Assembly (NCBI GenBank): GCA_964613485.1
Contig: CAZTHB010000001.1
Coordinates: forward strand, 21,064-85,063
DNA from: an uncultured Candidatus Saccharibacteria bacterium
GTDB lineage: Bacteria > Patescibacteriota > Saccharimonadia > CAILAD01 > GCA-016700035
Length of the DNA stretch: 64,000 nt
Direction: 5' to 3'
Shown here: piece by piece, positions 1-64,000 of the stretch
How positions within the stretch are numbered: position 1 is the stretch's first letter
Layout of the letters: every line of letters starts with the position of its first letter
Program-made: the position numbers and the translations under genes
The notes under the pieces: model-generated
Seen by the model: only the letters and a program-made list of their open reading frames with translations
The model's database searches: none
What the model was told of the DNA's origin: nothing

Positions 1-700
1 TCATACCCATACTCAGACCCGCCGCTATAAGTCGATGGCGGCGCTGCTTGGCAGTAACAGCAAGCGCAACACACCAAACAATCGGCAAGATCAAATACGC
101 CCCAAGTTGATTTGGGCCGCCGAGCGTAGCGAACGATCGAGCCATGCTGGCGCCTGCAAACACGCCTTGATAAGGAGTGATGGTTGTACTCGAATAACCT
201 ACAGCCTGCAGCCAGGTTGTGGGCACGATAAGAAACTGCATGATGGCTAGCAACGCCACGATACTAGCGGGGACAATGACAAGGACCCGAAGTCTACGCC
301 AACGTATCTCCCCAGCAAACGGCTGTACAGCAACAAATAGCAGCAGTGGCAGAAACGTTGTTTTTATACCTGCAAGTGTTGCGATATCAAAGCGATCGGC
401 CAATAGCGCCCCCACCATCCCGAAGATTGCTATTACAAGTACCAGCCAATTCGCCGGCTTGTGCAGCCAACCCCAACCATCTCGCAAGCTCTTAAGTAAT
501 GCACAAGCTGTCAGCCCAAGAATCACAACCTCTTTCCAGCTAGCAAATAAGAGCTGAGACCCAAACGCAAAGCCAAGCACTACAACTACGAAGGCATGAA
601 ATGGCATCCCGACAAGCAACGTATATATCCCCCCTCGAGCAACTCGATTAATAAAAGCAGCTAAGGGTGATTCTGAAGTAGATTTTTTACGCTTTGACAT
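1..700 (-). CDS. Integral membrane protein, partial (frame stays open to the window start); polytopic, possibly O-antigen ligase/polymerase-like
   Basis: ATG at 700 on the minus strand, immediately after the mreB stop. Manual translation MSKRKKSTSESPLAAF... gives multiple hydrophobic helices and runs open to position 1. Not in the ORF track because the stop lies outside the window. Confidence 0.45.
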   Translation of the reverse strand, partial: MSKRKKSTSESPLAAFINRVARGGIYTLLVGMPFHAFVVVVLGFAFGSQLLFASWKEVVILGLTACALLKSLRDGWGWLHKPANWLVLVIAIFGMVGALLADRFDIATLAGIKTTFLPLLLFVAVQPFAGEIRWRRLRVLVIVPASIVALLAIMQFLIVPTTWLQAVGYSSTTITPYQGVFAGASMARSFATLGGPNQLGAYLILPIVWCVALAVTAKQRRHRLIAAGLSMGM

Positions 701-708
701 CTTTCGGC

Positions 709-1716
709 CTAGCGATTACTCATTACGCTACGGATATAGTCATCGAGATTCTCCAGCGCGATGCCGGTGCCGCGCGCCACTGCCAACATTGGTTCATCAG
801 CCACATACGCCGGCACACCTGTTACTTTCGTCATCAGCTTATCAATATTGCGCAGAAGCGAACCACCGCCGGTCATTACCATCCCGCGATCAATAATGTC
901 TGAGCTCAGTTCAGGAGGCGTTTGTTCAAGTACTGATTTAACTGCCGCAATGATGCCATCAAGCTCATCGCCCATCGCCTGCGTCACCTCATCGCTATCG
1001 AGCTTAATTGTCTTCGGCAAGCCCGCAATCATATCTCGACCACGTATCTGCATCGTGAGCGGCACCTCAAGTGGCAATGCTGAACCTATTTGTTTCTTAA
1101 TGTCTTCAGCCGTCTGATCACCTATTATCAAGCCATATTTACGACGGATATAGTCAGCGATTGCCATGTCGATCTTATTCCCACCAATCCGAACCGAGTT
1201 TTGTGCTACGATCCCACCTAGAGACAGAATCGCGACCTCAGTAGTGCCTCCGCCAATGTCGACGATCAGGTTCCCTGCCGGAGCAGCAATCGGTACACCA
1301 GCCCCAATCGCAGCAGCGACAGGTTCACGAATGATGTGGGCTTTCTTTGCTCCAGCAGCTAAGGCCGCATCAATAACCGCGCGTCGCTCTGTTGACGTTA
1401 CTCCTGCTGGCACCGAAATCATCAACTCAGGCCGCGCCAAACGAATCGTACCCGACACTTTATCAATAAAAAACTTCAACATCGCTTGCGTAATTCGATA
1501 GTCTGCTATAACGCCTTCGCGGAGTGGGCGGCTAGCAGTAATAATATCAGGGGTGCGCCCCAACATCTCTTTCGCCTCGTTACCAATCGCAACAATGCGG
1601 TTATCATCAACCGATACCGCCACCACACTAGGCTCGTTGGCAACTATTCCCTTTTTTGGAACGTACACCAAGACATTGGCGGTCCCCAAATCAATCGCAA
1701 TTCTCTTTCGATGCAT
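709..1716 (-). CDS. mreB: Rod shape-determining protein MreB (actin-like ATPase), paralog 1
   Basis: N-terminus IAIDLGTANVLVYV...NEPSVVAV and the actin-fold phosphate motifs DIGGGTTEV. 335 aa. Confidence 0.85.
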   Translation of the reverse strand: MHRKRIAIDLGTANVLVYVPKKGIVANEPSVVAVSVDDNRIVAIGNEAKEMLGRTPDIITASRPLREGVIADYRITQAMLKFFIDKVSGTIRLARPELMISVPAGVTSTERRAVIDAALAAGAKKAHIIREPVAAAIGAGVPIAAPAGNLIVDIGGGTTEVAILSLGGIVAQNSVRIGGNKIDMAIADYIRRKYGLIIGDQTAEDIKKQIGSALPLEVPLTMQIRGRDMIAGLPKTIKLDSDEVTQAMGDELDGIIAAVKSVLEQTPPELSSDIIDRGMVMTGGGSLLRNIDKLMTKVTGVPAYVADEPMLAVARGTGIALENLDDYIRSVMSNR

Positions 1717-1812
1717 ATGTACTATTGTACCTGATTTCTGGATTCACTACAGCTTCGCTACATTAGTGAGTATTTTCGCGATAATTGATTGTATAATAGG
1801 GAATAACACGCT

Positions 1813-3288
1813 ATGGCGATCTCTCAATCCACACGAAACTTTCTGACCTACTTATTTGGAACGGTCATTGTATTGTTTGGCACCATTTTGCTTGGCGCCT
1901 TAGCTACAGGCTGGCAATACGATTTTGCTACCGGTGAGCTGCGCGAAACTGGACTGATAATTATGAATAGTGAGCCGACAGGTGCAAGCATTTCATTAAA
2001 TGATTCCTTCATCAAAGATCAGACTCCTTATCGAGCAATCAATATGTTGCCAGGAGACTATACAGTAAAGTTTGAAAAAGCTGGACTGAGGCCATGGCTC
2101 AAGAAAACCACCGTCGAAGCGGAGCGTGTGAGTTTCGCTGACTATGCTTGGCTACTGCCCGAACAAATACCATCCCGTCTACGTTATCCTGATAATAAAA
2201 TAGTTGCCGCTGCCCAAAGTCGTGACCGTAAGCGCTTTGCATTTGTCGAACTCCTGACAAAAACTAATGCTGCCGGCGAGCCAAGTTCGACTATACCAGC
2301 TATTCTATACGCCAGTGACCTCACCCGTGAGCCTCAAATCCTGTATGCACCGACTCCAACTGACGAAAACACCACACAAGTCACTTCATTCGATACTCCT
2401 ACGCTCAACGCAGACGCCAGCTGGCTGCTGGTACGACAGACGACAAGCGACAATGCAGTAACATGGCTTGTTATGCCCACTAATCCAAATGATGTCAGCA
2501 CTCGCCTCATTAACCTCAACCAGTTACTTTCAAGCAACCCCAGCTGGGTGGGGTGGTCCGATACTGAGTCAAATGAACTCTTCCTTAACATCAATGGCGC
2601 GCTCAAACGCTTCACGCTCAATGACAAGCGACTCGGCAGCCCTATAGCCGACGGCGTCCAAGCAGCCAAGTGGGACAACAACCGACTCATGACCATAGAA
2701 GTGCTTGCTGACGGTCTGCGGTGGCTGCGCATTCGTACCAAGGATCAACTGGCAGAACCAGAAACAATCCATCAAGTCCCAACTAGCACCACCTATGCCA
2801 TGGAATTTTTCACACTACTTGGCAATGACTACGCTGCTGTTCTACCAGATAGTTCGAAGCAGTTGATCGTGACGCGCAATATTTTTGAAAACCCCAATGC
2901 ACGTATCACGAGTGTAAGCGGCAAAAATATCAGTAAATTCACCGTCAATGCCAGCGGACGCTACATCGTAATGAATGAGCAGGACAGGTTATTTACCATT
3001 GACCTAGAGCGGAATAAGCGCTATCGATACGGCACGAGCCTAGCCGGCTTAAGCGCGTGGGAGTGGATGAATGATCAACACCTTGCCGTAATTACAAAAA
3101 ACCAACTGCGACTGATCGATTATGACGGTCAAAATAACGAGCTTATAAGCAGTATTATGAATACTCAAACACCGATTCTTTTCTGGGAAAATAAGTCGCT
3201 ACTCGGCTTCGTGCAGCCTGGGGGCAATGAAGCCGCACGCCCTCGCCTGACGCACTTCTTCCTTACCCCAGATAAAATACTTGAATAA
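1813..3288 (+). CDS. Membrane-anchored PEGA-domain protein with a C-terminal repeat (beta-propeller-like) region
   Basis: N-terminal TM helix. PEGA-like segment EPTGASISLNDSFIKDQTPYRAINMLPGDYTVKFEKAGLRPW. The rest is W/N/T-rich repeats. Confidence 0.5.
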   Translation: MAISQSTRNFLTYLFGTVIVLFGTILLGALATGWQYDFATGELRETGLIIMNSEPTGASISLNDSFIKDQTPYRAINMLPGDYTVKFEKAGLRPWLKKTTVEAERVSFADYAWLLPEQIPSRLRYPDNKIVAAAQSRDRKRFAFVELLTKTNAAGEPSSTIPAILYASDLTREPQILYAPTPTDENTTQVTSFDTPTLNADASWLLVRQTTSDNAVTWLVMPTNPNDVSTRLINLNQLLSSNPSWVGWSDTESNELFLNINGALKRFTLNDKRLGSPIADGVQAAKWDNNRLMTIEVLADGLRWLRIRTKDQLAEPETIHQVPTSTTYAMEFFTLLGNDYAAVLPDSSKQLIVTRNIFENPNARITSVSGKNISKFTVNASGRYIVMNEQDRLFTIDLERNKRYRYGTSLAGLSAWEWMNDQHLAVITKNQLRLIDYDGQNNELISSIMNTQTPILFWENKSLLGFVQPGGNEAARPRLTHFFLTPDKILE

Positions 3289-3317
3289 AAAATGACTCCA
3301 CGTATGAAGTCATTTTC

Positions 3318-3405
3318 TGGTGCCAGAGGTGGGAATCGAACCCACACGCGACCAAGTCGCACACGATTTTGAGTCGTGCGTGTCTGCCAGTTCCACCACT
3401 CTGGC
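3318..3405 (-). tRNA. tRNA-Leu (anticodon CAA) with long variable arm, CCA encoded
   Basis: The reverse complement gives GCCAGAGTGGTGGAACTGGCAGAC...CTCAAAA anticodon loop...long variable arm...GGGTTCGATTCCCACCTCTGGCACCA. The acceptor stem GCCAGAG/CTCTGGC is complementary. Confidence 0.8.
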
Positions 3406-3494
3406 CAATATGTTATACTAGCCAATCGCTCACTATATAAGCCTTAGAGCTTATAGAAGGAGTGCTGATGTATTATAATATGATCTGAAGGTTT

Positions 3495-4763
3495 ATGCCA
3501 GACTCATCAAACCCAACCAACACCCCAAAGCCGCAGAAACCAGAGCCAACGCTAGAATTTACTGATCTTGTGACTTCGCAGGAACAGTCGGTTGAAGCTA
3601 CCCAGATAATTCCAACACCAGCCACTCCAGAACAAGTTGCATACACTGAACTAAGCACGCCTATCGAAAATACAGCGAGCCCCGAACCTGCGCCGCTCCA
3701 AGAAGCTGTACAACCAGAACCACAAATCAAGCACCCAGCACCCGCCGAACCCTCTCCGACTATGGTCGCCAATGTAGATGCGCGTCTTTTCAGAAACCCT
3801 CAAGCAGCAGCCATGACATCACATCTCGAAGAATTTGGCAAAATACCACAACTCGATCATGTTGCCACCGCCCCTGCCTTGCGGCCAAATCTTAACCCTG
3901 CATTCGATGTGTTCGCTCTCTACGGAATGAGCCTAGCACCCCAACGCACTGCGTCTACCCTGTTCGGCAAACTTGCCCTCACGATGCAACTAGACAAGAT
4001 ATTCTCTGCCCGAAATCGCCGCTACATCGGCGTAAGCTTGTTTAGCTTTGCTATTTTTCTATTGGTTTTTAATTTTCAAACAATTAGCGTGCAACTTGGC
4101 TATTTCCTCAATCCGCCACAACCAACAGCACCGGTTGCGAGCGAGACTCCCCCCGCATCAACTAATCCAGCATCGCTTGCAGATGCCGCTGAGTCAGCGC
4201 CACCCGGCAATATCATCTCTATCCCTAAGATTAAGGTTGAGAACGTACCAATTATCTTTGAACAATCGATCAGTGAACAAGCTATCCAGAAAGCTCTCGA
4301 AAATGGTGTCGTCCACTACGCCGGTACAGCTCTGCCAGGTGAACGTAGCAATATTGTGATTGTGGGCCATTCCTCAAATGACTGGTGGGAGCCTGGAAAT
4401 TATAAGTTTATCTTCGCACTCCTCGAGAAACTGACTGTCGGCGATCAGATACAAGTCAACTACAATCAGAAAAAATATGTCTTTGAGGTCGCTAGCTCAA
4501 AAGTCGTTGAGCCAACCGAGATATCGGTTCTACAGCCAACCTCAGAGCCACAGCTCACCTTGATCACCTGCACCCCACCAGGAACCAGCTGGAAGCGCCT
4601 CATTGTCACTGCCAAGCAAATCGCACCACTCCCGAACGCGGTATCCCAGCAGGCCACCAACCAGGAATCAACTGAAGCACCAAAACAAGTGGCACTACCG
4701 GGTAACGCCCCATCACTATTTGACCAGATCAAGAAATGGTTCGGTTGGAGTAACGAATCCTAA
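3495..4763 (+). CDS. Sortase-family transpeptidase with a long N-terminal Pro-rich region and TM anchor
   Basis: Catalytic signature HSSNDWWEPGNYKF...QLTLITCTPPGT (TLxTC motif), conserved His and Cys. Confidence 0.8.
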   Translation: MPDSSNPTNTPKPQKPEPTLEFTDLVTSQEQSVEATQIIPTPATPEQVAYTELSTPIENTASPEPAPLQEAVQPEPQIKHPAPAEPSPTMVANVDARLFRNPQAAAMTSHLEEFGKIPQLDHVATAPALRPNLNPAFDVFALYGMSLAPQRTASTLFGKLALTMQLDKIFSARNRRYIGVSLFSFAIFLLVFNFQTISVQLGYFLNPPQPTAPVASETPPASTNPASLADAAESAPPGNIISIPKIKVENVPIIFEQSISEQAIQKALENGVVHYAGTALPGERSNIVIVGHSSNDWWEPGNYKFIFALLEKLTVGDQIQVNYNQKKYVFEVASSKVVEPTEISVLQPTSEPQLTLITCTPPGTSWKRLIVTAKQIAPLPNAVSQQATNQESTEAPKQVALPGNAPSLFDQIKKWFGWSNES

Positions 4764-4789
4764 ACTATACATTGCCTGTTATTTGGGCG

Positions 4790-5629
4790 TTATACAGCAG
4801 CCGTCTCGATATACTGTCGCATAACACGTACGGCTTCGGCGGTAGCCATATCAGCTCTTACCTGCGACAAAAGACAAAGCGCGGCTCGAGCATGGGCACC
4901 AAAACCACCACGCACGCGATGATTATAAGTGAGTAGCGCGATAACACTCGTCAACCACACCCTCACTTGCGATCTACTCATGTTCGCATCACGAGGCACA
5001 TGTAATAGCTTTTTTTCATCTCGAAGGAAGATATATGCTCGCTCAGCATCATATGTACAAAGCACTGGCGACGCAAATGGCATGGCCAGCAATAAAGATG
5101 CTACATTATATATCCCCTTCCCAGGCTGAGTATGCACGGGTAAGCGCAGTTTATTCGCAAGTGATATGTACTCACTGACCGCAAGTACCGGCATTAACGA
5201 TTCGTGTTCACAAAGGGCTCGGTCGTGGATAAAAAGCGGTAACAACTCAGCGGTTACAAACCATGGCATGCTCGTCTGCCTCAATGCCTGCTCTATCATG
5301 AGCTGCTCTGCACTCCCGATATGCAAACCAAACCCAATTGCCAAAACATCGTATGCTAACAAAGATTGAAACGATTGAGATAGCGTATCAACCGATCCAC
5401 CTGGCACGATCTTAGTAACCCGCTCGGTCGAACAAAGTGATGCGGGCCAGCGCCACGCATCGATCAGCTCATGCCACATATTCAACTCTCCGAGCGAGCC
5501 TGGGTCGCCTGCGCCAATCAATAGCTTCGGTATCGACTGAGGCGAGAGATTGAGACTAAAAAAGTACGCCTGGTCAGGCTTCGAGGCGTCAATCAATTCA
5601 GCGCTAACAGATTCAGGAGTTGAGTACAC
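4790..5629 (-). CDS. Hypothetical protein (279 aa)
   Basis: Long ORF with coding-like composition. Contains the motif LLIGAGDPGSLGE, but I cannot assign a family with confidence. Confidence 0.5.
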   Translation of the reverse strand: MYSTPESVSAELIDASKPDQAYFFSLNLSPQSIPKLLIGAGDPGSLGELNMWHELIDAWRWPASLCSTERVTKIVPGGSVDTLSQSFQSLLAYDVLAIGFGLHIGSAEQLMIEQALRQTSMPWFVTAELLPLFIHDRALCEHESLMPVLAVSEYISLANKLRLPVHTQPGKGIYNVASLLLAMPFASPVLCTYDAERAYIFLRDEKKLLHVPRDANMSRSQVRVWLTSVIALLTYNHRVRGGFGAHARAALCLLSQVRADMATAEAVRVMRQYIETAAV

Positions 5630-6038
5630 GAAGATATACCCTCAACAGATCATCCGGGCATGCCTGCGCAAACCGTAGTCGTGCAGTGGCTGACATCACA
5701 GACAGGTGAGCCTTAAGATATGTCTCAAGCGCAGCGATAGTCTGCTCGTCGGACTTAAAATGCATATCTGAGCGAACACGCTGCACAACCTCATGCCACG
5801 TAAGTGACTTCGCGCCCTTCTGCGCCTGAATAGTCAAACCAAAACGCGAACCATAACGTCGCTTACGCATACCAGGCAATAAATAACCGATTTCAAATCG
5901 ATCCTCAAGCGCGAATAAGCGCATGATATTCTGATCAATCACACGAACGAGTTTTTGGGCTTTGCGATCACTCATATCGCGCAACTGATTTTTTATCAGA
6001 TAAGTTGTGTAGTCTCGTAACATGGCGAGATTATACAA
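5613..6038 (-). CDS. Hypothetical protein (141 aa), basic
   Basis: ORF co-oriented with and overlapping the upstream ORF by 17 nt. No recognisable motif. Confidence 0.4.
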   Translation of the reverse strand: MYNLAMLRDYTTYLIKNQLRDMSDRKAQKLVRVIDQNIMRLFALEDRFEIGYLLPGMRKRRYGSRFGLTIQAQKGAKSLTWHEVVQRVRSDMHFKSDEQTIAALETYLKAHLSVMSATARLRFAQACPDDLLRVYLRVLNS

Positions 6039-6041
6039 CTT

Positions 6042-6311
6042 TTAGAGCTCTGTGTCTAGTCTTTCCTCAGAGGAGCTGTCTGATTCAGTAGCAATATCGA
6101 CTGCTGGCTGCTCGGTGTCGAACCGGGCCTTGATCTTCTCTACCTTAAGTTGGGCTTTTTTGAGCTCAGTCTGGAGCTGGGCGGCTAATTTACTACCACG
6201 CTCAAAATGCTCAATCGCCTCATCGAGACCAATCTTATCACTTTCGAGCTGCTGCGTGATTGATTCTAGCTCGTCAAGCGAATCACGAAAGCTTGAGTTG
6301 GGTTTGTTCAT
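6042..6311 (-). CDS. xseB: Exodeoxyribonuclease VII small subunit
   Basis: SFRDSLDELESITQQLESDKIGLDEAIEHFERGSKLAAQLQTELKKAQLKVEKI is a typical XseB. Start set at the internal MNKPNSS. Confidence 0.75.
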   Translation of the reverse strand: MNKPNSSFRDSLDELESITQQLESDKIGLDEAIEHFERGSKLAAQLQTELKKAQLKVEKIKARFDTEQPAVDIATESDSSSEERLDTEL

Positions 6312-7515
6312 CTTCTGCCTCCTTGTCTGCATTAGTAGTCGTCGTGGCTGCACCCGGCTCAAGCGAGCGCAATCTCAACACACCTTTGGCCAATTGTACC
6401 ACTATCTGACGCTGCGGATTGACTTGAGTTGGGTCCATGAGGATATACTCGTCCTGTCGAGCGATGGCATACCCACGAGCCAGAAGACGCTGAGGATCAG
6501 CAGCATGAATCACCGTTTGCCCAACCATCAGCCTTTGACCATATCGCACTAGTGTCTGATCGATTGCACGTCCGATTCGATCTCGTAGCTGCTCAAGGGC
6601 CCGTTCGGCCCGCTCCTCTATGCGCTGAAAGAGCACACCGGTGCGTTGGATCATTAGTTCGGTACGCTCCAGCATTCGCTCCACTAATGCTGCTTGCTGC
6701 TGTACATGCTGGCCAAGCAGACGAATCACATCGTGTTGATCTGGAGTAAGTCGACGAGCAGCATCAGTCGGAGTCGCAGCCCGAACATCGGCGGCCAGCT
6801 CTGCGAGACTCACGTCATCTTCGTGACCGATACCAACAATCGTCGGGATAGTGCTGGCATACACTGCACGCACCACTCGCTCGTCATTAAATGCCTGTAG
6901 ATCTTCGAGGCTCCCCCCACCACGTATTATTACGACCGCATCTAGCTCAGGATAATCACGATTGAGCTGTGATAAGGCCGCAACTACATCGCCAGGCGCC
7001 TGTAGCCCCTGTACATGCACATGTATATGCTTTAACTCCATCAACGGCCAACGATCCTGAACGATGGTCAAGAAATCATTATATGCAGCCGCTTCACTTG
7101 ATGTAATAAGCCCTATTGCCGAAGGATAATCGGGCAGTATGCGCTTTCGCCCGGGTGCGAACAGGCCTTCAGCTTCAAACTGCGCCTTGAGTTTCTCAAA
7201 CGCACGTTTAACCGAGCCCTCACCCGCCAGCTCAACCGACCTAACAGTCAACGAAAACTTACCCCACTTCGTAAGATTTGGATTCGCCGTCACACGCACC
7301 AACATACCGTCCTCAATGATTGTATTGAGCTGATATTTGGTCATAAAACAACTTATCGTCGTCTCATCATCTTTAAGGTCAAAAAATATCCATTTCCCTT
7401 GGTTGACCTTAAAGCTACTAACTTCACCCTGCACAACTACCGCCGGATATGCATACGACAGGGTTTGATTTACAAACTCACGCAGCTCTGTGACGCTGAG
7501 GATTTCCCCCTCCAT
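6283..7515 (-). CDS. xseA: Exodeoxyribonuclease VII large subunit
   Basis: N-terminal OB-fold region LSVTELREFVNQTL...VVVQGEVS and IIRGGGSLEDLQAFNDE. Immediately upstream of xseB. Confidence 0.85.
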   Translation of the reverse strand: MEGEILSVTELREFVNQTLSYAYPAVVVQGEVSSFKVNQGKWIFFDLKDDETTISCFMTKYQLNTIIEDGMLVRVTANPNLTKWGKFSLTVRSVELAGEGSVKRAFEKLKAQFEAEGLFAPGRKRILPDYPSAIGLITSSEAAAYNDFLTIVQDRWPLMELKHIHVHVQGLQAPGDVVAALSQLNRDYPELDAVVIIRGGGSLEDLQAFNDERVVRAVYASTIPTIVGIGHEDDVSLAELAADVRAATPTDAARRLTPDQHDVIRLLGQHVQQQAALVERMLERTELMIQRTGVLFQRIEERAERALEQLRDRIGRAIDQTLVRYGQRLMVGQTVIHAADPQRLLARGYAIARQDEYILMDPTQVNPQRQIVVQLAKGVLRLRSLEPGAATTTTNADKEAEDEQTQLKLS

Positions 7516-7521
7516 ACTCGA

Positions 7522-8574
7522 CTAGGCCTCCTCTTCCTCGATCTCACGCTCCACTCGGTGTCGGTAAAAGTACAAACCAAATGGTATAAACAACCACATT
7601 GCTATCAGGCGATACAACGCCGTCACCGAGATACTCAGCTCCAACGGGTAACCGAGGGCCGTAAATACTCCCACCATTGCAGCCTCATATGCCCCCACGC
7701 CATTAGTGAAGATAGAAGCAATTGAAAACAACATGGCTAAGATATACGCGACACCCACTGCGCCGACATTCACTACCTTGCCGAATGCCAAGAAAATAAT
7801 TGTTAAACTCAGAAGCTCAACGCCGATTGTAAGTAAAGCATCAAGAAACGGCCTAACGGCCTTCTTCGGCTGCTCGCGAAACAACTCGATCAAATCGTGG
7901 TAGCCACCAACAAACCGCTCAATGTGTTCCTCCGTAAGTGGTGGTCGCTTGAGAAGTCGCAGTATCCAGTTTGCCGGACGCGTCAGCACATAAAGCGCCT
8001 TTACGAGTATTTGGTCATTCAGGGTCAACGCAAACAGCATGATGCCACCTATCAACAGAATGAGGCTTAAGACTAGAATGAACCGAGAGCTTACCGGCAG
8101 TACCGCATTAGTTGCCAGCAGTATAAGAAAACTCAGCGCCAAAACAAATACCATACTCACAAGCACGGCTATATACCAAAAAGCTTGTGCGAGAAGTGCT
8201 TGTCGATGAGTCACGCGTCGCTCAAACGCCTTCGTGAAATAGGTGAGACCCGATACACCTCCCGATGGAATGACCGTGTTTATGAAGTTCATACTCATCA
8301 CTGCTGGGAATAACTCTCGAAACGACAATTTTTTGCCATAAATAGTATAAAAATGCTGATAAAAACGAGTGTTGGACCAGTAATACGCGTAGCGCACGGG
8401 AATAATCAGTGCTAAGACAAATAAATTAACCTGCTTGAGCAGCTGTACCAACTCATGCAGATGCCCGGTATTACGGAGTAATAACACAATCAGTAAAACA
8501 ACAACCGCGAGGAAGAATATTTGCCGAAATTTCATGCTTCTTCCAGTGTACTCGTTTGTATCTGATCTGGCCAT
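7522..8574 (-). CDS. Flippase-like membrane protein (UPF0104 / lysyl-PG-synthase TM-domain family)
   Basis: Polytopic protein. NTVIPSGGVSGLTYFTKAFERR matches the conserved N.I.P.R.GGE..R motif of this family. Confidence 0.55.
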   Translation of the reverse strand: MARSDTNEYTGRSMKFRQIFFLAVVVLLIVLLLRNTGHLHELVQLLKQVNLFVLALIIPVRYAYYWSNTRFYQHFYTIYGKKLSFRELFPAVMSMNFINTVIPSGGVSGLTYFTKAFERRVTHRQALLAQAFWYIAVLVSMVFVLALSFLILLATNAVLPVSSRFILVLSLILLIGGIMLFALTLNDQILVKALYVLTRPANWILRLLKRPPLTEEHIERFVGGYHDLIELFREQPKKAVRPFLDALLTIGVELLSLTIIFLAFGKVVNVGAVGVAYILAMLFSIASIFTNGVGAYEAAMVGVFTALGYPLELSISVTALYRLIAMWLFIPFGLYFYRHRVEREIEEEEA

Positions 8575-8624
8575 TGTCTTAAGCTAGTCTTTCGAGCCAA
8601 ACAAGCGTATACTGAGTTGTCGCT

Positions 8625-9779
8625 ATGAAAAAGCAATGGTTTAGTATCCTGGGTCGCGAGCGAGCTTTAGCTTTCGCAGAACTCGCAGCCGTACTGCCAC
8701 CCGATGAAGCTCCCGCTCTTGAGCAACACGGGGGTATTGCTATTGGTACAGGATCCGGGCCGGCATGGAGCACGATCGGCGGATCTCAACGAGCCGGCGA
8801 AGTGCTTGGTACTCTCGATGAGCTCTCAGCGCCAGCGGTTATTGCCTTAATGCAAGATTACTTGCCAGAATCAGGCAAAATCACTCTGGGCTTAAGCATT
8901 TATGGCGCTTCACCCAAAAAATATAAGCACACCTGGATCGACCTCAAAAACTCACTACGTAAGAGCGGCCGATCGGCTCGCATCGTAACGGCCTCGACGG
9001 GTACTGCACTGAACGCCGCACAAGTACTTCACAATTATTTAACCGGCGGGCATCAATCCGAGATCGTAATCTGGGAACGCGGCCATCGTTGGTGGGTCGG
9101 ACGGACGACTTGGGTACAAGATATTGATGCCTACACACACCGCGATCGCAACCGACCGGCCCGTGATGCACGTGTCGGCATGCTGCCACCTAAACTTGCG
9201 CAGATTATGATTAATCTCGCCACCACAAACCGCTCAAAGCTCATCTACGATCCTTTCTGCGGTACCGGCGTCGTCTTGATGGAAGCCGGTCGTATGGGAC
9301 ACCCTGTCGGTGGCAGCGATCTCTCTGAGCGCATGGTTGTTGCGACACAGACCAACCTCACCTGGACAAAGCAAGATGGTATCGACCTCGATACACTACC
9401 CGTGACACAGCAAGATGCTCAAACCGTCGAGCTTCCCTCTACGCCACTTCACATCGTTGCTGAGGGCTATCTTGGTCAACCATTTAATGCTGTCGCCACC
9501 CGTTCTCAGATCGAGGCAGAATGTGCTTCGCTCAACGAACTCTATACGACCATACTGACACACTTTCATAAACAAACCCAAATTCAATCTATCGTTTTAG
9601 CATTACCATATTGGCACATACAAGGACGTGATTTTCATCTTCCGCTCCTTGACTCGATCCATAAAATAGGCTATACTTTTGACCAGTTTGCACCAACTAG
9701 CGTCGATTGGCTCACCTATCGTCGCACAGAACAGCAGGTTGGACGCATGATAGTTAGACTGATCAAAAAGGAGCAATAA
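8625..9779 (+). CDS. Putative SAM-dependent RNA methyltransferase (Trm11/RlmL-like)
   Basis: SAM-binding motif I YDPFCGTGVVLMEAG. Family assignment is tentative. Confidence 0.45.
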   Translation: MKKQWFSILGRERALAFAELAAVLPPDEAPALEQHGGIAIGTGSGPAWSTIGGSQRAGEVLGTLDELSAPAVIALMQDYLPESGKITLGLSIYGASPKKYKHTWIDLKNSLRKSGRSARIVTASTGTALNAAQVLHNYLTGGHQSEIVIWERGHRWWVGRTTWVQDIDAYTHRDRNRPARDARVGMLPPKLAQIMINLATTNRSKLIYDPFCGTGVVLMEAGRMGHPVGGSDLSERMVVATQTNLTWTKQDGIDLDTLPVTQQDAQTVELPSTPLHIVAEGYLGQPFNAVATRSQIEAECASLNELYTTILTHFHKQTQIQSIVLALPYWHIQGRDFHLPLLDSIHKIGYTFDQFAPTSVDWLTYRRTEQQVGRMIVRLIKKEQ

Positions 9780-9781
9780 GC

Positions 9782-10063
9782 ATGTCAAAGACGAAAGCTG
9801 GAGGGTCTACTAAGAACGGTCGCGATTCACGCGGCAAGCGCCTTGGCGTAAAGCTATACGGTGGCCAGGTAGCAAATCCTGGAGATATCATTATTCGTCA
9901 ACGCGGAGAAACATACGTAGCCGGTGAAAATACTTTTCAAGCAACCGACTACACCATTCACGCAGCCGCTGAAGGACGAGTAGCCTACAAGCAAATCAAC
10001 AAGCGTCGATTCACGGGCGCGCCACTGCGCAAAACCGTCGTCACCATCGACACCTCAGCGTAA
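9782..10063 (+). CDS. rpmA: 50S ribosomal protein L27
   Basis: GGSTKNGRDSRGKRLGVK...GDIIIRQRG is the L27 signature. Confidence 0.9.
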   Translation: MSKTKAGGSTKNGRDSRGKRLGVKLYGGQVANPGDIIIRQRGETYVAGENTFQATDYTIHAAAEGRVAYKQINKRRFTGAPLRKTVVTIDTSA

Positions 10064-10080
10064 ATCCAGCGATACACTAA

Positions 10081-10108
10081 AAAATCCTCCATATCAGAGG
10101 ATTTTTTA
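10081..10108. terminator. Rho-independent terminator (bidirectional) between convergent rpmA and the response-regulator gene
   Basis: aaaatcctcc-atatc-agaggatttttt: perfect stem with flanking A/T tracts on both strands. Confidence 0.7.
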
Positions 10109-10122
10109 GTTGAGCGGATACT

Positions 10123-10524
10123 TTACGCTGCAGCTTTATCGTCGAGTAACCCCAAATGCTTGCGCACAATATGAACTACATCGGCCATAGCGACCTGACT
10201 CTTGATAATATAGTCATCAACGCCGAGTGATTTTGCTTTCTGCACATCTCGATCGCTTGATAATGCCGACATCATGATAACCTTGGAGTTCTTTGTTTGA
10301 GGAGTATTGCGCAGAATATCCAGTACATCAAACCCCGATACTCGTGGCATCATAATATCCAGCAAGATGAGGTCTGGCTTGGTCTCGAGTACCTTCGCAA
10401 GCGCCTGTTCACCATTATTTGCCCACGCTGTGCCGAAGCCCTCAGCTTCGAAGCGGGCCATGTAGACGCTTGCCAACTCCTCGTCGTCTTCAACGAGAAG
10501 AATCATTGGCTTAGCTTTTGTCAT
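10123..10524 (-). CDS. Single-domain response regulator (CheY-like receiver)
   Basis: LLVEDDEELA...DLILLDIMMPRVSGFDVL...KVIMMSA. The phospho-acceptor Asp context is conserved. Overlaps the pyrG stop. Confidence 0.8.
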   Translation of the reverse strand: MTKAKPMILLVEDDEELASVYMARFEAEGFGTAWANNGEQALAKVLETKPDLILLDIMMPRVSGFDVLDILRNTPQTKNSKVIMMSALSSDRDVQKAKSLGVDDYIIKSQVAMADVVHIVRKHLGLLDDKAAA

Positions 10525-12182
10525 GAGTTATTCGTCTTACTCCGCTTAGTATTCTTGTCTATTGTAACCTGCTCATGCTTAGGAGGTAAAGCCCCTATGC
10601 TTGCTCGAATAAGCCCAGTAAACAATGGATGCGGCCGTCCGGGGCGCGACAAGAACTCCGGATGGAACTGCGAGGCAATATAATAAGGATGATTTGGGAG
10701 CTCAACGATCTCAACTAGCTGCCCACCATATGAGGTACCACTAATCTGTAGACCTTTGCGCTCAATCAGGTCGCGGTAGTCATTATTCACCTCGTATCGG
10801 TGACGGTGACGCTCGACGATATGCTCTGAGACATACAATTCTTCAGCCAGAGACCCGGCTTCCAGGCTTGTATCATAATCACCTAAACGCATGCTCCCAC
10901 CGAGCTGTACGCCAATTTGTTCAGGCATAATATGTACCACTGGATGCGCAGAATCCTTATCAAACTCGGTCGAGTGAGCACCGCTCAAGCCAGCTACGTG
11001 GCGAGCAAATTCAATCACTGCTACCTGCAATCCGAGACAAATGCCGAGATATGGTACCCCGTGCTCACGAGCGTATTGAGCCGCCACGATCTTGCCCTCT
11101 ACGCCACGTTGACCAAAACCGCCAGGGACGAGGATACCGTCGACTACCGTGAGCGGCTTCGTAGATTCGGTGAGCTTCTCGGCATCTATCCAGTCGAATA
11201 CGAGCTTACGTCCTTCTGCCCACGCCGCCGCACGTAAAGCTTCAACGACCGACAAATAGGTATCTTCGTGCTCGAGATATTTGGCAACTACTCCGATACG
11301 GACTTCCGGCATATCACTCATGATAGTCTCAACGAGCGACTGCCATCCACTAAGGTCAGGCTTGCGGCAGGACACCCCGAGGCGCTTGCAGATATACTCA
11401 CCGATACCCGACTCCTCCATACGCAGCGGAACTTCGTAGACTGTCTTGGCTGTGGGAAGACCCACAATAGCCTCTTTATCAACATCACAAAACTGCGACA
11501 ATTTCTCGAAGATACTCGCCTTAATTGGATGATCGGTGCGCACAGCCAGAATGTCAGGCTGAATACCAACTTCGCGTAGGTCTCGAACTGAGTTTTGGGC
11601 AGGCTTGGACTTAAGCTCCTTTGATGCCTCCAAATACGGCAAGAACACCACGTGAGCATACAGAACATTTTCAGCCCCTACCCGTCGCTTAAACTGACGC
11701 AGTGCATCGATAACGGCCAGCGACTCGTAATCACCGATAGTACCGCCCACCTCGGTAATCATAATGTCAAAACCCTTACCGGCTTCGAGTATCCGACGCT
11801 GATATTCATCCGTTATATGCGGTATTACTTGAACAGTCTTCCCGAGAAATGCGCCATCACGCTCATCAGCAAATACCTTTGCATATACCTGTCCGCTCAT
11901 AACAGAGCTCTGCCGAGTAAGTTGCTGATCAAGAAACCGCTCATAGTGACCCAAATCAAGATCAGTTTCCGCTCCGTCCTGCGTTACAAACACTTCACCA
12001 TGCTCAGCCGGGTTAAGTGTGCCTGCGTCAAAATTAAAATACGGGTCCATTTTCTGAATGTTGACCCGTAGTCCTCTTGCTTTTAGGATGGCTCCGATCG
12101 ATGCTGCGGTGATGCCTTTTCCAGAGCCCGAAACCACTCCACCGGTAATGAATATGTATTTTGTATCATTCTTTTGCGTCAC
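10521..12182 (-). CDS. pyrG: CTP synthase
   Basis: YIFITGGVVSGSGKGITAASIG N-terminus and a C-terminal glutamine amidotransferase domain (GICLGLQ). Confidence 0.9.
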   Translation of the reverse strand: MTQKNDTKYIFITGGVVSGSGKGITAASIGAILKARGLRVNIQKMDPYFNFDAGTLNPAEHGEVFVTQDGAETDLDLGHYERFLDQQLTRQSSVMSGQVYAKVFADERDGAFLGKTVQVIPHITDEYQRRILEAGKGFDIMITEVGGTIGDYESLAVIDALRQFKRRVGAENVLYAHVVFLPYLEASKELKSKPAQNSVRDLREVGIQPDILAVRTDHPIKASIFEKLSQFCDVDKEAIVGLPTAKTVYEVPLRMEESGIGEYICKRLGVSCRKPDLSGWQSLVETIMSDMPEVRIGVVAKYLEHEDTYLSVVEALRAAAWAEGRKLVFDWIDAEKLTESTKPLTVVDGILVPGGFGQRGVEGKIVAAQYAREHGVPYLGICLGLQVAVIEFARHVAGLSGAHSTEFDKDSAHPVVHIMPEQIGVQLGGSMRLGDYDTSLEAGSLAEELYVSEHIVERHRHRYEVNNDYRDLIERKGLQISGTSYGGQLVEIVELPNHPYYIASQFHPEFLSRPGRPHPLFTGLIRASIGALPPKHEQVTIDKNTKRSKTNNS

Positions 12183-12282
12183 AATTCCCTCCTCTTCTCT
12201 ACTAGTCTACGCGCCTCGGCGGTATAGCCGCAAGGGCTTTATGAGTCAAATAATGCTGGATTTTACTTGTTGTTAATATATA

Positions 12283-12311
12283 TAGACAAAATACGTATTT
12301 TAGTATAAAAT
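12283..12311 (+). promoter_or_regulatory. Candidate sigma70 promoter for the 12346 ORF (TAGACA-17-TAAAAT); RBS aaggag at 12333
   Basis: Hexamer spacing read directly from the sequence. AT-rich divergent region between pyrG and the ORF. Confidence 0.4.
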
Positions 12312-12345
12312 AGCCTAGTTTCGCACCCACACCCAAGGAGCCATC

Positions 12346-12732
12346 ATGGCACTAACACCCACCTCAGCCTACGTTGAGGAAGCCCTAACTCTTCGCAACT
12401 CGTCACGTATCGTCGAGACGCTCCAGGAATTACTGGGAGGCGCCTCTGCCACAGTGATCATGCACAGTCCGTCTCACGATGACAGCACGCCCCGCGTGAA
12501 TGCAATGAACAACGTCAGACTCGGCACGGTCAGAGTCACCCCCACCAATCGCGTACGCGCCACACTGACGATCGAGGGAGACAAGACCGATATCAATGCA
12601 CCATTCGGCGAGGGTATGACCGGGAGCTCAGACGAGACACCACCAAAGACAGGTGTATTCACAAATGGTGACCTCGTCTGCCTGACGTATGAAACCAAGC
12701 TCGGACGTCACTACATCACGGTCATCCCGTGA
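12346..12732 (+). CDS. Hypothetical protein (128 aa)
   Basis: ORF with a good SD (aaggag, 8 nt upstream) and a downstream hairpin plus T-tract. Confidence 0.5.
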   Translation: MALTPTSAYVEEALTLRNSSRIVETLQELLGGASATVIMHSPSHDDSTPRVNAMNNVRLGTVRVTPTNRVRATLTIEGDKTDINAPFGEGMTGSSDETPPKTGVFTNGDLVCLTYETKLGRHYITVIP

Positions 12733-12738
12733 TGATCA

Positions 12739-12773
12739 CCCCATCAGCTCTTGGCTGGTGGGGATTATTTATT
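12739..12773. terminator. Intrinsic terminator-like hairpin between convergent genes
   Basis: ccccatcag...ctggtgggg stem (one mismatch) followed by attatttatt. Confidence 0.45.
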
Positions 12774-13998
12774 ACTGTCGCGCTAGTTCGAGAGCTTTAT
12801 CCAGCTGTGGGTCGCGGTTTGCATTATAGTCATCATTCGTTAGCTTCACTTCAACGTCCGGCGCGATACCTTCCTTGGATATATTCACGCCCTTCGGCGT
12901 ATACCAATGCGCAACCGTAATCTTGAGCTGTGCCCCATTCGCAAGCTTACGCACCTCCTGCACACTCCCCTTGCCAAATGACTTCTCGCCAACCAATGTC
13001 GCGCGGCCATTGTCCTTAAGCGCACCAGCCGCTATCTCTGAAGCTGAAGCCGACCCCTGGTTAATCAAAACTATGACTTTCACCTTTGTGAGATTACCGC
13101 CCGGATTAGCTGTCATTGTCTTTGAGTCTGAGAAATGGCGACTGCGTTCTTCGACGATCGTACCGCTCCCCACAAACTCAGACGAAACCGAAACTGCTCC
13201 ATCAAGATATCCACCCGGGTTGTCTCGCAGATCAAGAATAACACTCTTCACGCCCTTCGAAGCTAACTCAGCCGCGGCATTACGAAACGCGAGTTCAGTA
13301 TCATCTCCGAAGCGTCGTAAGCGAATGTAGCCGACATCACCTTCCTTGATAGTAGTAGTTACGCTCGCGACCGTTATCGTATCGCGCACAATCGCAATCT
13401 CACGAGGCTTTTCCGTGCCACGCAAGATAGTCAGGGTAACTGTGGTTCCTTTATCCCCGCGGATATTCTTAACCGCTTCATCAAGCGTAAATTGGGAGCT
13501 ATCCTTACCATCGATAAGTGCAATAATATCTCCAGCCCGCACACCAGCCCTAGATGCTGGCGCCCCATCAATTGGCGCGATGATCGTCAAACGATTATTT
13601 TTGATGCCCACTTCTACCCCAATACCACTCAACTCACCCTTCAGATCATCCGATAGATCCTTTGATTCTGCTGCATCCATGTAAGTGGTGTAGGGGTCAC
13701 CTAGACTTGCAACCAATCCTCGAATTGCTCCCTCAGCCTGCTTCGAGGTATCAATATCGCCATCATAGCTTTGTTTGAGCATCTCACGGACAGTCGCGAT
13801 GTCATTCGCGGCGAAGGTACCATCGCGCAATATAACTGATGAACGCGATGACCAGCCAATAAGTGTGCCGATGACAAGTGCACCAACCACGATACCGACA
13901 CGCTGTAGCCAGGCGCTCTGTGATGCTGTTTTCTGCTTTGGAGCAGCTTTTTGCGAAGTAGATCGTGTTGGAGTCATAAGCCCTATTGTACTGGTCAA
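12772..13998 (-). CDS. ctpA: Carboxy-terminal processing protease (S41 family, PDZ domain)
   Basis: GYIRLRRFGDDTELAFRNAAAEL...VILDLRDNPGGYLDGAVSVSSEF; N-terminal TM anchor. Confidence 0.85.
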   Translation of the reverse strand: MTSTIGLMTPTRSTSQKAAPKQKTASQSAWLQRVGIVVGALVIGTLIGWSSRSSVILRDGTFAANDIATVREMLKQSYDGDIDTSKQAEGAIRGLVASLGDPYTTYMDAAESKDLSDDLKGELSGIGVEVGIKNNRLTIIAPIDGAPASRAGVRAGDIIALIDGKDSSQFTLDEAVKNIRGDKGTTVTLTILRGTEKPREIAIVRDTITVASVTTTIKEGDVGYIRLRRFGDDTELAFRNAAAELASKGVKSVILDLRDNPGGYLDGAVSVSSEFVGSGTIVEERSRHFSDSKTMTANPGGNLTKVKVIVLINQGSASASEIAAGALKDNGRATLVGEKSFGKGSVQEVRKLANGAQLKITVAHWYTPKGVNISKEGIAPDVEVKLTNDDYNANRDPQLDKALELARQ

Positions 13999-14041
13999 GC
14001 CTTATACCTGCCAAGTAGTAGAGCTATCAGTTTGTTTTCAA

Positions 14042-15160
14042 CTAATGGATGTAGGTCAGTACATTTGCCGGCCACAAAGACTGACTATAGCGGCCATCCC
14101 AGTTTGCGTTGAACTCCGACACCAGCACCTGCTGCCCATCTTTGAGCACCGACTCAACGATCATGACATGCCCATATTCACCGCCACCATACACACCGAT
14201 CGCTCCAACCTCGGGCTGATCGTCAACCCGCATATTAAATTGTCGGCCCCAATTCGACCAGGTTTTTGCATCTGCTGGCCCCATAAATCCCCAAGAAGGA
14301 ATTGGTTTTCCGAGGTTCGCACGACGCCATGCCGCGAAGCTTGTACATTGACGGTAATAAAAGCCCCATGGGTCAACTCCCCAGCTCGGAAATGGCTCGA
14401 CAGAAGCCCACGGATAGTCAGTGGTAGAAGTATACGTGCGCCCTGCACTCTGCGCCGCAATTGCTGCTGCCTGCTGAGCGCGCAGGGTATTAAGCTGAGC
14501 CTGGTCTGACTTCACCATCTCACGATATTTCTGTTCTTCTCCACGAGTTGCTTCCAGAAGTTGTGCGAGCTCGCTTTCTTTTTCAGCAATACCTTTCTCT
14601 TGCAGCTTCTCGGCGTTTTCCTTGATACGCAAATCAATCTCGAGACTATCAAGCTGCTTTTTTGTGCGCTCTATATCATCAAGCGTCTGATTAATCTTCT
14701 CACGCAATGAGTTAATATACTGCTGCTTATCTACATACTGGCTAAGGTTTTGTGACCCGGCTATCAGCTCAAGCGGCGTAACAGCACCTTGTCGGTACAC
14801 AACAGCGATATTCTCGCCGAGGAGATCAGTCTGCTTCTTAAGCTGTCGTTGCACTTCAGACTGACGAGCCTTGTTCTGGCTCACTTGAAGACGTGTCATT
14901 TCGAGATTCGCACGAGCCGCAGCGAGGTCGGCGCGTACTGCCTCGAGCTTGTTTTGCAGCGTATCGCCCTCAGCCTGCTTCTGCTTGACGAGAGCTTGCT
15001 TATCTTGGATCTGCTTGGACAGCGCATCAATGAGCGGCTGATATTCATCCGCGCTCACGCGCCTATGTCCGACCATCATCAATACACCGAGCAGCATAAC
15101 GCTCAAAACAGATACGCCTAGAAGATGCTTGAGCCAGGGATGATGTCGTTTTTGTTTCAT
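14042..15160 (-). CDS. Coiled-coil / CHAP-domain peptidoglycan hydrolase (PcsB/RipC-like), copy 1
   Basis: Signal peptide, about 200 aa of coiled coil, then a CHAP domain with Cys (YRQCTSFAAWR) and His (GHVMIVESV). Confidence 0.75.
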   Translation of the reverse strand: MKQKRHHPWLKHLLGVSVLSVMLLGVLMMVGHRRVSADEYQPLIDALSKQIQDKQALVKQKQAEGDTLQNKLEAVRADLAAARANLEMTRLQVSQNKARQSEVQRQLKKQTDLLGENIAVVYRQGAVTPLELIAGSQNLSQYVDKQQYINSLREKINQTLDDIERTKKQLDSLEIDLRIKENAEKLQEKGIAEKESELAQLLEATRGEEQKYREMVKSDQAQLNTLRAQQAAAIAAQSAGRTYTSTTDYPWASVEPFPSWGVDPWGFYYRQCTSFAAWRRANLGKPIPSWGFMGPADAKTWSNWGRQFNMRVDDQPEVGAIGVYGGGEYGHVMIVESVLKDGQQVLVSEFNANWDGRYSQSLWPANVLTYIH

Positions 15161-15185
15161 GTTTTTGTATGGGCCAATAAATTAC

Positions 15186-16250
15186 CTATCGAATGTAGCG
15201 AACGCCCCCAAGTTGACTAAACGGAATGGTGCGAGTGGAGTACCCGCCACGTGGACTGTAGTTGTACTCGCTAATCGTAATCGACGAACCATTATTGGAT
15301 TCGACAATCGCAACATGTCCCCACGGTGATTGGTTGCCGTATGGCCAGGCAACGATATCACCATACTGCGGCGTAAGGCTAGCCGAACCACGATACCACC
15401 AGTCGCCAGCGTTACCCCAATACATCGGAGCCCAACGACCCATTGCCGCCCGCTTCCACGCTGCATAGCTCACGCACTCGCGGTTGTAGTACCCGTAGTC
15501 ATCGACAAGGCTGTCTTGAGCTGCCAAGCACCATACATTTGGATAGCCACCGCCACACTGGCCACCCGGACGAAAGCTCCCGCCTGCGGCCGTATTACGG
15601 GCTATCTCTGCCGCGCGAGCCGCAAAGACCGAATCCAGCTGCTGCTTATTCTTCGCAATCATCCCCTGGTAAGCAGCTTCCTGCCCCTTCGTCTCAGCTA
15701 AGAGCCTAGCTTGTTCTGCTTTCTTCGCACTAATCTGAGCTAGTTGCCCCTGTTGATTCTCTTTTTGGGCAGACAAATCAGCTTTAGCCTGTTCCAGCTT
15801 GACCTTAGTAGCATTGATCGCATCAATGTTGGACTGGATCTTCGCCTTGATGTCTTGCAAGTATTGTTGTCTACCCACAAAATCACTCAGGTTCTGACTC
15901 GAAGCCAACACCTCAAGCGGTGTGAGATCGCGGTCTTTATACATGACGCGAAGATTTTCACGCAGGCTATCAGTCTGCTTGGCCAACTCCGTAGTATTTG
16001 CCTCGATATCGGCTTGCGTTTTTTGTAACTGAGTCTGAGTAAGATTAAGCGCGGCTTGAGCAGCAGCGATTTCGGCATTGAGCTGCGTAACTTTGCCCTG
16101 CAGCGTAGATGCTTCTGCAGCCTTTTGACTCGCTGCTGACTGATTTTGCTTTATTTGTGACTGGAGCGCATTGATCTGCTCATCATAATTTATCGCATAC
16201 GCAACAGACGCATTTCCGACTAATGTAAGTGCAGAAACGATAACGAGCAC
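15186..16250 (-). CDS. Coiled-coil / CHAP-domain peptidoglycan hydrolase (PcsB/RipC-like), copy 2
   Basis: Same architecture as copy 1: NRECVSYAAWKR ... GHVAIVESN. Confidence 0.75.
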   Translation of the reverse strand: MLVIVSALTLVGNASVAYAINYDEQINALQSQIKQNQSAASQKAAEASTLQGKVTQLNAEIAAAQAALNLTQTQLQKTQADIEANTTELAKQTDSLRENLRVMYKDRDLTPLEVLASSQNLSDFVGRQQYLQDIKAKIQSNIDAINATKVKLEQAKADLSAQKENQQGQLAQISAKKAEQARLLAETKGQEAAYQGMIAKNKQQLDSVFAARAAEIARNTAAGGSFRPGGQCGGGYPNVWCLAAQDSLVDDYGYYNRECVSYAAWKRAAMGRWAPMYWGNAGDWWYRGSASLTPQYGDIVAWPYGNQSPWGHVAIVESNNGSSITISEYNYSPRGGYSTRTIPFSQLGGVRYIR

Positions 16251-16348
16251 GCGCTTAACGTGCTTCTCAAGTGTAACTATATTCAGGGTCCCCTCCTTTT
16301 GTTTGCGCCAATCCTAAAATGCGCTAATGCCAGTATAGCTTATTGATC

Positions 16349-17260
16349 TCACAGTTTCAAATGGCGTGAGATGGCGAGGTAGCTCGAGGTTGTGCCGATA
16401 AACATGCCAAGTGCATACATACCGGTAATCACGAGATTATACCGAGCCGAAACAAAATCAATCACATCCGTTGTGCTGAAATAATTCACAAACAGCGGCT
16501 TAGCGAAGTTAAGAGACGGAATGGCAATTGCGATCGCGATGGTCGCACCAATAATCCCATATACCGCTCCCTCGACAAGAAATGGACCCCGGATATACCA
16601 CTTAGTAGCGCCGACCAGCTTCATGATGTCGATCTCTTCGCGGCGTGTGAAAATCGCCATGCGGATAGTGTTAAAGATAATAAGTAACGACACGATCAAA
16701 AACGCAACTGAGATGATCGTACCGATACGACTCACCCCTTGCGAGATTTTATTTATATTCTCGACTACCTGTTTACGGACATTATTATCCTGCAGACTGG
16801 TCTGAGTGATGGCGCTTGCCTCAGGCAAGGTACGGATCTTCGCGTCAAGCGTAGCAAGATCATCGAGAGAAGTTGTTTTGACCTCGATGGAAGCAGGTAG
16901 CGGATTGCCAATTTCTTCGGCCGTCCGCGCTAACTGCTCCCCATCCTTACTACTCTCACGTAGGCGCTCGAGTGCATCAGCCTTAGAGATATAAGTGACA
17001 TTTTTGACATTCTCAAGCCCCTTAATTTCCTCTTGAAGCTTTGTCACGTCTTCCTGCGAAGCCTTCTCGCTTAAGAATACCGTCAGATCAATTTTGTCAC
17101 GAATAACTGCCAGCTGGTTTTGTAAGAAAAGCGCTGAAAACGAGAATACTGACACGATCACGAGGGTAATAACCATAATCGCAGTGGCCGCGATCGACAA
17201 CCAAGCATTACGAAACAGGTTCTTAAACCCGGACTTGATGATGCGCAAGAAAGTAATCAT
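16349..17260 (-). CDS. ftsX: Cell-division ABC transporter permease-like protein FtsX
   Basis: Four TM helices with a large extracellular loop. Immediately downstream of ftsE, overlapping its stop by 1 nt. Confidence 0.8.
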   Translation of the reverse strand: MITFLRIIKSGFKNLFRNAWLSIAATAIMVITLVIVSVFSFSALFLQNQLAVIRDKIDLTVFLSEKASQEDVTKLQEEIKGLENVKNVTYISKADALERLRESSKDGEQLARTAEEIGNPLPASIEVKTTSLDDLATLDAKIRTLPEASAITQTSLQDNNVRKQVVENINKISQGVSRIGTIISVAFLIVSLLIIFNTIRMAIFTRREEIDIMKLVGATKWYIRGPFLVEGAVYGIIGATIAIAIAIPSLNFAKPLFVNYFSTTDVIDFVSARYNLVITGMYALGMFIGTTSSYLAISRHLKL

Positions 17261-17949
17261 TAGAGTATATACCTTCCGACTTTTTCGTCTTTCACAATCC
17301 GTCCTCGCTGAATAGTAATCACGCGACGCTTCAAGGCATTCACAATCTCTTTGTTGTGCGTCGTAAGCAATACAGTCGTACCAAACTTATTGATCTTCAA
17401 GAGCAGCTCGATAATATCCCATGAGTTCTTGGGGTCGAGATTACCGGTTGGCTCATCGGCAATCAGGATCTTTGGATTGCGCACCAAAGCCCGCGCGATC
17501 GCCACACGCTGCTTCTCTCCACCCGATATCTCGCCTGGATAATTACTCGCCTTCTCAGCCAGCCCTACTAACTGCAAGATTTTCGGGACAGCACGACGTA
17601 TCTCGCTCGTACGCACCCCACTCACTTCAAGCGCAAAGGCAACATTCTCATATACAGTGAGATTTGGTAGTAGCTTGAAGTCCTGGAAGACCACCCCAAT
17701 GCGGCGACGCAAATGAGGGATATTTTTCTTCGTGATCGTATCGTAGTCGATCGAGCCCACGATGATCTTTCCACTTGTCGGGTCTTCTTCTTTAATAAGT
17801 AAACGAATGAGTGTGGACTTACCTGCTCCAGATGAACCCACTACCGTCACAAATTCTTTTGGTTGAATATGCAAACTAACGCCGCTCAAGGCGACGGTCT
17901 TGTTTGGATACATAACTGTAACACGGTCTAGCAAAATCACTGCAGTCAT
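17260..17949 (-). CDS. ftsE: Cell-division ATP-binding protein FtsE
   Basis: Walker A GSSGAGKST, ABC signature LSGGEKQR, Walker B ILIADEPTGNLD. Confidence 0.85.
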   Translation of the reverse strand: MTAVILLDRVTVMYPNKTVALSGVSLHIQPKEFVTVVGSSGAGKSTLIRLLIKEEDPTSGKIIVGSIDYDTITKKNIPHLRRRIGVVFQDFKLLPNLTVYENVAFALEVSGVRTSEIRRAVPKILQLVGLAEKASNYPGEISGGEKQRVAIARALVRNPKILIADEPTGNLDPKNSWDIIELLLKINKFGTTVLLTTHNKEIVNALKRRVITIQRGRIVKDEKVGRYIL

Positions 17950-17984
17950 TTTACCACAGCCAACTCACTGCGTGGGGTCGAATT

Positions 17985-17998
17985 TGCTATAGTATAAG
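17985..17998 (+). promoter_or_regulatory. Extended -10 element (TGcTATAGT) 9 nt upstream of the murA ATG; probably a leaderless transcript
   Basis: ttTGcTATAGTataagcactATG with no SD sequence. Confidence 0.4.
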
Positions 17999-18002
17999 CA
18001 CT

Positions 18003-19253
18003 ATGGCACAACTCATCATCACTGGCCCTACTCCTCTCCATGGCGAATGGCATACTGCTGGGTCAAAGAACGCCGTCCTGCCAATGCTTGCGGCAACGCT
18101 CCTAAGCAGTGAACCGGTGACGCTCCACAATGTACCGGATCTGAGTGATGTAGAAGTTATGTGTGAGATTCTCGAGAGTCTCGGCGCGCAGATCACCCGC
18201 ACAGACCACGCAATACGGGTTGATCCTAGTCACATTCGAGCTGGCAGCATTCCGCAAGATCTGACAGCTAAGATGCGAGCCTCTGTCCTGGTATTAGGCG
18301 CTGCAGTTGCGCGTACTGGCGACATCGCCATTGCTCAGCCTGGAGGAGACATCATTGGTGCACGACCAATCGCCAGCCATCTTAAGGCGTTTGAAGAGCT
18401 CGGCTACACCGTCTCGATAGATAACATTAGTACTCGTGTCAGCGGCATCAATCGCGGCGGGCGCGTCATCCTTGGTGAGCTGACCGTAACTGGTACAGAG
18501 AATGCGATTATGGCTGCCTGTCTCGGCTCGCACACCACCGAGCTTCGAATGGTAGCGGTAGAGCCACATGTCGTCGACTTCTGCCACATGCTGGCTCACC
18601 TCGGTGCGAGGATTGAAGGCATTGGCACTCACAATCTCATTATTCATGCAGTAGACACACTTCATGGCGGTGAATGGCGCGTACCAGCTGACCAACTCGA
18701 ATCAGGCACTATGGCAATCGCAGCTGCAGCAAGCCGCGGAGAGCTGGTTGTACATGATTTTATTATCAACGAACACGATGCACTGCTGACTATCTTTGAC
18801 GCAATAGGAGTACGCTACCAGCTTATAGACGCCAAGACAATTCACATACTCGCCGGAGGCCCATACCGAGCGATTAATGTTCGCACCCAGCCCTACCCAA
18901 ACTTCCCCTCTGACCTCCAAACACCCTTGGCTGTCTTACTGACCCAATGTGAAGGCACATCTGAGATATTTGAGACCCTATATGAAGGACGTCTGCAGTA
19001 TCTATTTGAATTGCAGCGCATGGGCGCTTCTGTTGCAATCCGCGATGCCCATACCGGCATGATTACAGGACCAACGCCGTTGGTTGGGACTGAACTAGTA
19101 AGCTACGACATTCGAGCTGGAGCTACTATGCTGATTGCTGGCATGATCGCCCACGGCACAACCACGCTCGATCGCATCGAGCACATTGACCGCGGCTACG
19201 AACACATCGATACCCGGCTAAATGCAGTCGGCGCACGCCTTCAACGAATATAG
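18003..19253 (+). CDS. murA: UDP-N-acetylglucosamine 1-carboxyvinyltransferase
   Basis: ITGPTPLHGEWHTAGSKNAVLPMLAATLL and EPSP-synthase-like fold motifs. Confidence 0.9.
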   Translation: MAQLIITGPTPLHGEWHTAGSKNAVLPMLAATLLSSEPVTLHNVPDLSDVEVMCEILESLGAQITRTDHAIRVDPSHIRAGSIPQDLTAKMRASVLVLGAAVARTGDIAIAQPGGDIIGARPIASHLKAFEELGYTVSIDNISTRVSGINRGGRVILGELTVTGTENAIMAACLGSHTTELRMVAVEPHVVDFCHMLAHLGARIEGIGTHNLIIHAVDTLHGGEWRVPADQLESGTMAIAAAASRGELVVHDFIINEHDALLTIFDAIGVRYQLIDAKTIHILAGGPYRAINVRTQPYPNFPSDLQTPLAVLLTQCEGTSEIFETLYEGRLQYLFELQRMGASVAIRDAHTGMITGPTPLVGTELVSYDIRAGATMLIAGMIAHGTTTLDRIEHIDRGYEHIDTRLNAVGARLQRI

Positions 19254-20351
19254 CTAGTCTGTCGTGCCGATCTGTTTCGTGAGATACGCTTCGATAAACG
19301 GCTCAATCCCACCCGACAGGACGCCGTCAGTATCGCTTGTCTCGTAATCTGTGCGATGATCTTTGACTTTTTGATATGGATGCAATACGTACGAGCGAAT
19401 CTGCTGACCCCAGTCGGCCGAGGTGAGTTTACCGCGCAGCTCAGAAATTGACTCAAGATGCTGCTCACGGGCAAGATTTGCCAGGCGAGCTGCAAGAATA
19501 CTCATGGCTTTAGTTTTATTCTTCAGTTGTGAGCGCTCATTTTGAATGCTTACAACAATACCAGTTGGAAGGTGTGTGATACGCACGGCTGAATCTGTCG
19601 TATTCACACTCTGACCACCATGCCCACCAGCACGAAAGACATCGATACGGAGGTCTTTTTCGTCAAGTTCGACCTCCTCCATCGGAATCTCAGGTACGAC
19701 ATCGACCAGTGCGAAGCTTGTTTGACGTAGATTATCGCTATTGAAAGGGCTGAGACGCACTAAGCGATGCACGCCTTTCTCACTCTTAAGCTTACCGTAA
19801 GCGAATGGCCCACTAATCTCTAGTGTAGCGGACTTAATACCAGCTTCTTCGCCTCGAGAGATGTCAATCAATACCGCGTTCAAATCAAGCTTCTCGGCCG
19901 CCCGTGTATACATCGTCAGAAGCATCTCTGCCCAATCCTGAGCATCGGTGCCACCCACGCCAGCTGAGATCTGAATAATCGCCGGCGACTTATCGTATGG
20001 TCCGGATAACTTCACCGTCAGCATCATATTCCGAACAGACTCGGCCATACTATCTGTCGTTTCGCGAAACGCCTTCATGAGTGATTCTTCGTTCGGATCA
20101 GACATTTGGGCGAGTTCTAGGTTTGTCTTAATCGACTCCTCAATCACATCCCAGCTTTCGATAAACTTACGCAATAAGGCCGCCTCTCGACTCACCCGCT
20201 GTGCCTCTCCCTGGTCAGACCAAAAACCAGGCGCATTCATACGCGCCTCAAGCTCTTCAAGTACTTTTTGTTCAGACTGCAAATGAAGCTGCTCTTTTGC
20301 AGCCTGCACTTCTTCGAGAAGGTTTGTCAATTGGTCAATGATTGGTTTCAT
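19254..20351 (-). CDS. prfB: Peptide chain release factor 2 (uninterrupted, no programmed frameshift)
   Basis: SPF tripeptide (RLSPFNS) and the GGQ motif ([17 protein letters not shown]). Confidence 0.85.
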   Translation of the reverse strand: MKPIIDQLTNLLEEVQAAKEQLHLQSEQKVLEELEARMNAPGFWSDQGEAQRVSREAALLRKFIESWDVIEESIKTNLELAQMSDPNEESLMKAFRETTDSMAESVRNMMLTVKLSGPYDKSPAIIQISAGVGGTDAQDWAEMLLTMYTRAAEKLDLNAVLIDISRGEEAGIKSATLEISGPFAYGKLKSEKGVHRLVRLSPFNSDNLRQTSFALVDVVPEIPMEEVELDEKDLRIDVFRAGGHGGQSVNTTDSAVRITHLPTGIVVSIQNERSQLKNKTKAMSILAARLANLAREQHLESISELRGKLTSADWGQQIRSYVLHPYQKVKDHRTDYETSDTDGVLSGGIEPFIEAYLTKQIGTTD

Positions 20352-20482
20352 AACGATATGTTTCGAATACGTTTATTTACAATAGATTATAGTATACCCC
20401 ATATACCAAAAAAGCCGCCGAGCAAATGCTCATACGGCCTTTCTGTTGCACACCTCGTCTAGAGGCGATGGTTTTCACCAGC

Positions 20483-21682
20483 TTATTGGTTGCGAAGTGC
20501 GCTTGTCAGAGCCTTGCGGCTACGACGGTAGAAGTAACCTGCATAGGTCAACCCGGTTGTACCGAGAAGACCAGCTGCAGCCCCTTCAAGACCAGTCTCC
20601 GGCAGGCTTGTACCTGTTCCGCCAGTAGTTGGCGTAGTAGGAGTTACTGTTGGAGTAGGATTACAGCGGCTATCGCCTACTGGAATACCTGGCTTACATT
20701 CCTGTGGTCCTGCGACCGTTACCTTGGTGTGAGCTTCAGCAAACTTCATTTGTTCGCCAACCTTTACACCTGCAACGTTCTTCAGGTCGTAATTACCTGG
20801 CTTAAGCTTAGAATCAATCTTAGCCTGATACAGTACGTACCCTACAGCACCTGGAGCATAATCGCCGATATTGATACCGCCCTTAGTGAGGCCATCAGAG
20901 ACAGCCACAGCATCAGGATGGTTACCATTGGCAAGCTTGGTGCTTCCCTGAACGTAAGTTACGTTTGCAGGAAGCGTATCTGCAATCTGAACGTTCTTCA
21001 AGACAGTGTTACCACCGTTTTGGAACTTGATGCGATACTCAAGCGTATCACCAGACTTAGCAGTGTTCTCGGTAACCCAGTCTTTTTGACCAAGTACGCG
21101 GACTTGCTTCGAAATACCAACAATGTCGGTCTTCACACGAAGCTTAACAGTGATTGTAGCTTCGAAGTTAAAGCAAGGCTTTGCGTTCTCGAGGACAACT
21201 CCACCATTCAAGAGCGCTTGCTCCTGAGCTGGGGTGAGGCCTTCAGTTACCCAGTTTGGCTGCTCGTTGGTGCCTTTGTTGTGACGCCACATAGCGGTAC
21301 CAGGAACCATTTCGAGATAGCTGTTGTCTGGAGCGAGATTGACGGTAGCATTGGTGTTTACAGTGTTACCATTGTCGGCACTAATCGTGCCGTTGATTTT
21401 TTGAATTTTGCCAGCAGCAGTTGGAAGCTGCAATTTGGCCTTGAGGTTTTGAGCGACTTTTCCGCTGTCAGCATTCTCCATGTTGTGATACCACAACTGA
21501 ACCTGGACAGTTTCATCAGTCTTTGCATTGGTGCTTGCATTGTACATTTGTTCACCGGCCGAAGCGTTTGCAACACCGAGACGTGATTCGAGACGAACCG
21601 TGTCAGTAGCATGCGCAGCAAGCGGGGTGAGTACGAGACCAGCAGCCAGAACTACATTACGTAGCTTAGTAAGCAGTGTCAT
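20483..21682 (-). CDS. LPXTG-anchored cell-surface protein (sortase substrate)
   Basis: N-terminal signal peptide MTLLTKLRNVVLAAGLVLTPLAAHA. C-terminal LPETG, a hydrophobic segment and a RRSRK tail. Confidence 0.8.
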   Translation of the reverse strand: MTLLTKLRNVVLAAGLVLTPLAAHATDTVRLESRLGVANASAGEQMYNASTNAKTDETVQVQLWYHNMENADSGKVAQNLKAKLQLPTAAGKIQKINGTISADNGNTVNTNATVNLAPDNSYLEMVPGTAMWRHNKGTNEQPNWVTEGLTPAQEQALLNGGVVLENAKPCFNFEATITVKLRVKTDIVGISKQVRVLGQKDWVTENTAKSGDTLEYRIKFQNGGNTVLKNVQIADTLPANVTYVQGSTKLANGNHPDAVAVSDGLTKGGINIGDYAPGAVGYVLYQAKIDSKLKPGNYDLKNVAGVKVGEQMKFAEAHTKVTVAGPQECKPGIPVGDSRCNPTPTVTPTTPTTGGTGTSLPETGLEGAAAGLLGTTGLTYAGYFYRRSRKALTSALRNQ

Positions 21683-21843
21683 GTATGACTCCTTTCTTTC
21701 GAGACCCTTCTGAAAAGAAGGAAGCTCGGAAAGTGCTTATGTTATGTAATATGATTGCTTTGCCGTCAATCGGTAATATTCGACGTATGCACTTCTATTA
21801 AGCTTGTGAAAGGTCGCTCCACCAGATGGTGTATGACCTGTAG

Positions 21844-21872
21844 ATATTATCATACTTAAGCATTTTTGTCAA
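21844..21872 (-). promoter_or_regulatory. Near-consensus sigma70 promoter (TTGACA-17-TAATAT) driving the LPXTG gene
   Basis: The reverse complement reads ttgaca aaaatgcttaagtatga taatat. Lies about 160 nt upstream of the ATG at 21682. Confidence 0.55.
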
Positions 21873-21953
21873 TATATTTTGTCTCGTTTTTAAGTGGGTG
21901 TGGCAGCTCAGGATATCTTGATGCTGCGCACAATCTGTAAATAAAAAAGAATG

Positions 21954-21984
21954 GGGGCCGAGCGCTTGCGCGCTCGGCCCCGGG
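21954..21984 (-). terminator. GC-rich intrinsic terminator at the left edge of the GC-rich island
   Basis: Perfect 12-bp stem ggggccgagcgc/gcgctcggcccc with loop ttgc. On the minus strand it is followed by attctttttta. Confidence 0.65.
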
Positions 21985-22028
21985 TTTGAACCTGAACATA
22001 CAGCCGAGTCGGAAGGGTCTTCCCCTAC

Positions 22029-23087
22029 TTAGCAGTATGCAGGCGGATTGGCCGTCTGACAGGGGTCACCCACTGCCGGCGGGTCGGTCGTCACCGGCGC
22101 CTCGGGAGGCGGGGTGGGAGCGAAGCTCACCGGAGGGGTCGCCCCCGGCGGGATGGTGGATCCCGGCACCGTCGTCCCCGGGTTGTAGCCCGGAGTCGGC
22201 GGCAGCGTCGAAGGCGGCTGGTACGGCGGGGTGCTGACGTCGCCACCACCACCACACACCCAGACGCCACCGACCAGCTTCCACCCCTTCTCACACTTCC
22301 AGGCCGTCGTCGTCGGGGACGGCGGCACGGTGGTGCTCGAGGGTGTCGGTGGGACGGTGGTCGACGGAGTCGTCACGGTAGCCGGAGGCTTCGGCACGGT
22401 CGGGGGCGGCAGCTTGGGCTGCCTGGGCGACGGCGGCGTGGTCTTCGGCGGGACAGCCGGCGGGAACGATTGCTCCACCGGTTGGAATCCGCAGTCGAGC
22501 TTGAGGTTCTTCACACCCTGGGGCGTGTCGAATCTCAGCACCGCGAAGGACGGCTTGTCCGGAGAGGCGTTGTACACCTCCGGGATCTGTCGTCCCTCGG
22601 GAACCATGTAGAGGGTCTTGTAAGCACCCTTCACGGTCTCGATGCGCGGGTTGCCCTGCGCGACCGCGTCGGTCACTGCCAGAATCGTGAGGCGCCAGGC
22701 CTCCTGGTTCTGGATCAGATTGGCCGTCTTGTCGACACGCTCGTCCGGAGACGAGAAGGCGCCCGTGATGTACTCCTGCAGTGCGACCGCCAGAGCGGGG
22801 TCGGTGCAGAGGCGCCTCTTCAGCTCGACCTGAGCCTGCGAAGCCTCCTCGGGAACAGCAGGACCGAAGCGATGACCGCCAGCGTCCTGAGCCCAGAAGT
22901 AGACCCCGTTCACACAGGTCTGTTCCCCACCGGGGTTGGCCGTTGTGGTGGTCGTTGTGGTGGGTTCGTCGGCACGGGGATTGTCGTCCCCGCTTGCCTC
23001 CTTCGCGGCGAGGACGCCACCGAGGAGCAGAAGTGCGCTGAAGAACAGCGCCATGATCGTGATGACTCTGCGTTGCATGAGCATCAT
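22029..23087 (-). CDS. Secreted Pro/Thr-rich protein with Cys-containing ends (island gene c)
   Basis: Signal peptide LFFSALLLLGGVLAA, a TTTTTT and PT-rich linker, GC3-rich codons. The start is probably the internal ATG at 23078, 9 nt after the AAGGA SD. Confidence 0.6.
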   Translation of the reverse strand: MMLMQRRVITIMALFFSALLLLGGVLAAKEASGDDNPRADEPTTTTTTTANPGGEQTCVNGVYFWAQDAGGHRFGPAVPEEASQAQVELKRRLCTDPALAVALQEYITGAFSSPDERVDKTANLIQNQEAWRLTILAVTDAVAQGNPRIETVKGAYKTLYMVPEGRQIPEVYNASPDKPSFAVLRFDTPQGVKNLKLDCGFQPVEQSFPPAVPPKTTPPSPRQPKLPPPTVPKPPATVTTPSTTVPPTPSSTTVPPSPTTTAWKCEKGWKLVGGVWVCGGGGDVSTPPYQPPSTLPPTPGYNPGTTVPGSTIPPGATPPVSFAPTPPPEAPVTTDPPAVGDPCQTANPPAYC

Positions 23088-23142
23088 TCCTTTCGGTTCG
23101 AGTGTTCAGGTTCGGAGTTTTTACGTTTTTACACAACCTATT

Positions 23143-23158
23143 GATGAGCATGCTCATC
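23143..23158. promoter_or_regulatory. Perfect 16-bp palindrome GATGAGCATGCTCATC in the AT-rich region upstream of island gene c
   Basis: Self-complementary when read directly. Candidate operator for a dimeric regulator. Confidence 0.4.
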
Positions 23159-23181
23159 CACAGGAGAATGAAAAAACTTGT

Positions 23182-23210
23182 TTGGTGAGGGTCCGAAGAC
23201 CCCCACCAAA
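23182..23210 (-). terminator. Intrinsic terminator of island gene b
   Basis: ttggtgagggtc-cgaa-gacccccaccaa stem (one mismatch) with a T-tract on the minus strand. Confidence 0.5.
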
Positions 23211-23230
23211 CGTACTGACGAGAAGCCAGA

Positions 23231-24103
23231 TCAGGAGGAACTACGCGCTCCGGCCGAGGCCGAAGCACCGACCGCCACCCTGGGTTGCACCTGAGTCGGC
23301 GTGCCACCCCCACCGGAAGGCGAGGTGGTGACCGAGGCAGGTGCCGGCGGTGCCGGAGTGGTACCCGTCGAGGCCGAAGCACCCGCAGCTGCGGTGACGG
23401 CGGTCGAGGAATCCCCCGACCGCACACCGAGCACGTGAGCGACGATCACGACAAGCACCGTGAACAGGCCGGCCAGACCGAGCTGATTCGGCCTGTTCCA
23501 CTCCTCCAAGAGCATGGCGATGATCCACCAGCTGATGAAGAAGGTCCCGATCGTGAGCCCCGCGAAGAGCGCCCAGCTGATACCGCTCGAATCCGAGCGG
23601 ATGCTGGCGATGGCCTTGGCCATCGCGCTGTGCTGGGAGTCCAACCGGTTCAGTGTCGGATCGACGATGTCGTGTCGCCACGACTTGATCGCCTTGAGCG
23701 ACGCATCGTGGGCCTCGACCTGCACCTCCACGGCGAGCAGACGATCCGAGAAGGACTGGATCTGCTCCTGAGCGGACCTGGCCGCGTTCTGGGCGACCAA
23801 GAGGTCGTTGGCGAAGGCGTCGGACTTCTTGACCTTGGCCTCGAGATCGTTGACGCGCTGGTCGAGGAAGGCGATGGTAGCCACCTTCTCATTCAGCTCG
23901 TCGAGCTGCTGCCGGAAGGCAGCATCGGAGGTACGCGACTGGAGGCCGCTGATCTCCTTCTGGATCTGTGGGATCAGCTCGCCCCGCATGTTGTCGGACG
24001 AAGCAGCCAGGATGGCGACGAGCTTCTTGAGCTGGTCGACATCGGCGCGCAACGCCGGTACGAGTCGCCGATCGGTGACAGGTGTGGAAATCGGGTGTGT
24101 CAT
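23231..24103 (-). CDS. Coiled-coil membrane protein with two TM helices and a Ser/Thr/Ala/Gly/Pro-rich tail (island gene b)
   Basis: Heptad-like N-terminal half, hydrophobic segments ISWALFAGLTIGTFFISWWIIAMLL and LGLAGLFTVLVVIVAHVLG, GC3-rich codons. A TTGATT-17-TATGTT promoter and an AAAGGGG RBS lie upstream. Confidence 0.6.
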   Translation of the reverse strand: MTHPISTPVTDRRLVPALRADVDQLKKLVAILAASSDNMRGELIPQIQKEISGLQSRTSDAAFRQQLDELNEKVATIAFLDQRVNDLEAKVKKSDAFANDLLVAQNAARSAQEQIQSFSDRLLAVEVQVEAHDASLKAIKSWRHDIVDPTLNRLDSQHSAMAKAIASIRSDSSGISWALFAGLTIGTFFISWWIIAMLLEEWNRPNQLGLAGLFTVLVVIVAHVLGVRSGDSSTAVTAAAGASASTGTTPAPPAPASVTTSPSGGGGTPTQVQPRVAVGASASAGARSSS

Positions 24104-24220
24104 GGTTCCCCTTTTGTGGAGGTTCGTTCTCGTCCCCTATTGAAACGAGAGATACCCCAACATACCATACTTTCATAAAAAAATCAATACCTTTACCAAG
24201 CATAAGTGGTGTAATTAAGA

Positions 24221-24257
24221 AAAAAAACAGGGTACCTGGCCCGAAGGCCAGGTACCC
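24221..24257 (-). terminator. Intrinsic terminator of island gene a
   Basis: Perfect 12-bp stem gggtacctggcc-cgaa-ggccaggtaccc followed on the minus strand by tgtttttttt. Confidence 0.7.
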
Positions 24258-24275
24258 GTGTAGCTAACACGTACG

Positions 24276-25967
24276 TCAGCTATACATTCCTGCCAGAACG
24301 TCCGCCACCGAAGCAGTGGGGTTCTCGCGGTAGAAGTCGACAGCCGACCGATACGTGGCCTCCTGGACGCCGACGGCAACGAGCACCGGCGGAGCCTGTG
24401 GAGGCTGATCGTTCGGAGCCTGGTCGTCGGAGCCATCTGCGCCTTCCGGCTCGATGATTTCGGCGACTTCAGCCTCAAGCGCATCGCTCGCGGGCTCATC
24501 ACCCGTCAGCTCTGCATCAGCCTGCCAGTCGAAGACCGGCTCGGCATCAGCTGTGGTAAGAGCAGCTGCATCCGGCCGGTCAGCAGAGTCGTCAGAACCT
24601 TCGGGTTCGTCTGTCTCTGCCTGCCAGTCATAGGGCCTATCGGTGGACGAGCCATCCTCTCGAGTGATGCGAACACCACCTCCAGGTAGGCTGCCAACGC
24701 TCTTGACTGGCGCCGGCGGAGTGGTCACGTTCCCGGTCGAGAACAGACTCTCCACGGGTTCCGAGGCCGATTCACTACCGGCCTGATCGTGATCCGGCCT
24801 CGCGGCCGAATCACCCGACCGTGCAGCCCTGCGAGCTGCCTTGACGGCCGCCTTGGTACGAGCATCCCAGCCCTCGTCCGACTCACCTTCGAGCCGGACG
24901 AGGGTCTCCCCCGTACGATGCACTCGGAACTGACGCTCGGGGTCGAGCACTTCAGCTTCGGATGAACCGTCACCGGAGCCAGCGTCAACCGGCTCGGCCC
25001 CTTCGGAACCCTTGTCGGGCTCCGGAGAAACAGGATCGTGCTGTGTGACCGGCAGGGGTGGCGGCGAAGGTAGGGTGGCCTCCACCTCGCGAGAACGAGG
25101 CTCGCGGGTACGCTCCGGCTTCGGCTTGGTGCCGGGCCAGAACCACTCCGCGAGGAACTCCTCGGGCTCGCGCTCCTCCCTGGACATCCAGAAGGCAGTG
25201 GTATAGTACCAGGCCTTCTTTCTCAGGTCCGCATCTGCATCGAGCTCTTCTCGAGACGGTGAATAGGCTTCATCGCCCTTGCCGATCCTGAAGAGACGAT
25301 CTTCGTCCACGCCGAGCTTCATGCCCAGGGTGTAGATCTGATTCGCCAGCTCCATGATGTCCTCACCACCGTAGTTGCGAGCCATCACGATGTGCTCCAT
25401 CAGCTGCGCCTTGGCTTCCTCGACCGTCAAGCGGACCGACGAGACCAGGACGGCAGCTTCATCCGACCCTTCGGCGCCCTCTTCGGGCACCTCGGGTTCG
25501 GCGATGATGGAATGCGCGGTGGCGACCCACTCAGCAACCGCCTCACGAAGCTCCTTGCGAGCCTGCGTGGCGGCAGTGATGAGCATCTGGTCACCACCCG
25601 AGATCTCGGAGGCATACCAGTCGCGAATCCGCTGCAGCGCAGCTCCCGCGTCGGGATCGATACCAGCTGCGATGAGCTGATCGATCATGTCCCTGACGAG
25701 GATCCGTCGCGGCTTGTCGTCGCCAGAAACACCAGAAGCGGTGCCTTCGGAATCCGTAGCCGGCTCGGCGGCGTCATCCGTCTCAGACGGCTCGGCGGCT
25801 GGATCTGTCGAATCGGAGTCCCCCGACTCGTCTTCGATCTCGGCACGAGGCATGAACGAGATGACCTGAGCGAGTGCCGGGTCATCCTCGTCACCCTTGG
25901 TGAACAGGTCTGGCGACAAGTCCTCGAAGGACCTGAGGATACGAGTATTCATGGGTCGGGGAGACAT
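24276..25967 (-). CDS. Highly acidic hypothetical protein, 563 aa (island gene a)
   Basis: Strong SD AGGGAGGAG 4 nt before the ATG. GC3 is about 65% versus about 45% in the flanking genes. D/E/P/A-rich with no recognisable catalytic motif. Confidence 0.6.
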   Translation of the reverse strand: MSPRPMNTRILRSFEDLSPDLFTKGDEDDPALAQVISFMPRAEIEDESGDSDSTDPAAEPSETDDAAEPATDSEGTASGVSGDDKPRRILVRDMIDQLIAAGIDPDAGAALQRIRDWYASEISGGDQMLITAATQARKELREAVAEWVATAHSIIAEPEVPEEGAEGSDEAAVLVSSVRLTVEEAKAQLMEHIVMARNYGGEDIMELANQIYTLGMKLGVDEDRLFRIGKGDEAYSPSREELDADADLRKKAWYYTTAFWMSREEREPEEFLAEWFWPGTKPKPERTREPRSREVEATLPSPPPLPVTQHDPVSPEPDKGSEGAEPVDAGSGDGSSEAEVLDPERQFRVHRTGETLVRLEGESDEGWDARTKAAVKAARRAARSGDSAARPDHDQAGSESASEPVESLFSTGNVTTPPAPVKSVGSLPGGGVRITREDGSSTDRPYDWQAETDEPEGSDDSADRPDAAALTTADAEPVFDWQADAELTGDEPASDALEAEVAEIIEPEGADGSDDQAPNDQPPQAPPVLVAVGVQEATYRSAVDFYRENPTASVADVLAGMYS

Positions 25968-26111
25968 AGTCTCCTCCCTTCTGTGGTCGTAGTCGAAATG
26001 TAATGGTGCAAAAACACTTCCCCATCAGAGGAGCGTCTGAGTAAAAGTAACATATTTTTGCTAATTGGTCAATGCCTAACACCTCGTCTCGACAAAGACG
26101 GAATCAAAAAT

Positions 26112-26139
26112 ACTTAGCACGCTTACTAGTGTACTAAGT
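26112..26139. promoter_or_regulatory. Imperfect inverted repeat ACTTAGCAC-N10-GTACTAAGT upstream of island gene a
   Basis: 8/9 arm complementarity, in the AT-rich spacer between the 117-aa gene stop and the island gene a start. Confidence 0.3.
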
Positions 26140-26162
26140 ATTCTATGAAACTAACGTGTTGA

Positions 26163-26516
26163 CTATTGAGCGGTGGCGCGGGCCTGAGCCTGTCGCATCA
26201 CTGCTTGCTGATCAGCTACGAGATTGTTCTCAACTTCGATCACCGTCTTCGCCAGGATCTCATCGAAGTCAGGCAATCTATCACGCAAAGCCTGCTCTAC
26301 TTGATCGCCAGATCCAGCGTCAATCAACCCCTCGATATAGGCCATATCGGTTTCGGATAGTCGCTCAGCTGCCTGGTTGATGACGCTCGAGATTACAAGC
26401 TGACTCATCTGATCTGCAAGCTGCTGCTTTTGTTCTTCGGTTGCCTGTGCCATACCGAGGCGTGTAAATACATCTTGGCTCGGCTGGACGGTTGGGTTTT
26501 GCGTGGTTTGGTCCAT
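26163..26516 (-). CDS. Small acidic helical protein (117 aa), hypothetical
   Basis: ORF 24 nt downstream of the 999-aa gene on the same strand, so probably co-transcribed. Confidence 0.5.
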   Translation of the reverse strand: MDQTTQNPTVQPSQDVFTRLGMAQATEEQKQQLADQMSQLVISSVINQAAERLSETDMAYIEGLIDAGSGDQVEQALRDRLPDFDEILAKTVIEVENNLVADQQAVMRQAQARATAQ

Positions 26517-26539
26517 AGTATTCTCCTTAAATTACCTTT

Positions 26540-29539
26540 CTACCGCAATGTGCCAGCACGTAACATAGCCTTGAGACTATCTACCGACTGCCCTTGCTTA
26601 ATTAACTCAGCGATGCGACTTGCGTTATTGAGGACTGCCTCCTGACCCTCTACGATACGCCCCCCAAGAGGAATAGCGTGCTCGTTTGAGAGGTCTCCAG
26701 TCAACTGATCAAATACCCTAAACTGTTCGGCGTCCGTAAATCCGAGCTTCGGCCGAATCTTATCAATATCCTTCAGAAGCTCTGGATTAAAGCCAGTTGG
26801 AGGACTTGCCTCACCTGCCTGAACCTTATCAATCCACTTAAATAGGTTCATTGTACGCTCATCAGCTTGAGCTTGGGAGATACCAAATTCATTCGGACCG
26901 CTAGCTCGTGCACCTTGGAAACGTGCTTCATCGGGTGACGGTATACGTGGCCCTGAAGGTGGCCCTGGATCACCGGTTGGTGGCTGCGGATCACCAGTCG
27001 GTGGTTTTGGGCGACCCCCGCCACCGTTGCGCAAGAAGTACCCGCCAACCACTGATGCCACACCGGCGACTACACCGGCGATCTTAGCTGTACGAGCCGA
27101 TTTCGCATCACGACTCATCCGCTCCATCTGATCTTTGAGTAGTGCACTCGTAATTTCAGCTGCTTTCTCAGTATCCCCAGCTAATATCTTATTCAGACTC
27201 TCCGGCCCAAACAAAGCTTGGTTATTCTTCGTCATAAACTCCTGGAATGCCTTCGGGTCACGGACATCTAAGCCCTGTTCTTGTGCCTGATTGGCTGTGT
27301 ATTCAATATCACCCTTGTAGCTATCTCCCATCTCGGCATTAGCTTGCTTCATCTCGCCGCGGTTGCGGAATTTCTCACGCCAGCCATGACCGATATTCCA
27401 TGCACCCTCGACCCCCATGAAAGCACCCACGCCGCGCATCGCCGCAGCACCACCAGCCATGATGATACCCGGCACTCCACCAAGAGCGAGCCCACCGGCC
27501 GCAAGCCCAACACCAATCGCAAGACGAGTCTTCGGATGCGCCTTCCACCAGTTGCGCAACTTACCGGCAAACTTTTCGGACTTGACCTCTGTTTGAGCTT
27601 CTTCGACCCTTGTACGGAGCTGTGAGAGCTCAAGAGCTAGCGCAGTCTGGAGTTCAACTGGGAATTTCTCAAGTCGCGCAATCTCAGTATCGATATCAGT
27701 AATCTGAGCCATGAGTTCAGCTTCGCGATCAGTGTCGCCAGCCGTACGGGCTCGTTCAAGCTCACGAGTGAACGTCGCCTTGGTTGCCTCTGCAACACCC
27801 TTGGCATACTCCGCATCCTTCAGCGCCTTACCCGAGGTCTCACCTGCATCAGTGAGGAACTGAGCGTAAACATCTTCCACATCAGACTTAGCAGCCTCAA
27901 ACGCCTCAACGCGCCTACCGCCCAAAACTAATGCTTCACGAGCATCTTTCGCCTCGGCTAACTTTCGAATCGCATCGTTTACTTTTTCACTATGAAGCGC
28001 GAAGATACCATCGACAGTTGGTCGGACAAAAGTACCAGGCTCCTTGTCTGAGTCATCTTCTGGCTTCTCTGGATCCTCAGGTGGCGTTGGGCCTTCCGGG
28101 CCTGGGTCCTCTGGTGGTTTTGGCGGCTCCGGAGGAGTTGGTTCGCCAGGACCGAATGGAGGCTTCGAGTAATCAATAAATGGCGTTACTTCATCGCTAT
28201 CCTCTGGTGTAGTAGGAGTCTCGGTTGGTACGGCCGGCTTAGACTGCCAGAAGTTCTCCTGCATATCCGCGTCAGACTCCGTGGCCTGCTGCCACTTCTC
28301 TTGCGTCTGCTCAAAGGCTGGGCTCTTATAAACATCTTGAGCTTGCTGTGCGGTATAGTAGGCTTCGTTATGCCGTACTCGCGACATTGCTTCCTCAGTA
28401 TCGAGCGCAAATTGCCGCGTAGAGTTGAGTTCGCGTAATATTAACCCATCGCGCTCTCCTTGTGATGGACCAACTACTGAGTACTGCTTGGTTTCACCAT
28501 CAGCAGTCGTATAGCTGACCACTTCGTTTGGCTGATACCCAGACTGTGCTTCACTTCTACTTGGAGTCGTAGCTTCGGCCTGCGCAGTATCTGCAGGAGC
28601 CTCTGCAGTCCCACCGTGCATTTGCTGTGCAAAAGCAGTTGCACGCTCACCATAGCTTCGTGCAGCATCGGCGTTATTTCTGATCTCTTCAAGCTCGGAG
28701 CTTAATGTCTCGCCTTGTGATTGCCCTTGAGCCTGCTCGTCCTCTGAACCCCTATTTACTTCGCTATCCGGCATGATTTTCGTTTCCTCTAATGCTTTTG
28801 TTCCATCATATACATCCGCCCCTCTTGCCGTCAATCCACCTTGTACATTGAGGCGCTGATAATCCTCATCATTAGGCTCGGCATCACGACGGTCTTGTTG
28901 GCGTTCCAGACGACGCTCCACACGGCGCTCATAGCTAATATCACGCGGAGAGGACGCTACCGGAGCAGACGCAGGGGTGGGGGTGGGAGTTGGTTCAGCT
29001 GACGTAATCTCGCCGGTCCAAAAATCAGAACCCACACGTACCAAGCCAGATCGAACTGCAGGCATTACATACGTTACGTAGTCCTCTATCCTTACGCCCT
29101 CTGCACGATACTGCTCTTTTGCCTTATCATATCCAGGTAAGCTTTTCAGAAAATGAGAGATTTCCCGATTCGACATTTTGCGAAAGTCAGGCCTAACATA
29201 GTGCTCTGCTCCAGGCTTAACGCGTCCGGTTCGTTTATCGAGTGCGCGAAGCGACTGACGATATTCCCCATCTGCATCGATGAAAGCGCGCTCTTCTCGC
29301 TTCACCGTATCTGCGAGACCCTGCATATCCGATTCATCACTAACGGCTAATAATTCTGGGTTGGAGAGGTCATCTTCATGTGTCTGCGTGAGTGCCATGA
29401 GCGCATCGCGACGCTGCCGTGCGACGTCTGTAATCCGTCTCGGATGATCAACCGGAAGCTCCTCAACTGAATCTCGAGATTGTTCACCTCTATGCTGACG
29501 ACTCATATTGCCTCCAAGATAACAGTAGTAATTATGCAC
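26540..29539 (-). CDS. Large (999 aa) hypothetical protein with Pro-rich linkers, coiled coil and Gly-zipper-like hydrophobic segments
   Basis: No N-terminal signal peptide. PTPTPTP and PEPPKPPEDPGPEGP linkers. Gly-rich hydrophobic helices LAIGVGLAAGGLALGGVPGIIMAGGAAAM and IAGVVAGVASVVGGYFL, then a GDPQPPTGDPGPP segment. Confidence 0.6.
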   Translation of the reverse strand: MHNYYCYLGGNMSRQHRGEQSRDSVEELPVDHPRRITDVARQRRDALMALTQTHEDDLSNPELLAVSDESDMQGLADTVKREERAFIDADGEYRQSLRALDKRTGRVKPGAEHYVRPDFRKMSNREISHFLKSLPGYDKAKEQYRAEGVRIEDYVTYVMPAVRSGLVRVGSDFWTGEITSAEPTPTPTPASAPVASSPRDISYERRVERRLERQQDRRDAEPNDEDYQRLNVQGGLTARGADVYDGTKALEETKIMPDSEVNRGSEDEQAQGQSQGETLSSELEEIRNNADAARSYGERATAFAQQMHGGTAEAPADTAQAEATTPSRSEAQSGYQPNEVVSYTTADGETKQYSVVGPSQGERDGLILRELNSTRQFALDTEEAMSRVRHNEAYYTAQQAQDVYKSPAFEQTQEKWQQATESDADMQENFWQSKPAVPTETPTTPEDSDEVTPFIDYSKPPFGPGEPTPPEPPKPPEDPGPEGPTPPEDPEKPEDDSDKEPGTFVRPTVDGIFALHSEKVNDAIRKLAEAKDAREALVLGGRRVEAFEAAKSDVEDVYAQFLTDAGETSGKALKDAEYAKGVAEATKATFTRELERARTAGDTDREAELMAQITDIDTEIARLEKFPVELQTALALELSQLRTRVEEAQTEVKSEKFAGKLRNWWKAHPKTRLAIGVGLAAGGLALGGVPGIIMAGGAAAMRGVGAFMGVEGAWNIGHGWREKFRNRGEMKQANAEMGDSYKGDIEYTANQAQEQGLDVRDPKAFQEFMTKNNQALFGPESLNKILAGDTEKAAEITSALLKDQMERMSRDAKSARTAKIAGVVAGVASVVGGYFLRNGGGGRPKPPTGDPQPPTGDPGPPSGPRIPSPDEARFQGARASGPNEFGISQAQADERTMNLFKWIDKVQAGEASPPTGFNPELLKDIDKIRPKLGFTDAEQFRVFDQLTGDLSNEHAIPLGGRIVEGQEAVLNNASRIAELIKQGQSVDSLKAMLRAGTLR

Positions 29540-29612
29540 ATAATACTTATGCTCCCTATCATACCATGATGACCGAGAGCATGCTGTGGCCCGAATACTA
29601 TATTAGCTAGGG

Positions 29613-32234
29613 CTAACGCCGTTTTTTCTTCTTGTGCTTCTTCTTTGAAGTAGGTTTTGATGCTGTGCGGCGAATGACGCCTTTTTCGCGACCGATACGC
29701 TCAGACTCCTTGAGTGCCCGAGCTCGCGACGGAGCAGTGTTCGCTTCCGATGTCGATGCAATCTCGACTGCCTGCTTGGCGGCCTTCGTGATCTCCGTCT
29801 CGATCGGCTGCTCTTCGGGCTTGGCCGCGAGATCTACACGTACCTTAAAGAGTGTATGAGCAATCTCTGAGTCAATGCGGCGCTGCAGCTCGCCAAACAT
29901 CCGGTATGATTCTTGCTTGTACTCCACCAGCGGATCCCGCTGTGCGTACCCACGCAGGCCGATACCACTACGTAAATGCTCCATAGTCTCAAGATGCTCG
30001 AGCCATGAAGAATCGATCGTATTGAGCGAAACCATACGTTCGATGACCATCACGCCCTCATCACCAAATTCGAGATAGCGCTGACGATACATGTCTTCGA
30101 CGATATCCATAAATTGCTTGATGAGTAAGTCATGATCACGGGATTTCTGGTCTTTCTCCCAGCCCTTATCAAGCGGGATGACATCTCGCACGCCCTGCGC
30201 AAGTTTCTCCAGATCCAAAATGTCTGTTTGAGGATCGGTCGCTCCGGCAATCAGGGCTCGGAATTCAGCCTCGAAAAGTGGAATCATATCATCTTTGAGT
30301 GAATCCTTCTTAAGAATGGTGCGACGGCGAGCGTACATAATCTCACGGTGTTGATTCATAACGTCGTCGTACTCGACGAGATTTTTGCGGATATCGAAGT
30401 TATGTCCCTCGACCTTCTTCTGAGCCGACTCGAGTGACCGAGAAACCATACGATTCTCAATCGGCATATCATCCGGCAAGCCTAATGCCTCCATCATAGA
30501 GCCGATGCGCTCACTACCGAAGATACGCATCAGATCATCTTCTAGCGATACATAAAACTGACTCGAACCTGGATCACCCTGACGACCCGCACGTCCACGC
30601 AACTGATTGTCGATGCGGCGTGATTCATGACGTTCAGTACCAAGCACATGCAAGCCGCCAAGCTCCGCCACGCCATTACCGAGCAAAATATCTGTACCAC
30701 GACCGGCGATGTTTGTTGCTAGCGTGACAGCGCCCTTTTGACCAGCTTCAGCAATAATCTCAGCTTCAGCCTCATTATTCTTCGCATTCAATACTCGATG
30801 TGGCACACCGGCCTTCGTCAGTTGGGCGCTGAGATGTTCATTCTTATCGATCGAGACCGTACCCAGCAAGACTGGCTGCCCCTTGGCATGACGCGCTGCT
30901 ACATCCTGAGCAACCGCTTCGAACTTGGCCTTCTCGGTCTTGTAGATCTTGTCGGGAAGATCATCGCGAATCATTGGCTGATGCGTCGGAATGGTCGTTA
31001 CCTCTAGCTTGTAAATCTTGCCAAACTCCTCGGCCTCAGTCACCGCCGTACCAGTCATACCGGATAGCTTCTTATATAAACGGAAGAGATTTTGGAATGA
31101 TACCGTCGCTAGCGTCTGACTCTCCTGCTGAATAGTCACACCTTCCTTAGCTTCGATTGCCTGATGTAACCCCTCACTATAACGTCGACCTGGCAGCATG
31201 CGACCAGTAAACTCATCGACAATGATAATCTCGCCATCCGGACTAACGACATAATCGCGATCTTTCTGGAATACAGCTTCGGCCTTGAGAGCAGCCTCGA
31301 TATGATGCACATCTTCAATTCGCCCCGCCTCGTACACATTGTCAACTCCGAGAGCTTTCTCGATACGCGAGATGCCTTCCTCGGTAATACTAACTGCCTT
31401 CTGCTTCTCATCCACTGTGTAATCAGCATCTCGCTTTAGTCCTGCTGCGATCTTTGCAAACTGATAATAGCGATCTGTCGGCTTGGCATGCGGCTGGGAG
31501 ATAATGAGAGGCGTACGAGCTTCATCAATCAAAATAGAGTCAACTTCGTCAACGATAGCGTAGTGGAGTCCCCGTTGTACCATTTGATCAACGTGCTGAA
31601 CCATATTATCGCGCAGGTAGTCAAAGCCATACTCATTATTTGTGCCATAGGTGATGTCTGCCGCGTAGGCTTCCTTGCGGGTCACGGGGCGCAGATGACG
31701 TAAGCGCTCATCGGCATGTGACTCATCGGTATATTCTGGATCGTAGACAAAGCTAGAATCATGCATGATCACCGATGTCGTGAGTCCTAGAAAATGATAG
31801 ATTTGGCCCATCCACCCTGCCCCAATACGCGCAAGATAATCATTCACCGTCACCAAGTGAGCGCCCTCTCCTTCGAGCGCATTAAGGTATAGCGGTAACG
31901 TCGCTACAAGAGTCTTACCTTCACCAGTGCGCATCTCGGCGATCCCACCTTGATGGAGAACTAATCCTCCGATCAGCTGTACATCAAAGTGACGCTGCTT
32001 GATAACACGATGGCTTGTCTCTCGAACAACTGCAAACGCTCGCTCAAGCACATCATCGAGCTTCTTGCCTGCTTCGATTTCGGTCTTGAATTTCTTCGTT
32101 TCAGCTTTCAGTTGCTTATCAGACAGTGTACGGATTTCTTCTTCGAGTGCATTAATCCGCTCCACACGAGCTCGAAGCTTGCGTACGACTCGCTCATTTG
32201 GGTCACCTAAAATACGTGAAAAAATATTTGCCAT
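29613..32234 (-). CDS. secA: Preprotein translocase ATPase SecA (C-terminus Lys-rich, no Zn-binding CTD)
   Basis: N-terminus [24 protein letters not shown]-like motor motifs, 873 aa. TATACT sits 11 nt upstream of the ATG with no SD. Confidence 0.9.
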
Positions 32235-32301
32235 ATAACCTGATAAGTATAGCAGAATTTTCGGCCAACAGATAGAGAAGTGGTGCCGGCAGACACCCTA
32301 A

Positions 32302-32343
32302 ACAGAAAACCGGCTCGCTCCTCAAGATGAGAAAACGAGCCGG
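32302..32343 (-). terminator. Intrinsic terminator after the zinc-ribbon gene pair
   Basis: ccggctcg...cgagccgg stem with an inner ctc/gag stem, followed on the minus strand by a T-tract. Confidence 0.45.
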
Positions 32344-32348
32344 AAGTC

Positions 32349-32696
32349 CTAACCGGTGTCACCGGCAATATGCGCCTCTAAGTCACGCAACCATCCATCA
32401 TCGTCGCCGTTGATGTGATCGTGAAAATCGATCAGGTCGTCGTAGGTGATGGCGCCGCCATCTTTTGGGTGTTCTTCGAGCTCCTTCGGCAACCGCCAAG
32501 AACTCAACGCACAGCCGGCGGACACCAAGATGTCCACCACCTGCTCATCAGCACCCCTCACTTCTGTCATCCGACAGACGGGGCAGCGAAACAGATATGT
32601 GGCTTGCTTTGTGTCCTCGCAAACACGCACTCGCACATCACAACTGCGCAAGTCTACATCACCACACTCACTACAGGTAGCACGAATGAGTGCCAT
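32349..32696 (-). CDS. Small Cys4 zinc-ribbon protein, paralog 1
   Basis: CSECG...x20...RCPVCR. Homologous to the upstream paralog. RBS GAAAGGA. Confidence 0.55.
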   Translation of the reverse strand: MALIRATCSECGDVDLRSCDVRVRVCEDTKQATYLFRCPVCRMTEVRGADEQVVDILVSAGCALSSWRLPKELEEHPKDGGAITYDDLIDFHDHINGDDDGWLRDLEAHIAGDTG

Positions 32697-32742
32697 AGTG
32701 CTCACATCCTTTCGGGGAAGTTGGGGGTTGAGGATGAGTGGC

Positions 32743-33096
32743 TTACTCCAGGTGGAGAATCAGCGAATCGTCGAGGGATTCATCGAGACAATCCGTACCG
32801 GGATACCACGTAACGAGCACACCCTTGGTAGGGATACCGCGCTCGGACAATACTGTCGGTCCATGAACGCCAGCCGTATGGAGCTGAGCAACCATGTCGT
32901 CAGTGGCAAGCACAAACGGCTGCTTACCACAGATGGTGCATCTGAAGGACAGTGTTCCCACTCGACCATTGAGGATCTCTTGCTTAACCTCGGCTGCTCG
33001 TCGGGCTGGATTAGCCCCACAGAACGGACACGGGATACGCAAGTATGCACCATCGGGTGAGAAGGATGGATCAGTTGGAAGGTTCTTTTCCGCCAT
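32743..33096 (-). CDS. Small Cys4 zinc-ribbon protein, paralog 2
   Basis: CPFCG...x22...RCTICG. RBS AAAGGGGA 6 nt before the ATG. Driven by a consensus promoter. Confidence 0.55.
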   Translation of the reverse strand: MAEKNLPTDPSFSPDGAYLRIPCPFCGANPARRAAEVKQEILNGRVGTLSFRCTICGKQPFVLATDDMVAQLHTAGVHGPTVLSERGIPTKGVLVTWYPGTDCLDESLDDSLILHLE

Positions 33097-33217
33097 GTCA
33101 TTCCCCTTTCAGGAAGAACACGCCCCAGCGTGGAGCGGATGAATGGATAGGACTGGCTGCTTTTGAGATCAGATCGATACACAATCGCGCATGAACTAAA
33201 AACGAGCAAACCTGATG

Positions 33218-33245
33218 ATTATACAGATTTATGTAATTCTGTCAA
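33218..33245 (-). promoter_or_regulatory. Consensus sigma70 promoter TTGACA-16-TATAAT for the zinc-ribbon pair, giving a 5' UTR of about 120 nt
   Basis: On the minus strand: ctaTTGACAgaattacataaatctgTATAATcatc. Lies directly downstream of the hpf stop. Confidence 0.6.
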
Positions 33246-33248
33246 TAG

Positions 33249-33605
33249 CTATTCGACTGGCTCTGCTTGAAAAAACTTGCCAACATTGAGGCGCCGTGGG
33301 ATATGCTTTTCTTTATACTTACGAATTTGATCCTTGAGCTTAGCTTCGAGGATATCCACGACGGTATGGGGGTTCATACTAGCTGTCTCGGCAATAATAT
33401 CTTGCTTCGCTACTGAGATGTGTGCGTGCCCAACATAACGTTTTGCTGGATCTGCCGCTTCGTCACGATGTAATTCGACGCGCATTCCGGTTGGACGATG
33501 CGAACGCGGAAAGTACCGATCGAGCTTAGATAGTTTACGATCTATATAGCGATGGAGCTCAGTATCGGCTTCAAACTTTCGGAATGTCTTAGTGGTGTTG
33601 ATCAT
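33249..33605 (-). CDS. hpf: Ribosome hibernation promoting factor (short HPF/RaiA)
   Basis: MINTTKTFRKFEADTELHRYIDRKLSKLDRYF is a typical sigma-54 modulation/HPF fold. Overlaps serS by 4 nt. Confidence 0.8.
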   Translation of the reverse strand: MINTTKTFRKFEADTELHRYIDRKLSKLDRYFPRSHRPTGMRVELHRDEAADPAKRYVGHAHISVAKQDIIAETASMNPHTVVDILEAKLKDQIRKYKEKHIPRRLNVGKFFQAEPVE

Positions 33606-34828
33606 AGCGTATCTCCTCCATAATATTGCTGTAATGCCTGCGGTATCTTAACGCCACCTTCGGTCGTCTGATGATTTTCTAGTAGCGCGATGAGGGTGCG
33701 CGTACTAGTAATAGCAGTCCCGTTAAGGGTATGTACATGTGTAAGTTCACCAGCTTCATTGCGATACCGTATATTCAAGCGCCTGGCCTGATAGTCAGTG
33801 CAGTTACTACAGCTGGTTAGCTCACGCCAGGAGTTATCGGTTGGATTCCAGTATTCGATATCATACTTCTCGTATGCCGGAGCAGAGAGATCACCATCGG
33901 CGATACGGATAACTCGATATGGGATTTCTAAAGCCGCACAAATCTTCTCTTCGAGCGCCAGTATACGTTGCAACATCTCGTCGCTCTCTTCGGGTTTTGT
34001 ATAGGCATACATCTCGAGCTTCTCAAATTGGTGCACCCGGAAGAGTCCTTTAGAAAACTTCCCATAGGTACCGCCCTCCAAGCGGTAGCACGGGGAAATA
34101 CCAGCCAATAGTTTCGGCTGCGCCACATCGATGATGTCATCCATATACATGCCCGTAAGAGGCAGCTCTGCTGTAGCGATAAGGTTTAAGTCATCCCCTT
34201 CGATCTTGTAGATCTGGCGTTCTTCTCCGCGCGGCAAGAAACCAGTACCTTCTGCCACTCGCGTATTCACCATATGTGGCACCATCATAAGCTCGAAGCC
34301 TGATTCGGCGATCATATCGCTTATTAGCGAAACGCAAGCTCGCCATAACTTGACGCCAGGACCCTTCAGAAAATAGAATCGGCTCCCTGCCACTTTCGCA
34401 CCAGATTCAAAATCTACAAACTGCAGTTTTTCGTTAAGCTCGAGGTGATCCTTATATGCTGCGAGGTCAGTTGGCTTCGTGCCCCCCTGTCGCTCTTCGC
34501 GGTTCGCTTCTTCGCCACCTTCAGGCGTGTTTGGCGCGATGAGATTAGGGATATCGCCCCAAAGCGTTTTCCACTCCTGTTCAATGTATTGTAGCTCTTC
34601 TTGTTTCTTCACAAGCTCTGCCTTGGCTTGCTGCAAATCAGCCAGCTCTTCTGGAGTTGGCTTGCCCGAGAGCTTGAGAGCCGCACGCAATTCATCGACC
34701 TGTGGGATCAGCTCATTACGGCGCGCATCAAGCTTGATCCAACGATCGATATCGACCGTTAGGCCACGGCGCTTTATATTTACCTTGAGTTCTTCGGTGT
34801 GTTCTCGGACATATCTCAGGTCTAGCAT
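33602..34828 (-). CDS. serS: Seryl-tRNA synthetase
   Basis: N-terminal coiled coil MLDLRYVREHTEELKVNIKRRG and a class-II core. Confidence 0.9.
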   Translation of the reverse strand: MLDLRYVREHTEELKVNIKRRGLTVDIDRWIKLDARRNELIPQVDELRAALKLSGKPTPEELADLQQAKAELVKKQEELQYIEQEWKTLWGDIPNLIAPNTPEGGEEANREERQGGTKPTDLAAYKDHLELNEKLQFVDFESGAKVAGSRFYFLKGPGVKLWRACVSLISDMIAESGFELMMVPHMVNTRVAEGTGFLPRGEERQIYKIEGDDLNLIATAELPLTGMYMDDIIDVAQPKLLAGISPCYRLEGGTYGKFSKGLFRVHQFEKLEMYAYTKPEESDEMLQRILALEEKICAALEIPYRVIRIADGDLSAPAYEKYDIEYWNPTDNSWRELTSCSNCTDYQARRLNIRYRNEAGELTHVHTLNGTAITSTRTLIALLENHQTTEGGVKIPQALQQYYGGDTL

Positions 34829-34837
34829 AGTTCTATT

Positions 34838-36394
34838 CTACCGCTCCCGCTTCAGGCGCGCTACTACGAAATCGCGATCAAGGTCTGCCAAGAACCCACC
34901 GAGCTTCGGCCCAGCATCTTTCTGGATAAAGAGTCGGTAGAGCAACTTAAATGCATCCCGCGGTTGCACCTCTTGAGCTTTTGCTGTCTCAAATATCAAA
35001 GTTTGTATCACATCTGCTTCTGGGTTATCGGGATACGAATCGGCTAATGCCTGAAGGAATGACTCTTCAGCCTGCGCGATCTCGACGGATGGCAAATTTT
35101 CGCTCACTGAGAATTTCACTGTTTCGGGAGCATAGCTTGTACCCAGCCATCGCTGTACATATTCAAGCTCGCGTCGGATAACTTCCTCTTCTCGTTTTAC
35201 CTGCACTGGGTGGGTGCGACCGAGGAGTTCTATCGTACGACCCTTATCCATGCGAGACGCCTGGTATGTTGCAACCAGATGAGAATACGGGATAGTCGAG
35301 ATGGTAGCTTCGTCACTCTTCAAGACTGAGACTCGCCACGCGCGTTCAAATTGAGTTGGCTCACCAGCTTGCGCAGCGCGTTCGGTGGCTGCGAATTCAT
35401 CAATCAAGTTATACATACCGAGACCTGGATCAAATTCGAGAACCTTGGAAGGTACACTCTTAAACACAAAGTATCGCAGCACCTCCGGTGGAATGAACTC
35501 CAGCGCTTGATCTATCGTGACAAGATTGCCAAGTGAGCTCGACATCTTGCGCGTATCGCCCTTTAAGTTAATCGGGTTAAATGGGACTGGAATTGGCGGC
35601 TCGGTTCCAAATATTTCGCGCTGGATTGCAGCACCAGTATCATAACTTCCGCCCTTAGTCGCATGCTCTTTACCGAAGCCTTCAACTGTTACGCCAAGCA
35701 TGTGCCATCGTGCCGGCCAATCGACTCGCCAATCAAGCTTTACTTCACCCTTACGAATATCGGCTGTGCGGGCAGTCCCATCGGCTGAACGATACTCCAC
35801 CATTCCTGTCTGGTCGTCGAATCGCAAAAATTCTGCGGTACGTAAGCTCTGACTGGCCGCATCCAATATCTGCACCGGCTGCCAATCATTTGGCATTTCA
35901 CGGTGCGAAATTGTCTCTAAAATACGAGCGATATCATCGCGACGCTGCAGTGCAGTTGTGATAACTTCAGCAAACTTACCAGCTTGATACTCTTCGTGCG
36001 AACGCCATATCTGCATCGGTATACCAAGCTTCTCGGCAGCGGATGCATAAGCCGCAAAGAATTGTTCGGCGTAACTTACTGATTTGCCGTCTGGAGCAGG
36101 CACGAGATACACCGGCTTACCAGCTTCCTGCTCATACGACTCAGGTAGATACTCATAGCGCTTGCGCAGCGCGTCGAAGTCATCGACATTATGCATGTGA
36201 CGAGCTTCGAGCCCGCGCAGCTCTAACCCGCGTCGAATAGCCTCTGCAGTGAGTATCTCGCGAGCATGCCCGACGTGATACGGCCCCGAGGGGGTAATGC
36301 CTGAACAAACCAGTACGGGTGCTCCTTTCGCGCGCTCTGCCACCGCATCCAGAGTGCCATCTAACCAATATTGAGATGTGTCTTGAATTTCCAT
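34838..36394 (-). CDS. lysK: Class I lysyl-tRNA synthetase (archaeal-type LysK)
   Basis: SGITPSGPYHVGHAREILTAEAIRRGLELRGLEARHMHNVDDFDALRK matches the class-I LysRS N-terminal pattern. KMSSSLGN is the KMSKS variant typical of this family. Confidence 0.65.
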   Translation of the reverse strand: MEIQDTSQYWLDGTLDAVAERAKGAPVLVCSGITPSGPYHVGHAREILTAEAIRRGLELRGLEARHMHNVDDFDALRKRYEYLPESYEQEAGKPVYLVPAPDGKSVSYAEQFFAAYASAAEKLGIPMQIWRSHEEYQAGKFAEVITTALQRRDDIARILETISHREMPNDWQPVQILDAASQSLRTAEFLRFDDQTGMVEYRSADGTARTADIRKGEVKLDWRVDWPARWHMLGVTVEGFGKEHATKGGSYDTGAAIQREIFGTEPPIPVPFNPINLKGDTRKMSSSLGNLVTIDQALEFIPPEVLRYFVFKSVPSKVLEFDPGLGMYNLIDEFAATERAAQAGEPTQFERAWRVSVLKSDEATISTIPYSHLVATYQASRMDKGRTIELLGRTHPVQVKREEEVIRRELEYVQRWLGTSYAPETVKFSVSENLPSVEIAQAEESFLQALADSYPDNPEADVIQTLIFETAKAQEVQPRDAFKLLYRLFIQKDAGPKLGGFLADLDRDFVVARLKRER

Positions 36395-36474
36395 ACTTAC
36401 TCCTTAGTGTATCAGGTTTATAACCAGAAAGCCCACCTGACGGCGGGCTCTGGATTAGTTCTTATGTAGGGTGA

Positions 36475-36939
36475 TTAGTCGATCTGTTTGATCTTGTAGA
36501 CCATGGTGCCCGCCGGCACGTCTACTTCTATCTCATCACCGGGCTTCTTCCCAAGAAGAGCCTTACCAATTGGACTTTCGTTACTGATCTTGCCAGTTTC
36601 TGGGTCAGCTTCAGTTGAGCCAACGATATGAAACTTCTGCACACCGGTCTCGAGCTCAACATGCACAACAGATCCAACCGACACAACATCGCCATGTGAT
36701 TCTTCAATTTCAACTGCATTCTTCAAGATGTTTTCGATTTCAGAAATACGCCCCTCAATAAAAGCTTGGCGTTCTTTTGCGTCATCCCAGCTTGCGTTTT
36801 CAGAGAGGTCACCAAATTCTTTCGCTTCCTTCAGCGCAGCAGCAATCTTCTTGCGCTGCACATTCACCAAATCATCAAGCTCTTCACGTAGCTTATCGAG
36901 ACCACCTTTGGTAACATAGAATTCTTTCTTCGCCATCAT
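36475..36939 (-). CDS. greA: Transcription elongation factor GreA
   Basis: N-terminal coiled coil with acidic tip (EFGDLSENASWDDAKERQAF) and a C-terminal FKBP-like domain. Confidence 0.85.
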   Translation of the reverse strand: MMAKKEFYVTKGGLDKLREELDDLVNVQRKKIAAALKEAKEFGDLSENASWDDAKERQAFIEGRISEIENILKNAVEIEESHGDVVSVGSVVHVELETGVQKFHIVGSTEADPETGKISNESPIGKALLGKKPGDEIEVDVPAGTMVYKIKQID

Positions 36940-37111
36940 ATCGTATCTCCTTTACAAATACCTTGCCCTTCCCATCGAGTATACCTTCCAAAAAGAAAAG
37001 CCCCTCGAAGAGCCTCGGTGTTATTTCGCAGGTTGTTATCCTTGTCGTGGTGTATTATATACAGCTGATATTTAGCTGGTCAAGCGATTTTCAGCCTGAT
37101 TCTCATCGATG

Positions 37112-38956
37112 CTAGCGTGGTTGTTTCCCAACGGTAAAATACCACTTCAAAGTGTCACGCACTGCTGGCAAAGCAAATTCAGCTCCTTCCCCTGAATTTT
37201 CGACCAAAGCCACCACCAAGATCTCAGGATTGTCACTCGGCGCAAACGCTTCAAACCATGCATGTGGTTTAGTGCGAGGATTTTTGCCATCGAAGCCTTC
37301 AGAGCTCGTCTCGGCAGTACCGGTCTTGCCGCTCACTGGCACTGGCACCTCCCGATTCATCGAACAGCAACCCGTACCCTCAAGAACGGTCAGGCGCATA
37401 CCTTGGTTCACGATATCGATGTTTGCCTGACTAATAAACCCTTCTCGAACTACCTGTGGCTTCACTTCTCGGACCACCGCACCGTGTTGATCAACCACTG
37501 CACTTACCATGTGCGGCTGCATGATTTTACCGCCATTCGCAAATGCGCTCAACGCAACTGCAAGCTGCAATGGGGATACGCGCAAGTCATCTTGGCCGAT
37601 CGAGATATTATACGTATTTCCCGTACCCCATTCCTCGCCAGTCTGCTGCTTGCGCTTCTCCGGAGTCGGTACATACCCAATAGCCTCATCACCGCTATCA
37701 AGTCCTGTCTTACGGCCAAAGCCAAAAAGATCGTAATACTTCAGCAGGCGTGCTGCCCCCAACCCCTTAAAGTCTTTGTAGCCACCGCCGATATAATAGA
37801 AAAACACATCGGAGCTAAATGAAATTGCCCGATACACATTCACAAGACCCAACCCTTCTGGCTTCCAGCCCTTGAATGTATAAACTATCGAAGGATCATA
37901 AATATTCGCGACATCAATCTTGCCAGTATCATTAATTGTCGTACTGGGCGTAATCACCCCCTCTTGGAGGGCGATTGCTGAAACCATCGGTTTAATCGTT
38001 GAACCAATAGGGTACCCTCCGGCAGCAACTTTGTTAAAAAGTGGCCTATCGGTATTTGCAACTAAGGCTGAATACTCTGCCTGCTTGATCCCTTTTGCAA
38101 ATAGGTTTGTGTCATATGTCGGGAGATTTACCGCTGCCAAGATCTCGCCTGTTTTTGGGTTCATAGCAACACCAGCTGCACGAGTACTTCCAGCCGCTGT
38201 CATATATTTAGTAAGACTCTCAGCCATAACCTTCTCAAGCCCAAAATCAATACTTAATCGCAACGAGTTCCCGGGACTTGCATCTTTACTTGCCAATACT
38301 TTTATCGGCTTACCAGTGGAGTCTACTTCTGTCTGCTCCGCTCCATCCTTTCCCCGCAGGTCATTTTCATAGGCTCGTTCGATCCCAAGCTTACCTATGT
38401 AATCAGTTTGCTGATAGGTTGGGTGGGTTTTCAAATCTTCGGCCGAGACCCGCCCCGTATAACCAAGAAAATGCGCGAGATAACCCTGATCAACATACTC
38501 TCGCACCGGATTAGTATCGAGATTTATACCCTGCAGCTCATTGATATTTTCTTCGATCGACAAGGCGACATCTCGCTCTACATTTGGCTGAATAAGTACG
38601 GGCGATGGGGACTGTCGACCGTCTTTCTCTATAAAAGTACGTATGTCCTCAATAGGCTTTTGCAAGATTTGACTCAGCTTCGCGTAAACAGGGTCTCGAT
38701 CCTGAGGTTTTTTAGGCATACGTGCGGGTACAGCAACTAAATCGAAGTTTGCGACATTACGTGCTAGTAATGTACCGTTACGATCATATATAGCGCCACG
38801 TGGTGCGCGCAAAACAGTCTGACGCACGCGATTGCCGTCAGCCAAAGCTTGGTAGCGTGATCCCTGAATGAGCTGCAGTTGAGCAAGTTGAGCAAGGAGA
38901 ATGATGGCCACCAACGACACCGCTGCGATAAACCAACGAATATATCCTGACTGCAT
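37112..38956 (-). CDS. mrdA: Penicillin-binding protein 2 (elongasome transpeptidase)
   Basis: SxxK active site GSTIKPM, 614 aa with an N-terminal TM helix. Downstream of mreBCD. Confidence 0.85.
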   Translation of the reverse strand: MQSGYIRWFIAAVSLVAIILLAQLAQLQLIQGSRYQALADGNRVRQTVLRAPRGAIYDRNGTLLARNVANFDLVAVPARMPKKPQDRDPVYAKLSQILQKPIEDIRTFIEKDGRQSPSPVLIQPNVERDVALSIEENINELQGINLDTNPVREYVDQGYLAHFLGYTGRVSAEDLKTHPTYQQTDYIGKLGIERAYENDLRGKDGAEQTEVDSTGKPIKVLASKDASPGNSLRLSIDFGLEKVMAESLTKYMTAAGSTRAAGVAMNPKTGEILAAVNLPTYDTNLFAKGIKQAEYSALVANTDRPLFNKVAAGGYPIGSTIKPMVSAIALQEGVITPSTTINDTGKIDVANIYDPSIVYTFKGWKPEGLGLVNVYRAISFSSDVFFYYIGGGYKDFKGLGAARLLKYYDLFGFGRKTGLDSGDEAIGYVPTPEKRKQQTGEEWGTGNTYNISIGQDDLRVSPLQLAVALSAFANGGKIMQPHMVSAVVDQHGAVVREVKPQVVREGFISQANIDIVNQGMRLTVLEGTGCCSMNREVPVPVSGKTGTAETSSEGFDGKNPRTKPHAWFEAFAPSDNPEILVVALVENSGEGAEFALPAVRDTLKWYFTVGKQPR

Positions 38957-39122
38957 CGTCTGCTCCGATGCGACTGATTCACCGCTGCCTGGTAGGACTG
39001 CTTGTGACCAGGTTTCACTACCTTGAATTGCTAGCTCATGCTTATTGCGTGGTCGCTTGAGAACTAGCTTACTCGATGTGTTACCAAAGATTGCTCGTTT
39101 GATGCGCGCCCCTCCTTCTTGA

Positions 39123-39623
39123 CTATAATCTCGGTAGTTTGTACTGACCTACCGTTTCGCGTCCCGCAAAAAGAATAAAGTACCCGAACGCGATACTGGC
39201 TACATTATACACGCTCTCGACAGCAGCGCGCGCCATTACCGTCACAATACCACTAGCCAACACCGAACTCGATAACGCAAGGGTTGTAGCAAGGTTATAA
39301 GCAAGCGTGATACAAATCCCCAGCACTATCAATAAACCAGCCTGACTCGTCTCGCTCGCTTGACGAAGCACGACTTTACCAACCAATACAATCAACAAGC
39401 ATGTGATAATCTGTGTGCCAGTTGGCGTAAGAGCAGCTACTTCAAGCACAATCCCAAGACTAATCGCATAGATTGCCAGATCCTCAAAACTCCAGCGATT
39501 GAGCAGCACTACCAGCGTGACGATCGCGAGGTTTGGCACAACCGCGTGAGGGCTTAACCCGTGCAAACTAATCTGTATGCAGCCCACGAATACTGCTAAT
39601 AATATGACGCCAAATCGCCGCAT
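39123..39623 (-). CDS. mreD: Rod shape-determining protein MreD
   Basis: 166-aa polytopic hydrophobic protein immediately after mreC. Confidence 0.65.
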   Translation of the reverse strand: MRRFGVILLAVFVGCIQISLHGLSPHAVVPNLAIVTLVVLLNRWSFEDLAIYAISLGIVLEVAALTPTGTQIITCLLIVLVGKVVLRQASETSQAGLLIVLGICITLAYNLATTLALSSSVLASGIVTVMARAAVESVYNVASIAFGYFILFAGRETVGQYKLPRL

Positions 39624-39626
39624 CAG

Positions 39627-40421
39627 CTACGGCGCCTTCACTACAAAAGCGACTTCGAGGCGAGCAAAGTTGAGTGCCGACTTCACGCTCGCAGCTTGAA
39701 ATACTTCATTATCACTTTGCGCAATCGAATCAACCGATCCTATCAGGAGTCCCCTGGGAATCTTATCTGAGCCCGCCGTCAATACATTCTCTCCCCGATC
39801 AATCTTTTCGCTCTGCGCAATCTGTTCAAATCGTAAGCCACTACCAAGCTGTCCTCTCAAAATACCCCGGGCGCGCTCAGTCTGACTGATGGCTTGAACA
39901 CGGAATTCTGGATCTGTCACTAGAAATACCACCGCCGAATGATCTTGCACGCGAGCGACTTTGCCAATAAATATCCCCGAGCTGACCACCGCCTGATCAA
40001 CCTGCACCCCGTCTACACTTCCTCGATCGATCACAAGAGCATGGCGAATATTATCTGGTTCATAGGCGGTAATGCTCGCGCCAATCAACGACAAACCCTG
40101 TTGCTTCTGGAAATTAAGCTGTTCTCTAAGAAGCCCATTCTCATGTTCGACCTCTTTGAGCCGACTCATTTCTGACTGCTGTTCGGTCAATTGACGCTCA
40201 AGGCGTTTATTATCCCCAGACAGCCTGCCGAGCGAGAAGAGAGTATTCCACCCATCACCAATACCACGAAACACCCCGCTCAGCGTGCGTGTAATCGGAG
40301 TCGTGATCGTATCGACTACGATACCAATCGGACGCCACAACCCTGTCACCTGCAATATGGTCACGAGACCAGCCACAACTAAAGCTCCTAGGATCGCAAA
40401 CCTGATATTTCGATGCTGCAT
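39627..40421 (-). CDS. mreC: Rod shape-determining protein MreC
   Basis: N-terminal TM helix, coiled coil (LERQLTEQQSEMSRLKEVEHEN), then a beta-rich domain. Confidence 0.8.
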   Translation of the reverse strand: MQHRNIRFAILGALVVAGLVTILQVTGLWRPIGIVVDTITTPITRTLSGVFRGIGDGWNTLFSLGRLSGDNKRLERQLTEQQSEMSRLKEVEHENGLLREQLNFQKQQGLSLIGASITAYEPDNIRHALVIDRGSVDGVQVDQAVVSSGIFIGKVARVQDHSAVVFLVTDPEFRVQAISQTERARGILRGQLGSGLRFEQIAQSEKIDRGENVLTAGSDKIPRGLLIGSVDSIAQSDNEVFQAASVKSALNFARLEVAFVVKAP

Positions 40422-40459
40422 TATCCCTCCAGAATACGCGATTAATATTGTGATTTGGC

Positions 40460-41530
40460 TTAGCGTGGTGTTTTTTCGTATTGAGTCGTCACGAGCACAT
40501 CCTTAAGTACATCGATGTCCTCGAGAACCGCCCCCGTACCTCGCGCAACAGCCGTCAAAGGATCATCCGCGATTACTACCGGCATCTTGGTCTGGGTAGT
40601 TAATAGCTTGTCTAGGCCACGCAAGAGCGCACCACCACCAGCTAAATACACCCCCTTATCCATAATATCTGCGATGAGCTCTGGCGGAGTTTCTTCGATT
40701 GTATCCTTCACGGCATTCACGATCGCCTTAACTGACTTTGATAACGCTACACGCACCTGATCAGAATTGATGATCACTTCTTTCGGCAACCCCGTCACAA
40801 TGTCACGCCCGCGTATCGGTGCTTCGAGCATAGTATCAAGGTCGGTAGCAGAACCAACTGAAATCTTGATCGCTTCAGCGGTGCGTTCGCCTACTTGTAA
40901 ATTAAATTCTTCCTTCGCATACGCGATAATGTCTTCGGTGAGCTCATCCCCGGCGATGCGAATCGAACGAGACGCCACTATGCCACCGAGAGAGATAACC
41001 GCCACTTCACTCGTGCCACCACCAATGTCGACTATCATACTACCGGCTGCGTCATGTACAGGCATACCCGATCCGACTGCTGCCGCCATCGGCTCTTCGA
41101 TCAGATAAGCTGCACGCGCACCCGCATTCATCGCAGCATCTTCTACGGCACGTTTTTCGACCTCAGTTACTCCCGACGGAATCCCGATCACCACTCGCGG
41201 TCGCGGGATAAGGACAAAGTTGTCTTTATGAACCTTATCGATGAAGTACTTGAGCATCTGCTCAGTGACCTCAAAGTCCGAGACTACACCGTCAACAAGC
41301 GGCCGATTTGCTACGATATTGGCCGGCGTCTTGCCTACCATACGCTTGGCTTCATCGCCGATGGCGAGAATTTGCTTGGTCTTCGTATTGATCGCAACTA
41401 CACTCGGCTCATTAATCACGATGCCCTTCCCGCGCACATACACCAAAGTATTAGCTGTCCCCAAATCGATACCTATATCGTGAGACAGCCGCCCAAACAA
41501 ATGTGAAAAAGGAAGACGGGGCAGTTGCAT
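40460..41530 (-). CDS. mreB: Rod shape-determining protein MreB, paralog 2 (in the mreBCD-mrdA operon)
   Basis: IGIDLGTANTLVYVRGKGIVINEPSVVAI ... DIGGGTSEVAVISLGG. Confidence 0.85.
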   Translation of the reverse strand: MQLPRLPFSHLFGRLSHDIGIDLGTANTLVYVRGKGIVINEPSVVAINTKTKQILAIGDEAKRMVGKTPANIVANRPLVDGVVSDFEVTEQMLKYFIDKVHKDNFVLIPRPRVVIGIPSGVTEVEKRAVEDAAMNAGARAAYLIEEPMAAAVGSGMPVHDAAGSMIVDIGGGTSEVAVISLGGIVASRSIRIAGDELTEDIIAYAKEEFNLQVGERTAEAIKISVGSATDLDTMLEAPIRGRDIVTGLPKEVIINSDQVRVALSKSVKAIVNAVKDTIEETPPELIADIMDKGVYLAGGGALLRGLDKLLTTQTKMPVVIADDPLTAVARGTGAVLEDIDVLKDVLVTTQYEKTPR

Positions 41531-41580
41531 ACTTATTCTCCAGTCTACCTGGTATCAGGAGTGGCTACAAGGCATCTGCT

Positions 41581-42330
41581 CTAATTCGGTATCTGTAAAA
41601 TAAACCAAAAAGCGATTGCATTATTCAGCATATGAAGCAAAATGCCCGGATAGAGACTCTGACTCCTCTGATATAGCCAGGCAAGTAGCAGTCCGAGCAA
41701 AAAAGTATAAATACCGACGTTAAGCTGCCCGTGCAGCCACCCAAAAGCCGCCGAAGAAACGACCGCTGCAAGCCATATCGGCCAACGCGACGCCAGCGCT
41801 CGGAACATAATCCCCCTAAATATCAATTCCTCCACAACCGGTGCAATACCAACTGCCGCAATGAAGCTAGCCACGACCGCCCAGTGCGTCTTACCAAAGC
41901 CCAACACATCCTGAGCCTGATCAAGATTTGTGGACGGACTCACCACCTGTATCACGGTAAAAACCACTACCACCAACATCATCTGTGCGATATACAATCC
42001 GAGCACAGCAAAAATCCAGCCCCAATGGAAGCGCTGCAAGCCGAGATCCTGGATGCGAAGCTTGCGCCAGCGCATTAACCCGACAATAATGCCGACCTCA
42101 ATAGCGAGCGCTACAGCATATTGCACGAACGCAGCAAATGGATCATCGCGGACAAATATCCTACCCATCGACATTGATATAAAGCCGGCCCTACCGAATA
42201 GATAGACAGCGATCGCAACCACGAGTGGCAACACTGCTACACCTAGATATGCGATCAGTGCATCAATCGGCCGCCATGAGCCATGAGTGCGCTGAACCTG
42301 CATAGCGGGCTGTGACATTACTAACGCCAA
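41581..42330 (-). CDS. CPBP-family intramembrane protease (CAAX/Abi-like)
   Basis: Motifs EELIFRG, FxxxH (AAFGWLHG) and HxxxN (LLHMLNNAIA). Confidence 0.7.
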   Translation of the reverse strand: MALVMSQPAMQVQRTHGSWRPIDALIAYLGVAVLPLVVAIAVYLFGRAGFISMSMGRIFVRDDPFAAFVQYAVALAIEVGIIVGLMRWRKLRIQDLGLQRFHWGWIFAVLGLYIAQMMLVVVVFTVIQVVSPSTNLDQAQDVLGFGKTHWAVVASFIAAVGIAPVVEELIFRGIMFRALASRWPIWLAAVVSSAAFGWLHGQLNVGIYTFLLGLLLAWLYQRSQSLYPGILLHMLNNAIAFWFILQIPN

Positions 42331-43403
42331 ATTCGGGAGATGTCAGAGATAGCCACGACAATTCCGAGCGCCATCAAAGCAACGAAACCAATAGTGTGAG
42401 CCCAGGACTCGTGGTGATCACCCATAGGGACGCCCACCTTGCGTAAGAGAATTACCGCCAAGCGACCACCATCGAGGGCCGGGATTGGCAGTGCATTGAG
42501 AATACCAAGTGAGAGAGAAATCGAAGCAACCAGAGCCACAAAGTAGTCCCAGCCAAACTTGATAACTTGCGGCGCGGCGGCGGCAATACCGATTGGCCCC
42601 ACCAAGCCATCATTTACCTTGGCTGTAGTAAATATTTGCCAGATAGAGCTGAAGAACATCGGTACCGATACAGCAATCGTCTTCCACATCAAAGCTAAAC
42701 TCGCCAATGGTGCCGCCCACCACACGTAGCGCTCCTTTTGCTGCGAAATTGCTGCGACCCCAAGAATCCCCTTGTCTGCATCTGCCCCAAGTGTCACAGT
42801 CGCTGACTTGACCTCACCACTACGCTCATATTCCACGGCAACCGTTTGTCCGGCTCGTTCCCGAGTAGCGGCCCGCAGCTCTTCTTCGGTCTGCGGAGAT
42901 ACCGTATCAATGCGCTTCATGGTATCGCCATTTTGTAACCCCGCTCTATCGGCAGCAGAATCAGGATTTACCGAATAAACCACCAGGCGATTTGGGCCTG
43001 CAGCGATCGGCTGAATAGCACCCATACGAGGTAGATCAAACGGAAAAATATTTGCCATGCCCACTATACACAAGATCGTAAACAGCACCCATGCAATCAA
43101 GAAATTCATCGTGACGCCTGCCATGAGCACTTTCGTCTTCACCCAGACTGACTTGACCGCAAAACTATCCTTGGCGCGGCTTTCATTTTCTTCCCCTTCG
43201 AGACGCACAAACCCGCCAAGCGGCAGCCAGTTTATTGTGTACTCAGTCTCACCACGCTTGAAGCCGAATGCCTTAGGCGGAAACCCGATGCCAAACTCAT
43301 GCACCTTGATACCATTTCGTTTCGCTACGATGAAATGGCCGAATTCATGCGCGATCACCAGCGCTGAAAAGGCAAATATAACAAGCAGAATCATCCAGAC
43401 CAT
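42321..43403 (-). CDS. rseP: Site-2 protease (M50 zinc metalloprotease, RseP-like) with PDZ domain
   Basis: HEFGHFIVA (HExxH) near the N-terminus and a distal LDG motif (ALPIPALDGG). Confidence 0.8.
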   Translation of the reverse strand: MVWMILLVIFAFSALVIAHEFGHFIVAKRNGIKVHEFGIGFPPKAFGFKRGETEYTINWLPLGGFVRLEGEENESRAKDSFAVKSVWVKTKVLMAGVTMNFLIAWVLFTILCIVGMANIFPFDLPRMGAIQPIAAGPNRLVVYSVNPDSAADRAGLQNGDTMKRIDTVSPQTEEELRAATRERAGQTVAVEYERSGEVKSATVTLGADADKGILGVAAISQQKERYVWWAAPLASLALMWKTIAVSVPMFFSSIWQIFTTAKVNDGLVGPIGIAAAAPQVIKFGWDYFVALVASISLSLGILNALPIPALDGGRLAVILLRKVGVPMGDHHESWAHTIGFVALMALGIVVAISDISRIWR

Positions 43404-43487
43404 ATATACATAGTATATACGAAAAAATGAAAACTGACTGAGAGCTATTTCTCAGCCAGTGTGTACTCACTTGTTATCTGTACGTCT

Positions 43488-43904
43488 TTAGTCGGACACT
43501 TCGGGATATTGATCTGGACGATCGAGGTAGTATTGCAGCCACGGACTGTCTTCCGGCACAGTTACGGTATCAATGAAATACCGCTCACGGAATTTCCCCC
43601 GTTTGAGACTCTTGCGAACTTTTGCCGAATTGAGTTGCCTCCGCGTAAGCCGTCGCAAGACGAGAATGTCGTCGATGATTGCCTCGAGATCTCCGAGCTC
43701 ACTCAATAGCTCATCGTCGGACGTATCGCCTATCTTCGCTGCCTCTGATGCCTCTTCTACTAACTTTATAAGCAGCGTACGCAGATACCGCTCATTATCT
43801 TCCAGAATCTCGAACGCCACCTCATCACCATCTGCCAGCATCTCGGGCACGATCTTGTCACGAACCAATTTGCCATATCGAAAGGTACGCCCTTTGTTTT
43901 TCAT
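43488..43904 (-). CDS. MazG-like nucleotide pyrophosphohydrolase-domain protein (tentative)
   Basis: YGKLVRDKIVPEM N-terminus and acidic EExxE-type helices. 138 aa. Confidence 0.4.
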   Translation of the reverse strand: MKNKGRTFRYGKLVRDKIVPEMLADGDEVAFEILEDNERYLRTLLIKLVEEASEAAKIGDTSDDELLSELGDLEAIIDDILVLRRLTRRQLNSAKVRKSLKRGKFRERYFIDTVTVPEDSPWLQYYLDRPDQYPEVSD

Positions 43905-43916
43905 CTCTGCATAATA

Positions 43917-43946
43917 CCAAAAAGCCCCAGAATTTGGGGCTTTTGC
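43917..43946. terminator. Intrinsic terminator downstream of frr
   Basis: aaaagcccc-agaatt-tggggctttt with T-tracts on both strands. Confidence 0.6.
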
Positions 43947-43965
43947 GTCGTTTTTGACTCAGATA

Positions 43966-44523
43966 TTAGACAGTCATCAGTTCTTGCTTCTTTTCATCGT
44001 GAAGCTTCAGCGCATCAGCCTGGTACTTACGAATGAGTTCATCAAGCTGTTTTTCAGTCTTGAAGTACTCGTCTTCAGGTATACTCCCATCTTCTTTGCC
44101 CTTCTTAGCATCCTTCAGCCCGTCATGACGAGCATTGCGCAAGCTGATATGACATTCTTCAAGCTTCTCTGCGATCAGTTTGACCAGACTCTGGCGACGC
44201 TCTTCGGTCATAGCAGGCATCTGCATACGCACCATCGTGCCGTCGGTGGCCGGACTCAAACCGAGCGCTTCATTCTCACGAATTGCCTTTTCTACAGCTG
44301 CAACATTCTGAGCATCCCACACCTGGATCTGAATCGTCTTCGGATCGGGCGCAGAAACAGTGCCAACCGCCTTAACTGGCATTTCTTGCCCATATACATT
44401 CACCGACAGAAAATCCACGAGTCCCGGATGTGCACGACCAGCTTGTACGTTTTTGAGCTCCCTATCGAAGTGCTCGAAAGAATCTTTCATGAGATTTTCA
44501 CTAGATTTGAGTATATCTTGCAT
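43966..44523 (-). CDS. frr: Ribosome recycling factor
   Basis: 185 aa with DSFEHFDRELKNVQAGRAHPGLVDFLSVNVYG. Confidence 0.9.
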   Translation of the reverse strand: MQDILKSSENLMKDSFEHFDRELKNVQAGRAHPGLVDFLSVNVYGQEMPVKAVGTVSAPDPKTIQIQVWDAQNVAAVEKAIRENEALGLSPATDGTMVRMQMPAMTEERRQSLVKLIAEKLEECHISLRNARHDGLKDAKKGKEDGSIPEDEYFKTEKQLDELIRKYQADALKLHDEKKQELMTV

Positions 44524-44541
44524 GGCTCTATTGTACGCCGA

Positions 44542-45126
44542 TTATTGACCGAGTTCGATACGAGTGAAGCGACGAACGACGATATTCTCACCAAGCTTAC
44601 CAATAACGCTCTTGACGTACTCATCAATAGTCATCGAGTCGTCCTTATAGAAGGGCTGCTCGAGCAAGCAAGCACCTGCTAGCCATTTATCAACTTTACC
44701 TTCGACGATCTTGCCGGCATGCTCAGCCGGCTTGCCAGATTCTTTGACTTCTTCTTCGAAGAGGCTTTTTTCTTTCGCCATAACCTCTTCTGACACTTCA
44801 TCACGCTTAACATACTGAGGACTCATAGCCGCGATGTGCAGAGCAAGCTCTTCGACAAGATTTTGAAAGTCTTCGGTCTTGACGACGAAATCTGTCTCAC
44901 AGTTTACCTCGACGAGTACGCCAATACGTCCACCATGGACATAGCTACCAATAAGCCCAGCGCCCGCAACACGATCAGCCTTCTTTTCAGCTTTTGCCAT
45001 ACCTTTCACACGCAGGATTTCTTGTGCTTTCTCGATATCGCCCCCGGCTTCGGTCAATGCTTCCTTAGCCTGCATCATGCCGGCGCCAGTCATCTCGCGC
45101 AGTTTCTTAATGTCTTCGATTGACAT
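44542..45126 (-). CDS. tsf: Elongation factor Ts (short, 194 aa)
   Basis: IKKLREMTGAGMMQAKEAL (UBA-like N-terminus) and LVEVNCETDFVVKTEDF. Confidence 0.85.
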   Translation of the reverse strand: MSIEDIKKLREMTGAGMMQAKEALTEAGGDIEKAQEILRVKGMAKAEKKADRVAGAGLIGSYVHGGRIGVLVEVNCETDFVVKTEDFQNLVEELALHIAAMSPQYVKRDEVSEEVMAKEKSLFEEEVKESGKPAEHAGKIVEGKVDKWLAGACLLEQPFYKDDSMTIDEYVKSVIGKLGENIVVRRFTRIELGQ

Positions 45127-45133
45127 AGATTGA

Positions 45134-45925
45134 TTAACCCTCCTGCTCTTCAGTTTTTTCAGTGTCGTTATCTGATTTCGTCTTGGCTGCGTACGCTGCT
45201 GCGCCCTTAGCAGCCGCTTGTGCGATACGGTTCACAATCAGTGCAACAGACTTCACAGCGTCATCGTTTGCTGGTACAACATACTGCACACCTTCTGGAT
45301 TTGCATTTGTATCAGCAATTGCAATTACGGGGATATTGAGATGATTTGCTTCCTTGATTGCAATTGTCTCGCGCGGAATATCGATGATAAAGAGAGCTTC
45401 AGGCAATTGTGTTAGTTCTCGTACGCCGTTGAAGGTCTTTGAGAGTTTAGCAATCTCTTCGTCACGACGAAGACGCTCTTTCTTCGTCAACTTATCTGCA
45501 GCATCATCACGCTGAGCTTCGAGCTTCTTAAGGTGACGTAAGCGGCTCGAGATCGTTTCCCAGTTTGTGAGCATACCGCCCAACCAACGATGAGTTACGT
45601 AAGGCATACCAGCGTCCTGAGCTGCCTTTTCAACAACAGCCTTTGTCTGACGCTTAGTCGCGACAAACAGAACCGCCTTGCCTTGCTCAGTAAGCTGTTC
45701 GACAAACTTCTCAGCTTCTTTCAATCGAGTTTCGGTCTGAATCAGATCAATAATGTGGATACCATTACGAGCTGAGTGAATGAATGGTGACATCTTTGGG
45801 TGCCAGCGCTCAGTCTTGTGACCGAAGTGGACACCAGCTTGAAGGAGTTCCTGAAGCGCGCTTGCACTTGGAACAGTAGTTTTCTTGACGGCTGCCTTCT
45901 TCGGAGCCGTAGTTTTTGTTGGCAT
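45134..45925 (-). CDS. rpsB: 30S ribosomal protein S2 with Lys/Ala/Thr-rich N-terminal extension
   Basis: LQELLQAGVHFGHKTERWHPKMSPFIH. The start is chosen at MPTKT, which has an AAAGGAAG RBS 5 nt upstream. Confidence 0.85.
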   Translation of the reverse strand: MPTKTTAPKKAAVKKTTVPSASALQELLQAGVHFGHKTERWHPKMSPFIHSARNGIHIIDLIQTETRLKEAEKFVEQLTEQGKAVLFVATKRQTKAVVEKAAQDAGMPYVTHRWLGGMLTNWETISSRLRHLKKLEAQRDDAADKLTKKERLRRDEEIAKLSKTFNGVRELTQLPEALFIIDIPRETIAIKEANHLNIPVIAIADTNANPEGVQYVVPANDDAVKSVALIVNRIAQAAAKGAAAYAAKTKSDNDTEKTEEQEG

Positions 45926-46268
45926 ATTGCTTCCTTTTCTCGTAGTAGCTCTTCCCAAGCGGGAGGAAGGTTTTGTGAGCTACTGAAAGATTAATTACTT
46001 TAGCCCACCTATCTTATCCTATCTGTTGTAATCTGTCAATCATTCCAAAAGTACAGAAAGTAAGCATAAGGGCTTGACAATATAGGCAGATTAGCGTATT
46101 ATACACGCCGTTCTCAAGAAATAGCGACCGTATCTGTTCGATAGGGTCTTTTTTCTTGGGAGGGTCCCTATAAAACGTTTTCTCCTGGCGACAGATAGAA
46201 AACACACGGTGACTCCTTCGGAGGGTGGAAAGGAGCAATGAACCAGTGAGCTCCGCGCTCACGATTCT

Positions 46269-46823
46269 ATGCGTACTATCCACACAGCTATGGCGGTTCT
46301 CGCCGTAGCTACACTACAGGTAACCACTCAGGTCGTGCACACTCCGGTTACCGTCCAGCTCCCTGCCCGCGTGGCACAAGCTGCGGCTTCGAGCACGCAC
46401 GCCCTCACCTTTACAACCAAATCTGCTACTCCCTTGAAGGTAGCTTCGACTGTACCGTCATTTGATGATGCTGTCGTGAAGCCCCTCAAGGCAAAACAGG
46501 AAGCTGATGCCAAGGCTAAGGCTGCCAAAAAGGTAGCCATCCGAGTTGCTACTACTATCAAGCGAACTCCTGTCATTATTGGCGGTGACGACGCTTTTGC
46601 GCAGTTGCGATTCTGTGAAGCCGGTGGTGACTACACCAAGAACACCGGTAACGGTTACTTTGGTGCCTACCAGTACAACCTGAGCACGTGGGCAAACTAT
46701 GGTGGCTTCGCGCGACCAGACCTTGCTCCACCTGAAGTTCAGGATGCCAAGGCCCGTGAGACTCAAGCCCGTCGTGGTTGGAGTCCATGGCCAGCTTGTG
46801 CCCGTAAGCTTGGTCTTTTATAA
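46269..46823 (+). CDS. Rpf-like (resuscitation-promoting-factor-type) transglycosylase-domain protein
   Basis: FCEAGGDYTKNTGNGYFGAYQYNLSTWANYGG...WSPWPAC matches the Rpf/transglycosylase-like domain signature. N-terminal signal/TM. Confidence 0.65.
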   Translation: MRTIHTAMAVLAVATLQVTTQVVHTPVTVQLPARVAQAAASSTHALTFTTKSATPLKVASTVPSFDDAVVKPLKAKQEADAKAKAAKKVAIRVATTIKRTPVIIGGDDAFAQLRFCEAGGDYTKNTGNGYFGAYQYNLSTWANYGGFARPDLAPPEVQDAKARETQARRGWSPWPACARKLGLL

Positions 46824-46852
46824 GACGAGCAATCGAACACTTGGTTCAAAGC

Positions 46853-46885
46853 AAAACCCCCTTTCTCTCGAGATTGGGGGTTTTG
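46853..46885 (+). terminator. Intrinsic terminator of the Rpf-like gene
   Basis: aaaaccccc-tttctctcgagatt-gggggtttt. Confidence 0.65.
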
Positions 46886-47093
46886 TGATGTAGTCACTGC
46901 CATACCCATCTCTCTTGACGGGTAGGCGTATAATTATACGTAAGCACTTTTCGAAAGAAATCGAGGTGTAATCGAACCTTCACCCGGGTTAAAAGGGGGA
47001 TTCTTTCGCACTCAAACCAGGCCCACTCTACGGCCAGGCACGATACAAAAGATCGAGTAATACCCGAAACAAGAACAAAAAAGGTGGAATCAC

Positions 47094-47468
47094 ATGACAA
47101 ATGAGCAGCTCGCAATCAGGGCAAATTGCCCTGTGTGGGCCGTACAAGCCCTGAAGCAATATCACTTCACGCCAGACTCATGGACAGAAGAAGATGTTCG
47201 CACGATCCATATGCGGCCATCTCACCCATCAAAGCCGCACACCGTGGTCTTGGCCTTCCATCACGTCGGCGGACGCCTCTTCATGCGTAGCGTCATGCTG
47301 TCTTCAAGCGGCGTCATTCGCACCAGCTTGGTTCGTCCCCGTTCATCGTGCGGAGATCGTATTCCGCGCATCAGTTGTCGACCGGCTGTTGTGATGCAGC
47401 GAGATGCAGAAGCACTCGCAAAACTCGTCACGGGTAACACTCAAGAAGCTGTCCTCGTACTCGCCTAG
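47094..47468 (+). CDS. Hypothetical protein (124 aa)
   Basis: ORF with an aaaaaggtgg RBS, preceded by a noncoding leader of about 200 nt. Confidence 0.4.
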   Translation: MTNEQLAIRANCPVWAVQALKQYHFTPDSWTEEDVRTIHMRPSHPSKPHTVVLAFHHVGGRLFMRSVMLSSSGVIRTSLVRPRSSCGDRIPRISCRPAVVMQRDAEALAKLVTGNTQEAVLVLA

Positions 47469-47530
47469 ACGCCTTTTCTTTATTCATCAATTCGTCCCGC
47501 GGAGCTATACGCTTCTCGGGATCTTTTACA

Positions 47531-47977
47531 TTAAGACTCTCGGATCTTCATATGGTATTGCTGGAGAAACTGCGGCAGGAGCCCAATTGCTTGATCGTAG
47601 TCGAGTTCGTGTCCACTTAGTGTCTCAAATCCGGTTATTTTACCCAGTTTTGTTCCACTAAGATCCATCTTTTTCACCCCAACCTTACACTGGGACAGAT
47701 CAACCTCCCGCCAATCGCAATCAATAAATTTTACTGATTTAAACTCTGAACCCGCAAAGTCTACGTCTTCAAAGATGCAGTTGCGAAACTCAACTTGCTT
47801 GAAGTGACTCAGACGCCAATTTACCACCGAAAACTTGCAATCTTCGAAGACACTCTCGATCACATAGCTATCATGAGCATCAATCGCGGCATAGCGACAA
47901 TCTAATACATGCTGCCTGTGCCAGCTCGTACGTGTGAGCTTTTGATCGAGAAATTGCTTATGCGCGAGCTTAAACAC
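47531..47977 (-). CDS. Pentapeptide-repeat protein
   Basis: Tandem A(D/N)LxxA-like pentapeptides: FEDCKFSVVNWRLSHFKQVEFRNCIFEDVDFAGSEFKSVKFIDCDW. Confidence 0.7.
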   Translation of the reverse strand: MFKLAHKQFLDQKLTRTSWHRQHVLDCRYAAIDAHDSYVIESVFEDCKFSVVNWRLSHFKQVEFRNCIFEDVDFAGSEFKSVKFIDCDWREVDLSQCKVGVKKMDLSGTKLGKITGFETLSGHELDYDQAIGLLPQFLQQYHMKIRES

Positions 47978-48787
47978 TTATTTCTTCGGCTTCTCGACGC
48001 GCATATTCTCGAGTGCAAAGAACTTATTGATGTCATCAGTAGTGGGGAGCATTTGATTCGGAAAGATGATTGTCGAATTCTTCTCAACGGCGATTTCTGA
48101 GAGCGTTTGGAGATTACGCAACTGAAGCGCTACTGGGTGTTGTGCAATCTGATCTGCAGCTTGACTCAATTTATCTACCGCAGCAAGTTCACCTTCTGCA
48201 GCGATTACCTTGGCTCGCTTCTCTCGCTCGGCTTCCGCTTCCTTTGCCATCGCTCGCTGCATGCTCTCCGGCAACTGAATGTCCTTGATCTCGACAATAG
48301 TCACCTGCACACCCCATTCTTCAGTCTGCTTATCGATCACAGCCTTGATCTGCTCATTGATCTTCACTGTCTGAGACAAAATATCATCCAATGCAAACTG
48401 CCCCGCAATATTACGAACGCTGGTCTGAGCGATCTGATTCACCGCACTCGCTACATCAGCGATCGCTACAAGAGCCTTCGTGGCATCCACCACCTTATAG
48501 TACGCCACCGCGGCCACATCGATCGACACATTATCTCGAGTGATAATCTTTTGACTCACGATTGGCATAGTAATTGTCTGCAAACGCACTTTTCGTAGCT
48601 GATCGATGAGCGGGATTATGATCCGCAAGCCCGGCTCCTTCTCACCTACCACACGCCCGAGACGAAAGACGACACCTCGCTCATATTGCTGCACAATCTT
48701 CAGCCCAGCAATAATAATGACTAGCGCGATAATACCTAAAATCATAATCAGATCCATCAGATATACTCCCTTATATATGCCAACCAT
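47978..48787 (-). CDS. SPFH/band-7 (stomatin-like) membrane protein
   Basis: N-terminal TM helix, [15 protein letters not shown], then a coiled-coil [17 protein letters not shown]. Confidence 0.8.
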
Positions 48788-48834
48788 ACACCACCGTTGA
48801 CCAACTTGTCACTATCTGGTATCATGGTCGGGTT

Positions 48835-49185
48835 ATGAAAGCCAATATCCATCCAGATTGGGTTGAGACCAAGGTTACTTGCCTCGGTTGCGACACTATA
48901 TTTATGAGCCACTCAACGGTTCCTGAGATTACAGTTGAAATATGCTCAAATTGTCACCCATTTTATACCGGTAAGCAGAAGCTTGTTGACACCGCAGGTC
49001 GTGTTGACCGATTTGAAGCACTCCGTAAGAAGTCAGCCGAAAAGCAAAAGACCGCCACTCCTAAAAAAGCTAAGTCCGAAAAGGCAGAAAAAGCTAAGGC
49101 AACTCTTGCTGATATCAAAAAAGAACTCAAGTCCGAGACAGTCAACACCAAGCCGGCGCATGACGCCTCACACGAAGAAGAATAG
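48835..49185 (+). CDS. rpmE: 50S ribosomal protein L31 (Zn-ribbon type) with K/A/E-rich C-terminal tail
   Basis: MKANIHPDW...CLGCDTIF...[13 protein letters not shown]. Confidence 0.85.
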
Positions 49186-49248
49186 CTCGCTACTCACACG
49201 TCTCACGACGCCCAGTATAAGGGCGTCGTTTGCGTATACCTGATACAA

Positions 49249-50331
49249 TTGCCAGTAAGGAACCATATGATAGATCAAACCGTTATCGACAAAACTAAAG
49301 CCCGCCTCGAGGAACTCGCCACGCAACTCGCACAGCCTGAAGTATATGCTAGTGCTCAAGCAGGTGCGCTCGTCAACGAACAACGCGAACTGACCGACAA
49401 GCTAGCGTTATTTGAAGCTGTCCAAAAAACCGAACAAGAACTCGAGGAGGCCCGACAGCTCATTTCCGACCCTGAGATGGGTATGCTAGCAAAAGAAGAA
49501 ATCCCCGAGCTGGAAACTCACCTCGCTGAGCTACAAGACAAGGTACGTATCGCACTCGTACCGACCGACCCGCATGACGCTAAGACAGCCATCATCGAGA
49601 TTAGGGCCGGTGCCGGTGGCGACGAGAGCTCACTCTTTGCCGGAGAGCTCGCTCGCCTATACGCGCGGTTTGCAGAAACCCACGGCCTAAAGCTCACTAT
49701 GCTCTCAGATAGCCCAAATGAAGTCGGCGGCTTCAAAGAAGTCATCTTTGAAGCCAGCGGCCCAAATGCCTATGGGCAATTTAAGTACGAATCTGGTGTC
49801 CATCGTGTCCAGCGCGTGCCCGCCACCGAATCACAAGGCCGCATCCACACTTCCACCGTCACTGTTGCAGTACTTCCGGAAGCTGAAGAAACCGAAATTG
49901 AAATCGCCGACAACGAGATTCGCGTCGACGTTTATCGTTCGAGTGGGAATGGCGGCCAGAGTGTAAACACTACTGACTCAGCGGTGCGCCTCACACACCT
50001 CCCAACAGGCATTGTGGTCACCTGTCAGGACGAAAAAAGCCAGATCAAGAACCGTGCCAAGGCCCTAGCCGTCTTACGCTCACGCTTGCTGGCTCTCGAA
50101 GAAGAAAAACGCCGCCAAGAGCTTGGTGACGCTCGTTTGAGTCAAATTGGCACAGGAGATCGATCTGAGAAGATCCGTACCTACAACTTCCCGCAAGACC
50201 GCATCACCGACCACCGCATTGGGTTTACAACACACGGACTTACACGCTTCATGGATGGCGAAGTAGACGAACATCATACCGCTCTCAAAGAAGCCGATAT
50301 CGAGCGTGCTCTCGCCCAACAAGCCTCATGA
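49249..50331 (+). CDS. prfA: Peptide chain release factor 1
   Basis: PAT tripeptide ([10 protein letters not shown]) and the GGQ motif. Confidence 0.85.
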
Positions 50332-51149
50332 CGGTCAAGACTGCCCTCGAACTTGCGATGGTCACACTTACTGATGCACAGATCATCGGTGCCCGTACCG
50401 ACGCCGAACTCATTCTCGCGCACGTACTTCAGCAAGACCGTGCCTGGCTCCTTGCACACGAAGATGATTCATTGACTCAAGCCCAGGAGAAATTGACTAC
50501 TTCGCTTGTTCAAAAACGATCATTGCGTCAACCGCTAAGCTATGTGCTAGGCACAAGAGAATTTGCTGGCCTAGACTTCAATATTGACTCACGCGCACTC
50601 ACACCTCGTGTCGAAACCGAAACAATTGTGGAACAGGTAACAAAAAATGCGCCCCAGCATTCAAGTGTGCTAGACGTCGGTACAGGTTCTGGAGCCATGG
50701 CAATATCACTCAAACACCTACGGCCAGACCTCATAGTTAGCGCAAGCGAGGTATCGCTTGAGGCTCTTGATCTAGCTCAGGAAAACGCCGCCAGACTATT
50801 GCCGCATCAAGACGCAGTGGACTTCATACATTCGGATTTACTAGAAGCCGTCCACGGTTCATTCGACATCATTGTAGCAAATCTCCCATACGTGACTCGA
50901 GCTATGGAATTATTACCAGAAGTTCAAGCCGAGCCCGACGTCGCGCTCTTCGGCGGCGCGGACGACGGGCTCGATCTCTATCGCAGATTTTTCAAACAAC
51001 TTCCCAAGCACCTCAAGCATAGCTCTGAGCTATGGATTGAGTCTGACCCATGGCAACAACCTGAGCTTATAGACCTAGCTAGCTCCGTCGGCTTACAAGC
51101 TAAGTTTCAGGACTACTTTATACTCGGCTTCAAACACATTACTGAGTAG
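50328..51149 (+). CDS. prmC: Release-factor glutamine N5-methyltransferase PrmC/HemK
   Basis: Overlaps the prfA stop. SAM motif [13 protein letters not shown] and IVANLPYV (NPPY-like). Confidence 0.75.
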
Positions 51150-52305
51150 CGGGGCTGGCCTCAAACGTTACTTTGACAGTCTGCTCCTTGCCATCTCGAT
51201 AATACTTCACATCCACCGTTTGCCCAACCTTATATTGCACAACTACTGTCGAGAGCGGTGATTTTGTATTCACATCTTTGTCGCCAATTCGAGTAATGAT
51301 ATCACCCTCTCGCAAGCCTGCCTTTTGGGCGGGGCTATTGGATATAACGGCCAGAGTTTGATCATCGCCGCGTAATAGTGCGCCTTCTTTGATTGGTAGA
51401 TTATTACGCTCGGCAAATGCCTGAGTAAGCATGACGTAGCGTACGCCGATATATGGGCGCTCTATTTTACCGGTAGTCTTCACTGTATCAAGCGTAGACT
51501 TCACTTCGTTTATCGGGATCGCAAAGCCAATATTCTGTGCATTCTGTCCCGCTATTGCAGTATTAATGCCGATTACTTGCCCATCAATATTCAGAAGTGG
51601 CCCGCCGGAGTTGCCAGGATTAATCGCAGCATCGGTCTGAAATAGATTTGCCAGTCGCTCCGTGCCGCCACTACCGTCAGATGCTTCTATCGGACGACTC
51701 TTGCCGCTAATCACCCCGGTCGTGACGGTATTTGCAAATTGCCCCAATGCGTTCCCGATCGCCACCACACGCTGCCCCACCTCTACTTTGTCACTATCAC
51801 CCAAATCAGCAGCCTGGAGGCCGGTCGCTTCAACTCGAAGATAGGCGACGTCATTCGAAGGATCTGTTGCGACCAACTTCCCGTCATACTGCTTACCATC
51901 AGTCAGGGTCACTTTGAATGAACTCGCACCCTCAACGACATGCTTATTCGTGAGTATGAGACCATCACTCGTGACAATCACGCCTGTACCTGCACCTTGC
52001 TGAGATTGGTTGAGGCCAAAGATACTCTGTACCTGACTACTTGTATTAATACTCACCACGCTAGCGCCAGCTTTCTTGACCAGATCAATCGTAGCTGAGT
52101 TTTCCTGCAAGGTGACTTGCTTATTCTGTGCTACAAGATTCGCGACCGGAGTATCCTTCGTTGCGTATCCATACAAACCGGCACCCAGCACCCCTGAGAT
52201 AAAAGAAATTAAAACCATCATAGTCAATGATAGTGTCTTGCGGACCGACTTTGCGGCAGTTCGCGATCGTTTTGGTGTAATGGGTGTTGTTGAATCTGTT
52301 TCCAC
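51139..52305 (-). CDS. htrA: HtrA/DegP-family serine protease (trypsin domain + PDZ)
   Basis: Catalytic TNKHVV (His) and GNSGGPLLN (Ser), with a C-terminal PDZ domain. Confidence 0.85.
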   Translation of the reverse strand: METDSTTPITPKRSRTAAKSVRKTLSLTMMVLISFISGVLGAGLYGYATKDTPVANLVAQNKQVTLQENSATIDLVKKAGASVVSINTSSQVQSIFGLNQSQQGAGTGVIVTSDGLILTNKHVVEGASSFKVTLTDGKQYDGKLVATDPSNDVAYLRVEATGLQAADLGDSDKVEVGQRVVAIGNALGQFANTVTTGVISGKSRPIEASDGSGGTERLANLFQTDAAINPGNSGGPLLNIDGQVIGINTAIAGQNAQNIGFAIPINEVKSTLDTVKTTGKIERPYIGVRYVMLTQAFAERNNLPIKEGALLRGDDQTLAVISNSPAQKAGLREGDIITRIGDKDVNTKSPLSTVVVQYKVGQTVDVKYYRDGKEQTVKVTFEASPATQ

Positions 52306-52336
52306 GATTACCTCCGAGTGTAATAATAAGTGTTAA

Positions 52337-53149
52337 TTATATTGGCATCACTAATAGAACAATAAATGCAATGGCGCACATCATACCATACTCGAGCACA
52401 AGCGACTTGGAGAGCTTTCGTCGACTATGTAATTGCATCATAAAGCCCCAAGCATACGCAAGCACCAATACCATCAAGCTCGAGCGCGTGATGAGCACGC
52501 CCCAGTCCTTAACCGGACTATAGACCGTGATGGCAAAACTAGATAGCCATACTAACTCAAGCGAAACTAATGCCCAGATTGCCGGTACAAACGAGTTATG
52601 AAAGCCCATTCGCTCTAGCCAATAATGAGCCAAAATATACTGACCAACCCAAAGCATGGTCATCACAAGCCAAACGAGTTCAGGTGCAAGCACCAACCAA
52701 AGTCCTGCTATAGTATGCAAAAGAGTGACTGAGAACAAACTGTGAAGACTTTGGTGAGCGGTCTGATTTGGATCAAACTGCGCCAGAAGAAACCTCACCT
52801 GCCAAACCATCGCGACTACCAAGATCAGCGAACGAACACCAAGCCCTGTCTGATAGGCGCCCTCGAGTAACACCGTATACGCGATGGCCATACCGACGAT
52901 CATAAGTGGCTCGAGTGAGCGCATAATCACTACGAGTACTGTGCGATGAACCAAGAGACGTCGCACGGTCCATAGCGTAACGAGTGTCGTTAGCACAATC
53001 GCAAGCGGCCAAGCCTGCCGTAATAGCCCAATCGCTAACGAAATAGATAGAAGAAATATATGCGCAATCAATGTACGTTGCGCAAGAATGAGTCGTGGCT
53101 TGTGTTTTGCAGTTCGGTGCTTACCGACCCGCTGCATTCGTTTCCCCAT
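52337..53149 (-). CDS. Polytopic membrane protein, hypothetical
   Basis: 270 aa with at least 7 hydrophobic helices and no recognisable motif. Confidence 0.45.
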   Translation of the reverse strand: MGKRMQRVGKHRTAKHKPRLILAQRTLIAHIFLLSISLAIGLLRQAWPLAIVLTTLVTLWTVRRLLVHRTVLVVIMRSLEPLMIVGMAIAYTVLLEGAYQTGLGVRSLILVVAMVWQVRFLLAQFDPNQTAHQSLHSLFSVTLLHTIAGLWLVLAPELVWLVMTMLWVGQYILAHYWLERMGFHNSFVPAIWALVSLELVWLSSFAITVYSPVKDWGVLITRSSLMVLVLAYAWGFMMQLHSRRKLSKSLVLEYGMMCAIAFIVLLVMPI

Positions 53150-54503
53150 AGGACCCCCCGATTTCTATTATGATATCAGCATCAGACTGACCAGCGCTAT
53201 TCTTTTCTGCGATGACTTTCAGACGATTCTCTAAATACTTCAACGTGAATGGCTTCTTGCCATCTGACTTATCGATTAGTCTAGCTGCTAGATCGGCTTG
53301 TACAGGTACTGTCTCGACTCCCCCGACCTGGTAATTATAGCTTTCGAGTATCTGCTTAAGCGCCTCGCCCTGTCTTCTGCCCGAAGCGTCAATAATCTTA
53401 ATTCCCGCCCGTTCGGACAAAATATATCGATCGGCAAATAGCTTATGTACGAAACTCTGAATTTCTGCAAATTTGCCCGAACCAGCATTCGGAACCACTA
53501 CACTTGCGCCATTGATGTTTGTGGCGTAGACCAGCTGCGTAGTATCAGTATCGATCACCTTTGTTTGCATATCCACAGGTTCAACTTCTTGCAATATCCC
53601 TGCAAGGTTCTGTATTTCGCTTGTCTGCAAGTCTGTCTGTGCATGCTTGCCTACTACATCCATTAAACCAGCGAGCTTCAGAGGATTGGCGAGAGTAGAA
53701 GCAGTCAATGCCTTCTCCCGCAGTGCAACCAAGATCTGCCCCTGCCGGGCAGAGCGACCATAATCATTGCCGCAAGTCCCCTTACGACAACGCACATACT
53801 TGAGAGCAACATCACCATTCAGCAGTTGATTGCCGGCCCTTAGAGAAAAGCCACACGCTACCCGTTCATCTTTATCGCAAGGGTATTCATTGTCATAGAG
53901 ACTCTCGGCAACTTGCACTTGCACTCCGCCTAATGTATTGACGATCTTTTTAAAGCCAATGAAGTCCAGGCGGGCGTAATAATGAATTGGAACATCCAGT
54001 ACAGATCCAGCAACCCGCTTGGCCAAATCCGGCCCACCGTATGCGTGAGCGGCATTGATCTTATCGTACCCATATCCAGGTATAGGTACATAGAGATCAC
54101 GTGGGATACCGATGGTCGCGACCGACTTCGTCTTTGTATCGATACTTGCTACCATCATAGTATCTGAGAGCCCTGACCCGGCGTGATTGGCGTCCCCGAC
54201 GCCGAGTAGCAGTATATTTACGCGTGATTCGCCCTCACCCTTCAGCGTAGCAAGCTCTGGATCAGGCGCGTTATTTTGAAGTGCGGTCGTCGTTGGGCCA
54301 ACGTGCTCCACCACAACATGATGCAACGCTGCCCATGCCTTATATGCAAGAAAAGTTGCTATAAATAAGGTTGCCCCAAAGACAATCAAGCCGATCCGTT
54401 GAGCTATTCGTCGCCATGCATGACGTTTATGAAATGAGTGAGCCGACTGTCCAACTCGATCGTTCGGTGGGTTTGTATTTTGCGTTTGTACACGACCAAT
54501 CAT
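53121..54503 (-). CDS. LytR-CpsA-Psr (LCP) family cell-wall polymer ligase
   Basis: NILLLGVGD...SDTMMVASID...IGIPRDLYV plus a C-terminal LytR_C-like region. The start is probably the internal MIGRVQ. Confidence 0.75.
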   Translation of the reverse strand: MIGRVQTQNTNPPNDRVGQSAHSFHKRHAWRRIAQRIGLIVFGATLFIATFLAYKAWAALHHVVVEHVGPTTTALQNNAPDPELATLKGEGESRVNILLLGVGDANHAGSGLSDTMMVASIDTKTKSVATIGIPRDLYVPIPGYGYDKINAAHAYGGPDLAKRVAGSVLDVPIHYYARLDFIGFKKIVNTLGGVQVQVAESLYDNEYPCDKDERVACGFSLRAGNQLLNGDVALKYVRCRKGTCGNDYGRSARQGQILVALREKALTASTLANPLKLAGLMDVVGKHAQTDLQTSEIQNLAGILQEVEPVDMQTKVIDTDTTQLVYATNINGASVVVPNAGSGKFAEIQSFVHKLFADRYILSERAGIKIIDASGRRQGEALKQILESYNYQVGGVETVPVQADLAARLIDKSDGKKPFTLKYLENRLKVIAEKNSAGQSDADIIIEIGGSYGETNAAGR

Positions 54504-54582
54504 ACGAGCAGTATAGCTGAAGATAGGCACAACCGCTATCTCGCACGCTATTTCAAAAACAGGTATACTAGACAAGATAACT

Positions 54583-55446
54583 ATGCAGCCAAACGACCCA
54601 TTACAGCAACCAACAACACCAGCCCAGCCACAGCCAGCTCCGCCCGCAGTGCCACAAGCTGGGCAAGCCATGCAGCAGCAACCGTTTCAGCAGCCCGTCA
54701 CTCCAACCGTACCACCGGCTCCCGTGTCAGTCCAACAACCTGCCTCAAACCTCTCCCCTGCGCCGCAAGCCGAGCCTACGCCAGACTCGCAGGATGACAC
54801 CGAACCAAGTGGGCCGCCAGCTTGGCGACGAGCACTCGGGTTCATTATTTCCTGGATTGTCATTCCTGCAGTTCTCGTATTATTCGTACATAACTTTGTC
54901 TTTCAAGCCTGGTATGTCGACGGCGAATCTATGGAGCCAACATTTAGCAATGGCGACTACTTGATTGTGTCAAAGTGGGAAACAAGCTTTAAGAAACTCA
55001 CCAATCAAGCGAATAATATTAGCTTGCAGCGTGGTGACGTAGTGATATTCAACCCACCCGGCTATACCGGAGATATATACTTTATCAAGCGTGTCATTGC
55101 CTTACCTGGCGAGCGGGTTGTCGTCAAAGACGGGTACATTAGAATATATAATGCCGAGCAGCCCAATGGATTCATTCTCAATGAAAGCTACACAGACAAT
55201 ATTCGCCTTGAAGGTGATGTCGATCGGACGATTACTGAAGGAAGTATTTTTGTAGTCGGCGACAATCGTAACCCAAATGCCAGCCACGACTCACGCGCTA
55301 TGGGGCCTATACCAATGGATCACATCATCGGGACTGCTAATTTGCGCCTCCTGCCCGTAAGTCAGTTTGGACAAGTAGAACACCCAAATTATGATTCAAA
55401 CTCAGCAAATACGAACCTACGATCAGTAACCAGTCCTACTCGATAG
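54583..55446 (+). CDS. lepB: Signal peptidase I (S26) with Pro/Gln-rich N-terminal extension
   Basis: GESMEPTF (Ser box), FIKRVIALPGERV (Lys box), VVGDNRNPNASHDSR. Confidence 0.85.
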   Translation: MQPNDPLQQPTTPAQPQPAPPAVPQAGQAMQQQPFQQPVTPTVPPAPVSVQQPASNLSPAPQAEPTPDSQDDTEPSGPPAWRRALGFIISWIVIPAVLVLFVHNFVFQAWYVDGESMEPTFSNGDYLIVSKWETSFKKLTNQANNISLQRGDVVIFNPPGYTGDIYFIKRVIALPGERVVVKDGYIRIYNAEQPNGFILNESYTDNIRLEGDVDRTITEGSIFVVGDNRNPNASHDSRAMGPIPMDHIIGTANLRLLPVSQFGQVEHPNYDSNSANTNLRSVTSPTR

Positions 55447-55454
55447 AGCACAAT

Positions 55455-56351
55455 CTAGAGCAGGTCTGTTCCTGTAATCTGTTCGTAAATACGCTTTAGC
55501 TCTTCTTCTGAGTAAAATCGGAAGCTTACTTTGCCGCCCTTTGATTGCAAGCTAATATCAACCTTGGTGCCAAGATGCTTCGCTAAGCCATCTGTTACAG
55601 TCCGATATGACTGCTGCGTCTGCTCGACTCGCTTTGACACTAATTGCTTATCTTTCTTGAAATTTCTTGCCAGATCTTCGGCCTGCCGAACCGTCAGCTT
55701 CTTCTTGATTATCATCTCAAGCATTTCTTGCTGCTGAATAGGGTCATCGATCGAAAGAATCATGCGGGCATGCCCCTCGACGATCTTACCTTCCTGCAAT
55801 GCCTTCTTTGCTTCATACGGGAGCTTAAGGAGTCGTATAATATTGCGTACTGTTGGCTCAGCCTTACCGACACGCTTCGCGATCTGATCGACTGTGAGAT
55901 TAAACTGATCAACGAGTTTCTGATAAGCAACTGCCAGCTCAAGAATGGTCAGCTCAGCACGCTGAATGTTTTCAATCACTGCAATTTCTAACTGCTGCTG
56001 CTCGTCAAAACTACGGATGATCGATGGCACGGTTTTTTTACCGGCCAGCTGTGACGCTCGCCAGCGACGCTCGCCAGCGATCAACTGATAACGCTTACCG
56101 GCGCGAGTCAGAATAATCGGCTGCACGACACCGTGCTCTTTGATTGATGCCGCTAGTTCATCGAGATCTTCTTGTACAAAATCTCGTCTCGGCTGGAATG
56201 GGTTTGGATCAATCTCTTCCAGCTTGATCTCAACCACCCGCATATCATCGAGCTGCAAAGTCTCCGAGACTTCGTGTGACGCAAACTCATCGATTGCCGT
56301 TGGGATCAATGAGTCTAGACCTTTACCGAGACGACTAATTGGCTTTGACAC
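55455..56351 (-). CDS. parB: Chromosome-partitioning protein ParB/Spo0J
   Basis: ParB box: EIDPNPFQPRRDF...GERRWRA and an HTH region. Confidence 0.85.
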   Translation of the reverse strand: MSKPISRLGKGLDSLIPTAIDEFASHEVSETLQLDDMRVVEIKLEEIDPNPFQPRRDFVQEDLDELAASIKEHGVVQPIILTRAGKRYQLIAGERRWRASQLAGKKTVPSIIRSFDEQQQLEIAVIENIQRAELTILELAVAYQKLVDQFNLTVDQIAKRVGKAEPTVRNIIRLLKLPYEAKKALQEGKIVEGHARMILSIDDPIQQQEMLEMIIKKKLTVRQAEDLARNFKKDKQLVSKRVEQTQQSYRTVTDGLAKHLGTKVDISLQSKGGKVSFRFYSEEELKRIYEQITGTDLL

Positions 56352-57096
56352 GCGCTAATACCTCCTTTGCGAGTGACTTATACGCCCTCGCCCCCTTACT
56401 AAATCGATCATAATCAATAATTGCCTTTCCGTGACTCGGCGCCTCTGCTAAGCGCACGTTACGTGGGATCACTGTAGAGCATACCATATCCGGGAAATGA
56501 TGCTCGACTTCTTTTGCTACTGCCGTAGAGAGCGAGGTACGGGCAGAGAACATCGTCAAGACCACGCCTAGCAGCTGCAGGCCAGGATTTAATGCTTGCT
56601 TCACTCGCTGCATGGTCGTAAGTAGTTGCCCAAGCCCCTCGAGTGCAAAATATTCGGCCTGAACCGGGATCAATAGGTATTGTGCCGCAGTCAAACCATT
56701 GACCGTCAATAGCCCCAACGATGGCGGGCAGTCAATCAAGATAATGTCATACTGCAGGCTCTCGAGGGCTTGTTTTAGCCTCATCTCTCGATGCTGCATA
56801 GGCGCGAGCTCAACTTCGGCGCTAGCCAGCACCGGACTTGCGGGCAGTACATTCAGATTTTTATAACGTGTTTTATGAATGAGACTATTTGGATCAACGC
56901 CCCCAACCAAGACATCATACAAGGAAGCTGGCAAGCTATGCTTATCTATGCCCAAGCCCGAGGTCGCATTAGCTTGCGGATCTAGATCGACCAGTAAAAC
57001 TGACTGCCCAAGCTTTGCCAAGTAAGCTGCAAGATTGACGGTAGTCGTTGTCTTCCCTACACCACCTTTTTGATTGACGACCGCAATGATTGTCAT
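56335..57096 (-). CDS. parA: Chromosome-partitioning ATPase ParA/Soj
   Basis: Deviant Walker A KGGVGKTTT, 253 aa. Confidence 0.9.
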   Translation of the reverse strand: MTIIAVVNQKGGVGKTTTTVNLAAYLAKLGQSVLLVDLDPQANATSGLGIDKHSLPASLYDVLVGGVDPNSLIHKTRYKNLNVLPASPVLASAEVELAPMQHREMRLKQALESLQYDIILIDCPPSLGLLTVNGLTAAQYLLIPVQAEYFALEGLGQLLTTMQRVKQALNPGLQLLGVVLTMFSARTSLSTAVAKEVEHHFPDMVCSTVIPRNVRLAEAPSHGKAIIDYDRFSKGARAYKSLAKEVLARVKAN

Positions 57097-57242
57097 AACA
57101 CCCTCATTATCTGACCATTATACCAATAAATCAGATGGCTGCGGAGTGTGACTCAAGTAGAATTACACACCCTCTTTACATTCTATATCTGGTTTGCTAT
57201 GATTATTCATTGTCTAAATAAGTAAGAAAGAGATACGAATCT

Positions 57243-57548
57243 ATGTTAGCTGTAATTGAAACTGGATCGAAGCAGTACTTGGTGGAGCCAGGTCAAACGA
57301 TCCGCACAGAGCTCGTTTCGAGCGACAAAGAAATCGTCTTTGAGCCACTTATGGTCATCGATGGCGATGATGTAAAAATCGGCTCACCAATCGTAGCTGG
57401 CGCCAAAGTCGTAGCCAGCATCGAAGCTGCTGACGAGAAGGCCGATAAAGTACGGGTACTGAAGTTTAAGGCAAAGAAGCGCGAAAAAACCCTTCGTGGG
57501 CACCGCCAGCACTACAGCCTACTTAAAATCACAGCCATCACCGCCTAG
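57243..57548 (+). CDS. rplU: 50S ribosomal protein L21
   Basis: MLAVIETGSKQYLVEPGQTI...KVRVLKFKAKKR. Confidence 0.85.
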   Translation: MLAVIETGSKQYLVEPGQTIRTELVSSDKEIVFEPLMVIDGDDVKIGSPIVAGAKVVASIEAADEKADKVRVLKFKAKKREKTLRGHRQHYSLLKITAITA

Positions 57549-57573
57549 CAATTGCACTTGCACGTGCTACCAC

Positions 57574-57603
57574 AAAACAACCCCCGATCGGGGTTGTTTT
57601 GCT
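57574..57603. terminator. Intrinsic terminator (bidirectional) after rplU and the lipase gene
   Basis: aaaacaacccc-cgat-cggggttgtttt. Confidence 0.7.
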
Positions 57604-58984
57604 ATTTACAGCTACTCGTGGGTGTCGATCCGCCCAACACAGCCTTCATCCAAACGAGAGTGTCGTCGAAGCTTTTCGCCATCGTATTGTAATGAGTGGC
57701 ATCGGGGTAGATCTTGTAGGCTATGCTGTCGCCGAGCCCGCACATACGTTTGACTGCGACATCAGATTGAGCCGGCAGCACAACATTATCAAGCTTGCCA
57801 TGATTAATAAGCTTAGGCCGACCAGTCTTAACTGTTCCTGCTAGATTCGATTGTAGCTGTTGATCAAAAGTCGGGTTTACCGCCTGCAGCGAGCCTGACT
57901 TCATTGCCTCAATAAACGCTGGCGTGTAGACCTTATTGATATCACGATTACCCCAAAAAGATATATTCGTATCAATGCAATTCTTAGCGACGTTTGCCGC
58001 AAGGTTCTCGTAATATGGCGACTTCAAAATCGATGTAAGATTGTATTCTGTACCGTACCAATCCTGATAACTACGTAGTAGATACGGGCCAAACCACAAG
58101 ATATTTGCCCCTCGAGTAGTGTCTGTCAGTGTCTGTCGCACATCGGTAACCGGACCAAACCCAACTACGCCCCGCAACTTCAGTGATGGTGCGTATGTAT
58201 TTGCGAGCTGGTCTGCCCAAAGCGCTGCATGACCTCCCTGCGAATACCCACCGACTAGTACTTTTTCAATATCAATGCGATCCTTAGTAAGCCCCAATTG
58301 GGTCAAAGATTGCGCGGCATCAAGTACTGCCCTACCCTCCAGGTCGCCAACCATATAATGATGAACTCTCTTCGGGTCTCGCATCCCTTCATAGTCAGTG
58401 ATCACCGCCACATAACCATTAGCCGCATACGCCAACATGTGACTCACGTAATTCGCCCAATTGCGCTTAGTTGGGTCCTCGAGGGAAGCCGCGCAGGAGT
58501 CATCTATACCGGTTGTCCCAGGAGCAAAGCTCAGCACAGGAAGATTCTTGCCCGTCTCAGGAATAAATACTCGAGCATAAATGTCCTCAGTCGCACCATT
58601 CGCATCCTGTATCTTATATTTGAATAACTGCATCGTTACATTGACCTGAGGGCCCTTATAATTCGGCTGCGTTTGTCGAATGAGCATGCCCACTTCTTGA
58701 GTTGAATAAAGCTTTTCCGGCTCAGTCGAGACGACTACTCCGTGTGGACGTATTTTCGGTGACTCTTGATCGCCAAACAGCTGAGCCTTTTGCCCTGGAG
58801 CTGGAGCGACGGATGTAGACTGTTGCTTAAAATACAAAAATATTGCAGTACAAATTGCCGCGACGCACGCCAACAATAAGATAAATGCGAGCGTCCAAAA
58901 TACCGCACCAACTCGCTGCCAAAAAGTTTTTTTAGGGCGAGCTAAGCTTTTATGAGGGCGAGTAAGTAGTCTGGTTGGCTTCAT
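57602..58984 (-). CDS. Secreted/membrane-anchored alpha/beta-hydrolase lipase (LIP family-like)
   Basis: N-terminal TM helix. Nucleophile elbow GYSQGG within VLVGGYSQGGHAALWADQLA. Confidence 0.55.
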   Translation of the reverse strand: MKPTRLLTRPHKSLARPKKTFWQRVGAVFWTLAFILLLACVAAICTAIFLYFKQQSTSVAPAPGQKAQLFGDQESPKIRPHGVVVSTEPEKLYSTQEVGMLIRQTQPNYKGPQVNVTMQLFKYKIQDANGATEDIYARVFIPETGKNLPVLSFAPGTTGIDDSCAASLEDPTKRNWANYVSHMLAYAANGYVAVITDYEGMRDPKRVHHYMVGDLEGRAVLDAAQSLTQLGLTKDRIDIEKVLVGGYSQGGHAALWADQLANTYAPSLKLRGVVGFGPVTDVRQTLTDTTRGANILWFGPYLLRSYQDWYGTEYNLTSILKSPYYENLAANVAKNCIDTNISFWGNRDINKVYTPAFIEAMKSGSLQAVNPTFDQQLQSNLAGTVKTGRPKLINHGKLDNVVLPAQSDVAVKRMCGLGDSIAYKIYPDATHYNTMAKSFDDTLVWMKAVLGGSTPTSSCK

Positions 58985-59433
58985 GATAGTTCTACTCTCA
59001 TTATAGACATGTCTACCCCTGCAAGCATACCGGAAACCCGTCGGACTCGAGAAAAACCAGCATTCATAAAGAAATCATCTCGATCGTGCGTTACAAGCTG
59101 CATTGCTGGGCTCCCGTGTGATTTTGCTCGCTGCACTGCATCCAACACGAGTTTTTTACCCACTCCGAGGCCACGACTCGCTGTATCTACATAGAGCCAC
59201 AGGAGAGTCGCGGGCTCTGTACGCTCTAGTCGAATCACACAATACCCTCGCACAACCCCATTTACAGATACCAAGATGATGTTCGACTTTGGCGAAAGAT
59301 AGGCTCGAATCAATCGCAGCACTGAATGATCTCGAATCAGTTTATTCCGGAATTCAGGGGGAAAATATCGGTAATCTGCCCTCATTGATTGAATAAATAA
59401 TGTATTCATTTTAGCTATGTCTTGCAAACGCAT
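58981..59433 (-). CDS. GNAT-family N-acetyltransferase
   Basis: Acetyl-CoA motif RGLGVGKKLV...AVQRAKSHG. The start is placed at an internal Met to avoid a 67-nt overlap with the GGDEF gene. Confidence 0.6.
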   Translation of the reverse strand: MRLQDIAKMNTLFIQSMRADYRYFPPEFRNKLIRDHSVLRLIRAYLSPKSNIILVSVNGVVRGYCVIRLERTEPATLLWLYVDTASRGLGVGKKLVLDAVQRAKSHGSPAMQLVTHDRDDFFMNAGFSRVRRVSGMLAGVDMSIMRVELS

Positions 59434-59476
59434 ATTTACTATTCGCACGTTGGCTGTTTTTTTATCTGCCACCAAT

Positions 59477-60079
59477 TCAGTTCCTCTGGCTAGCGACCAC
59501 GACGCGGTTTCTGCCAGTAGCCTTAGCCTCATAAAGTGCATCATCGGCTTGTTTCAAACTAACTGAGAGAGAATTTTCATCCGTAACCTCTGCTACTCCA
59601 ATACTTGCAGTTACCTGCACGGCCTCACCTTTTGTAAGTTTAATCTCCATATCGCTAATGTACGACCGTATTAACTCTGCAACGCGAGTGGCATCCTTGA
59701 TATCTGCCCCAACCAGACCTACCACAATCTCCTCGCCTCCATAACGCCCGACAATATCAAGTGCTCTCACATGCTCCTGAATGCTTCCTGCAACAGCCTT
59801 GAGGACAACATCACCCGCCGCATGTCCGTAAGTATTGTTAACATTCTTAAAGTGATCGATATCAATAAATAGGACCGAAAGACAACGCACCATCACCTTA
59901 CGCCGTTTCTCGGGGTGTTGTGACTGCCAACGCACTTCACCGGCAAGGGTCTCAAGTCGCTGCATAAGACCTCGTCGGTTGAGTATCCCTGTAAGCTCAT
60001 CTGTTACGAGCTGCGCCTCAAGGGATTGTACCTGAGCCTCAAGCTTTGCGATTCGTTCTTGTGCTACCTGGAGATCCAT
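59477..60079 (-). CDS. Standalone GGDEF-domain protein (putative diguanylate cyclase) with N-terminal coiled coil
   Basis: RALDIVGRYGGEEI (RxxD I-site plus a GGEEI variant of GG[DE]EF) and DHFKNVNNTYGHAAGD. Confidence 0.75.
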   Translation of the reverse strand: MDLQVAQERIAKLEAQVQSLEAQLVTDELTGILNRRGLMQRLETLAGEVRWQSQHPEKRRKVMVRCLSVLFIDIDHFKNVNNTYGHAAGDVVLKAVAGSIQEHVRALDIVGRYGGEEIVVGLVGADIKDATRVAELIRSYISDMEIKLTKGEAVQVTASIGVAEVTDENSLSVSLKQADDALYEAKATGRNRVVVASQRN

Positions 60080-61033
60080 TTAGCCCTCCTGCGTATTAGT
60101 CGAGGTAGCTTCGGTCGGTAAGGCCGCGAGATAACGCTCAGCTTCAAGTGCTGCTCGGCAACCATCGCCGGCTGCCGTGATTGCTTGTCGGTACACATGG
60201 TCTGCCACATCACCAGCCGCGAAAATACCTGCTTGATTTGTGAAGACATTGTTGTTCGCCTTGATGTAGCCCTTTTCATCAAGATCAATAATATCCTTTA
60301 CAAACTCTGTGGCTGGTTTGTGGCCGATAGCGACAAAGAGCCCCTGACAGTCTAGCTTTGTCTTCTCATTGGTCTTCAGATTCGTCAACTCTACACCTTC
60401 GACCATACTTTCACCCAAGACATCAGTCACGGCCGTATTCCATACAAACTCGATCTTCTTATGATTAAGTGCTCGGTCTTGCATAATCTTGCTAGCGCGC
60501 AACTCCGCCCGACGATGCACTACAATCACCTTCTCGGCAAAGTGCGTCAAGGTCAATGCCTCCTCCATAGCAGTATCACCACCGCCCACGACCACAACCG
60601 TCTTGTCCTTGAAGAAATACCCATCACAGGTAGCACAGGCCGAGATGCCACGCCCCATCAAGCGAGTTTCGTTCTCAAGGCCGAGCCACATGGCAGATGC
60701 CCCTGTTGAGATAATGACAGAGCGAGCTTCGATGGATTCATTCTTTAGCTTGACCACATGCGGCTGGCCTGGCGCTATAGATTCAACGTACTCGGTGATA
60801 AATTTCGCACCAAACCGCAAAGCCTGCTGCTGCATCTGCTCCATCAGCTCTGGCCCTTGGATGCCATCCTTAAAACCTGGAAAGTTCTCTACTTCACTCG
60901 TTAACAAAAGCTGACCGCCTGGGGCATCCCCGGCTATCAATACTACAGATAGAGCTGCACGAGAGGCATAAATAGCCGCCGTGTAAGCTGCGGGGCCACC
61001 ACCAATAATCGCTACATCATATACTTGTTTCAT
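60080..61033 (-). CDS. trxB: Thioredoxin reductase
   Basis: AIIGGGPAAYTAAIYASRA, redox-active CATCDG, a second GGGD NADPH site. Confidence 0.9.
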   Translation of the reverse strand: MKQVYDVAIIGGGPAAYTAAIYASRAALSVVLIAGDAPGGQLLLTSEVENFPGFKDGIQGPELMEQMQQQALRFGAKFITEYVESIAPGQPHVVKLKNESIEARSVIISTGASAMWLGLENETRLMGRGISACATCDGYFFKDKTVVVVGGGDTAMEEALTLTHFAEKVIVVHRRAELRASKIMQDRALNHKKIEFVWNTAVTDVLGESMVEGVELTNLKTNEKTKLDCQGLFVAIGHKPATEFVKDIIDLDEKGYIKANNNVFTNQAGIFAAGDVADHVYRQAITAAGDGCRAALEAERYLAALPTEATSTNTQEG

Positions 61034-61065
61034 ACCTCTAGTATACCTGTTTCAGCTTACTCACG

Positions 61066-61620
61066 TCACCTAGCCGGCTGTTTTGTATCACCATTACAAG
61101 TATCTGCCGCCCAAAGCCCCGTACCCGCTTCACGCGCGACCTGCTCATCTCCCCTAAATGTGTCTTGATATTTGTACGGTGTTTGATAAGTGTACTCGTG
61201 AGCAAACCCCTCTTTGAGAAGTGTTTGATTAATAAATAGCCCATCATCACGCCACACATAGGCCAGCAGGCGGTCGTATTTGTCTCGCTCTCCCTGCGTA
61301 CTATCCGACTCAAGACGAACGCTGCGTCCTGAAAGTGCGTTGGTCGTCCAGTCGGCTGCCTTTTCGCCAAAACACTGCACCGGCTTGCGTGGATCATGGG
61401 TTTCGGGGGTATCGACTCCGATAAGTCTCACTTTCTCAGTTGTGCCACGAATATCTACAGCAATGGTGTCGCCATCATAGACCTTCACAACTTTCAATAA
61501 TTCAGCCTGAGGCACCATTACGGCAGTCGGGGGATTATTTGGCACGGCACGAGCAGCTACGTAGGCCACGAGTGCAAGTAATGCGGCACTCAGCAACTTC
61601 ATTGCGCGACGCTTGGTCAT
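61066..61620 (-). CDS. Secreted thermonuclease (staphylococcal nuclease/SNase fold)
   Basis: Signal peptide; YDGDTIAVD...VRLIGVDTPE...ERDKYDRLLAYV. Confidence 0.75.
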   Translation of the reverse strand: MTKRRAMKLLSAALLALVAYVAARAVPNNPPTAVMVPQAELLKVVKVYDGDTIAVDIRGTTEKVRLIGVDTPETHDPRKPVQCFGEKAADWTTNALSGRSVRLESDSTQGERDKYDRLLAYVWRDDGLFINQTLLKEGFAHEYTYQTPYKYQDTFRGDEQVAREAGTGLWAADTCNGDTKQPAR

Positions 61621-62735
61621 GAATCATTCCTCCGCACATGCTGAGCACCAGTTCGGTGCGCCGATACACTCAAGACGATACCAATCGCGGCACAATTAAT
61701 GAGCATACTCGTGCCGCCTGCTGATATAAATGGAAGCGGAATGCCCGTTACTGGCATGATTCCCATGTTCATACCAATATTAATCAATACGTGGAAAAGC
61801 AGCATGCTGCCGATCCCGATACACAGAAATGCCCCAAATCGATCATTACTCTGTAGTGCTACGAGAAAAATGCGAGCAATTAAGATACAAAACAACATAA
61901 TTGTAATGGCAGCACCCACAAAGCCCAACTTCTCAGCCAGCACTGCGAATATAAAATCAGTATGTTGCGACGGCAAGAAATTTAACTGGCTCTGACTGCC
62001 GGCAGTGAGACCTCGACCAAACCAACCGCCTGAACCGACTGCGATGACTGACTGCACCACATTATAGCCAATGCCAAGTCGATCAGCCTGCGGGTTCAAG
62101 AGAACCTGCAGTCGACTTTTCTGATATGGTGCTAGGAATTGATAGATAATCGGCAGCGTCAATACGCCCGCACCACCCGCCATCGCAAGGTAGCGCTTCG
62201 GCAAAAGCGTTGCCATAGTCATCGCTAGCCAAATCACCATAAAGACGAGCCCCGTACCTAAATCAGGCTGGCCTACTACCAAAACTACTAACGGCAACAA
62301 TATAAGGATCGATATTAATGTATAACGTATGTGTTTCGTGAGATTGTACACGCGACTCAGATATGTTGCTAATGCAATGATAAAGGCTAACTTCGAAAAC
62401 TCTGATGGCTGAAACTGAAAGAACCCGAGATTAATCCAGCGCTGCGCCCCAAGGGCTGATTTACCAACAAACTCAACCGCGATAAGAGCTATAAGTGTTA
62501 TTACATACATTGGCACAACATAACTCTTGAGACTCCGGTAATCTAACCGTAATAAGACGAGCAATACGACAACCCCAGCAGCAGCGTAAAGAAGCTGTCG
62601 TGTCGTGTCGAGCTCTGCAGTCGTTTCGGATGGCTTGATACCCGAAGAATACAAAACAAGCAGGCCAATCGCGACAAGCAGACCGCTTGTCGCGACTATG
62701 ACCCAATCCAGCCTACGAAGCCCCACCCTCTTCAT
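61617..62735 (-). CDS. rodA: SEDS-family peptidoglycan glycosyltransferase RodA/FtsW
   Basis: 10-TM profile. QPSEFSKLAFIIALA and a PDLGT-like motif. Confidence 0.8.
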   Translation of the reverse strand: MKRVGLRRLDWVIVATSGLLVAIGLLVLYSSGIKPSETTAELDTTRQLLYAAAGVVVLLVLLRLDYRSLKSYVVPMYVITLIALIAVEFVGKSALGAQRWINLGFFQFQPSEFSKLAFIIALATYLSRVYNLTKHIRYTLISILILLPLVVLVVGQPDLGTGLVFMVIWLAMTMATLLPKRYLAMAGGAGVLTLPIIYQFLAPYQKSRLQVLLNPQADRLGIGYNVVQSVIAVGSGGWFGRGLTAGSQSQLNFLPSQHTDFIFAVLAEKLGFVGAAITIMLFCILIARIFLVALQSNDRFGAFLCIGIGSMLLFHVLINIGMNMGIMPVTGIPLPFISAGGTSMLINCAAIGIVLSVSAHRTGAQHVRRNDS

Positions 62736-62740
62736 ATACC

Positions 62741-64000
62741 CTACTCCGAACGCTGCAAGGTAATAAGAAGCTCGGCGCTATTCAGCGACACAGTAGTGCT
62801 AGACTCATACTCTGCGTCGTGATCAAGCCGAGTAGCGAGAGTCTCTGCCTTCAGTTCATTGGCGTATGTTTTAATCGCGGACAACAAAGCCTGATCGTCA
62901 GTTTTAAGCGAAAGAACTATCCGGTTGTCAACTGCTAATCCCGCTTGCTTACGAGCCTCCTGAATATGCCGCATAATATCGCGCGCAAGGCCTTCTTGCC
63001 TAAGCTTATCGGTTAGTTCTGTATCAAGCACTACTTGCAATGACTCCCCGGTACGACAGATGACATGTTTTACATTTAACTCTTCTGACACGATTGCCTT
63101 CATATCATCATCCAGCTGCATACCTACTAGCTCTACCTGATTCAGTGGCTGACGAACTTTAATACCAGCTCGAGCTCTTTGCGACAAGCCTTCGGTAACA
63201 GCCTCACGCAAGGCGGCCATATTGCGGACTAGCTCTTCGTTCGGAGCTTTTAGAGTTGGCCAATCACTCAAGTGTACCGACTCCGGTGCACCCTGCACAC
63301 CTTGCATAATACCTTGCCAAACTTCCTCCGCTACAAATGGCGCCCAAGGGGCCATTAGTTGAGCTGTGGTGGCGACTACATGGTGTAATGTATTGTATGC
63401 AGCTATCTTATCGCTATCGTCACCCGACTTCCAGAACCGACGACGGCTTCGACGGATATACCAATTTGATAAATCATCTAGAAAAACGGTTATCTCACGC
63501 ATAGCACGCGACGTGTCAAAGATGTCGATTGACTCCGTCATCAAACGAACCGTTTCGCTCAATCGACCCAATATCCATGCATCAAGCACATGCCGAGAAT
63601 CGGGAGCCTGCCCGTACTGAGCCGGAACAAATGCGTCTACCGATGCATACATTGAATAAAATCCATACACATTCTTAAATCGCGCTATTACATTGCGCTG
63701 GACCTCCTGTAGAGCACTCGGATCATAAATTGCAGTCTCCCCGGTCCCAAGCGCACTACCCAACAAGTAAAACCGCACTGCATCAGCTCCTGCAGTAGCA
63801 AAAAGATCATGAATATCAGGATAATTACCAAGCCGCTTACTAAGCTTGCGCCCATCACTACCCAAGAGAATACCGTGAGCAACTGCATTCTTGAACGCCG
63901 GCTTACCGAAGAGTGCAACACTCATTACATGTAGCGTGTAAAACCAGCCGCGTGTTTGTCCAATGTATTCGGTAATAAAATCACACGGATGACCAGATTC
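62741..64000 (-). CDS. ileS: Isoleucyl-tRNA synthetase, C-terminal part (gene continues beyond the window end)
   Basis: The frame is open upstream of the listed Met (...GQTRGWFYTLHVMSV...). KLSKRLGN is a KMSKS variant. RGWF is typical of IleRS. Confidence 0.65.
   Translation of the reverse strand, partial: ESGHPCDFITEYIGQTRGWFYTLHVMSVALFGKPAFKNAVAHGILLGSDGRKLSKRLGNYPDIHDLFATAGADAVRFYLLGSALGTGETAIYDPSALQEVQRNVIARFKNVYGFYSMYASVDAFVPAQYGQAPDSRHVLDAWILGRLSETVRLMTESIDIFDTSRAMREITVFLDDLSNWYIRRSRRRFWKSGDDSDKIAAYNTLHHVVATTAQLMAPWAPFVAEEVWQGIMQGVQGAPESVHLSDWPTLKAPNEELVRNMAALREAVTEGLSQRARAGIKVRQPLNQVELVGMQLDDDMKAIVSEELNVKHVICRTGESLQVVLDTELTDKLRQEGLARDIMRHIQEARKQAGLAVDNRIVLSLKTDDQALLSAIKTYANELKAETLATRLDHDAEYESSTTVSLNSAELLITLQRSE

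Follow-up and report, generated by a model that had tools for sequence, protein, structure and literature searches.

The interval between prfB and secA in the window (the whole 64-kb stretch of DNA that was analysed, from a Saccharibacteria MAG) contains six genes for membrane and surface proteins, a conserved, Saccharibacteria-specific set. The reading that we favour, with about as much doubt as confidence, is that this interval has been inherited vertically and holds a block of resident cell-envelope genes specific to Saccharibacteria, made up of at least two independent parts, the products of which serve as structural scaffold and surface-layer components rather than as exported effectors. 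Synteny, family relations, gene pairing, selection regime, and base composition were determined directly.

Gene order and conservation across relatives

All six open reading frames (ORFs) between prfB and secA lie on the minus strand, where an earlier note on this DNA had placed them (Table 1), and its inventory of an LPXTG protein, a GC-rich island, and a large protein with a 117-aa acidic partner is borne out. The ftsE, ftsX, and murA genes follow directly downstream of the block, and PBP and mreB-like genes are also present in the window. The interval was compared across 80 loci anchored on SecA, most of them with titles that name Saccharibacteria or Saccharimonadia MAGs. About 15 of the 80 loci, plus L001 and L091, have homologues of P988, P117, P352, and the LPXTG protein arranged between secA and prfB in the order seen here. 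The full order of secA, large protein, ~112-aa protein, two to three GC-rich genes, LPXTG/DUF11 protein, and prfB is shared by about 15 species-level relatives and is embedded in a wider conserved arrangement, serS-hpf-secA ... prfB-ftsE-ftsX. The identity of the block proteins declines in step with that of SecA, as expected under vertical descent.

The same gene order in relatives with 65–95% identical SecA amounts to inherited synteny and does not support the previous reading of the interval as an accessory cluster wedged between housekeeping genes, nor its suspected hypervariability. The comparison across related genomes that the note had proposed thus found the interval conserved and syntenic in about 15 relatives, but not universally: Southlakia and other more distant Saccharibacteria have insulinase, murD, and htpX genes in the place between secA and prfB, and in some relatives, the secA-proximal module is replaced by a pair consisting of a DUF5663 protein and a 1600-aa protein. 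The block comprises at least two independent parts rather than one system, with the P988–P117 pair found without the other block genes, and the part consisting of the P352-like gene, the LPXTG gene, and prfB found without the pair. Each part occurs independently, and their proximity here may therefore be functionally meaningless.

Table 1. Features of the prfB–secA interval, in the direction of transcription (positions in the window)
Feature	Position	Strand	Description or basis
secA	29613..32234	-	upstream flank of the six-gene interval
P988, membrane-anchored coiled-coil protein, 988 aa	26540..29506	-	ORF with SD/ATG
P117, acidic helical DUF5663-family protein, 117 aa	26163..26516	-	PF18908 and iterated HMM
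P563, very acidic protein, 563 aa, net charge -70	24276..25967	-	mostly low-complexity; no TM segment; GC3 0.69
Hairpin, intrinsic terminator-like, directly 3' of P563	24230..24257	-	12-bp stem, TTCG loop, T-run
P290, 290 aa	23231..24103	-	N-terminal coiled coil of ~170 aa; TM helices 181–199 and 209–227; Ala/Ser/Thr/Pro-rich tail; GC3 0.82
Hairpin, intrinsic terminator-like, directly 3' of P290	23180..23211	-	14-bp stem, TTCG loop
P352, 352 aa	22029..23087	-	N-terminal signal anchor, Thr-rich linker, alpha/beta domain ~60–215, Pro/Thr-rich region with conserved Cys; GC3 0.81
Hairpin, intrinsic terminator-like, directly 3' of P352	21954..21981	-	12-bp stem, 11 G-C pairs
Promoter-like site upstream of the LPXTG gene	21844..21872	-	TTGACA, 17 nt, TAATAT, with TG; consensus match only
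Sortase-substrate surface protein, 399 aa	20483..21682	-	signal peptide, DUF11/CLIPPER domain, LPETG motif, hydrophobic segment, basic tail (YRRSRKALTSALRNQ)
prfB	19254..20351	-	downstream flank; ORF single, uninterrupted

The P988–P117 pair

The large protein, previously counted as 999 aa from a GTG at 29539, is encoded by a genuine ORF but comprises 988 aa from the ATG at 29506, which is preceded by GGAGG 5 nt upstream and coincides with the start of the database copies. The lack of a signal peptide (the N-terminus has no hydrophobic stretch), the Pro-rich linkers (residues ~170–190, 440–490, and 830–852), and the long coiled coil (long helices over 498–656 in the AF2 model) all hold as described; the Gly-zipper-like hydrophobic segments are present as well but number three (Gly/Ala-rich, 664–682, 681–699, and 807–825) instead of two.

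From hydropathy, K/R flanks, and the AF2 model (mean pLDDT 67, with confident subdomains), we infer an N-in/C-out topology. The N-terminal ~660 aa are predicted to be cytoplasmic and to consist of a helical domain, an SH3/Tudor-like beta-barrel at ~325–380, a Pro-rich linker, and a helical hairpin at 498–656; residues 664–699 would form a Gly/Ala-rich TM hairpin, followed by a cytoplasmic helical loop and TM3 at 807–825, leaving an extracytoplasmic C-terminus with a Pro-rich stalk and a helical domain of ~130 aa. TM1 is uncharged in 21 of 21 homologues, in which the hydropathy pattern and the K/R flanks before TM1 (+5 to +8) and TM3 (+3 to +6) are also conserved. The predicted topology could be wrong because TM2 is weakly hydrophobic, with a conserved Arg and Glu inside, and AF2 confidence is low over 665–688.

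The conserved core of P988 spans residues ~500–830, and its family is small, with 27 representatives at E ≤ 1e-3 among 1.84 billion, all on Saccharibacteria-type contigs. P988 has no match in Pfam, NCBIfam, PHROG, or PADLOC; against the PDB, nothing was found at E < 0.2 except the local Tudor/SH3-like barrel, and no family or fold match ties it to any characterised system. The earlier claim that no known family is recognisable stands for the large protein families, which are missing from these four collections, but fails for the LPXTG protein (DUF11) and for P117 (DUF5663). The dN/dS of P988 is 0.05, compared with 0.01–0.05 for the housekeeping neighbours.

Judged by its sequence, P117 is a divergent DUF5663 protein. 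It scores 20.7 bits against PF18908, under the cut-off of 23.7, but an iterated HMM groups it with 21 small proteins of the same position (E 1e-27 to 1e-43), and PF18908 matches 18 of the 22 aligned members of this group at E ≤ 0.01, some of them passing the cut-off. P117 is 97% identical to its copy in the relative L001, with a dN/dS of 0.02. The gap to P988 is 23 nt rather than 24, and AGGAG, its own SD, precedes the ATG; P117 is probably translationally coupled to P988 and would be made from the same transcript. The close link between the two genes is confirmed by their constant order, with a gap of 9–40 nt, in all of the ~15 genomes with a readable small gene and in at least four genomic contexts, P988-type pairs being located also behind infB-rbfA, next to a histidine kinase, or next to an ABC transporter. 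Because this adjacency is invariant and the constraint very strong, we infer a P988–P117 complex, in which P117 most likely attaches to the helical region of P988 in the cytoplasm and serves as its obligate partner or holder.

The pair and its counterpart in Southlakia

In Southlakia epibionticum (Wang et al., Cell 2023, PMC10633639), SEML1_0161–0163 encode a 767-aa hypothetical protein followed by one to two DUF5663 genes within 14 nt, with infB upstream and, further downstream, fmt, def, and priA on the opposite strand. In L093, the member of the P988 family is flanked in the same way (infB-rbfA-[P988 family]-DUF5663, followed by oppositely oriented fmt, def, and priA), reproducing the order of SEML1_0160–0166, and the Southlakia sizes (767 + 142 + 144 aa) mirror those in L020 and L053 (750–785 + 140–142 + 112 aa). 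The Southlakia genes differ from those of the window in their chromosomal place and in the presence of two DUF5663 genes instead of one. SEML1_0161 is a counterpart of P988 by position and size only.

SEML1_0161 and SEML1_0162 (DUF5663) were classified by Tn-seq as GD/ES/ES, that is, growth defect at P0 and essential at P1 and P2 (PMC10633639). SEML1_0162 and SEML1_0163 (DUF5663) were flagged as core, Patescibacteria-enriched families, and structural matches of DUF5663 proteins to the trigger-factor C-terminal domain and to LTXXQ (Spy/CpxP-like) were listed (PMC10633639, Tables S1/S2); SEML1_0161–0163 are not discussed in the text of that article. By position, the P988 pair may likewise be essential. 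SEML1_0221, a third DUF5663 gene of Southlakia, lacks a large neighbour and is not essential (PMC10633639), so a large partner does not accompany every DUF5663 protein.

The GC-rich genes and the surface protein

On sequence grounds, P563, P290, and P352 are three fast-evolving single-gene units, each with a putative terminator of its own (12–14-bp hairpins). P563 is missing from some relatives and is 50% identical to its L001 counterpart (dN/dS 0.27). P290 (dN/dS 0.35) has seven homologues in the same position and yielded only generic coiled-coil matches in family searches. P352 has 14 positional homologues and 15 homologues among 5.8 billion clusters, the two with a source name being labelled 'bacterium' and 'Candidatus Saccharibacteria bacterium'; its domain at 60–215, confidently predicted (pLDDT 84–97), has no PDB fold match at E < 0.39.

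G+C content reaches 0.61–0.68 at 22–26 kb, against 0.46–0.54 elsewhere, the sole such island in the 64 kb. GC3 of the three genes is 0.69–0.82, compared with 0.49 ± 0.03 in 46 other genes, and their codon usage is skewed accordingly (AAG 100%, TTC 100%, ATC 93%, and CCG 56%). The spacers between them have a G+C content of 0.41–0.46, so the excess ends at the gene boundaries. This excess at silent codon positions recurs in most relatives.

The LPXTG protein matches DUF11 above the curated cut-offs (Pfam, 32.8 bits against 24.6; TIGR01451, 50.6 against 24), and, like other LPXTG-anchored DUF11 (CLIPPER) surface proteins of Gram-positive bacteria and Saccharibacteria, has a signal peptide and an LPETG motif. 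Unlike these, it is short and single-domain, with an unusually long conserved basic tail (SRKAL..AL), and its position is fixed beside prfB in at least 12 genomes, prfB being the neighbour of all 12 homologues. Four-fold codon usage of the gene resembles that of tsf and rpsB, and the sortase-anchored protein is probably abundant. DUF11 proteins are also encoded by Southlakia, as is a sortase that is essential there.

Proposed organization and alternative explanations

In the organization that we propose, part A is a self-contained pair in which P988 would be held in the membrane by the Gly/Ala-rich helical hairpin and the third helix, N-in/C-out, with ~660 residues (coiled coil and small beta-barrel) facing the cytoplasm and the Pro-rich stalk and small helical domain directed outward. 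Part B would contribute four products. Three of them come from genes that each have a terminator of their own: P563, which would be acidic and disordered; P290, a membrane protein with a coiled-coil hairpin; and P352, which is signal-anchored and Pro/Thr-rich and carries a novel domain. The fourth, from the surface-protein gene, is the sortase-anchored DUF11 protein. Together, these products would reach from the cytoplasm through the membrane and wall to the surface, most likely as structural scaffold and surface-layer components of the epibiont envelope. Of the two roles suggested previously, an envelope system agrees with one wall-anchored, one signal-anchored Pro/Thr-rich, and two membrane-anchored coiled-coil proteins. 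The other, a secretion substrate with its chaperone or a membrane-inserting effector, gains no positive support: secretion genes are lacking nearby, and the K/R flanks, the low dN/dS of both genes, and the essential Southlakia positional counterpart speak against it. Under this latter scenario, P988 would be a translocator or pore-former that P117 keeps soluble, exported perhaps via SecA or another apparatus and acting on the host bacterium, and host-directed proteins are indeed expected of epibionts such as Saccharibacteria. The combination of a large helical protein, which has a Gly-rich hydrophobic hairpin but lacks a signal peptide, with a small acidic helical protein encoded directly after it recalls the T3SS IpaB/IpgC-type and T7SS WXG100 and LXG/Lap-type pairs, and the structural neighbours of DUF5663 proteins in the Southlakia table are chaperone-like. 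Nevertheless, none of the four contexts of the pair includes secretion-machinery genes, P117 has no WXG motif or TPR match, P988 has no LXG-type match, and the K/R-rich flanks suit a resident membrane protein. Effectors typically vary, but the P988 gene is present in one copy, keeps its synteny, and experiences strong purifying selection, and its positional counterpart is essential in co-culture, with DUF5663 a core family, although a host-directed essential role would still be compatible with this. We consider such an effector distinctly unlikely. Somewhat less improbable is a role in morphogenesis or division, in which the block, or P988, P117, and P290 as a minimum, would form a scaffold peculiar to this lineage, acting with FtsEX, MurA, PBP, and MreBCD and replacing coiled-coil organisers such as EzrA, DivIVA, or GpsB, which Saccharibacteria may lack. 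Membrane-tethered cytoplasmic coiled coils are shared with EzrA, DivIVA/Wag31, GpsB, and MreC, wall-synthesis and division genes abound nearby, and the Southlakia positional counterpart is essential. However, no known division protein showed resemblance in sequence or fold, the matches being generic coiled coils only (E > 0.01), the Gly/Ala-rich hairpin with a third helix, the external Pro-rich stalk, and the obligate DUF5663 neighbour set P988 apart from the known organisers, and linkage to ftsEX is not conserved, given that the pair is also found beside infB, a histidine kinase, or an ABC transporter.

Two further origins are far less plausible. Acquisition of the GC-rich part from a high-GC donor, such as an actinobacterial host, with the whole interval accessory, would account for a G+C content well above the 0.50 of the window and for codon usage typical of high-GC genomes, but is largely refuted by the GC-rich syntenic copies in at least 14 relatives, whose synonymous divergence is saturated (dS 0.5–2), and by the low-GC spacers. 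Protein identity that follows SecA, P352 homologues limited to Saccharibacteria-type sources, and the lack of integrase, tRNA, or repeat boundaries at the GC-rich part also speak against it. Descent of P988 from a prophage tail tape-measure or minor tail protein is the least credible: such proteins share its length, alpha-helical make-up, and Gly-rich hydrophobic segments, and are its best matches in a viral structure library searched with Foldseek (best E 4.4e-4, probability 0.75), but TM-scores of ~0.07–0.09 and an rmsd of 38 Å indicate generic helix similarity, P988 has no PHROG match, none of the contexts includes a phage gene, and the P988 gene is kept between housekeeping genes across the clade.

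Gene order between secA and prfB

Six minus-strand ORFs separate prfB from secA, exactly where an earlier note on this DNA had placed them: a gene for an LPXTG surface protein adjoining prfB, three GC-rich genes that form the only such stretch in the 64-kb window, and, next to secA, genes for a 117-aa acidic protein (P117) and a large coiled-coil membrane protein (P988). The middle genes are named P352, P290 and P563 after the lengths of their products, and L numbers denote loci of related genomes, mostly SecA-anchored. The DNA 3' of secA in these loci was examined by tblastn and profile searches; most records of the SecA relatives bear the title of a Saccharibacteria or Saccharimonadia MAG. 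From secA onward, the genes code for the large protein, a ~112-aa protein, the products of two or three GC-rich genes and the LPXTG/DUF11 protein, and prfB and ftsE-ftsX come next, with murA between prfB and ftsE-ftsX in the closest relatives. The secA...prfB part of this order was found again in about 15 species-level relatives with SecA identities of 65-95%. Protein identities drop in step with SecA identity, which points to vertical inheritance of the block.

Features of the secA-prfB block and of related loci (coordinates are window positions or, where a locus is named, positions in that locus)
Feature	Locus	Coordinates	Strand	Length (aa)
prfB	window	19254-20351		365
LPXTG/DUF11 surface protein	window	20483-21682	-	399
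P352, GC-rich gene	window	22029-23087	-	352
P290, GC-rich gene	window	23231-24103	-	290
P563, GC-rich gene	window	24276-25967	-	563
P117, acidic protein	window	26163-26516	-	117
P988, large membrane protein	window	26540-29506	-	988
secA	window	29613-32234		
Zn-ribbon ORF	window	32349-32705	-	117 or 118
Zn-ribbon ORF	window	32743-33096	-	117 or 118
Alternative module	L029	12738-18127		
Alternative module	L011	12695-17912		
Alternative module	L026	12603-17792		
Alternative module	L024	15226-20460		
Lineage-specific protein	L020/L021	15787-17508		573

The earlier note had taken the interval for an accessory, hypervariable insertion, a reading contradicted by the largely conserved and syntenic interval of these ~15 relatives. 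A horizontally acquired island would be recognized by patchy presence in close relatives, by mobility genes or tRNA/repeat borders, and by donor-like homologues. The block is not universal: in more distant Saccharibacteria, secA is followed by insulinase-like and other genes, in cultured Southlakia epibionticum by an insulinase gene, a hypothetical gene, murD and htpX, and in L029 (SecA 88% identical), L011 and L026 a DUF5663 gene and the gene for an unrelated ~1600-aa protein take the place of the secA-proximal pair. Against an island stand the synteny of the block in ~15 relatives, borders free of repeats and tRNA, and homologues of P352 that are exclusively of the Saccharibacteria type, which also speaks against an actinobacterial origin of P352. 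Variation driven by a diversity-generating retroelement or by repeats was rejected, as no template/variable-type repeats were present; an Rfam scan of the interval gave no match. Genomes without the P988 pair, too, can have P352-like and LPXTG genes beside prfB. The interval is a conserved core synteny of at least two independent modules, and the false lead of a mobile or accessory island is thereby removed.

In the alternative module, the DUF5663 gene comes first, followed by the gene for the ~1600-aa protein, whose C-terminal half is conserved and whose hydrophobic segments are rich in Gly/Ala; L024 has both module types. Homology between the P988 family and the ~1600-aa family is not claimed, hhalign having given a probability of 34% with only 26 beta-barrel columns. 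The gene for the lineage-specific protein of L020/L021 separates the DUF5663 genes from the GC-rich genes in that lineage only; the protein has no homologue in the other loci and no Pfam match.

The P988 family and its DUF5663 partner

The large ORF of the earlier note is present, but its proposed length of 999 aa is revised to 988 aa: the start is ATG 29506, with GGAGG 5 nt upstream, the same start as in the database copies. P117 follows directly downstream with its own AGGAG, at a gap of 23 nt rather than the 24 proposed. Relatives of P988 are few: searching 1.84 billion representatives exhaustively with HMMER gave only 27 at E ≤ 1e-3, and a word-indexed protein search gave only P988 itself and one 81% relative. 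With the A2 core profile the word-indexed search gave no match, its index having probably been swamped by candidates rich in Ala/Gly. Alignment A1 and the core HMM recovered 13 secA-adjacent proteins at E 1e-34 to 1e-130, and an HMM built from the long forms only found the short forms and a member in an infB context at E 1e-12 to 1e-23. Searches of Pfam, NCBIfam, PHROGs and PADLOC gave no match for P988, P563 or P352, none of the 21 P988-family members scanned had a meaningful Pfam match, and PDB sequence-profile searches with alignments A2 (the P988 core) and A4 gave no meaningful match either; the P988 family, absent from all four collections, is newly defined here and left unnamed.

The conserved core (residues ~500-830) opens with a long helical hairpin and the K/R-rich motif KF.N.WR.HPKTR. 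Next come a Gly/Ala-rich helix free of charged residues (664-682) and another, more weakly hydrophobic helix in which one Arg and one Gly are invariant; a helical loop and a further stretch rich in K/R then lead to the third hydrophobic helix (807-825). P988 agrees with the core profile, its Gly/Ala-rich hairpin carrying the invariant R661 and G694. Both K/R-rich stretches come before a hydrophobic helix, so that the simplest topology would be N-in, hairpin, cytoplasmic loop, third TM helix and C-out; this N-in/C-out arrangement is predicted from sequence, and AF2 confidence is low over 665-688. The AF2 model (21 sequences) has a mean pLDDT of 67 and is confident at 110-160, 320-410, 500-650, 700-820 and 910-988. 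Residues 320-410 form a small beta-barrel with a local Foldseek match to Tudor/SH3-like folds in the PDB (probability 0.97-0.99), apart from which the PDB search with P988 returned nothing below E 0.2.

Covering positions 5-81 of the 84 in the DUF5663 profile (PF18908), the match of P117 scores 20.7 bits (E 6.3e-4), just short of the gathering cut-off of 23.7 bits. An iterated HMM started from P117 reached 21 small proteins in the same position (E 1e-27 to 1e-43), and 18 of the 22 aligned P117-type members match PF18908 at E ≤ 0.01. The cut-off is passed by a 142-aa protein of L020 (31.9 bits) and a 112-aa protein of L016 (24.3 bits), and the partners of the P988-family proteins P0016, P0018, P0020, P0022 and P0024 are unmarked DUF5663 in precomputed Pfam calls. 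By these profile matches, P117 is homologous to proteins that score above the DUF5663 threshold. Compared with L001, P988 has a dN/dS of 0.05, and P117 is 97% identical with a dN/dS of 0.02, a constraint equal to that of housekeeping genes.

The pairing of the two genes is real, their order being kept wherever the downstream gene is readable: in every such case a DUF5663 gene lies 9-40 nt downstream of the P988-family gene. Pairs of this kind follow secA, a histidine kinase gene or infB-rbfA, or lie beside an ABC transporter gene.

Positional correspondence to essential genes of Southlakia

The infB context, in L093, reads infB-rbfA-[872 aa]-DUF5663, then fmt, def and priA on the other strand, which is the order of Southlakia SEML1_0160-0166. 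In the Southlakia Tn-seq data, SEML1_0161 (a 767-aa hypothetical protein, with 12 insertions at T0 and none later) and SEML1_0162 (DUF5663) are scored GD/ES/ES, that is, growth defect at P0 and essential at P1 and P2, and SEML1_0163 (DUF5663) is a growth-defect gene; SEML1_0162 and SEML1_0163 are also flagged as core, Patescibacteria-enriched families (PMC10633639). From positional orthology through L093 and similar size, we infer that SEML1_0161 belongs to the P988 family. The text of PMC10633639 does not discuss SEML1_0161-0163, and a literature search found no paper naming these genes or DUF5663 in its text. A third Southlakia DUF5663 gene, immediately 5' of serS, is accompanied by two small hypothetical genes but lacks a large partner (SEML1_0221-0223); all three genes are non-essential (PMC10633639), so that DUF5663 is a small paralogous family of differing importance. 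Among the structural neighbours listed for the Southlakia DUF5663 proteins are the trigger-factor C-terminal domain and LTXXQ (Spy/CpxP-like) proteins (PMC10633639). The idea of DUF5663 as a stand-in for a missing trigger factor was rejected, since Southlakia has a canonical, non-essential trigger factor.

Tied by conserved position to two Southlakia genes scored as essential, the window pair is a candidate essential, lineage-specific envelope component. Saccharibacteria and other Patescibacteria, which live attached to other bacteria, account for a large part of bacterial diversity, and most Patescibacteria envelope proteins have no known function; to our knowledge, the Southlakia Tn-seq data set is the only one of its kind for the group.

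Other proteins of the block

The LPXTG protein, which carries a DUF11 domain, is a sortase substrate of the ordinary kind. Its translation has a signal peptide (MTLLTKLRNVVLAAGLVLTPLAAHA, followed by TD) and a C-terminal LPXTG, hydrophobic segment and basic tail (LPETGLEGAAAGLLGTTGLTYAGYFYRRSRK), and it scores 32.8 bits against DUF11 (PF01345; cut-off 24.6) and 50.6 against TIGR01451 (cut-off 24). No sortase gene is present in the secA-prfB interval; Southlakia has two sortases, one of them essential. At four-fold codons the LPXTG gene has a T-ending fraction of 0.46 and a G-ending fraction of 0.10, as in tsf and rpsB, which suggests a highly expressed, abundant surface protein. Behind the membrane segment, the tail of the protein (YRRSRKALTSALRNQ) resembles the one in its L091 counterpart (KYRKSRKALAEALKS).

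Of the GC-rich genes, P563 codes for an extremely acidic protein with a net charge of -70 and no TM segment. The P290 product combines a coiled coil of ~170 aa with two TM helices and a tail of low complexity, and it gave only generic coiled-coil matches in Pfam, NCBIfam, PHROGs and PADLOC. In the P352 product, a signal anchor is joined by an alpha/beta domain modelled with confidence (pLDDT 84-97 over 60-215) and by a Pro/Thr-rich region; Foldseek found no PDB match below E 0.39, and a scan of all 15 P352-family members gave no family match. A strong hairpin terminator directly follows each of the three genes, which therefore appear to be separate transcription units. Their products are 50-67% identical to those of L001 (dN/dS 0.27-0.52) and evolve about 10 times faster at the protein level than their neighbours.

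Effector, secretion and structural readings

The host-interaction or envelope system proposed in the earlier note survives as to its envelope proteins, but not as an accessory island, given the conserved synteny. That note also likened the large protein and its small acidic partner to a secretion substrate with its chaperone or to a membrane-inserting effector pair. A Type VII substrate pair (WXG100, or LXG + Lap) would show a WXG motif in a ~100-aa helical hairpin, an LXG-type N-terminal domain in the large protein and a nearby FtsK/SpoIIIE-type ATPase; P117 contains no tryptophan, P117 and P988 gave no WXG100, LXG or DUF3130-type match, and no such ATPase (EssC/EccC) was found in the interval or any related context. 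A Type III translocator with a class II chaperone fits the pair no better, P117 having no TPR match and the listed neighbourhoods no injectisome genes. In an accessory Sec (SecA2/SecY2) locus, a second SecA with SecY2, Asp1-3 and glycosyltransferases would lie beside a serine-rich LPXTG substrate. The window SecA has the full SecA domain set and sits in a recurring serS-hpf-secA...prfB order, and the six interval proteins gave no match to SecY, Asp or Gtf families. As a phage tail tape-measure protein, the long coiled-coil P988 would be out of place among housekeeping neighbours; it has no PHROG or Pfam match, and its matches in a viral-structure library, though tape-measure-like, are low-TM and generic.

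No evidence places an effector-chaperone system ahead of a resident membrane scaffold whose obligate partner is a DUF5663 protein. The mechanism we prefer, with about an even chance of being correct, is a trans-envelope structural role for the proteins of the block. It is based on the topology prediction, on the pairing of the genes, on the selection regime and on the orthology, by position, to essential genes of Southlakia.

GC3 excess of the three middle genes

GC3 is 0.81, 0.82 and 0.69 in P352, P290 and P563 (z-scores 5.9-9.9), against 0.494 ± 0.033 (maximum 0.56) in 46 other window genes. The excess is uniform along each gene and ends at the gene boundaries, spacer GC being 0.41-0.46. It extends to the positional homologues of at least 14 relatives (L001, L011, L012, L014, L016, L017, L020, L021, L023, L026, L028, L029, L037 and L051): across these and the window stretch 22029-25967, GC3 is 0.63-0.89 in these genes versus 0.33-0.56 in flanking genes, and some relatives combine 0.76-0.84 with flanking values of 0.33-0.40. 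In L042, L053 and L091 the excess is weak or absent, and this variability among lineages mildly favours a non-essential, process-driven cause.

Amino-acid composition does not account for the excess, the same proteins having an expected GC3 of 0.48 under window codon usage, and translational selection on codons would act in the opposite direction, since tsf, rpsB and the LPXTG gene favour T-ending four-fold codons. With P352 homologues only of the Saccharibacteria type and no repeats or mobility features at the borders, recent transfer from a high-GC donor is very unlikely. At ~0.7, the dS of P290 and P352 is lower than in most of the neighbouring genes (the large housekeeping genes have about 1-2), in keeping with bias or constraint acting on silent sites. 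The cause may be selection on transcripts, or biased gene conversion in often-recombining, fast-evolving genes.

We also consider, as an improbable explanation, that silent-site GC in the three genes is held by a force on the nucleic acid itself, perhaps tied to the epibiotic lifestyle. Such a force would have to persist throughout a clade of Saccharibacteria in which synonymous sites are otherwise saturated; transcripts or DNA might have to survive or work inside a high-GC actinobacterial host, or in contact with one, or, alternatively, might need exceptional nuclease resistance. If true, these would be fast-evolving envelope genes whose base composition is itself functional. More generally, the excess offers a clean case for asking what maintains base composition in small genomes, with mRNA selection, biased gene conversion at a recombination hot spot and a host-linked factor as the options, and it may double as a simple marker for locating these genes in new genomes.

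Neighbouring genes

Between hpf and secA, the two Zn-ribbon ORFs, with weak Lar-like and zinc-ribbon matches, form a small variable spot beside the conserved block; they are confined to the closest relatives, of which L029 has three or four copies and L012 a single one. In ten loci (L018, L023, L024, L036, L037, L039, L043, L044, L048 and L049) with SecA 61-68% identical to that of the window, the serS gene upstream of secA codes for a SerRS only 34-38% identical to the window SerRS; in other relatives at a similar SecA distance, SerRS identity is 52-56%. The clade appears to have two different SerRS types at this one position. The window prfB is one uninterrupted ORF, and the programmed +1 frameshift seen in the prfB of many bacteria appears to be absent from it.

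Follow-up and report, generated by a model that had tools for sequence, protein, structure and literature searches.

The 64,000-nucleotide stretch of DNA from an uncultured Candidatus Saccharibacteria bacterium that was analysed here (the window) contains three co-oriented genes, a, b and c, which lie on its minus strand in an island of atypical base composition. Gene a (24276..25967) is an open reading frame for an acidic 563-aa protein with no signal peptide or transmembrane (TM) segment. Most of protein a is predicted to be disordered (mean AF2 pLDDT of 48), with a helical core at about residues 90-280 and the conserved motifs WYYxxAFWMSxEEREPEEF and RQFRVHxTG, and it is probably an acidic, largely disordered cytoplasmic protein. 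Gene b (23231..24103) is an open reading frame for a 290-aa protein in which an N-terminal coiled coil of ~165 aa precedes two hydrophobic TM segments and the tail is rich in Ala, Ser, Thr and Pro, an arrangement that would correspond to a coiled coil joined to a two-TM hairpin. The 352-aa product of gene c (22029..23087) has an N-terminal signal or anchor helix, then a Thr-rich linker, an alpha/beta domain at about residues 60-225 that is modelled with confidence and carries the motif KLDCGFQPVEQ, and C-terminal regions that are Pro/Thr-rich and contain Cys; it may thus be a signal-anchored extracytoplasmic protein that displays its alpha/beta domain on Pro/Thr-rich stalks. These features match the preliminary description, made from the DNA before any search, which listed a 563-aa acidic protein, a coiled-coil two-TM protein and a secreted Pro/Thr-rich protein and could place no motif of theirs in a known family. 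All three are indeed orphans in family searches: none has a match among Pfam, NCBIfam, PHROG or PADLOC families (protein b gave coiled-coil noise and nothing else), protein a has no match in the PDB and the alpha/beta domain of protein c has no structural neighbour there. A profile search with protein a against 1.84 billion representatives returned, besides its own family, just two metagenomic proteins that match weakly and a plant repeat protein that is spurious. The contig that encodes one of these two weak matches also bears a c gene of the type found in lineage L024. The dN/dS values of genes a, b and c are 0.2-0.5 (0.28-0.41 for gene a, whose orthologues at the same locus are 45-56% identical), compared to 0.01-0.07 in most flanking genes, and the three appear from these values to be real, fast-evolving proteins.

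The gene directly downstream of c (20483..21682, minus strand; GC3 0.45) encodes a 399-aa LPXTG surface protein with a signal peptide and a DUF11/CLIPPER isopeptide domain (Pfam PF01345, NCBIfam TIGR01451), and the C-terminus read from its translation, ...SLPETGLEGAAAGLLGTTGLTYAGYFYRRSRK, consists of an LPETG sorting signal, a hydrophobic segment and a basic tail. Gene c lies directly upstream of such an LPXTG/CLIPPER gene at every locus at which it was found, non-syntenic loci included. A sorting signal is absent from proteins a, b and c, and the cassette itself contains no sortase gene; a sortase gene is present at 3495-4763, 17 kb away. The upstream neighbours (26163..29539, minus strand) are a 999-aa TM-containing orphan gene and a 117-aa DUF5663 gene, both of normal composition, and such a large TM-containing orphan and DUF5663 pair is conserved in most syntenic lineages. 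The protein features and this gene neighbourhood suggest that a, b and c are envelope- or surface-related.

The borders of the island are sharp. Sliding GC content rises at ~21950 from 0.42-0.46 to 0.65-0.73 inside one 150-nt step, and at the high-coordinate edge it falls from ~0.61 to 0.46 over 25800-26100. Genes a, b and c have GC contents of 0.632, 0.647 and 0.669 and GC3 values of 0.690, 0.821 and 0.810, respectively. GC content in the genes on either side (LPXTG, prfB, s117, the 999-aa gene and secA) is 0.49-0.53 and their GC3 is 0.45-0.56, with 0.45 in both the 999-aa and LPXTG genes that directly adjoin the island, and GC3 in all remaining genes of the window is 0.41-0.64. In the 64 kb no open reading frame of at least 120 aa outside a, b and c has a GC3 above 0.64, and no 1-kb bin outside the island has a GC content above 0.54. 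Codon choice in the island is correspondingly extreme: TTC is used 29 times and TTT never, AAG 38 times and AAA never, Ile is encoded by 41 ATC, three ATT and no ATA codons, and the CAG share is 92%. A occupies 0.07 of third codon positions versus 0.21 in the background, C-ending codons are favoured for Phe, Ile, Asn, Tyr, His and Asp, while GGT, GCT and CGT are kept, and AGG, usually a rare codon, rises from 4% to 18%. At the amino acid level there is more Ala and Pro and less Ile, Lys and Asn. The preliminary description of a sharply bounded GC3-rich island of about 4 kb between flanking genes of lower GC and GC3 is therefore upheld by the sliding GC, the per-gene values and the 1-kb bins; the preference for G/C-ending codons is stronger than had been claimed, and codon usage is far from uniform across the window.

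The coding bias does not extend to the intra-island spacers, which are AT-rich (GC 0.41-0.46) and contain candidate signals for the genes, strong Shine-Dalgarno sequences among them. Upstream of gene a a promoter-like TTGACC-17-TACTTT (26044..26072, minus strand; TTGACC-17-TAGTTT in the related lineage L012) is followed by a small 5' hairpin (26019-26032), and upstream of gene b lies the promoter-like TTGATT-17-TATGTT (24159..24187, minus strand), which is identical in L012 and L014; both would serve as promoters. All three genes end in an intrinsic terminator on the minus strand: that of a (24230..24257) has a 12-bp stem, a UUCG loop and T8 and is conserved in L012 and L014, that of b (23180..23211) has a 14-bp stem identical in the same two lineages, a UUCG loop and a T-run, and that of c (21954..21981), which forms the low-coordinate edge of the island, has a 12-bp stem with 11 G-C pairs and a GCAA loop and is conserved in L011 and L016. 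They are the strongest terminator hairpins of the 64-kb window; the remaining ~59 kb scanned contain just three hairpins of at least 11 pairs, none with more than seven G-C pairs. Between the b terminator and gene c is a perfect 16-bp palindrome, GATGAGCATGCTCATC (23143..23158), which may serve as an operator or form a hairpin in the 5' leader. L012 and L014 have a longer repeat with 13-nt arms at this site, CCTGGTGATGAGC-TT-GCTCATCACCAGG, and inspection by eye shows hairpins at the corresponding site in L011, L020 and L025. The spacers of the window and L012 are 80-89% identical, and the alignable parts of the cassette genes 67-77%. The AT-rich spacers, the hexamers before gene b and the palindrome are thus all present as the preliminary description had stated, as are its three clean hairpin terminators, except that the c stem ends at 21981 and not at 21984. 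Its reading of a, b and c as independent transcription units also holds: they have the appearance of three insulated monocistronic units separated by conserved AT-rich regulatory spacers, and the relatives share this architecture.

The untranslated regions of gene c contain an additional element. A 5'-UTR box, GAACCTGAACA (23103..23113, minus strand), is complementary to a 3'-UTR box, TGTTCAGGTTC (21988..21998, minus strand), with which it pairs; in seven lineages the two boxes form perfect Watson-Crick pairings of 10-13 nt and compensatory changes are present. Paired cells make up 81% of the total, versus 22-37% when the partner is slid, and none of 500 shuffles had a higher covariation score. 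By this covariation the gene c mRNA is predicted to carry a 5'-3' UTR pairing that brackets c.

A comparison of the prfB-secA interval among related genomes showed that about 20 lineages of Saccharibacteria have the cassette in this one place, in most of them flanked by secA and prfB-murA-ftsEX, and no empty secA-prfB slot was seen among them. In 18 lineages the gene that occupies the place of b keeps its coiled-coil, two-TM and low-complexity-tail architecture; for distant lineages, a and b are called homologous by such position and architecture, not by sequence. The GC3 difference between cassette and flanks is zero or above in 21 of 21 lineages, clearly above zero in 20 and about zero in one, with a median of +0.27 and a maximum of +0.49. 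Between the window and L012 the flanking genes have a dS of 1.0-2.1 (saturated), yet both cassettes still have a GC3 of ~0.76. Equilibrium GC3 calculated from polarised substitution counts is 0.62-0.80 in the cassette and 0.40-0.45 in the flanks, values that carry the bias of parsimony polarisation from base composition and multiple hits. The raised equilibrium and the GC3 excess across lineages show that a GC-ward fixation bias restricted to coding sequence is still acting and holds the cassette well above genomic GC3 in nearly all lineages. The promoters, leaders and terminators between a, b and c stay AT-rich and well conserved. The GC content of first and second codon positions (GC1+2) climbs with GC3 across lineages (rho 0.72), an outcome also expected from a pressure that acts on nucleotides in general, biased gene conversion for instance. 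A/T runs are rarer in the cassette than its codon usage predicts (observed/expected 0.1-0.44), but this is not diagnostic of specific selection because ordinary high-GC genes of mycobacteriophage L5 have a ratio of 0.39.

How did the island arise? We regard it as probably an old, vertically inherited three-gene cassette of the Saccharibacteria (class Saccharimonadia), a presumed envelope module whose coding sequences are kept GC-rich by ongoing bias; vertical descent is indicated because the phylogeny of gene c agrees with that of prfB+ftsE. The preliminary description had offered three other origins. A recent horizontal transfer of these 4 kb from a high-GC source, such as an actinobacterial host or one of its phages or plasmids, with a composition that has not yet drifted to that of the recipient, would account for the strongly atypical GC and GC3, the sharp borders, the shift toward Ala and Pro and away from Ile, Lys and Asn, and an island codon table that closely resembles that of an actinobacterial phage, a mycobacteriophage. 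It is nevertheless highly improbable, since homologues with the same compositional contrast occupy the same locus in many related lower-GC genomes, trees of gene and species agree, the contrast outlasts saturation at flank synonymous sites, and the spacers are genome-typical and conserved. Outside Saccharibacteria/Patescibacteria, 5.8 billion clusters, 1.84 billion representatives and 185,579 species genomes yielded no homologue of a, b or c, so the search for a donor in Actinobacteria and beyond returned none, and there was no match in plasmid, phage or IMG/VR (viral contig) collections. The last result, together with borders that have no direct repeats, integrase or tRNA (the sole tRNA of the window is at 3318-3405), also argues against a laterally mobile module; the genes that neighbour the cassette are all conserved chromosomal genes. 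The abrupt composition switch at both edges might instead have come from a high-GC fragment joined to a Saccharibacteria contig during assembly or binning. This chimera is excluded for practical purposes, because at least 11 contigs that come from independent sequencing runs (SRR29476928, SRR12900980, SRR14932559, SRR35571891, SRR11567520 and others), and also an NCBI assembly, encode the exact gene a protein with unchanged neighbours on either side and contain both junctions; a 12.7-kb overlap with L001 is 99.5% identical through both junctions, and divergent species have the same structure. A one-time ancient transfer into the ancestor of the Saccharimonadia, followed by slow decay of a passively surviving GC-rich state, would fit a GC3 excess that ranges from ~0 to +0.49 by lineage like stages of decay. 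We consider it very unlikely: dS is 1-2 even between close species, so a GC3 of ~0.8 could not credibly have survived passively through divergence at the level of a class, the sister clades L035/L038 (excess +0.48) and L041/L042 (+0.10) are ~0.38 apart, donor relatives were not found, and the L035/L038 cassette has 32 S-to-W and 33 W-to-S substitutions, which indicates an equilibrium near GC3 0.8 and not decay.

The second question is what maintains the bias, and here we favour selection on the coding sequences or mRNAs of the three insulated monocistronic units. What is selected may be gene bodies that are poor in AU, resist nucleases or lack promoters, or else a separate set of codons that serves regulation. 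GC-biased gene conversion, in which W-to-S changes are fixed at free sites of a locus that recombines unusually often in naturally competent bacteria, is unlikely but has several observations on its side. Strain-level mosaics are present (L011 and L016 have 100% identical flanks but are 58-98% identical from the 3' half of the big gene through a and b into the 5' end of c, and differences between L035 and L036 are confined to the 3' part of a and the LPXTG gene), GC1+2 moves with GC3, equilibrium GC3 is raised, and the codon table and A/T-run pattern are like those of ordinary high-GC genes. In more than 20 lineages, however, the borders are sharp and enclose coding sequence only, the intra-island spacers remain AT-rich, and the big and LPXTG genes share the recombinant tracts yet have a GC3 of 0.45 or lower; in the window's species the cassette is the less polymorphic part, with 2 SNPs in the 3.6 kb of cassette coding sequence versus 4.5 per kb in the flanks. 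Reported effects of GC-biased gene conversion in bacteria amount to a few GC3 points, not 30-49. Translational selection, by which very highly expressed a, b and c would use the genome's optimal C/G-ending codons, agrees with the strong Shine-Dalgarno sequences, the predicted promoters and the terminators of their own, and with the C-ending preferences and retained GGT, GCT and CGT described above. High expression is nonetheless disfavoured because rpmA of the same genome, one ribosomal-protein gene, has a GC3 of only 0.49 (secA 0.51, MreB 0.50), and glycolytic genes beside a c-like gene in L022 have 0.44; the rise of AGG and the shift of GC1+2 are also not expected from it. In the proteome of the related Ca. 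Mycosynbacter amalyticus, which may or may not have the cassette, SecA has rank 28 and none of the top-40 entries seen could be matched to a, b or c. We judge translational selection to be quite improbable.

In the favoured explanation, a, b and c would also belong together as a rapidly evolving module of the envelope and act at the cell surface in concert with the anchored CLIPPER protein. A more specific form of selection on these coding sequences or mRNAs, which we hold only tentatively, is that the conserved envelope cassette is written in a GC-rich second codon dialect kept by selection as a regulatory device. AU-poor, promoter-free gene bodies between strong terminators, 5' hairpins and the c 5'-3' UTR clamp could then give unusually insulated, long-lived mRNAs, or translation might be gated by tRNA supply. 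If this is true, an ultra-small epibiont could keep or time the production of its surface machinery, for example between hosts. The extreme variant, that the actinobacteria-like codon usage matches the translation system of the host, is far-fetched.

The cassette has points in common with several known systems. Like horizontally acquired genomic islands, it is a block with sharp borders in which GC, GC3 and codon usage are atypical and whose surface-related genes have no assigned function, but unlike them it is at the same locus class-wide with a phylogeny that equals that of the species, has no mobility genes, tRNA, border repeats or donor homologues, keeps its contrast despite synonymous saturation, and has genome-typical non-coding parts. 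As in codon-biased highly expressed genes, the synonymous deviation is confined to coding sequence, Shine-Dalgarno sequences are strong and C-ending codons are preferred in two-fold families; in contrast, the ribosomal-protein and other presumably abundant genes of this genome lack the bias, and +0.3 to +0.49 GC3 plus a GC1+2 shift is far past what usually accompanies expression. Lassalle et al. are said to have described GC-biased gene conversion in recombining bacterial genes in 2015 in PLoS Genet, and the cassette resembles such genes in its raised equilibrium GC3 amid recombination mosaics and in the involvement of all codon positions; its effect, however, exceeds theirs by an order of magnitude, is restricted to coding sequence and does not reach neighbouring genes in the same recombinant tracts. 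Sortase-dependent surface-protein and pilus loci of monoderms encode LPXTG substrates with isopeptide/CLIPPER domains (PMC12617251), and the LPETG protein with a DUF11/CLIPPER domain downstream of c and the sortase gene 17 kb off are reminiscent of these, although none of a, b and c is a pilin, a sortase or a known assembly factor and c is predicted to be alpha/beta, not Ig-like. In Saccharimonadia the Pam pilus operon lies next to ATP synthase genes, and its components, among them Ig-like donor-strand pilins and PapD-like chaperones, all have signal peptides and folds of an Ig-like, chaperone-usher-like kind (bioRxiv 10.64898/2026.03.03.709456). The cassette differs from it in its secA-prfB context and in its proteins (a without a signal peptide, b a coiled coil, c alpha/beta), but both are CPR-specific surface modules of orphan proteins in the same bacterial class, as far as the surface assignment of a, b and c is correct.

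Within the window the sliding GC content rises from 0.42-0.46 to 0.65-0.73 at about position 21950 and returns to 0.46-0.52 at about 25950-26100, and the segment between these borders is a cassette of three minus-strand genes: a (24276-25967, 563 aa, GC 0.632, GC3 0.690), b (23231-24103, 290 aa, GC 0.647, GC3 0.821) and c (22029-23087, 352 aa, GC 0.669, GC3 0.810). Cassette GC is 13-18 points and GC3 about 30 points above the flanks, where the LPXTG, prfB, DUF5663, 999-aa and secA genes have GC3 values of 0.45-0.56 (0.45 in the LPXTG and 999-aa genes, both of which adjoin the cassette). The island is unique in the window, since elsewhere in the 64 kb all 1-kb bins have a GC content of 0.54 or less and all other long open reading frames have a GC3 of 0.64 or less. 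Its codon usage is extreme, with 29 TTC and no TTT, 38 AAG and no AAA, 41 ATC against 3 ATT and no ATA, no TTA and a single GTA; GGT (43%), GCT (29%) and GAT (40%) are nevertheless retained, and the usually rare AGG is enriched. The sharply bounded, GC3-rich, three-gene island of the preliminary description is thus borne out by sliding GC, per-gene GC3 and codon counts alike.

Because third positions are poor in A, the island also contains long, spurious, out-of-frame open reading frames on both strands, such as 22291-23427 (minus) and 23285-24178 (plus). Gene callers mis-annotate such DNA: in the related contig L022 the public call at 8895-9908 is an antisense frame (337 aa, GC1 0.89) lying over the true b-like gene, which is on the plus strand at 8919-9812 and has a GC3 of 0.94. 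Composition-based detectors of horizontal transfer would likewise flag this locus falsely.

Is the island an assembly artefact or a recent arrival, as the preliminary description had considered? At least 11 contigs, assembled from independent sequencing runs, encode the exact gene a protein, as does NCBI assembly GCA_008012035.1; the gene order on those contigs is constant (the big 999-aa protein, DUF5663, a, b, c, LPXTG, prfB, murA, ftsEX), and the window matches one same-locus contig, L001, at 99.5% identity over 12.7 kb that cross both junctions; a chimera is thereby refuted. In other species the slot is filled by homologues of a that have diverged to 45-56% identity; there, too, the three genes are GC-rich (GC3 0.73-0.80) and the flanks have normal composition. 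Since relatives carry homologous cassettes at the same locus with the same contrast, recent import from a high-GC donor is refuted as well, by an outcome that the preliminary description had itself set down as counting against transfer. No direct repeats were found at the island borders and no tRNA beside it, and the island had no match in phage, plasmid or viral-contig collections (for phages and plasmids, by DNA similarity).

Gene c has more relatives than a. A scan for c in one genome per species (185,579 species) found 18 loci, all in Saccharibacteria or Patescibacteria MAGs. An LPXTG/DUF11 (CLIPPER) gene lies directly downstream of c at every locus found, and at most of them c lies between secA and prfB-ftsEX; at the non-syntenic loci (L022, L031 and L034) the c-LPXTG pair is kept and c is still GC-rich. 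The neighbour-joining tree of c agrees with that of prfB plus ftsE. Among 5.8 billion protein clusters, searches with a, b and c found 4, 3 and 15 proteins respectively, and those with a retrieved contig or a named source were all Saccharibacteria-type or from a bacterial MAG. The a profile, run against 1.84 billion representatives, retrieved its own family, one spurious plant repeat protein and two weak metagenomic proteins, one of which shares a contig with a c gene of the type found in L024. The island is an old, class-wide, vertically inherited orphan cassette, and all of the hypotheses raised for its origin are refuted. We found no earlier description of it in the literature. A textbook-looking compositional island, of the kind usually read as horizontal transfer, has here been inherited vertically across a bacterial class.

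The GC3 of the cassette is at or above that of its flanks in 21 of 21 lineages, with a median excess of +0.27 and a range from about zero (L039) and about +0.1 (L041/L042, L024, L027) to +0.47-0.49 (L035, L038). Sister clades can differ strongly (+0.48 versus +0.10), so the strength of the bias shifts over fairly short evolutionary distances. The window and the related lineage L012 have secA proteins that are 95% identical, and synonymous sites in their flanks are saturated (dS 1.0-2.1), yet both cassettes have a GC3 of about 0.76; a legacy composition could therefore not have survived passively. Polarised substitution counts, which carry a parsimony bias, give an equilibrium GC3 of ~0.62-0.64 for the cassette in the window/L012 and L011/L016 comparisons and 0.80 in L035/L038, as against 0.45 and 0.40 for flanking genes. 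Between the window and L012 the spacers are 80-89% identical, the alignable cassette coding sequences 67-77% and the flanks 79%. The GC elevation ends where the coding sequences end, at AT-rich spacers and normal adjoining genes. With the parsimony caveat, the GC-richness of the cassette is actively maintained and is limited to coding sequences.

Contigs L011 and L016 have identical flanks and are 58-98% identical across the 3' half of the big gene, a, b and the 5' end of c (L011 7000-13140), and between L035 and L036 the differences are confined to part of a and the LPXTG gene (L035 5800-6800 and 9600-11900). These look like strain-level mosaics, but both could alternatively stem from co-assembly of mixed strains in these MAGs. 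The cassette of the window's own species has just 2 SNPs and is less polymorphic than the flanks, so that a locus hypervariable within species is unsupported there. Apparent mosaic b alleles among L012, L014 and L015 are accounted for by a 3-aa indel and by start codons called at different places. Separately, the window differs from all 7 other same-species contigs by about 45 SNPs clustered in 1.7 kb (19710-21422, the 3' part of the LPXTG gene plus prfB), with almost no differences over the rest of the 12-kb overlap, as if the window's strain carried a recombinant tract here.

The signals read between the genes in the preliminary description are all present: spacers within the island are AT-rich (GC 0.41-0.46), a promoter-like TTGATT-17-TATGTT lies at 24159-24187, a 16-bp palindrome lies upstream of c (23143-23158), and three hairpin terminators (24230-24257, 23180-23211 and 21954-21981) have stems of 12-14 bp with 8-11 G-C pairs and UUCG or GCAA loops. 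Over the roughly 59 kb scanned elsewhere, no terminator-like hairpin is as strong as these three. A search of Rfam gave only sub-threshold matches, on the c terminator hairpin. A further hairpin and T-run (AATACTTAG...CTAAGTATTTTT, 26109-26142) closes the DUF5663 gene upstream of the island, so gene a is insulated on its upstream side too. In L012 and L014 the b-c spacer has, in place of the palindrome, a longer repeat whose arms are 13 nt each (CCTGGTGATGAGC-TT-GCTCATCACCAGG), and hairpins were read by eye at the palindrome's position in L011, L020 and L025; the palindrome may be an RNA leader hairpin, instead of or besides an operator.

Gene c is also flanked by complementary boxes, GAACCTGAACA in its 5' UTR (23103-23113) and TGTTCAGGTTC in its 3' UTR (21988-21998). 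Their complementarity is perfect over 10-13 nt in seven lineages (window, L011, L014, L016, L020, L024 and L025), with compensatory changes between them across lineages (for example GTATCTGAAC/GTTCAGATAC in L025). On an anchored alignment 81% of cells are paired, versus 22-37% when the partner is slid, and none of 500 shuffles exceeded the covariation score. Such complementarity was looked for in a and the flanking genes and not seen; two b genes (window, L025) have single 8-11 nt UTR matches that do not recur between lineages. The pairing was judged by exact complementarity and covariation in place of whole-UTR duplex energies, whose comparison with shuffles is uninformative because the GC-rich terminators dominate. 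These sequence patterns suggest that the c mRNA could form a long-range 5'-3' stem, perhaps as an (RNase III-type) processing site or as end protection.

The cassette is maintained as GC-rich, but by what? Translational selection for high expression is unlikely, since GC3 is only 0.49 in rpmA, a ribosomal protein gene of the same genome, 0.50-0.51 in secA and MreB, and 0.44 in the glycolytic genes beside the c-like gene in L022; in addition, the cassette is enriched in AGG, usually a rare codon, and from lineage to lineage GC1+2 moves together with GC3 (rho 0.72). GC-biased gene conversion at the cassette is possible, and the L011/L016 and L035/L036 strain mosaics would fit it, but adjoining genes that fall within the same tracts show no GC enrichment, the borders track coding sequences in more than 20 lineages, and in the window's own species the cassette is less polymorphic than its flanks. 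If it were nonetheless the cause, this would be by far the largest local prokaryotic effect that we know of.

We also considered selection against A/T tracts. Relative to synonymous shuffles, the observed/expected ratio of A/T runs is 0.1-0.44 in the large-excess cassettes and 0.9-1.08 in flanks, a depletion that at first looked cassette-specific, but genes of mycobacteriophage L5, ordinary high-GC DNA with a codon table very similar to that of the island, give 0.39; the depletion was therefore rejected as diagnostic. The cassette therefore looks like genuine high-GC DNA, and the A/T-run test separates no causes. Because the effect is limited to coding sequences, the terminators are exceptional, the leaders are conserved and carry 5' hairpins, and the c UTRs appear clamped, we infer, rather than demonstrate, selection on the coding sequences or mRNAs of three strongly insulated monocistronic units. 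Such selection would be among the strongest local bacterial cases that we know of acting on synonymous sites or mRNA composition.

The three genes encode real, fast-evolving proteins, with dN/dS of 0.2-0.5 versus 0.01-0.07 in most flanking genes. Asp and Glu account for 122 of the 563 residues of protein a, which is thus acidic; it has neither signal peptide nor transmembrane segment, and its model is mostly disordered (pLDDT 48) but includes helical and short beta segments that are conserved. In protein b a long coiled coil is followed by a pair of hydrophobic segments and a tail of low complexity, an architecture kept at this position in 18 lineages. Protein c has an N-terminal hydrophobic helix, Pro/Thr-rich stalks and an alpha/beta domain (residues about 60-225, pLDDT above 90) with conserved Cys residues and a KLDCGFQPVEQ motif, for which no structural neighbour was found. 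The constant partner of the cassette is an LPETG-anchored DUF11/CLIPPER isopeptide-domain protein (for the domain, see PMC12617251), and the neighbourhood includes ftsEX, two CHAP hydrolases, an S41 peptidase, murA, MreB and a sortase. From this envelope- and division-type neighbourhood, the protein features and the anchored partner, we infer that a, b and c may form a membrane-spanning envelope module acting with the anchored surface protein. The three orphans are candidate players in the envelope and host-contact biology of Saccharibacteria, which is poorly understood. Identity with the Pam pilus operon was rejected; unlike a, b and c, that operon has Ig-like, chaperone-usher-like components, and it lies in another gene neighbourhood.

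The sortase gene (3495-4763, plus strand, 422 aa, Pfam PF04203) is 17 kb from the LPETG/CLIPPER gene, adjoins genes for a PEGA-domain protein and MreB, and likely encodes the enzyme that anchors the cassette's LPETG neighbour. Downstream of ftsEX, at 12772-17949, the window encodes two paralogous CHAP-domain proteins with coiled-coil N-termini and an S41 (CtpB-like) peptidase, an arrangement that is conserved in L020 and L024 and resembles an FtsEX-controlled peptidoglycan hydrolase set.
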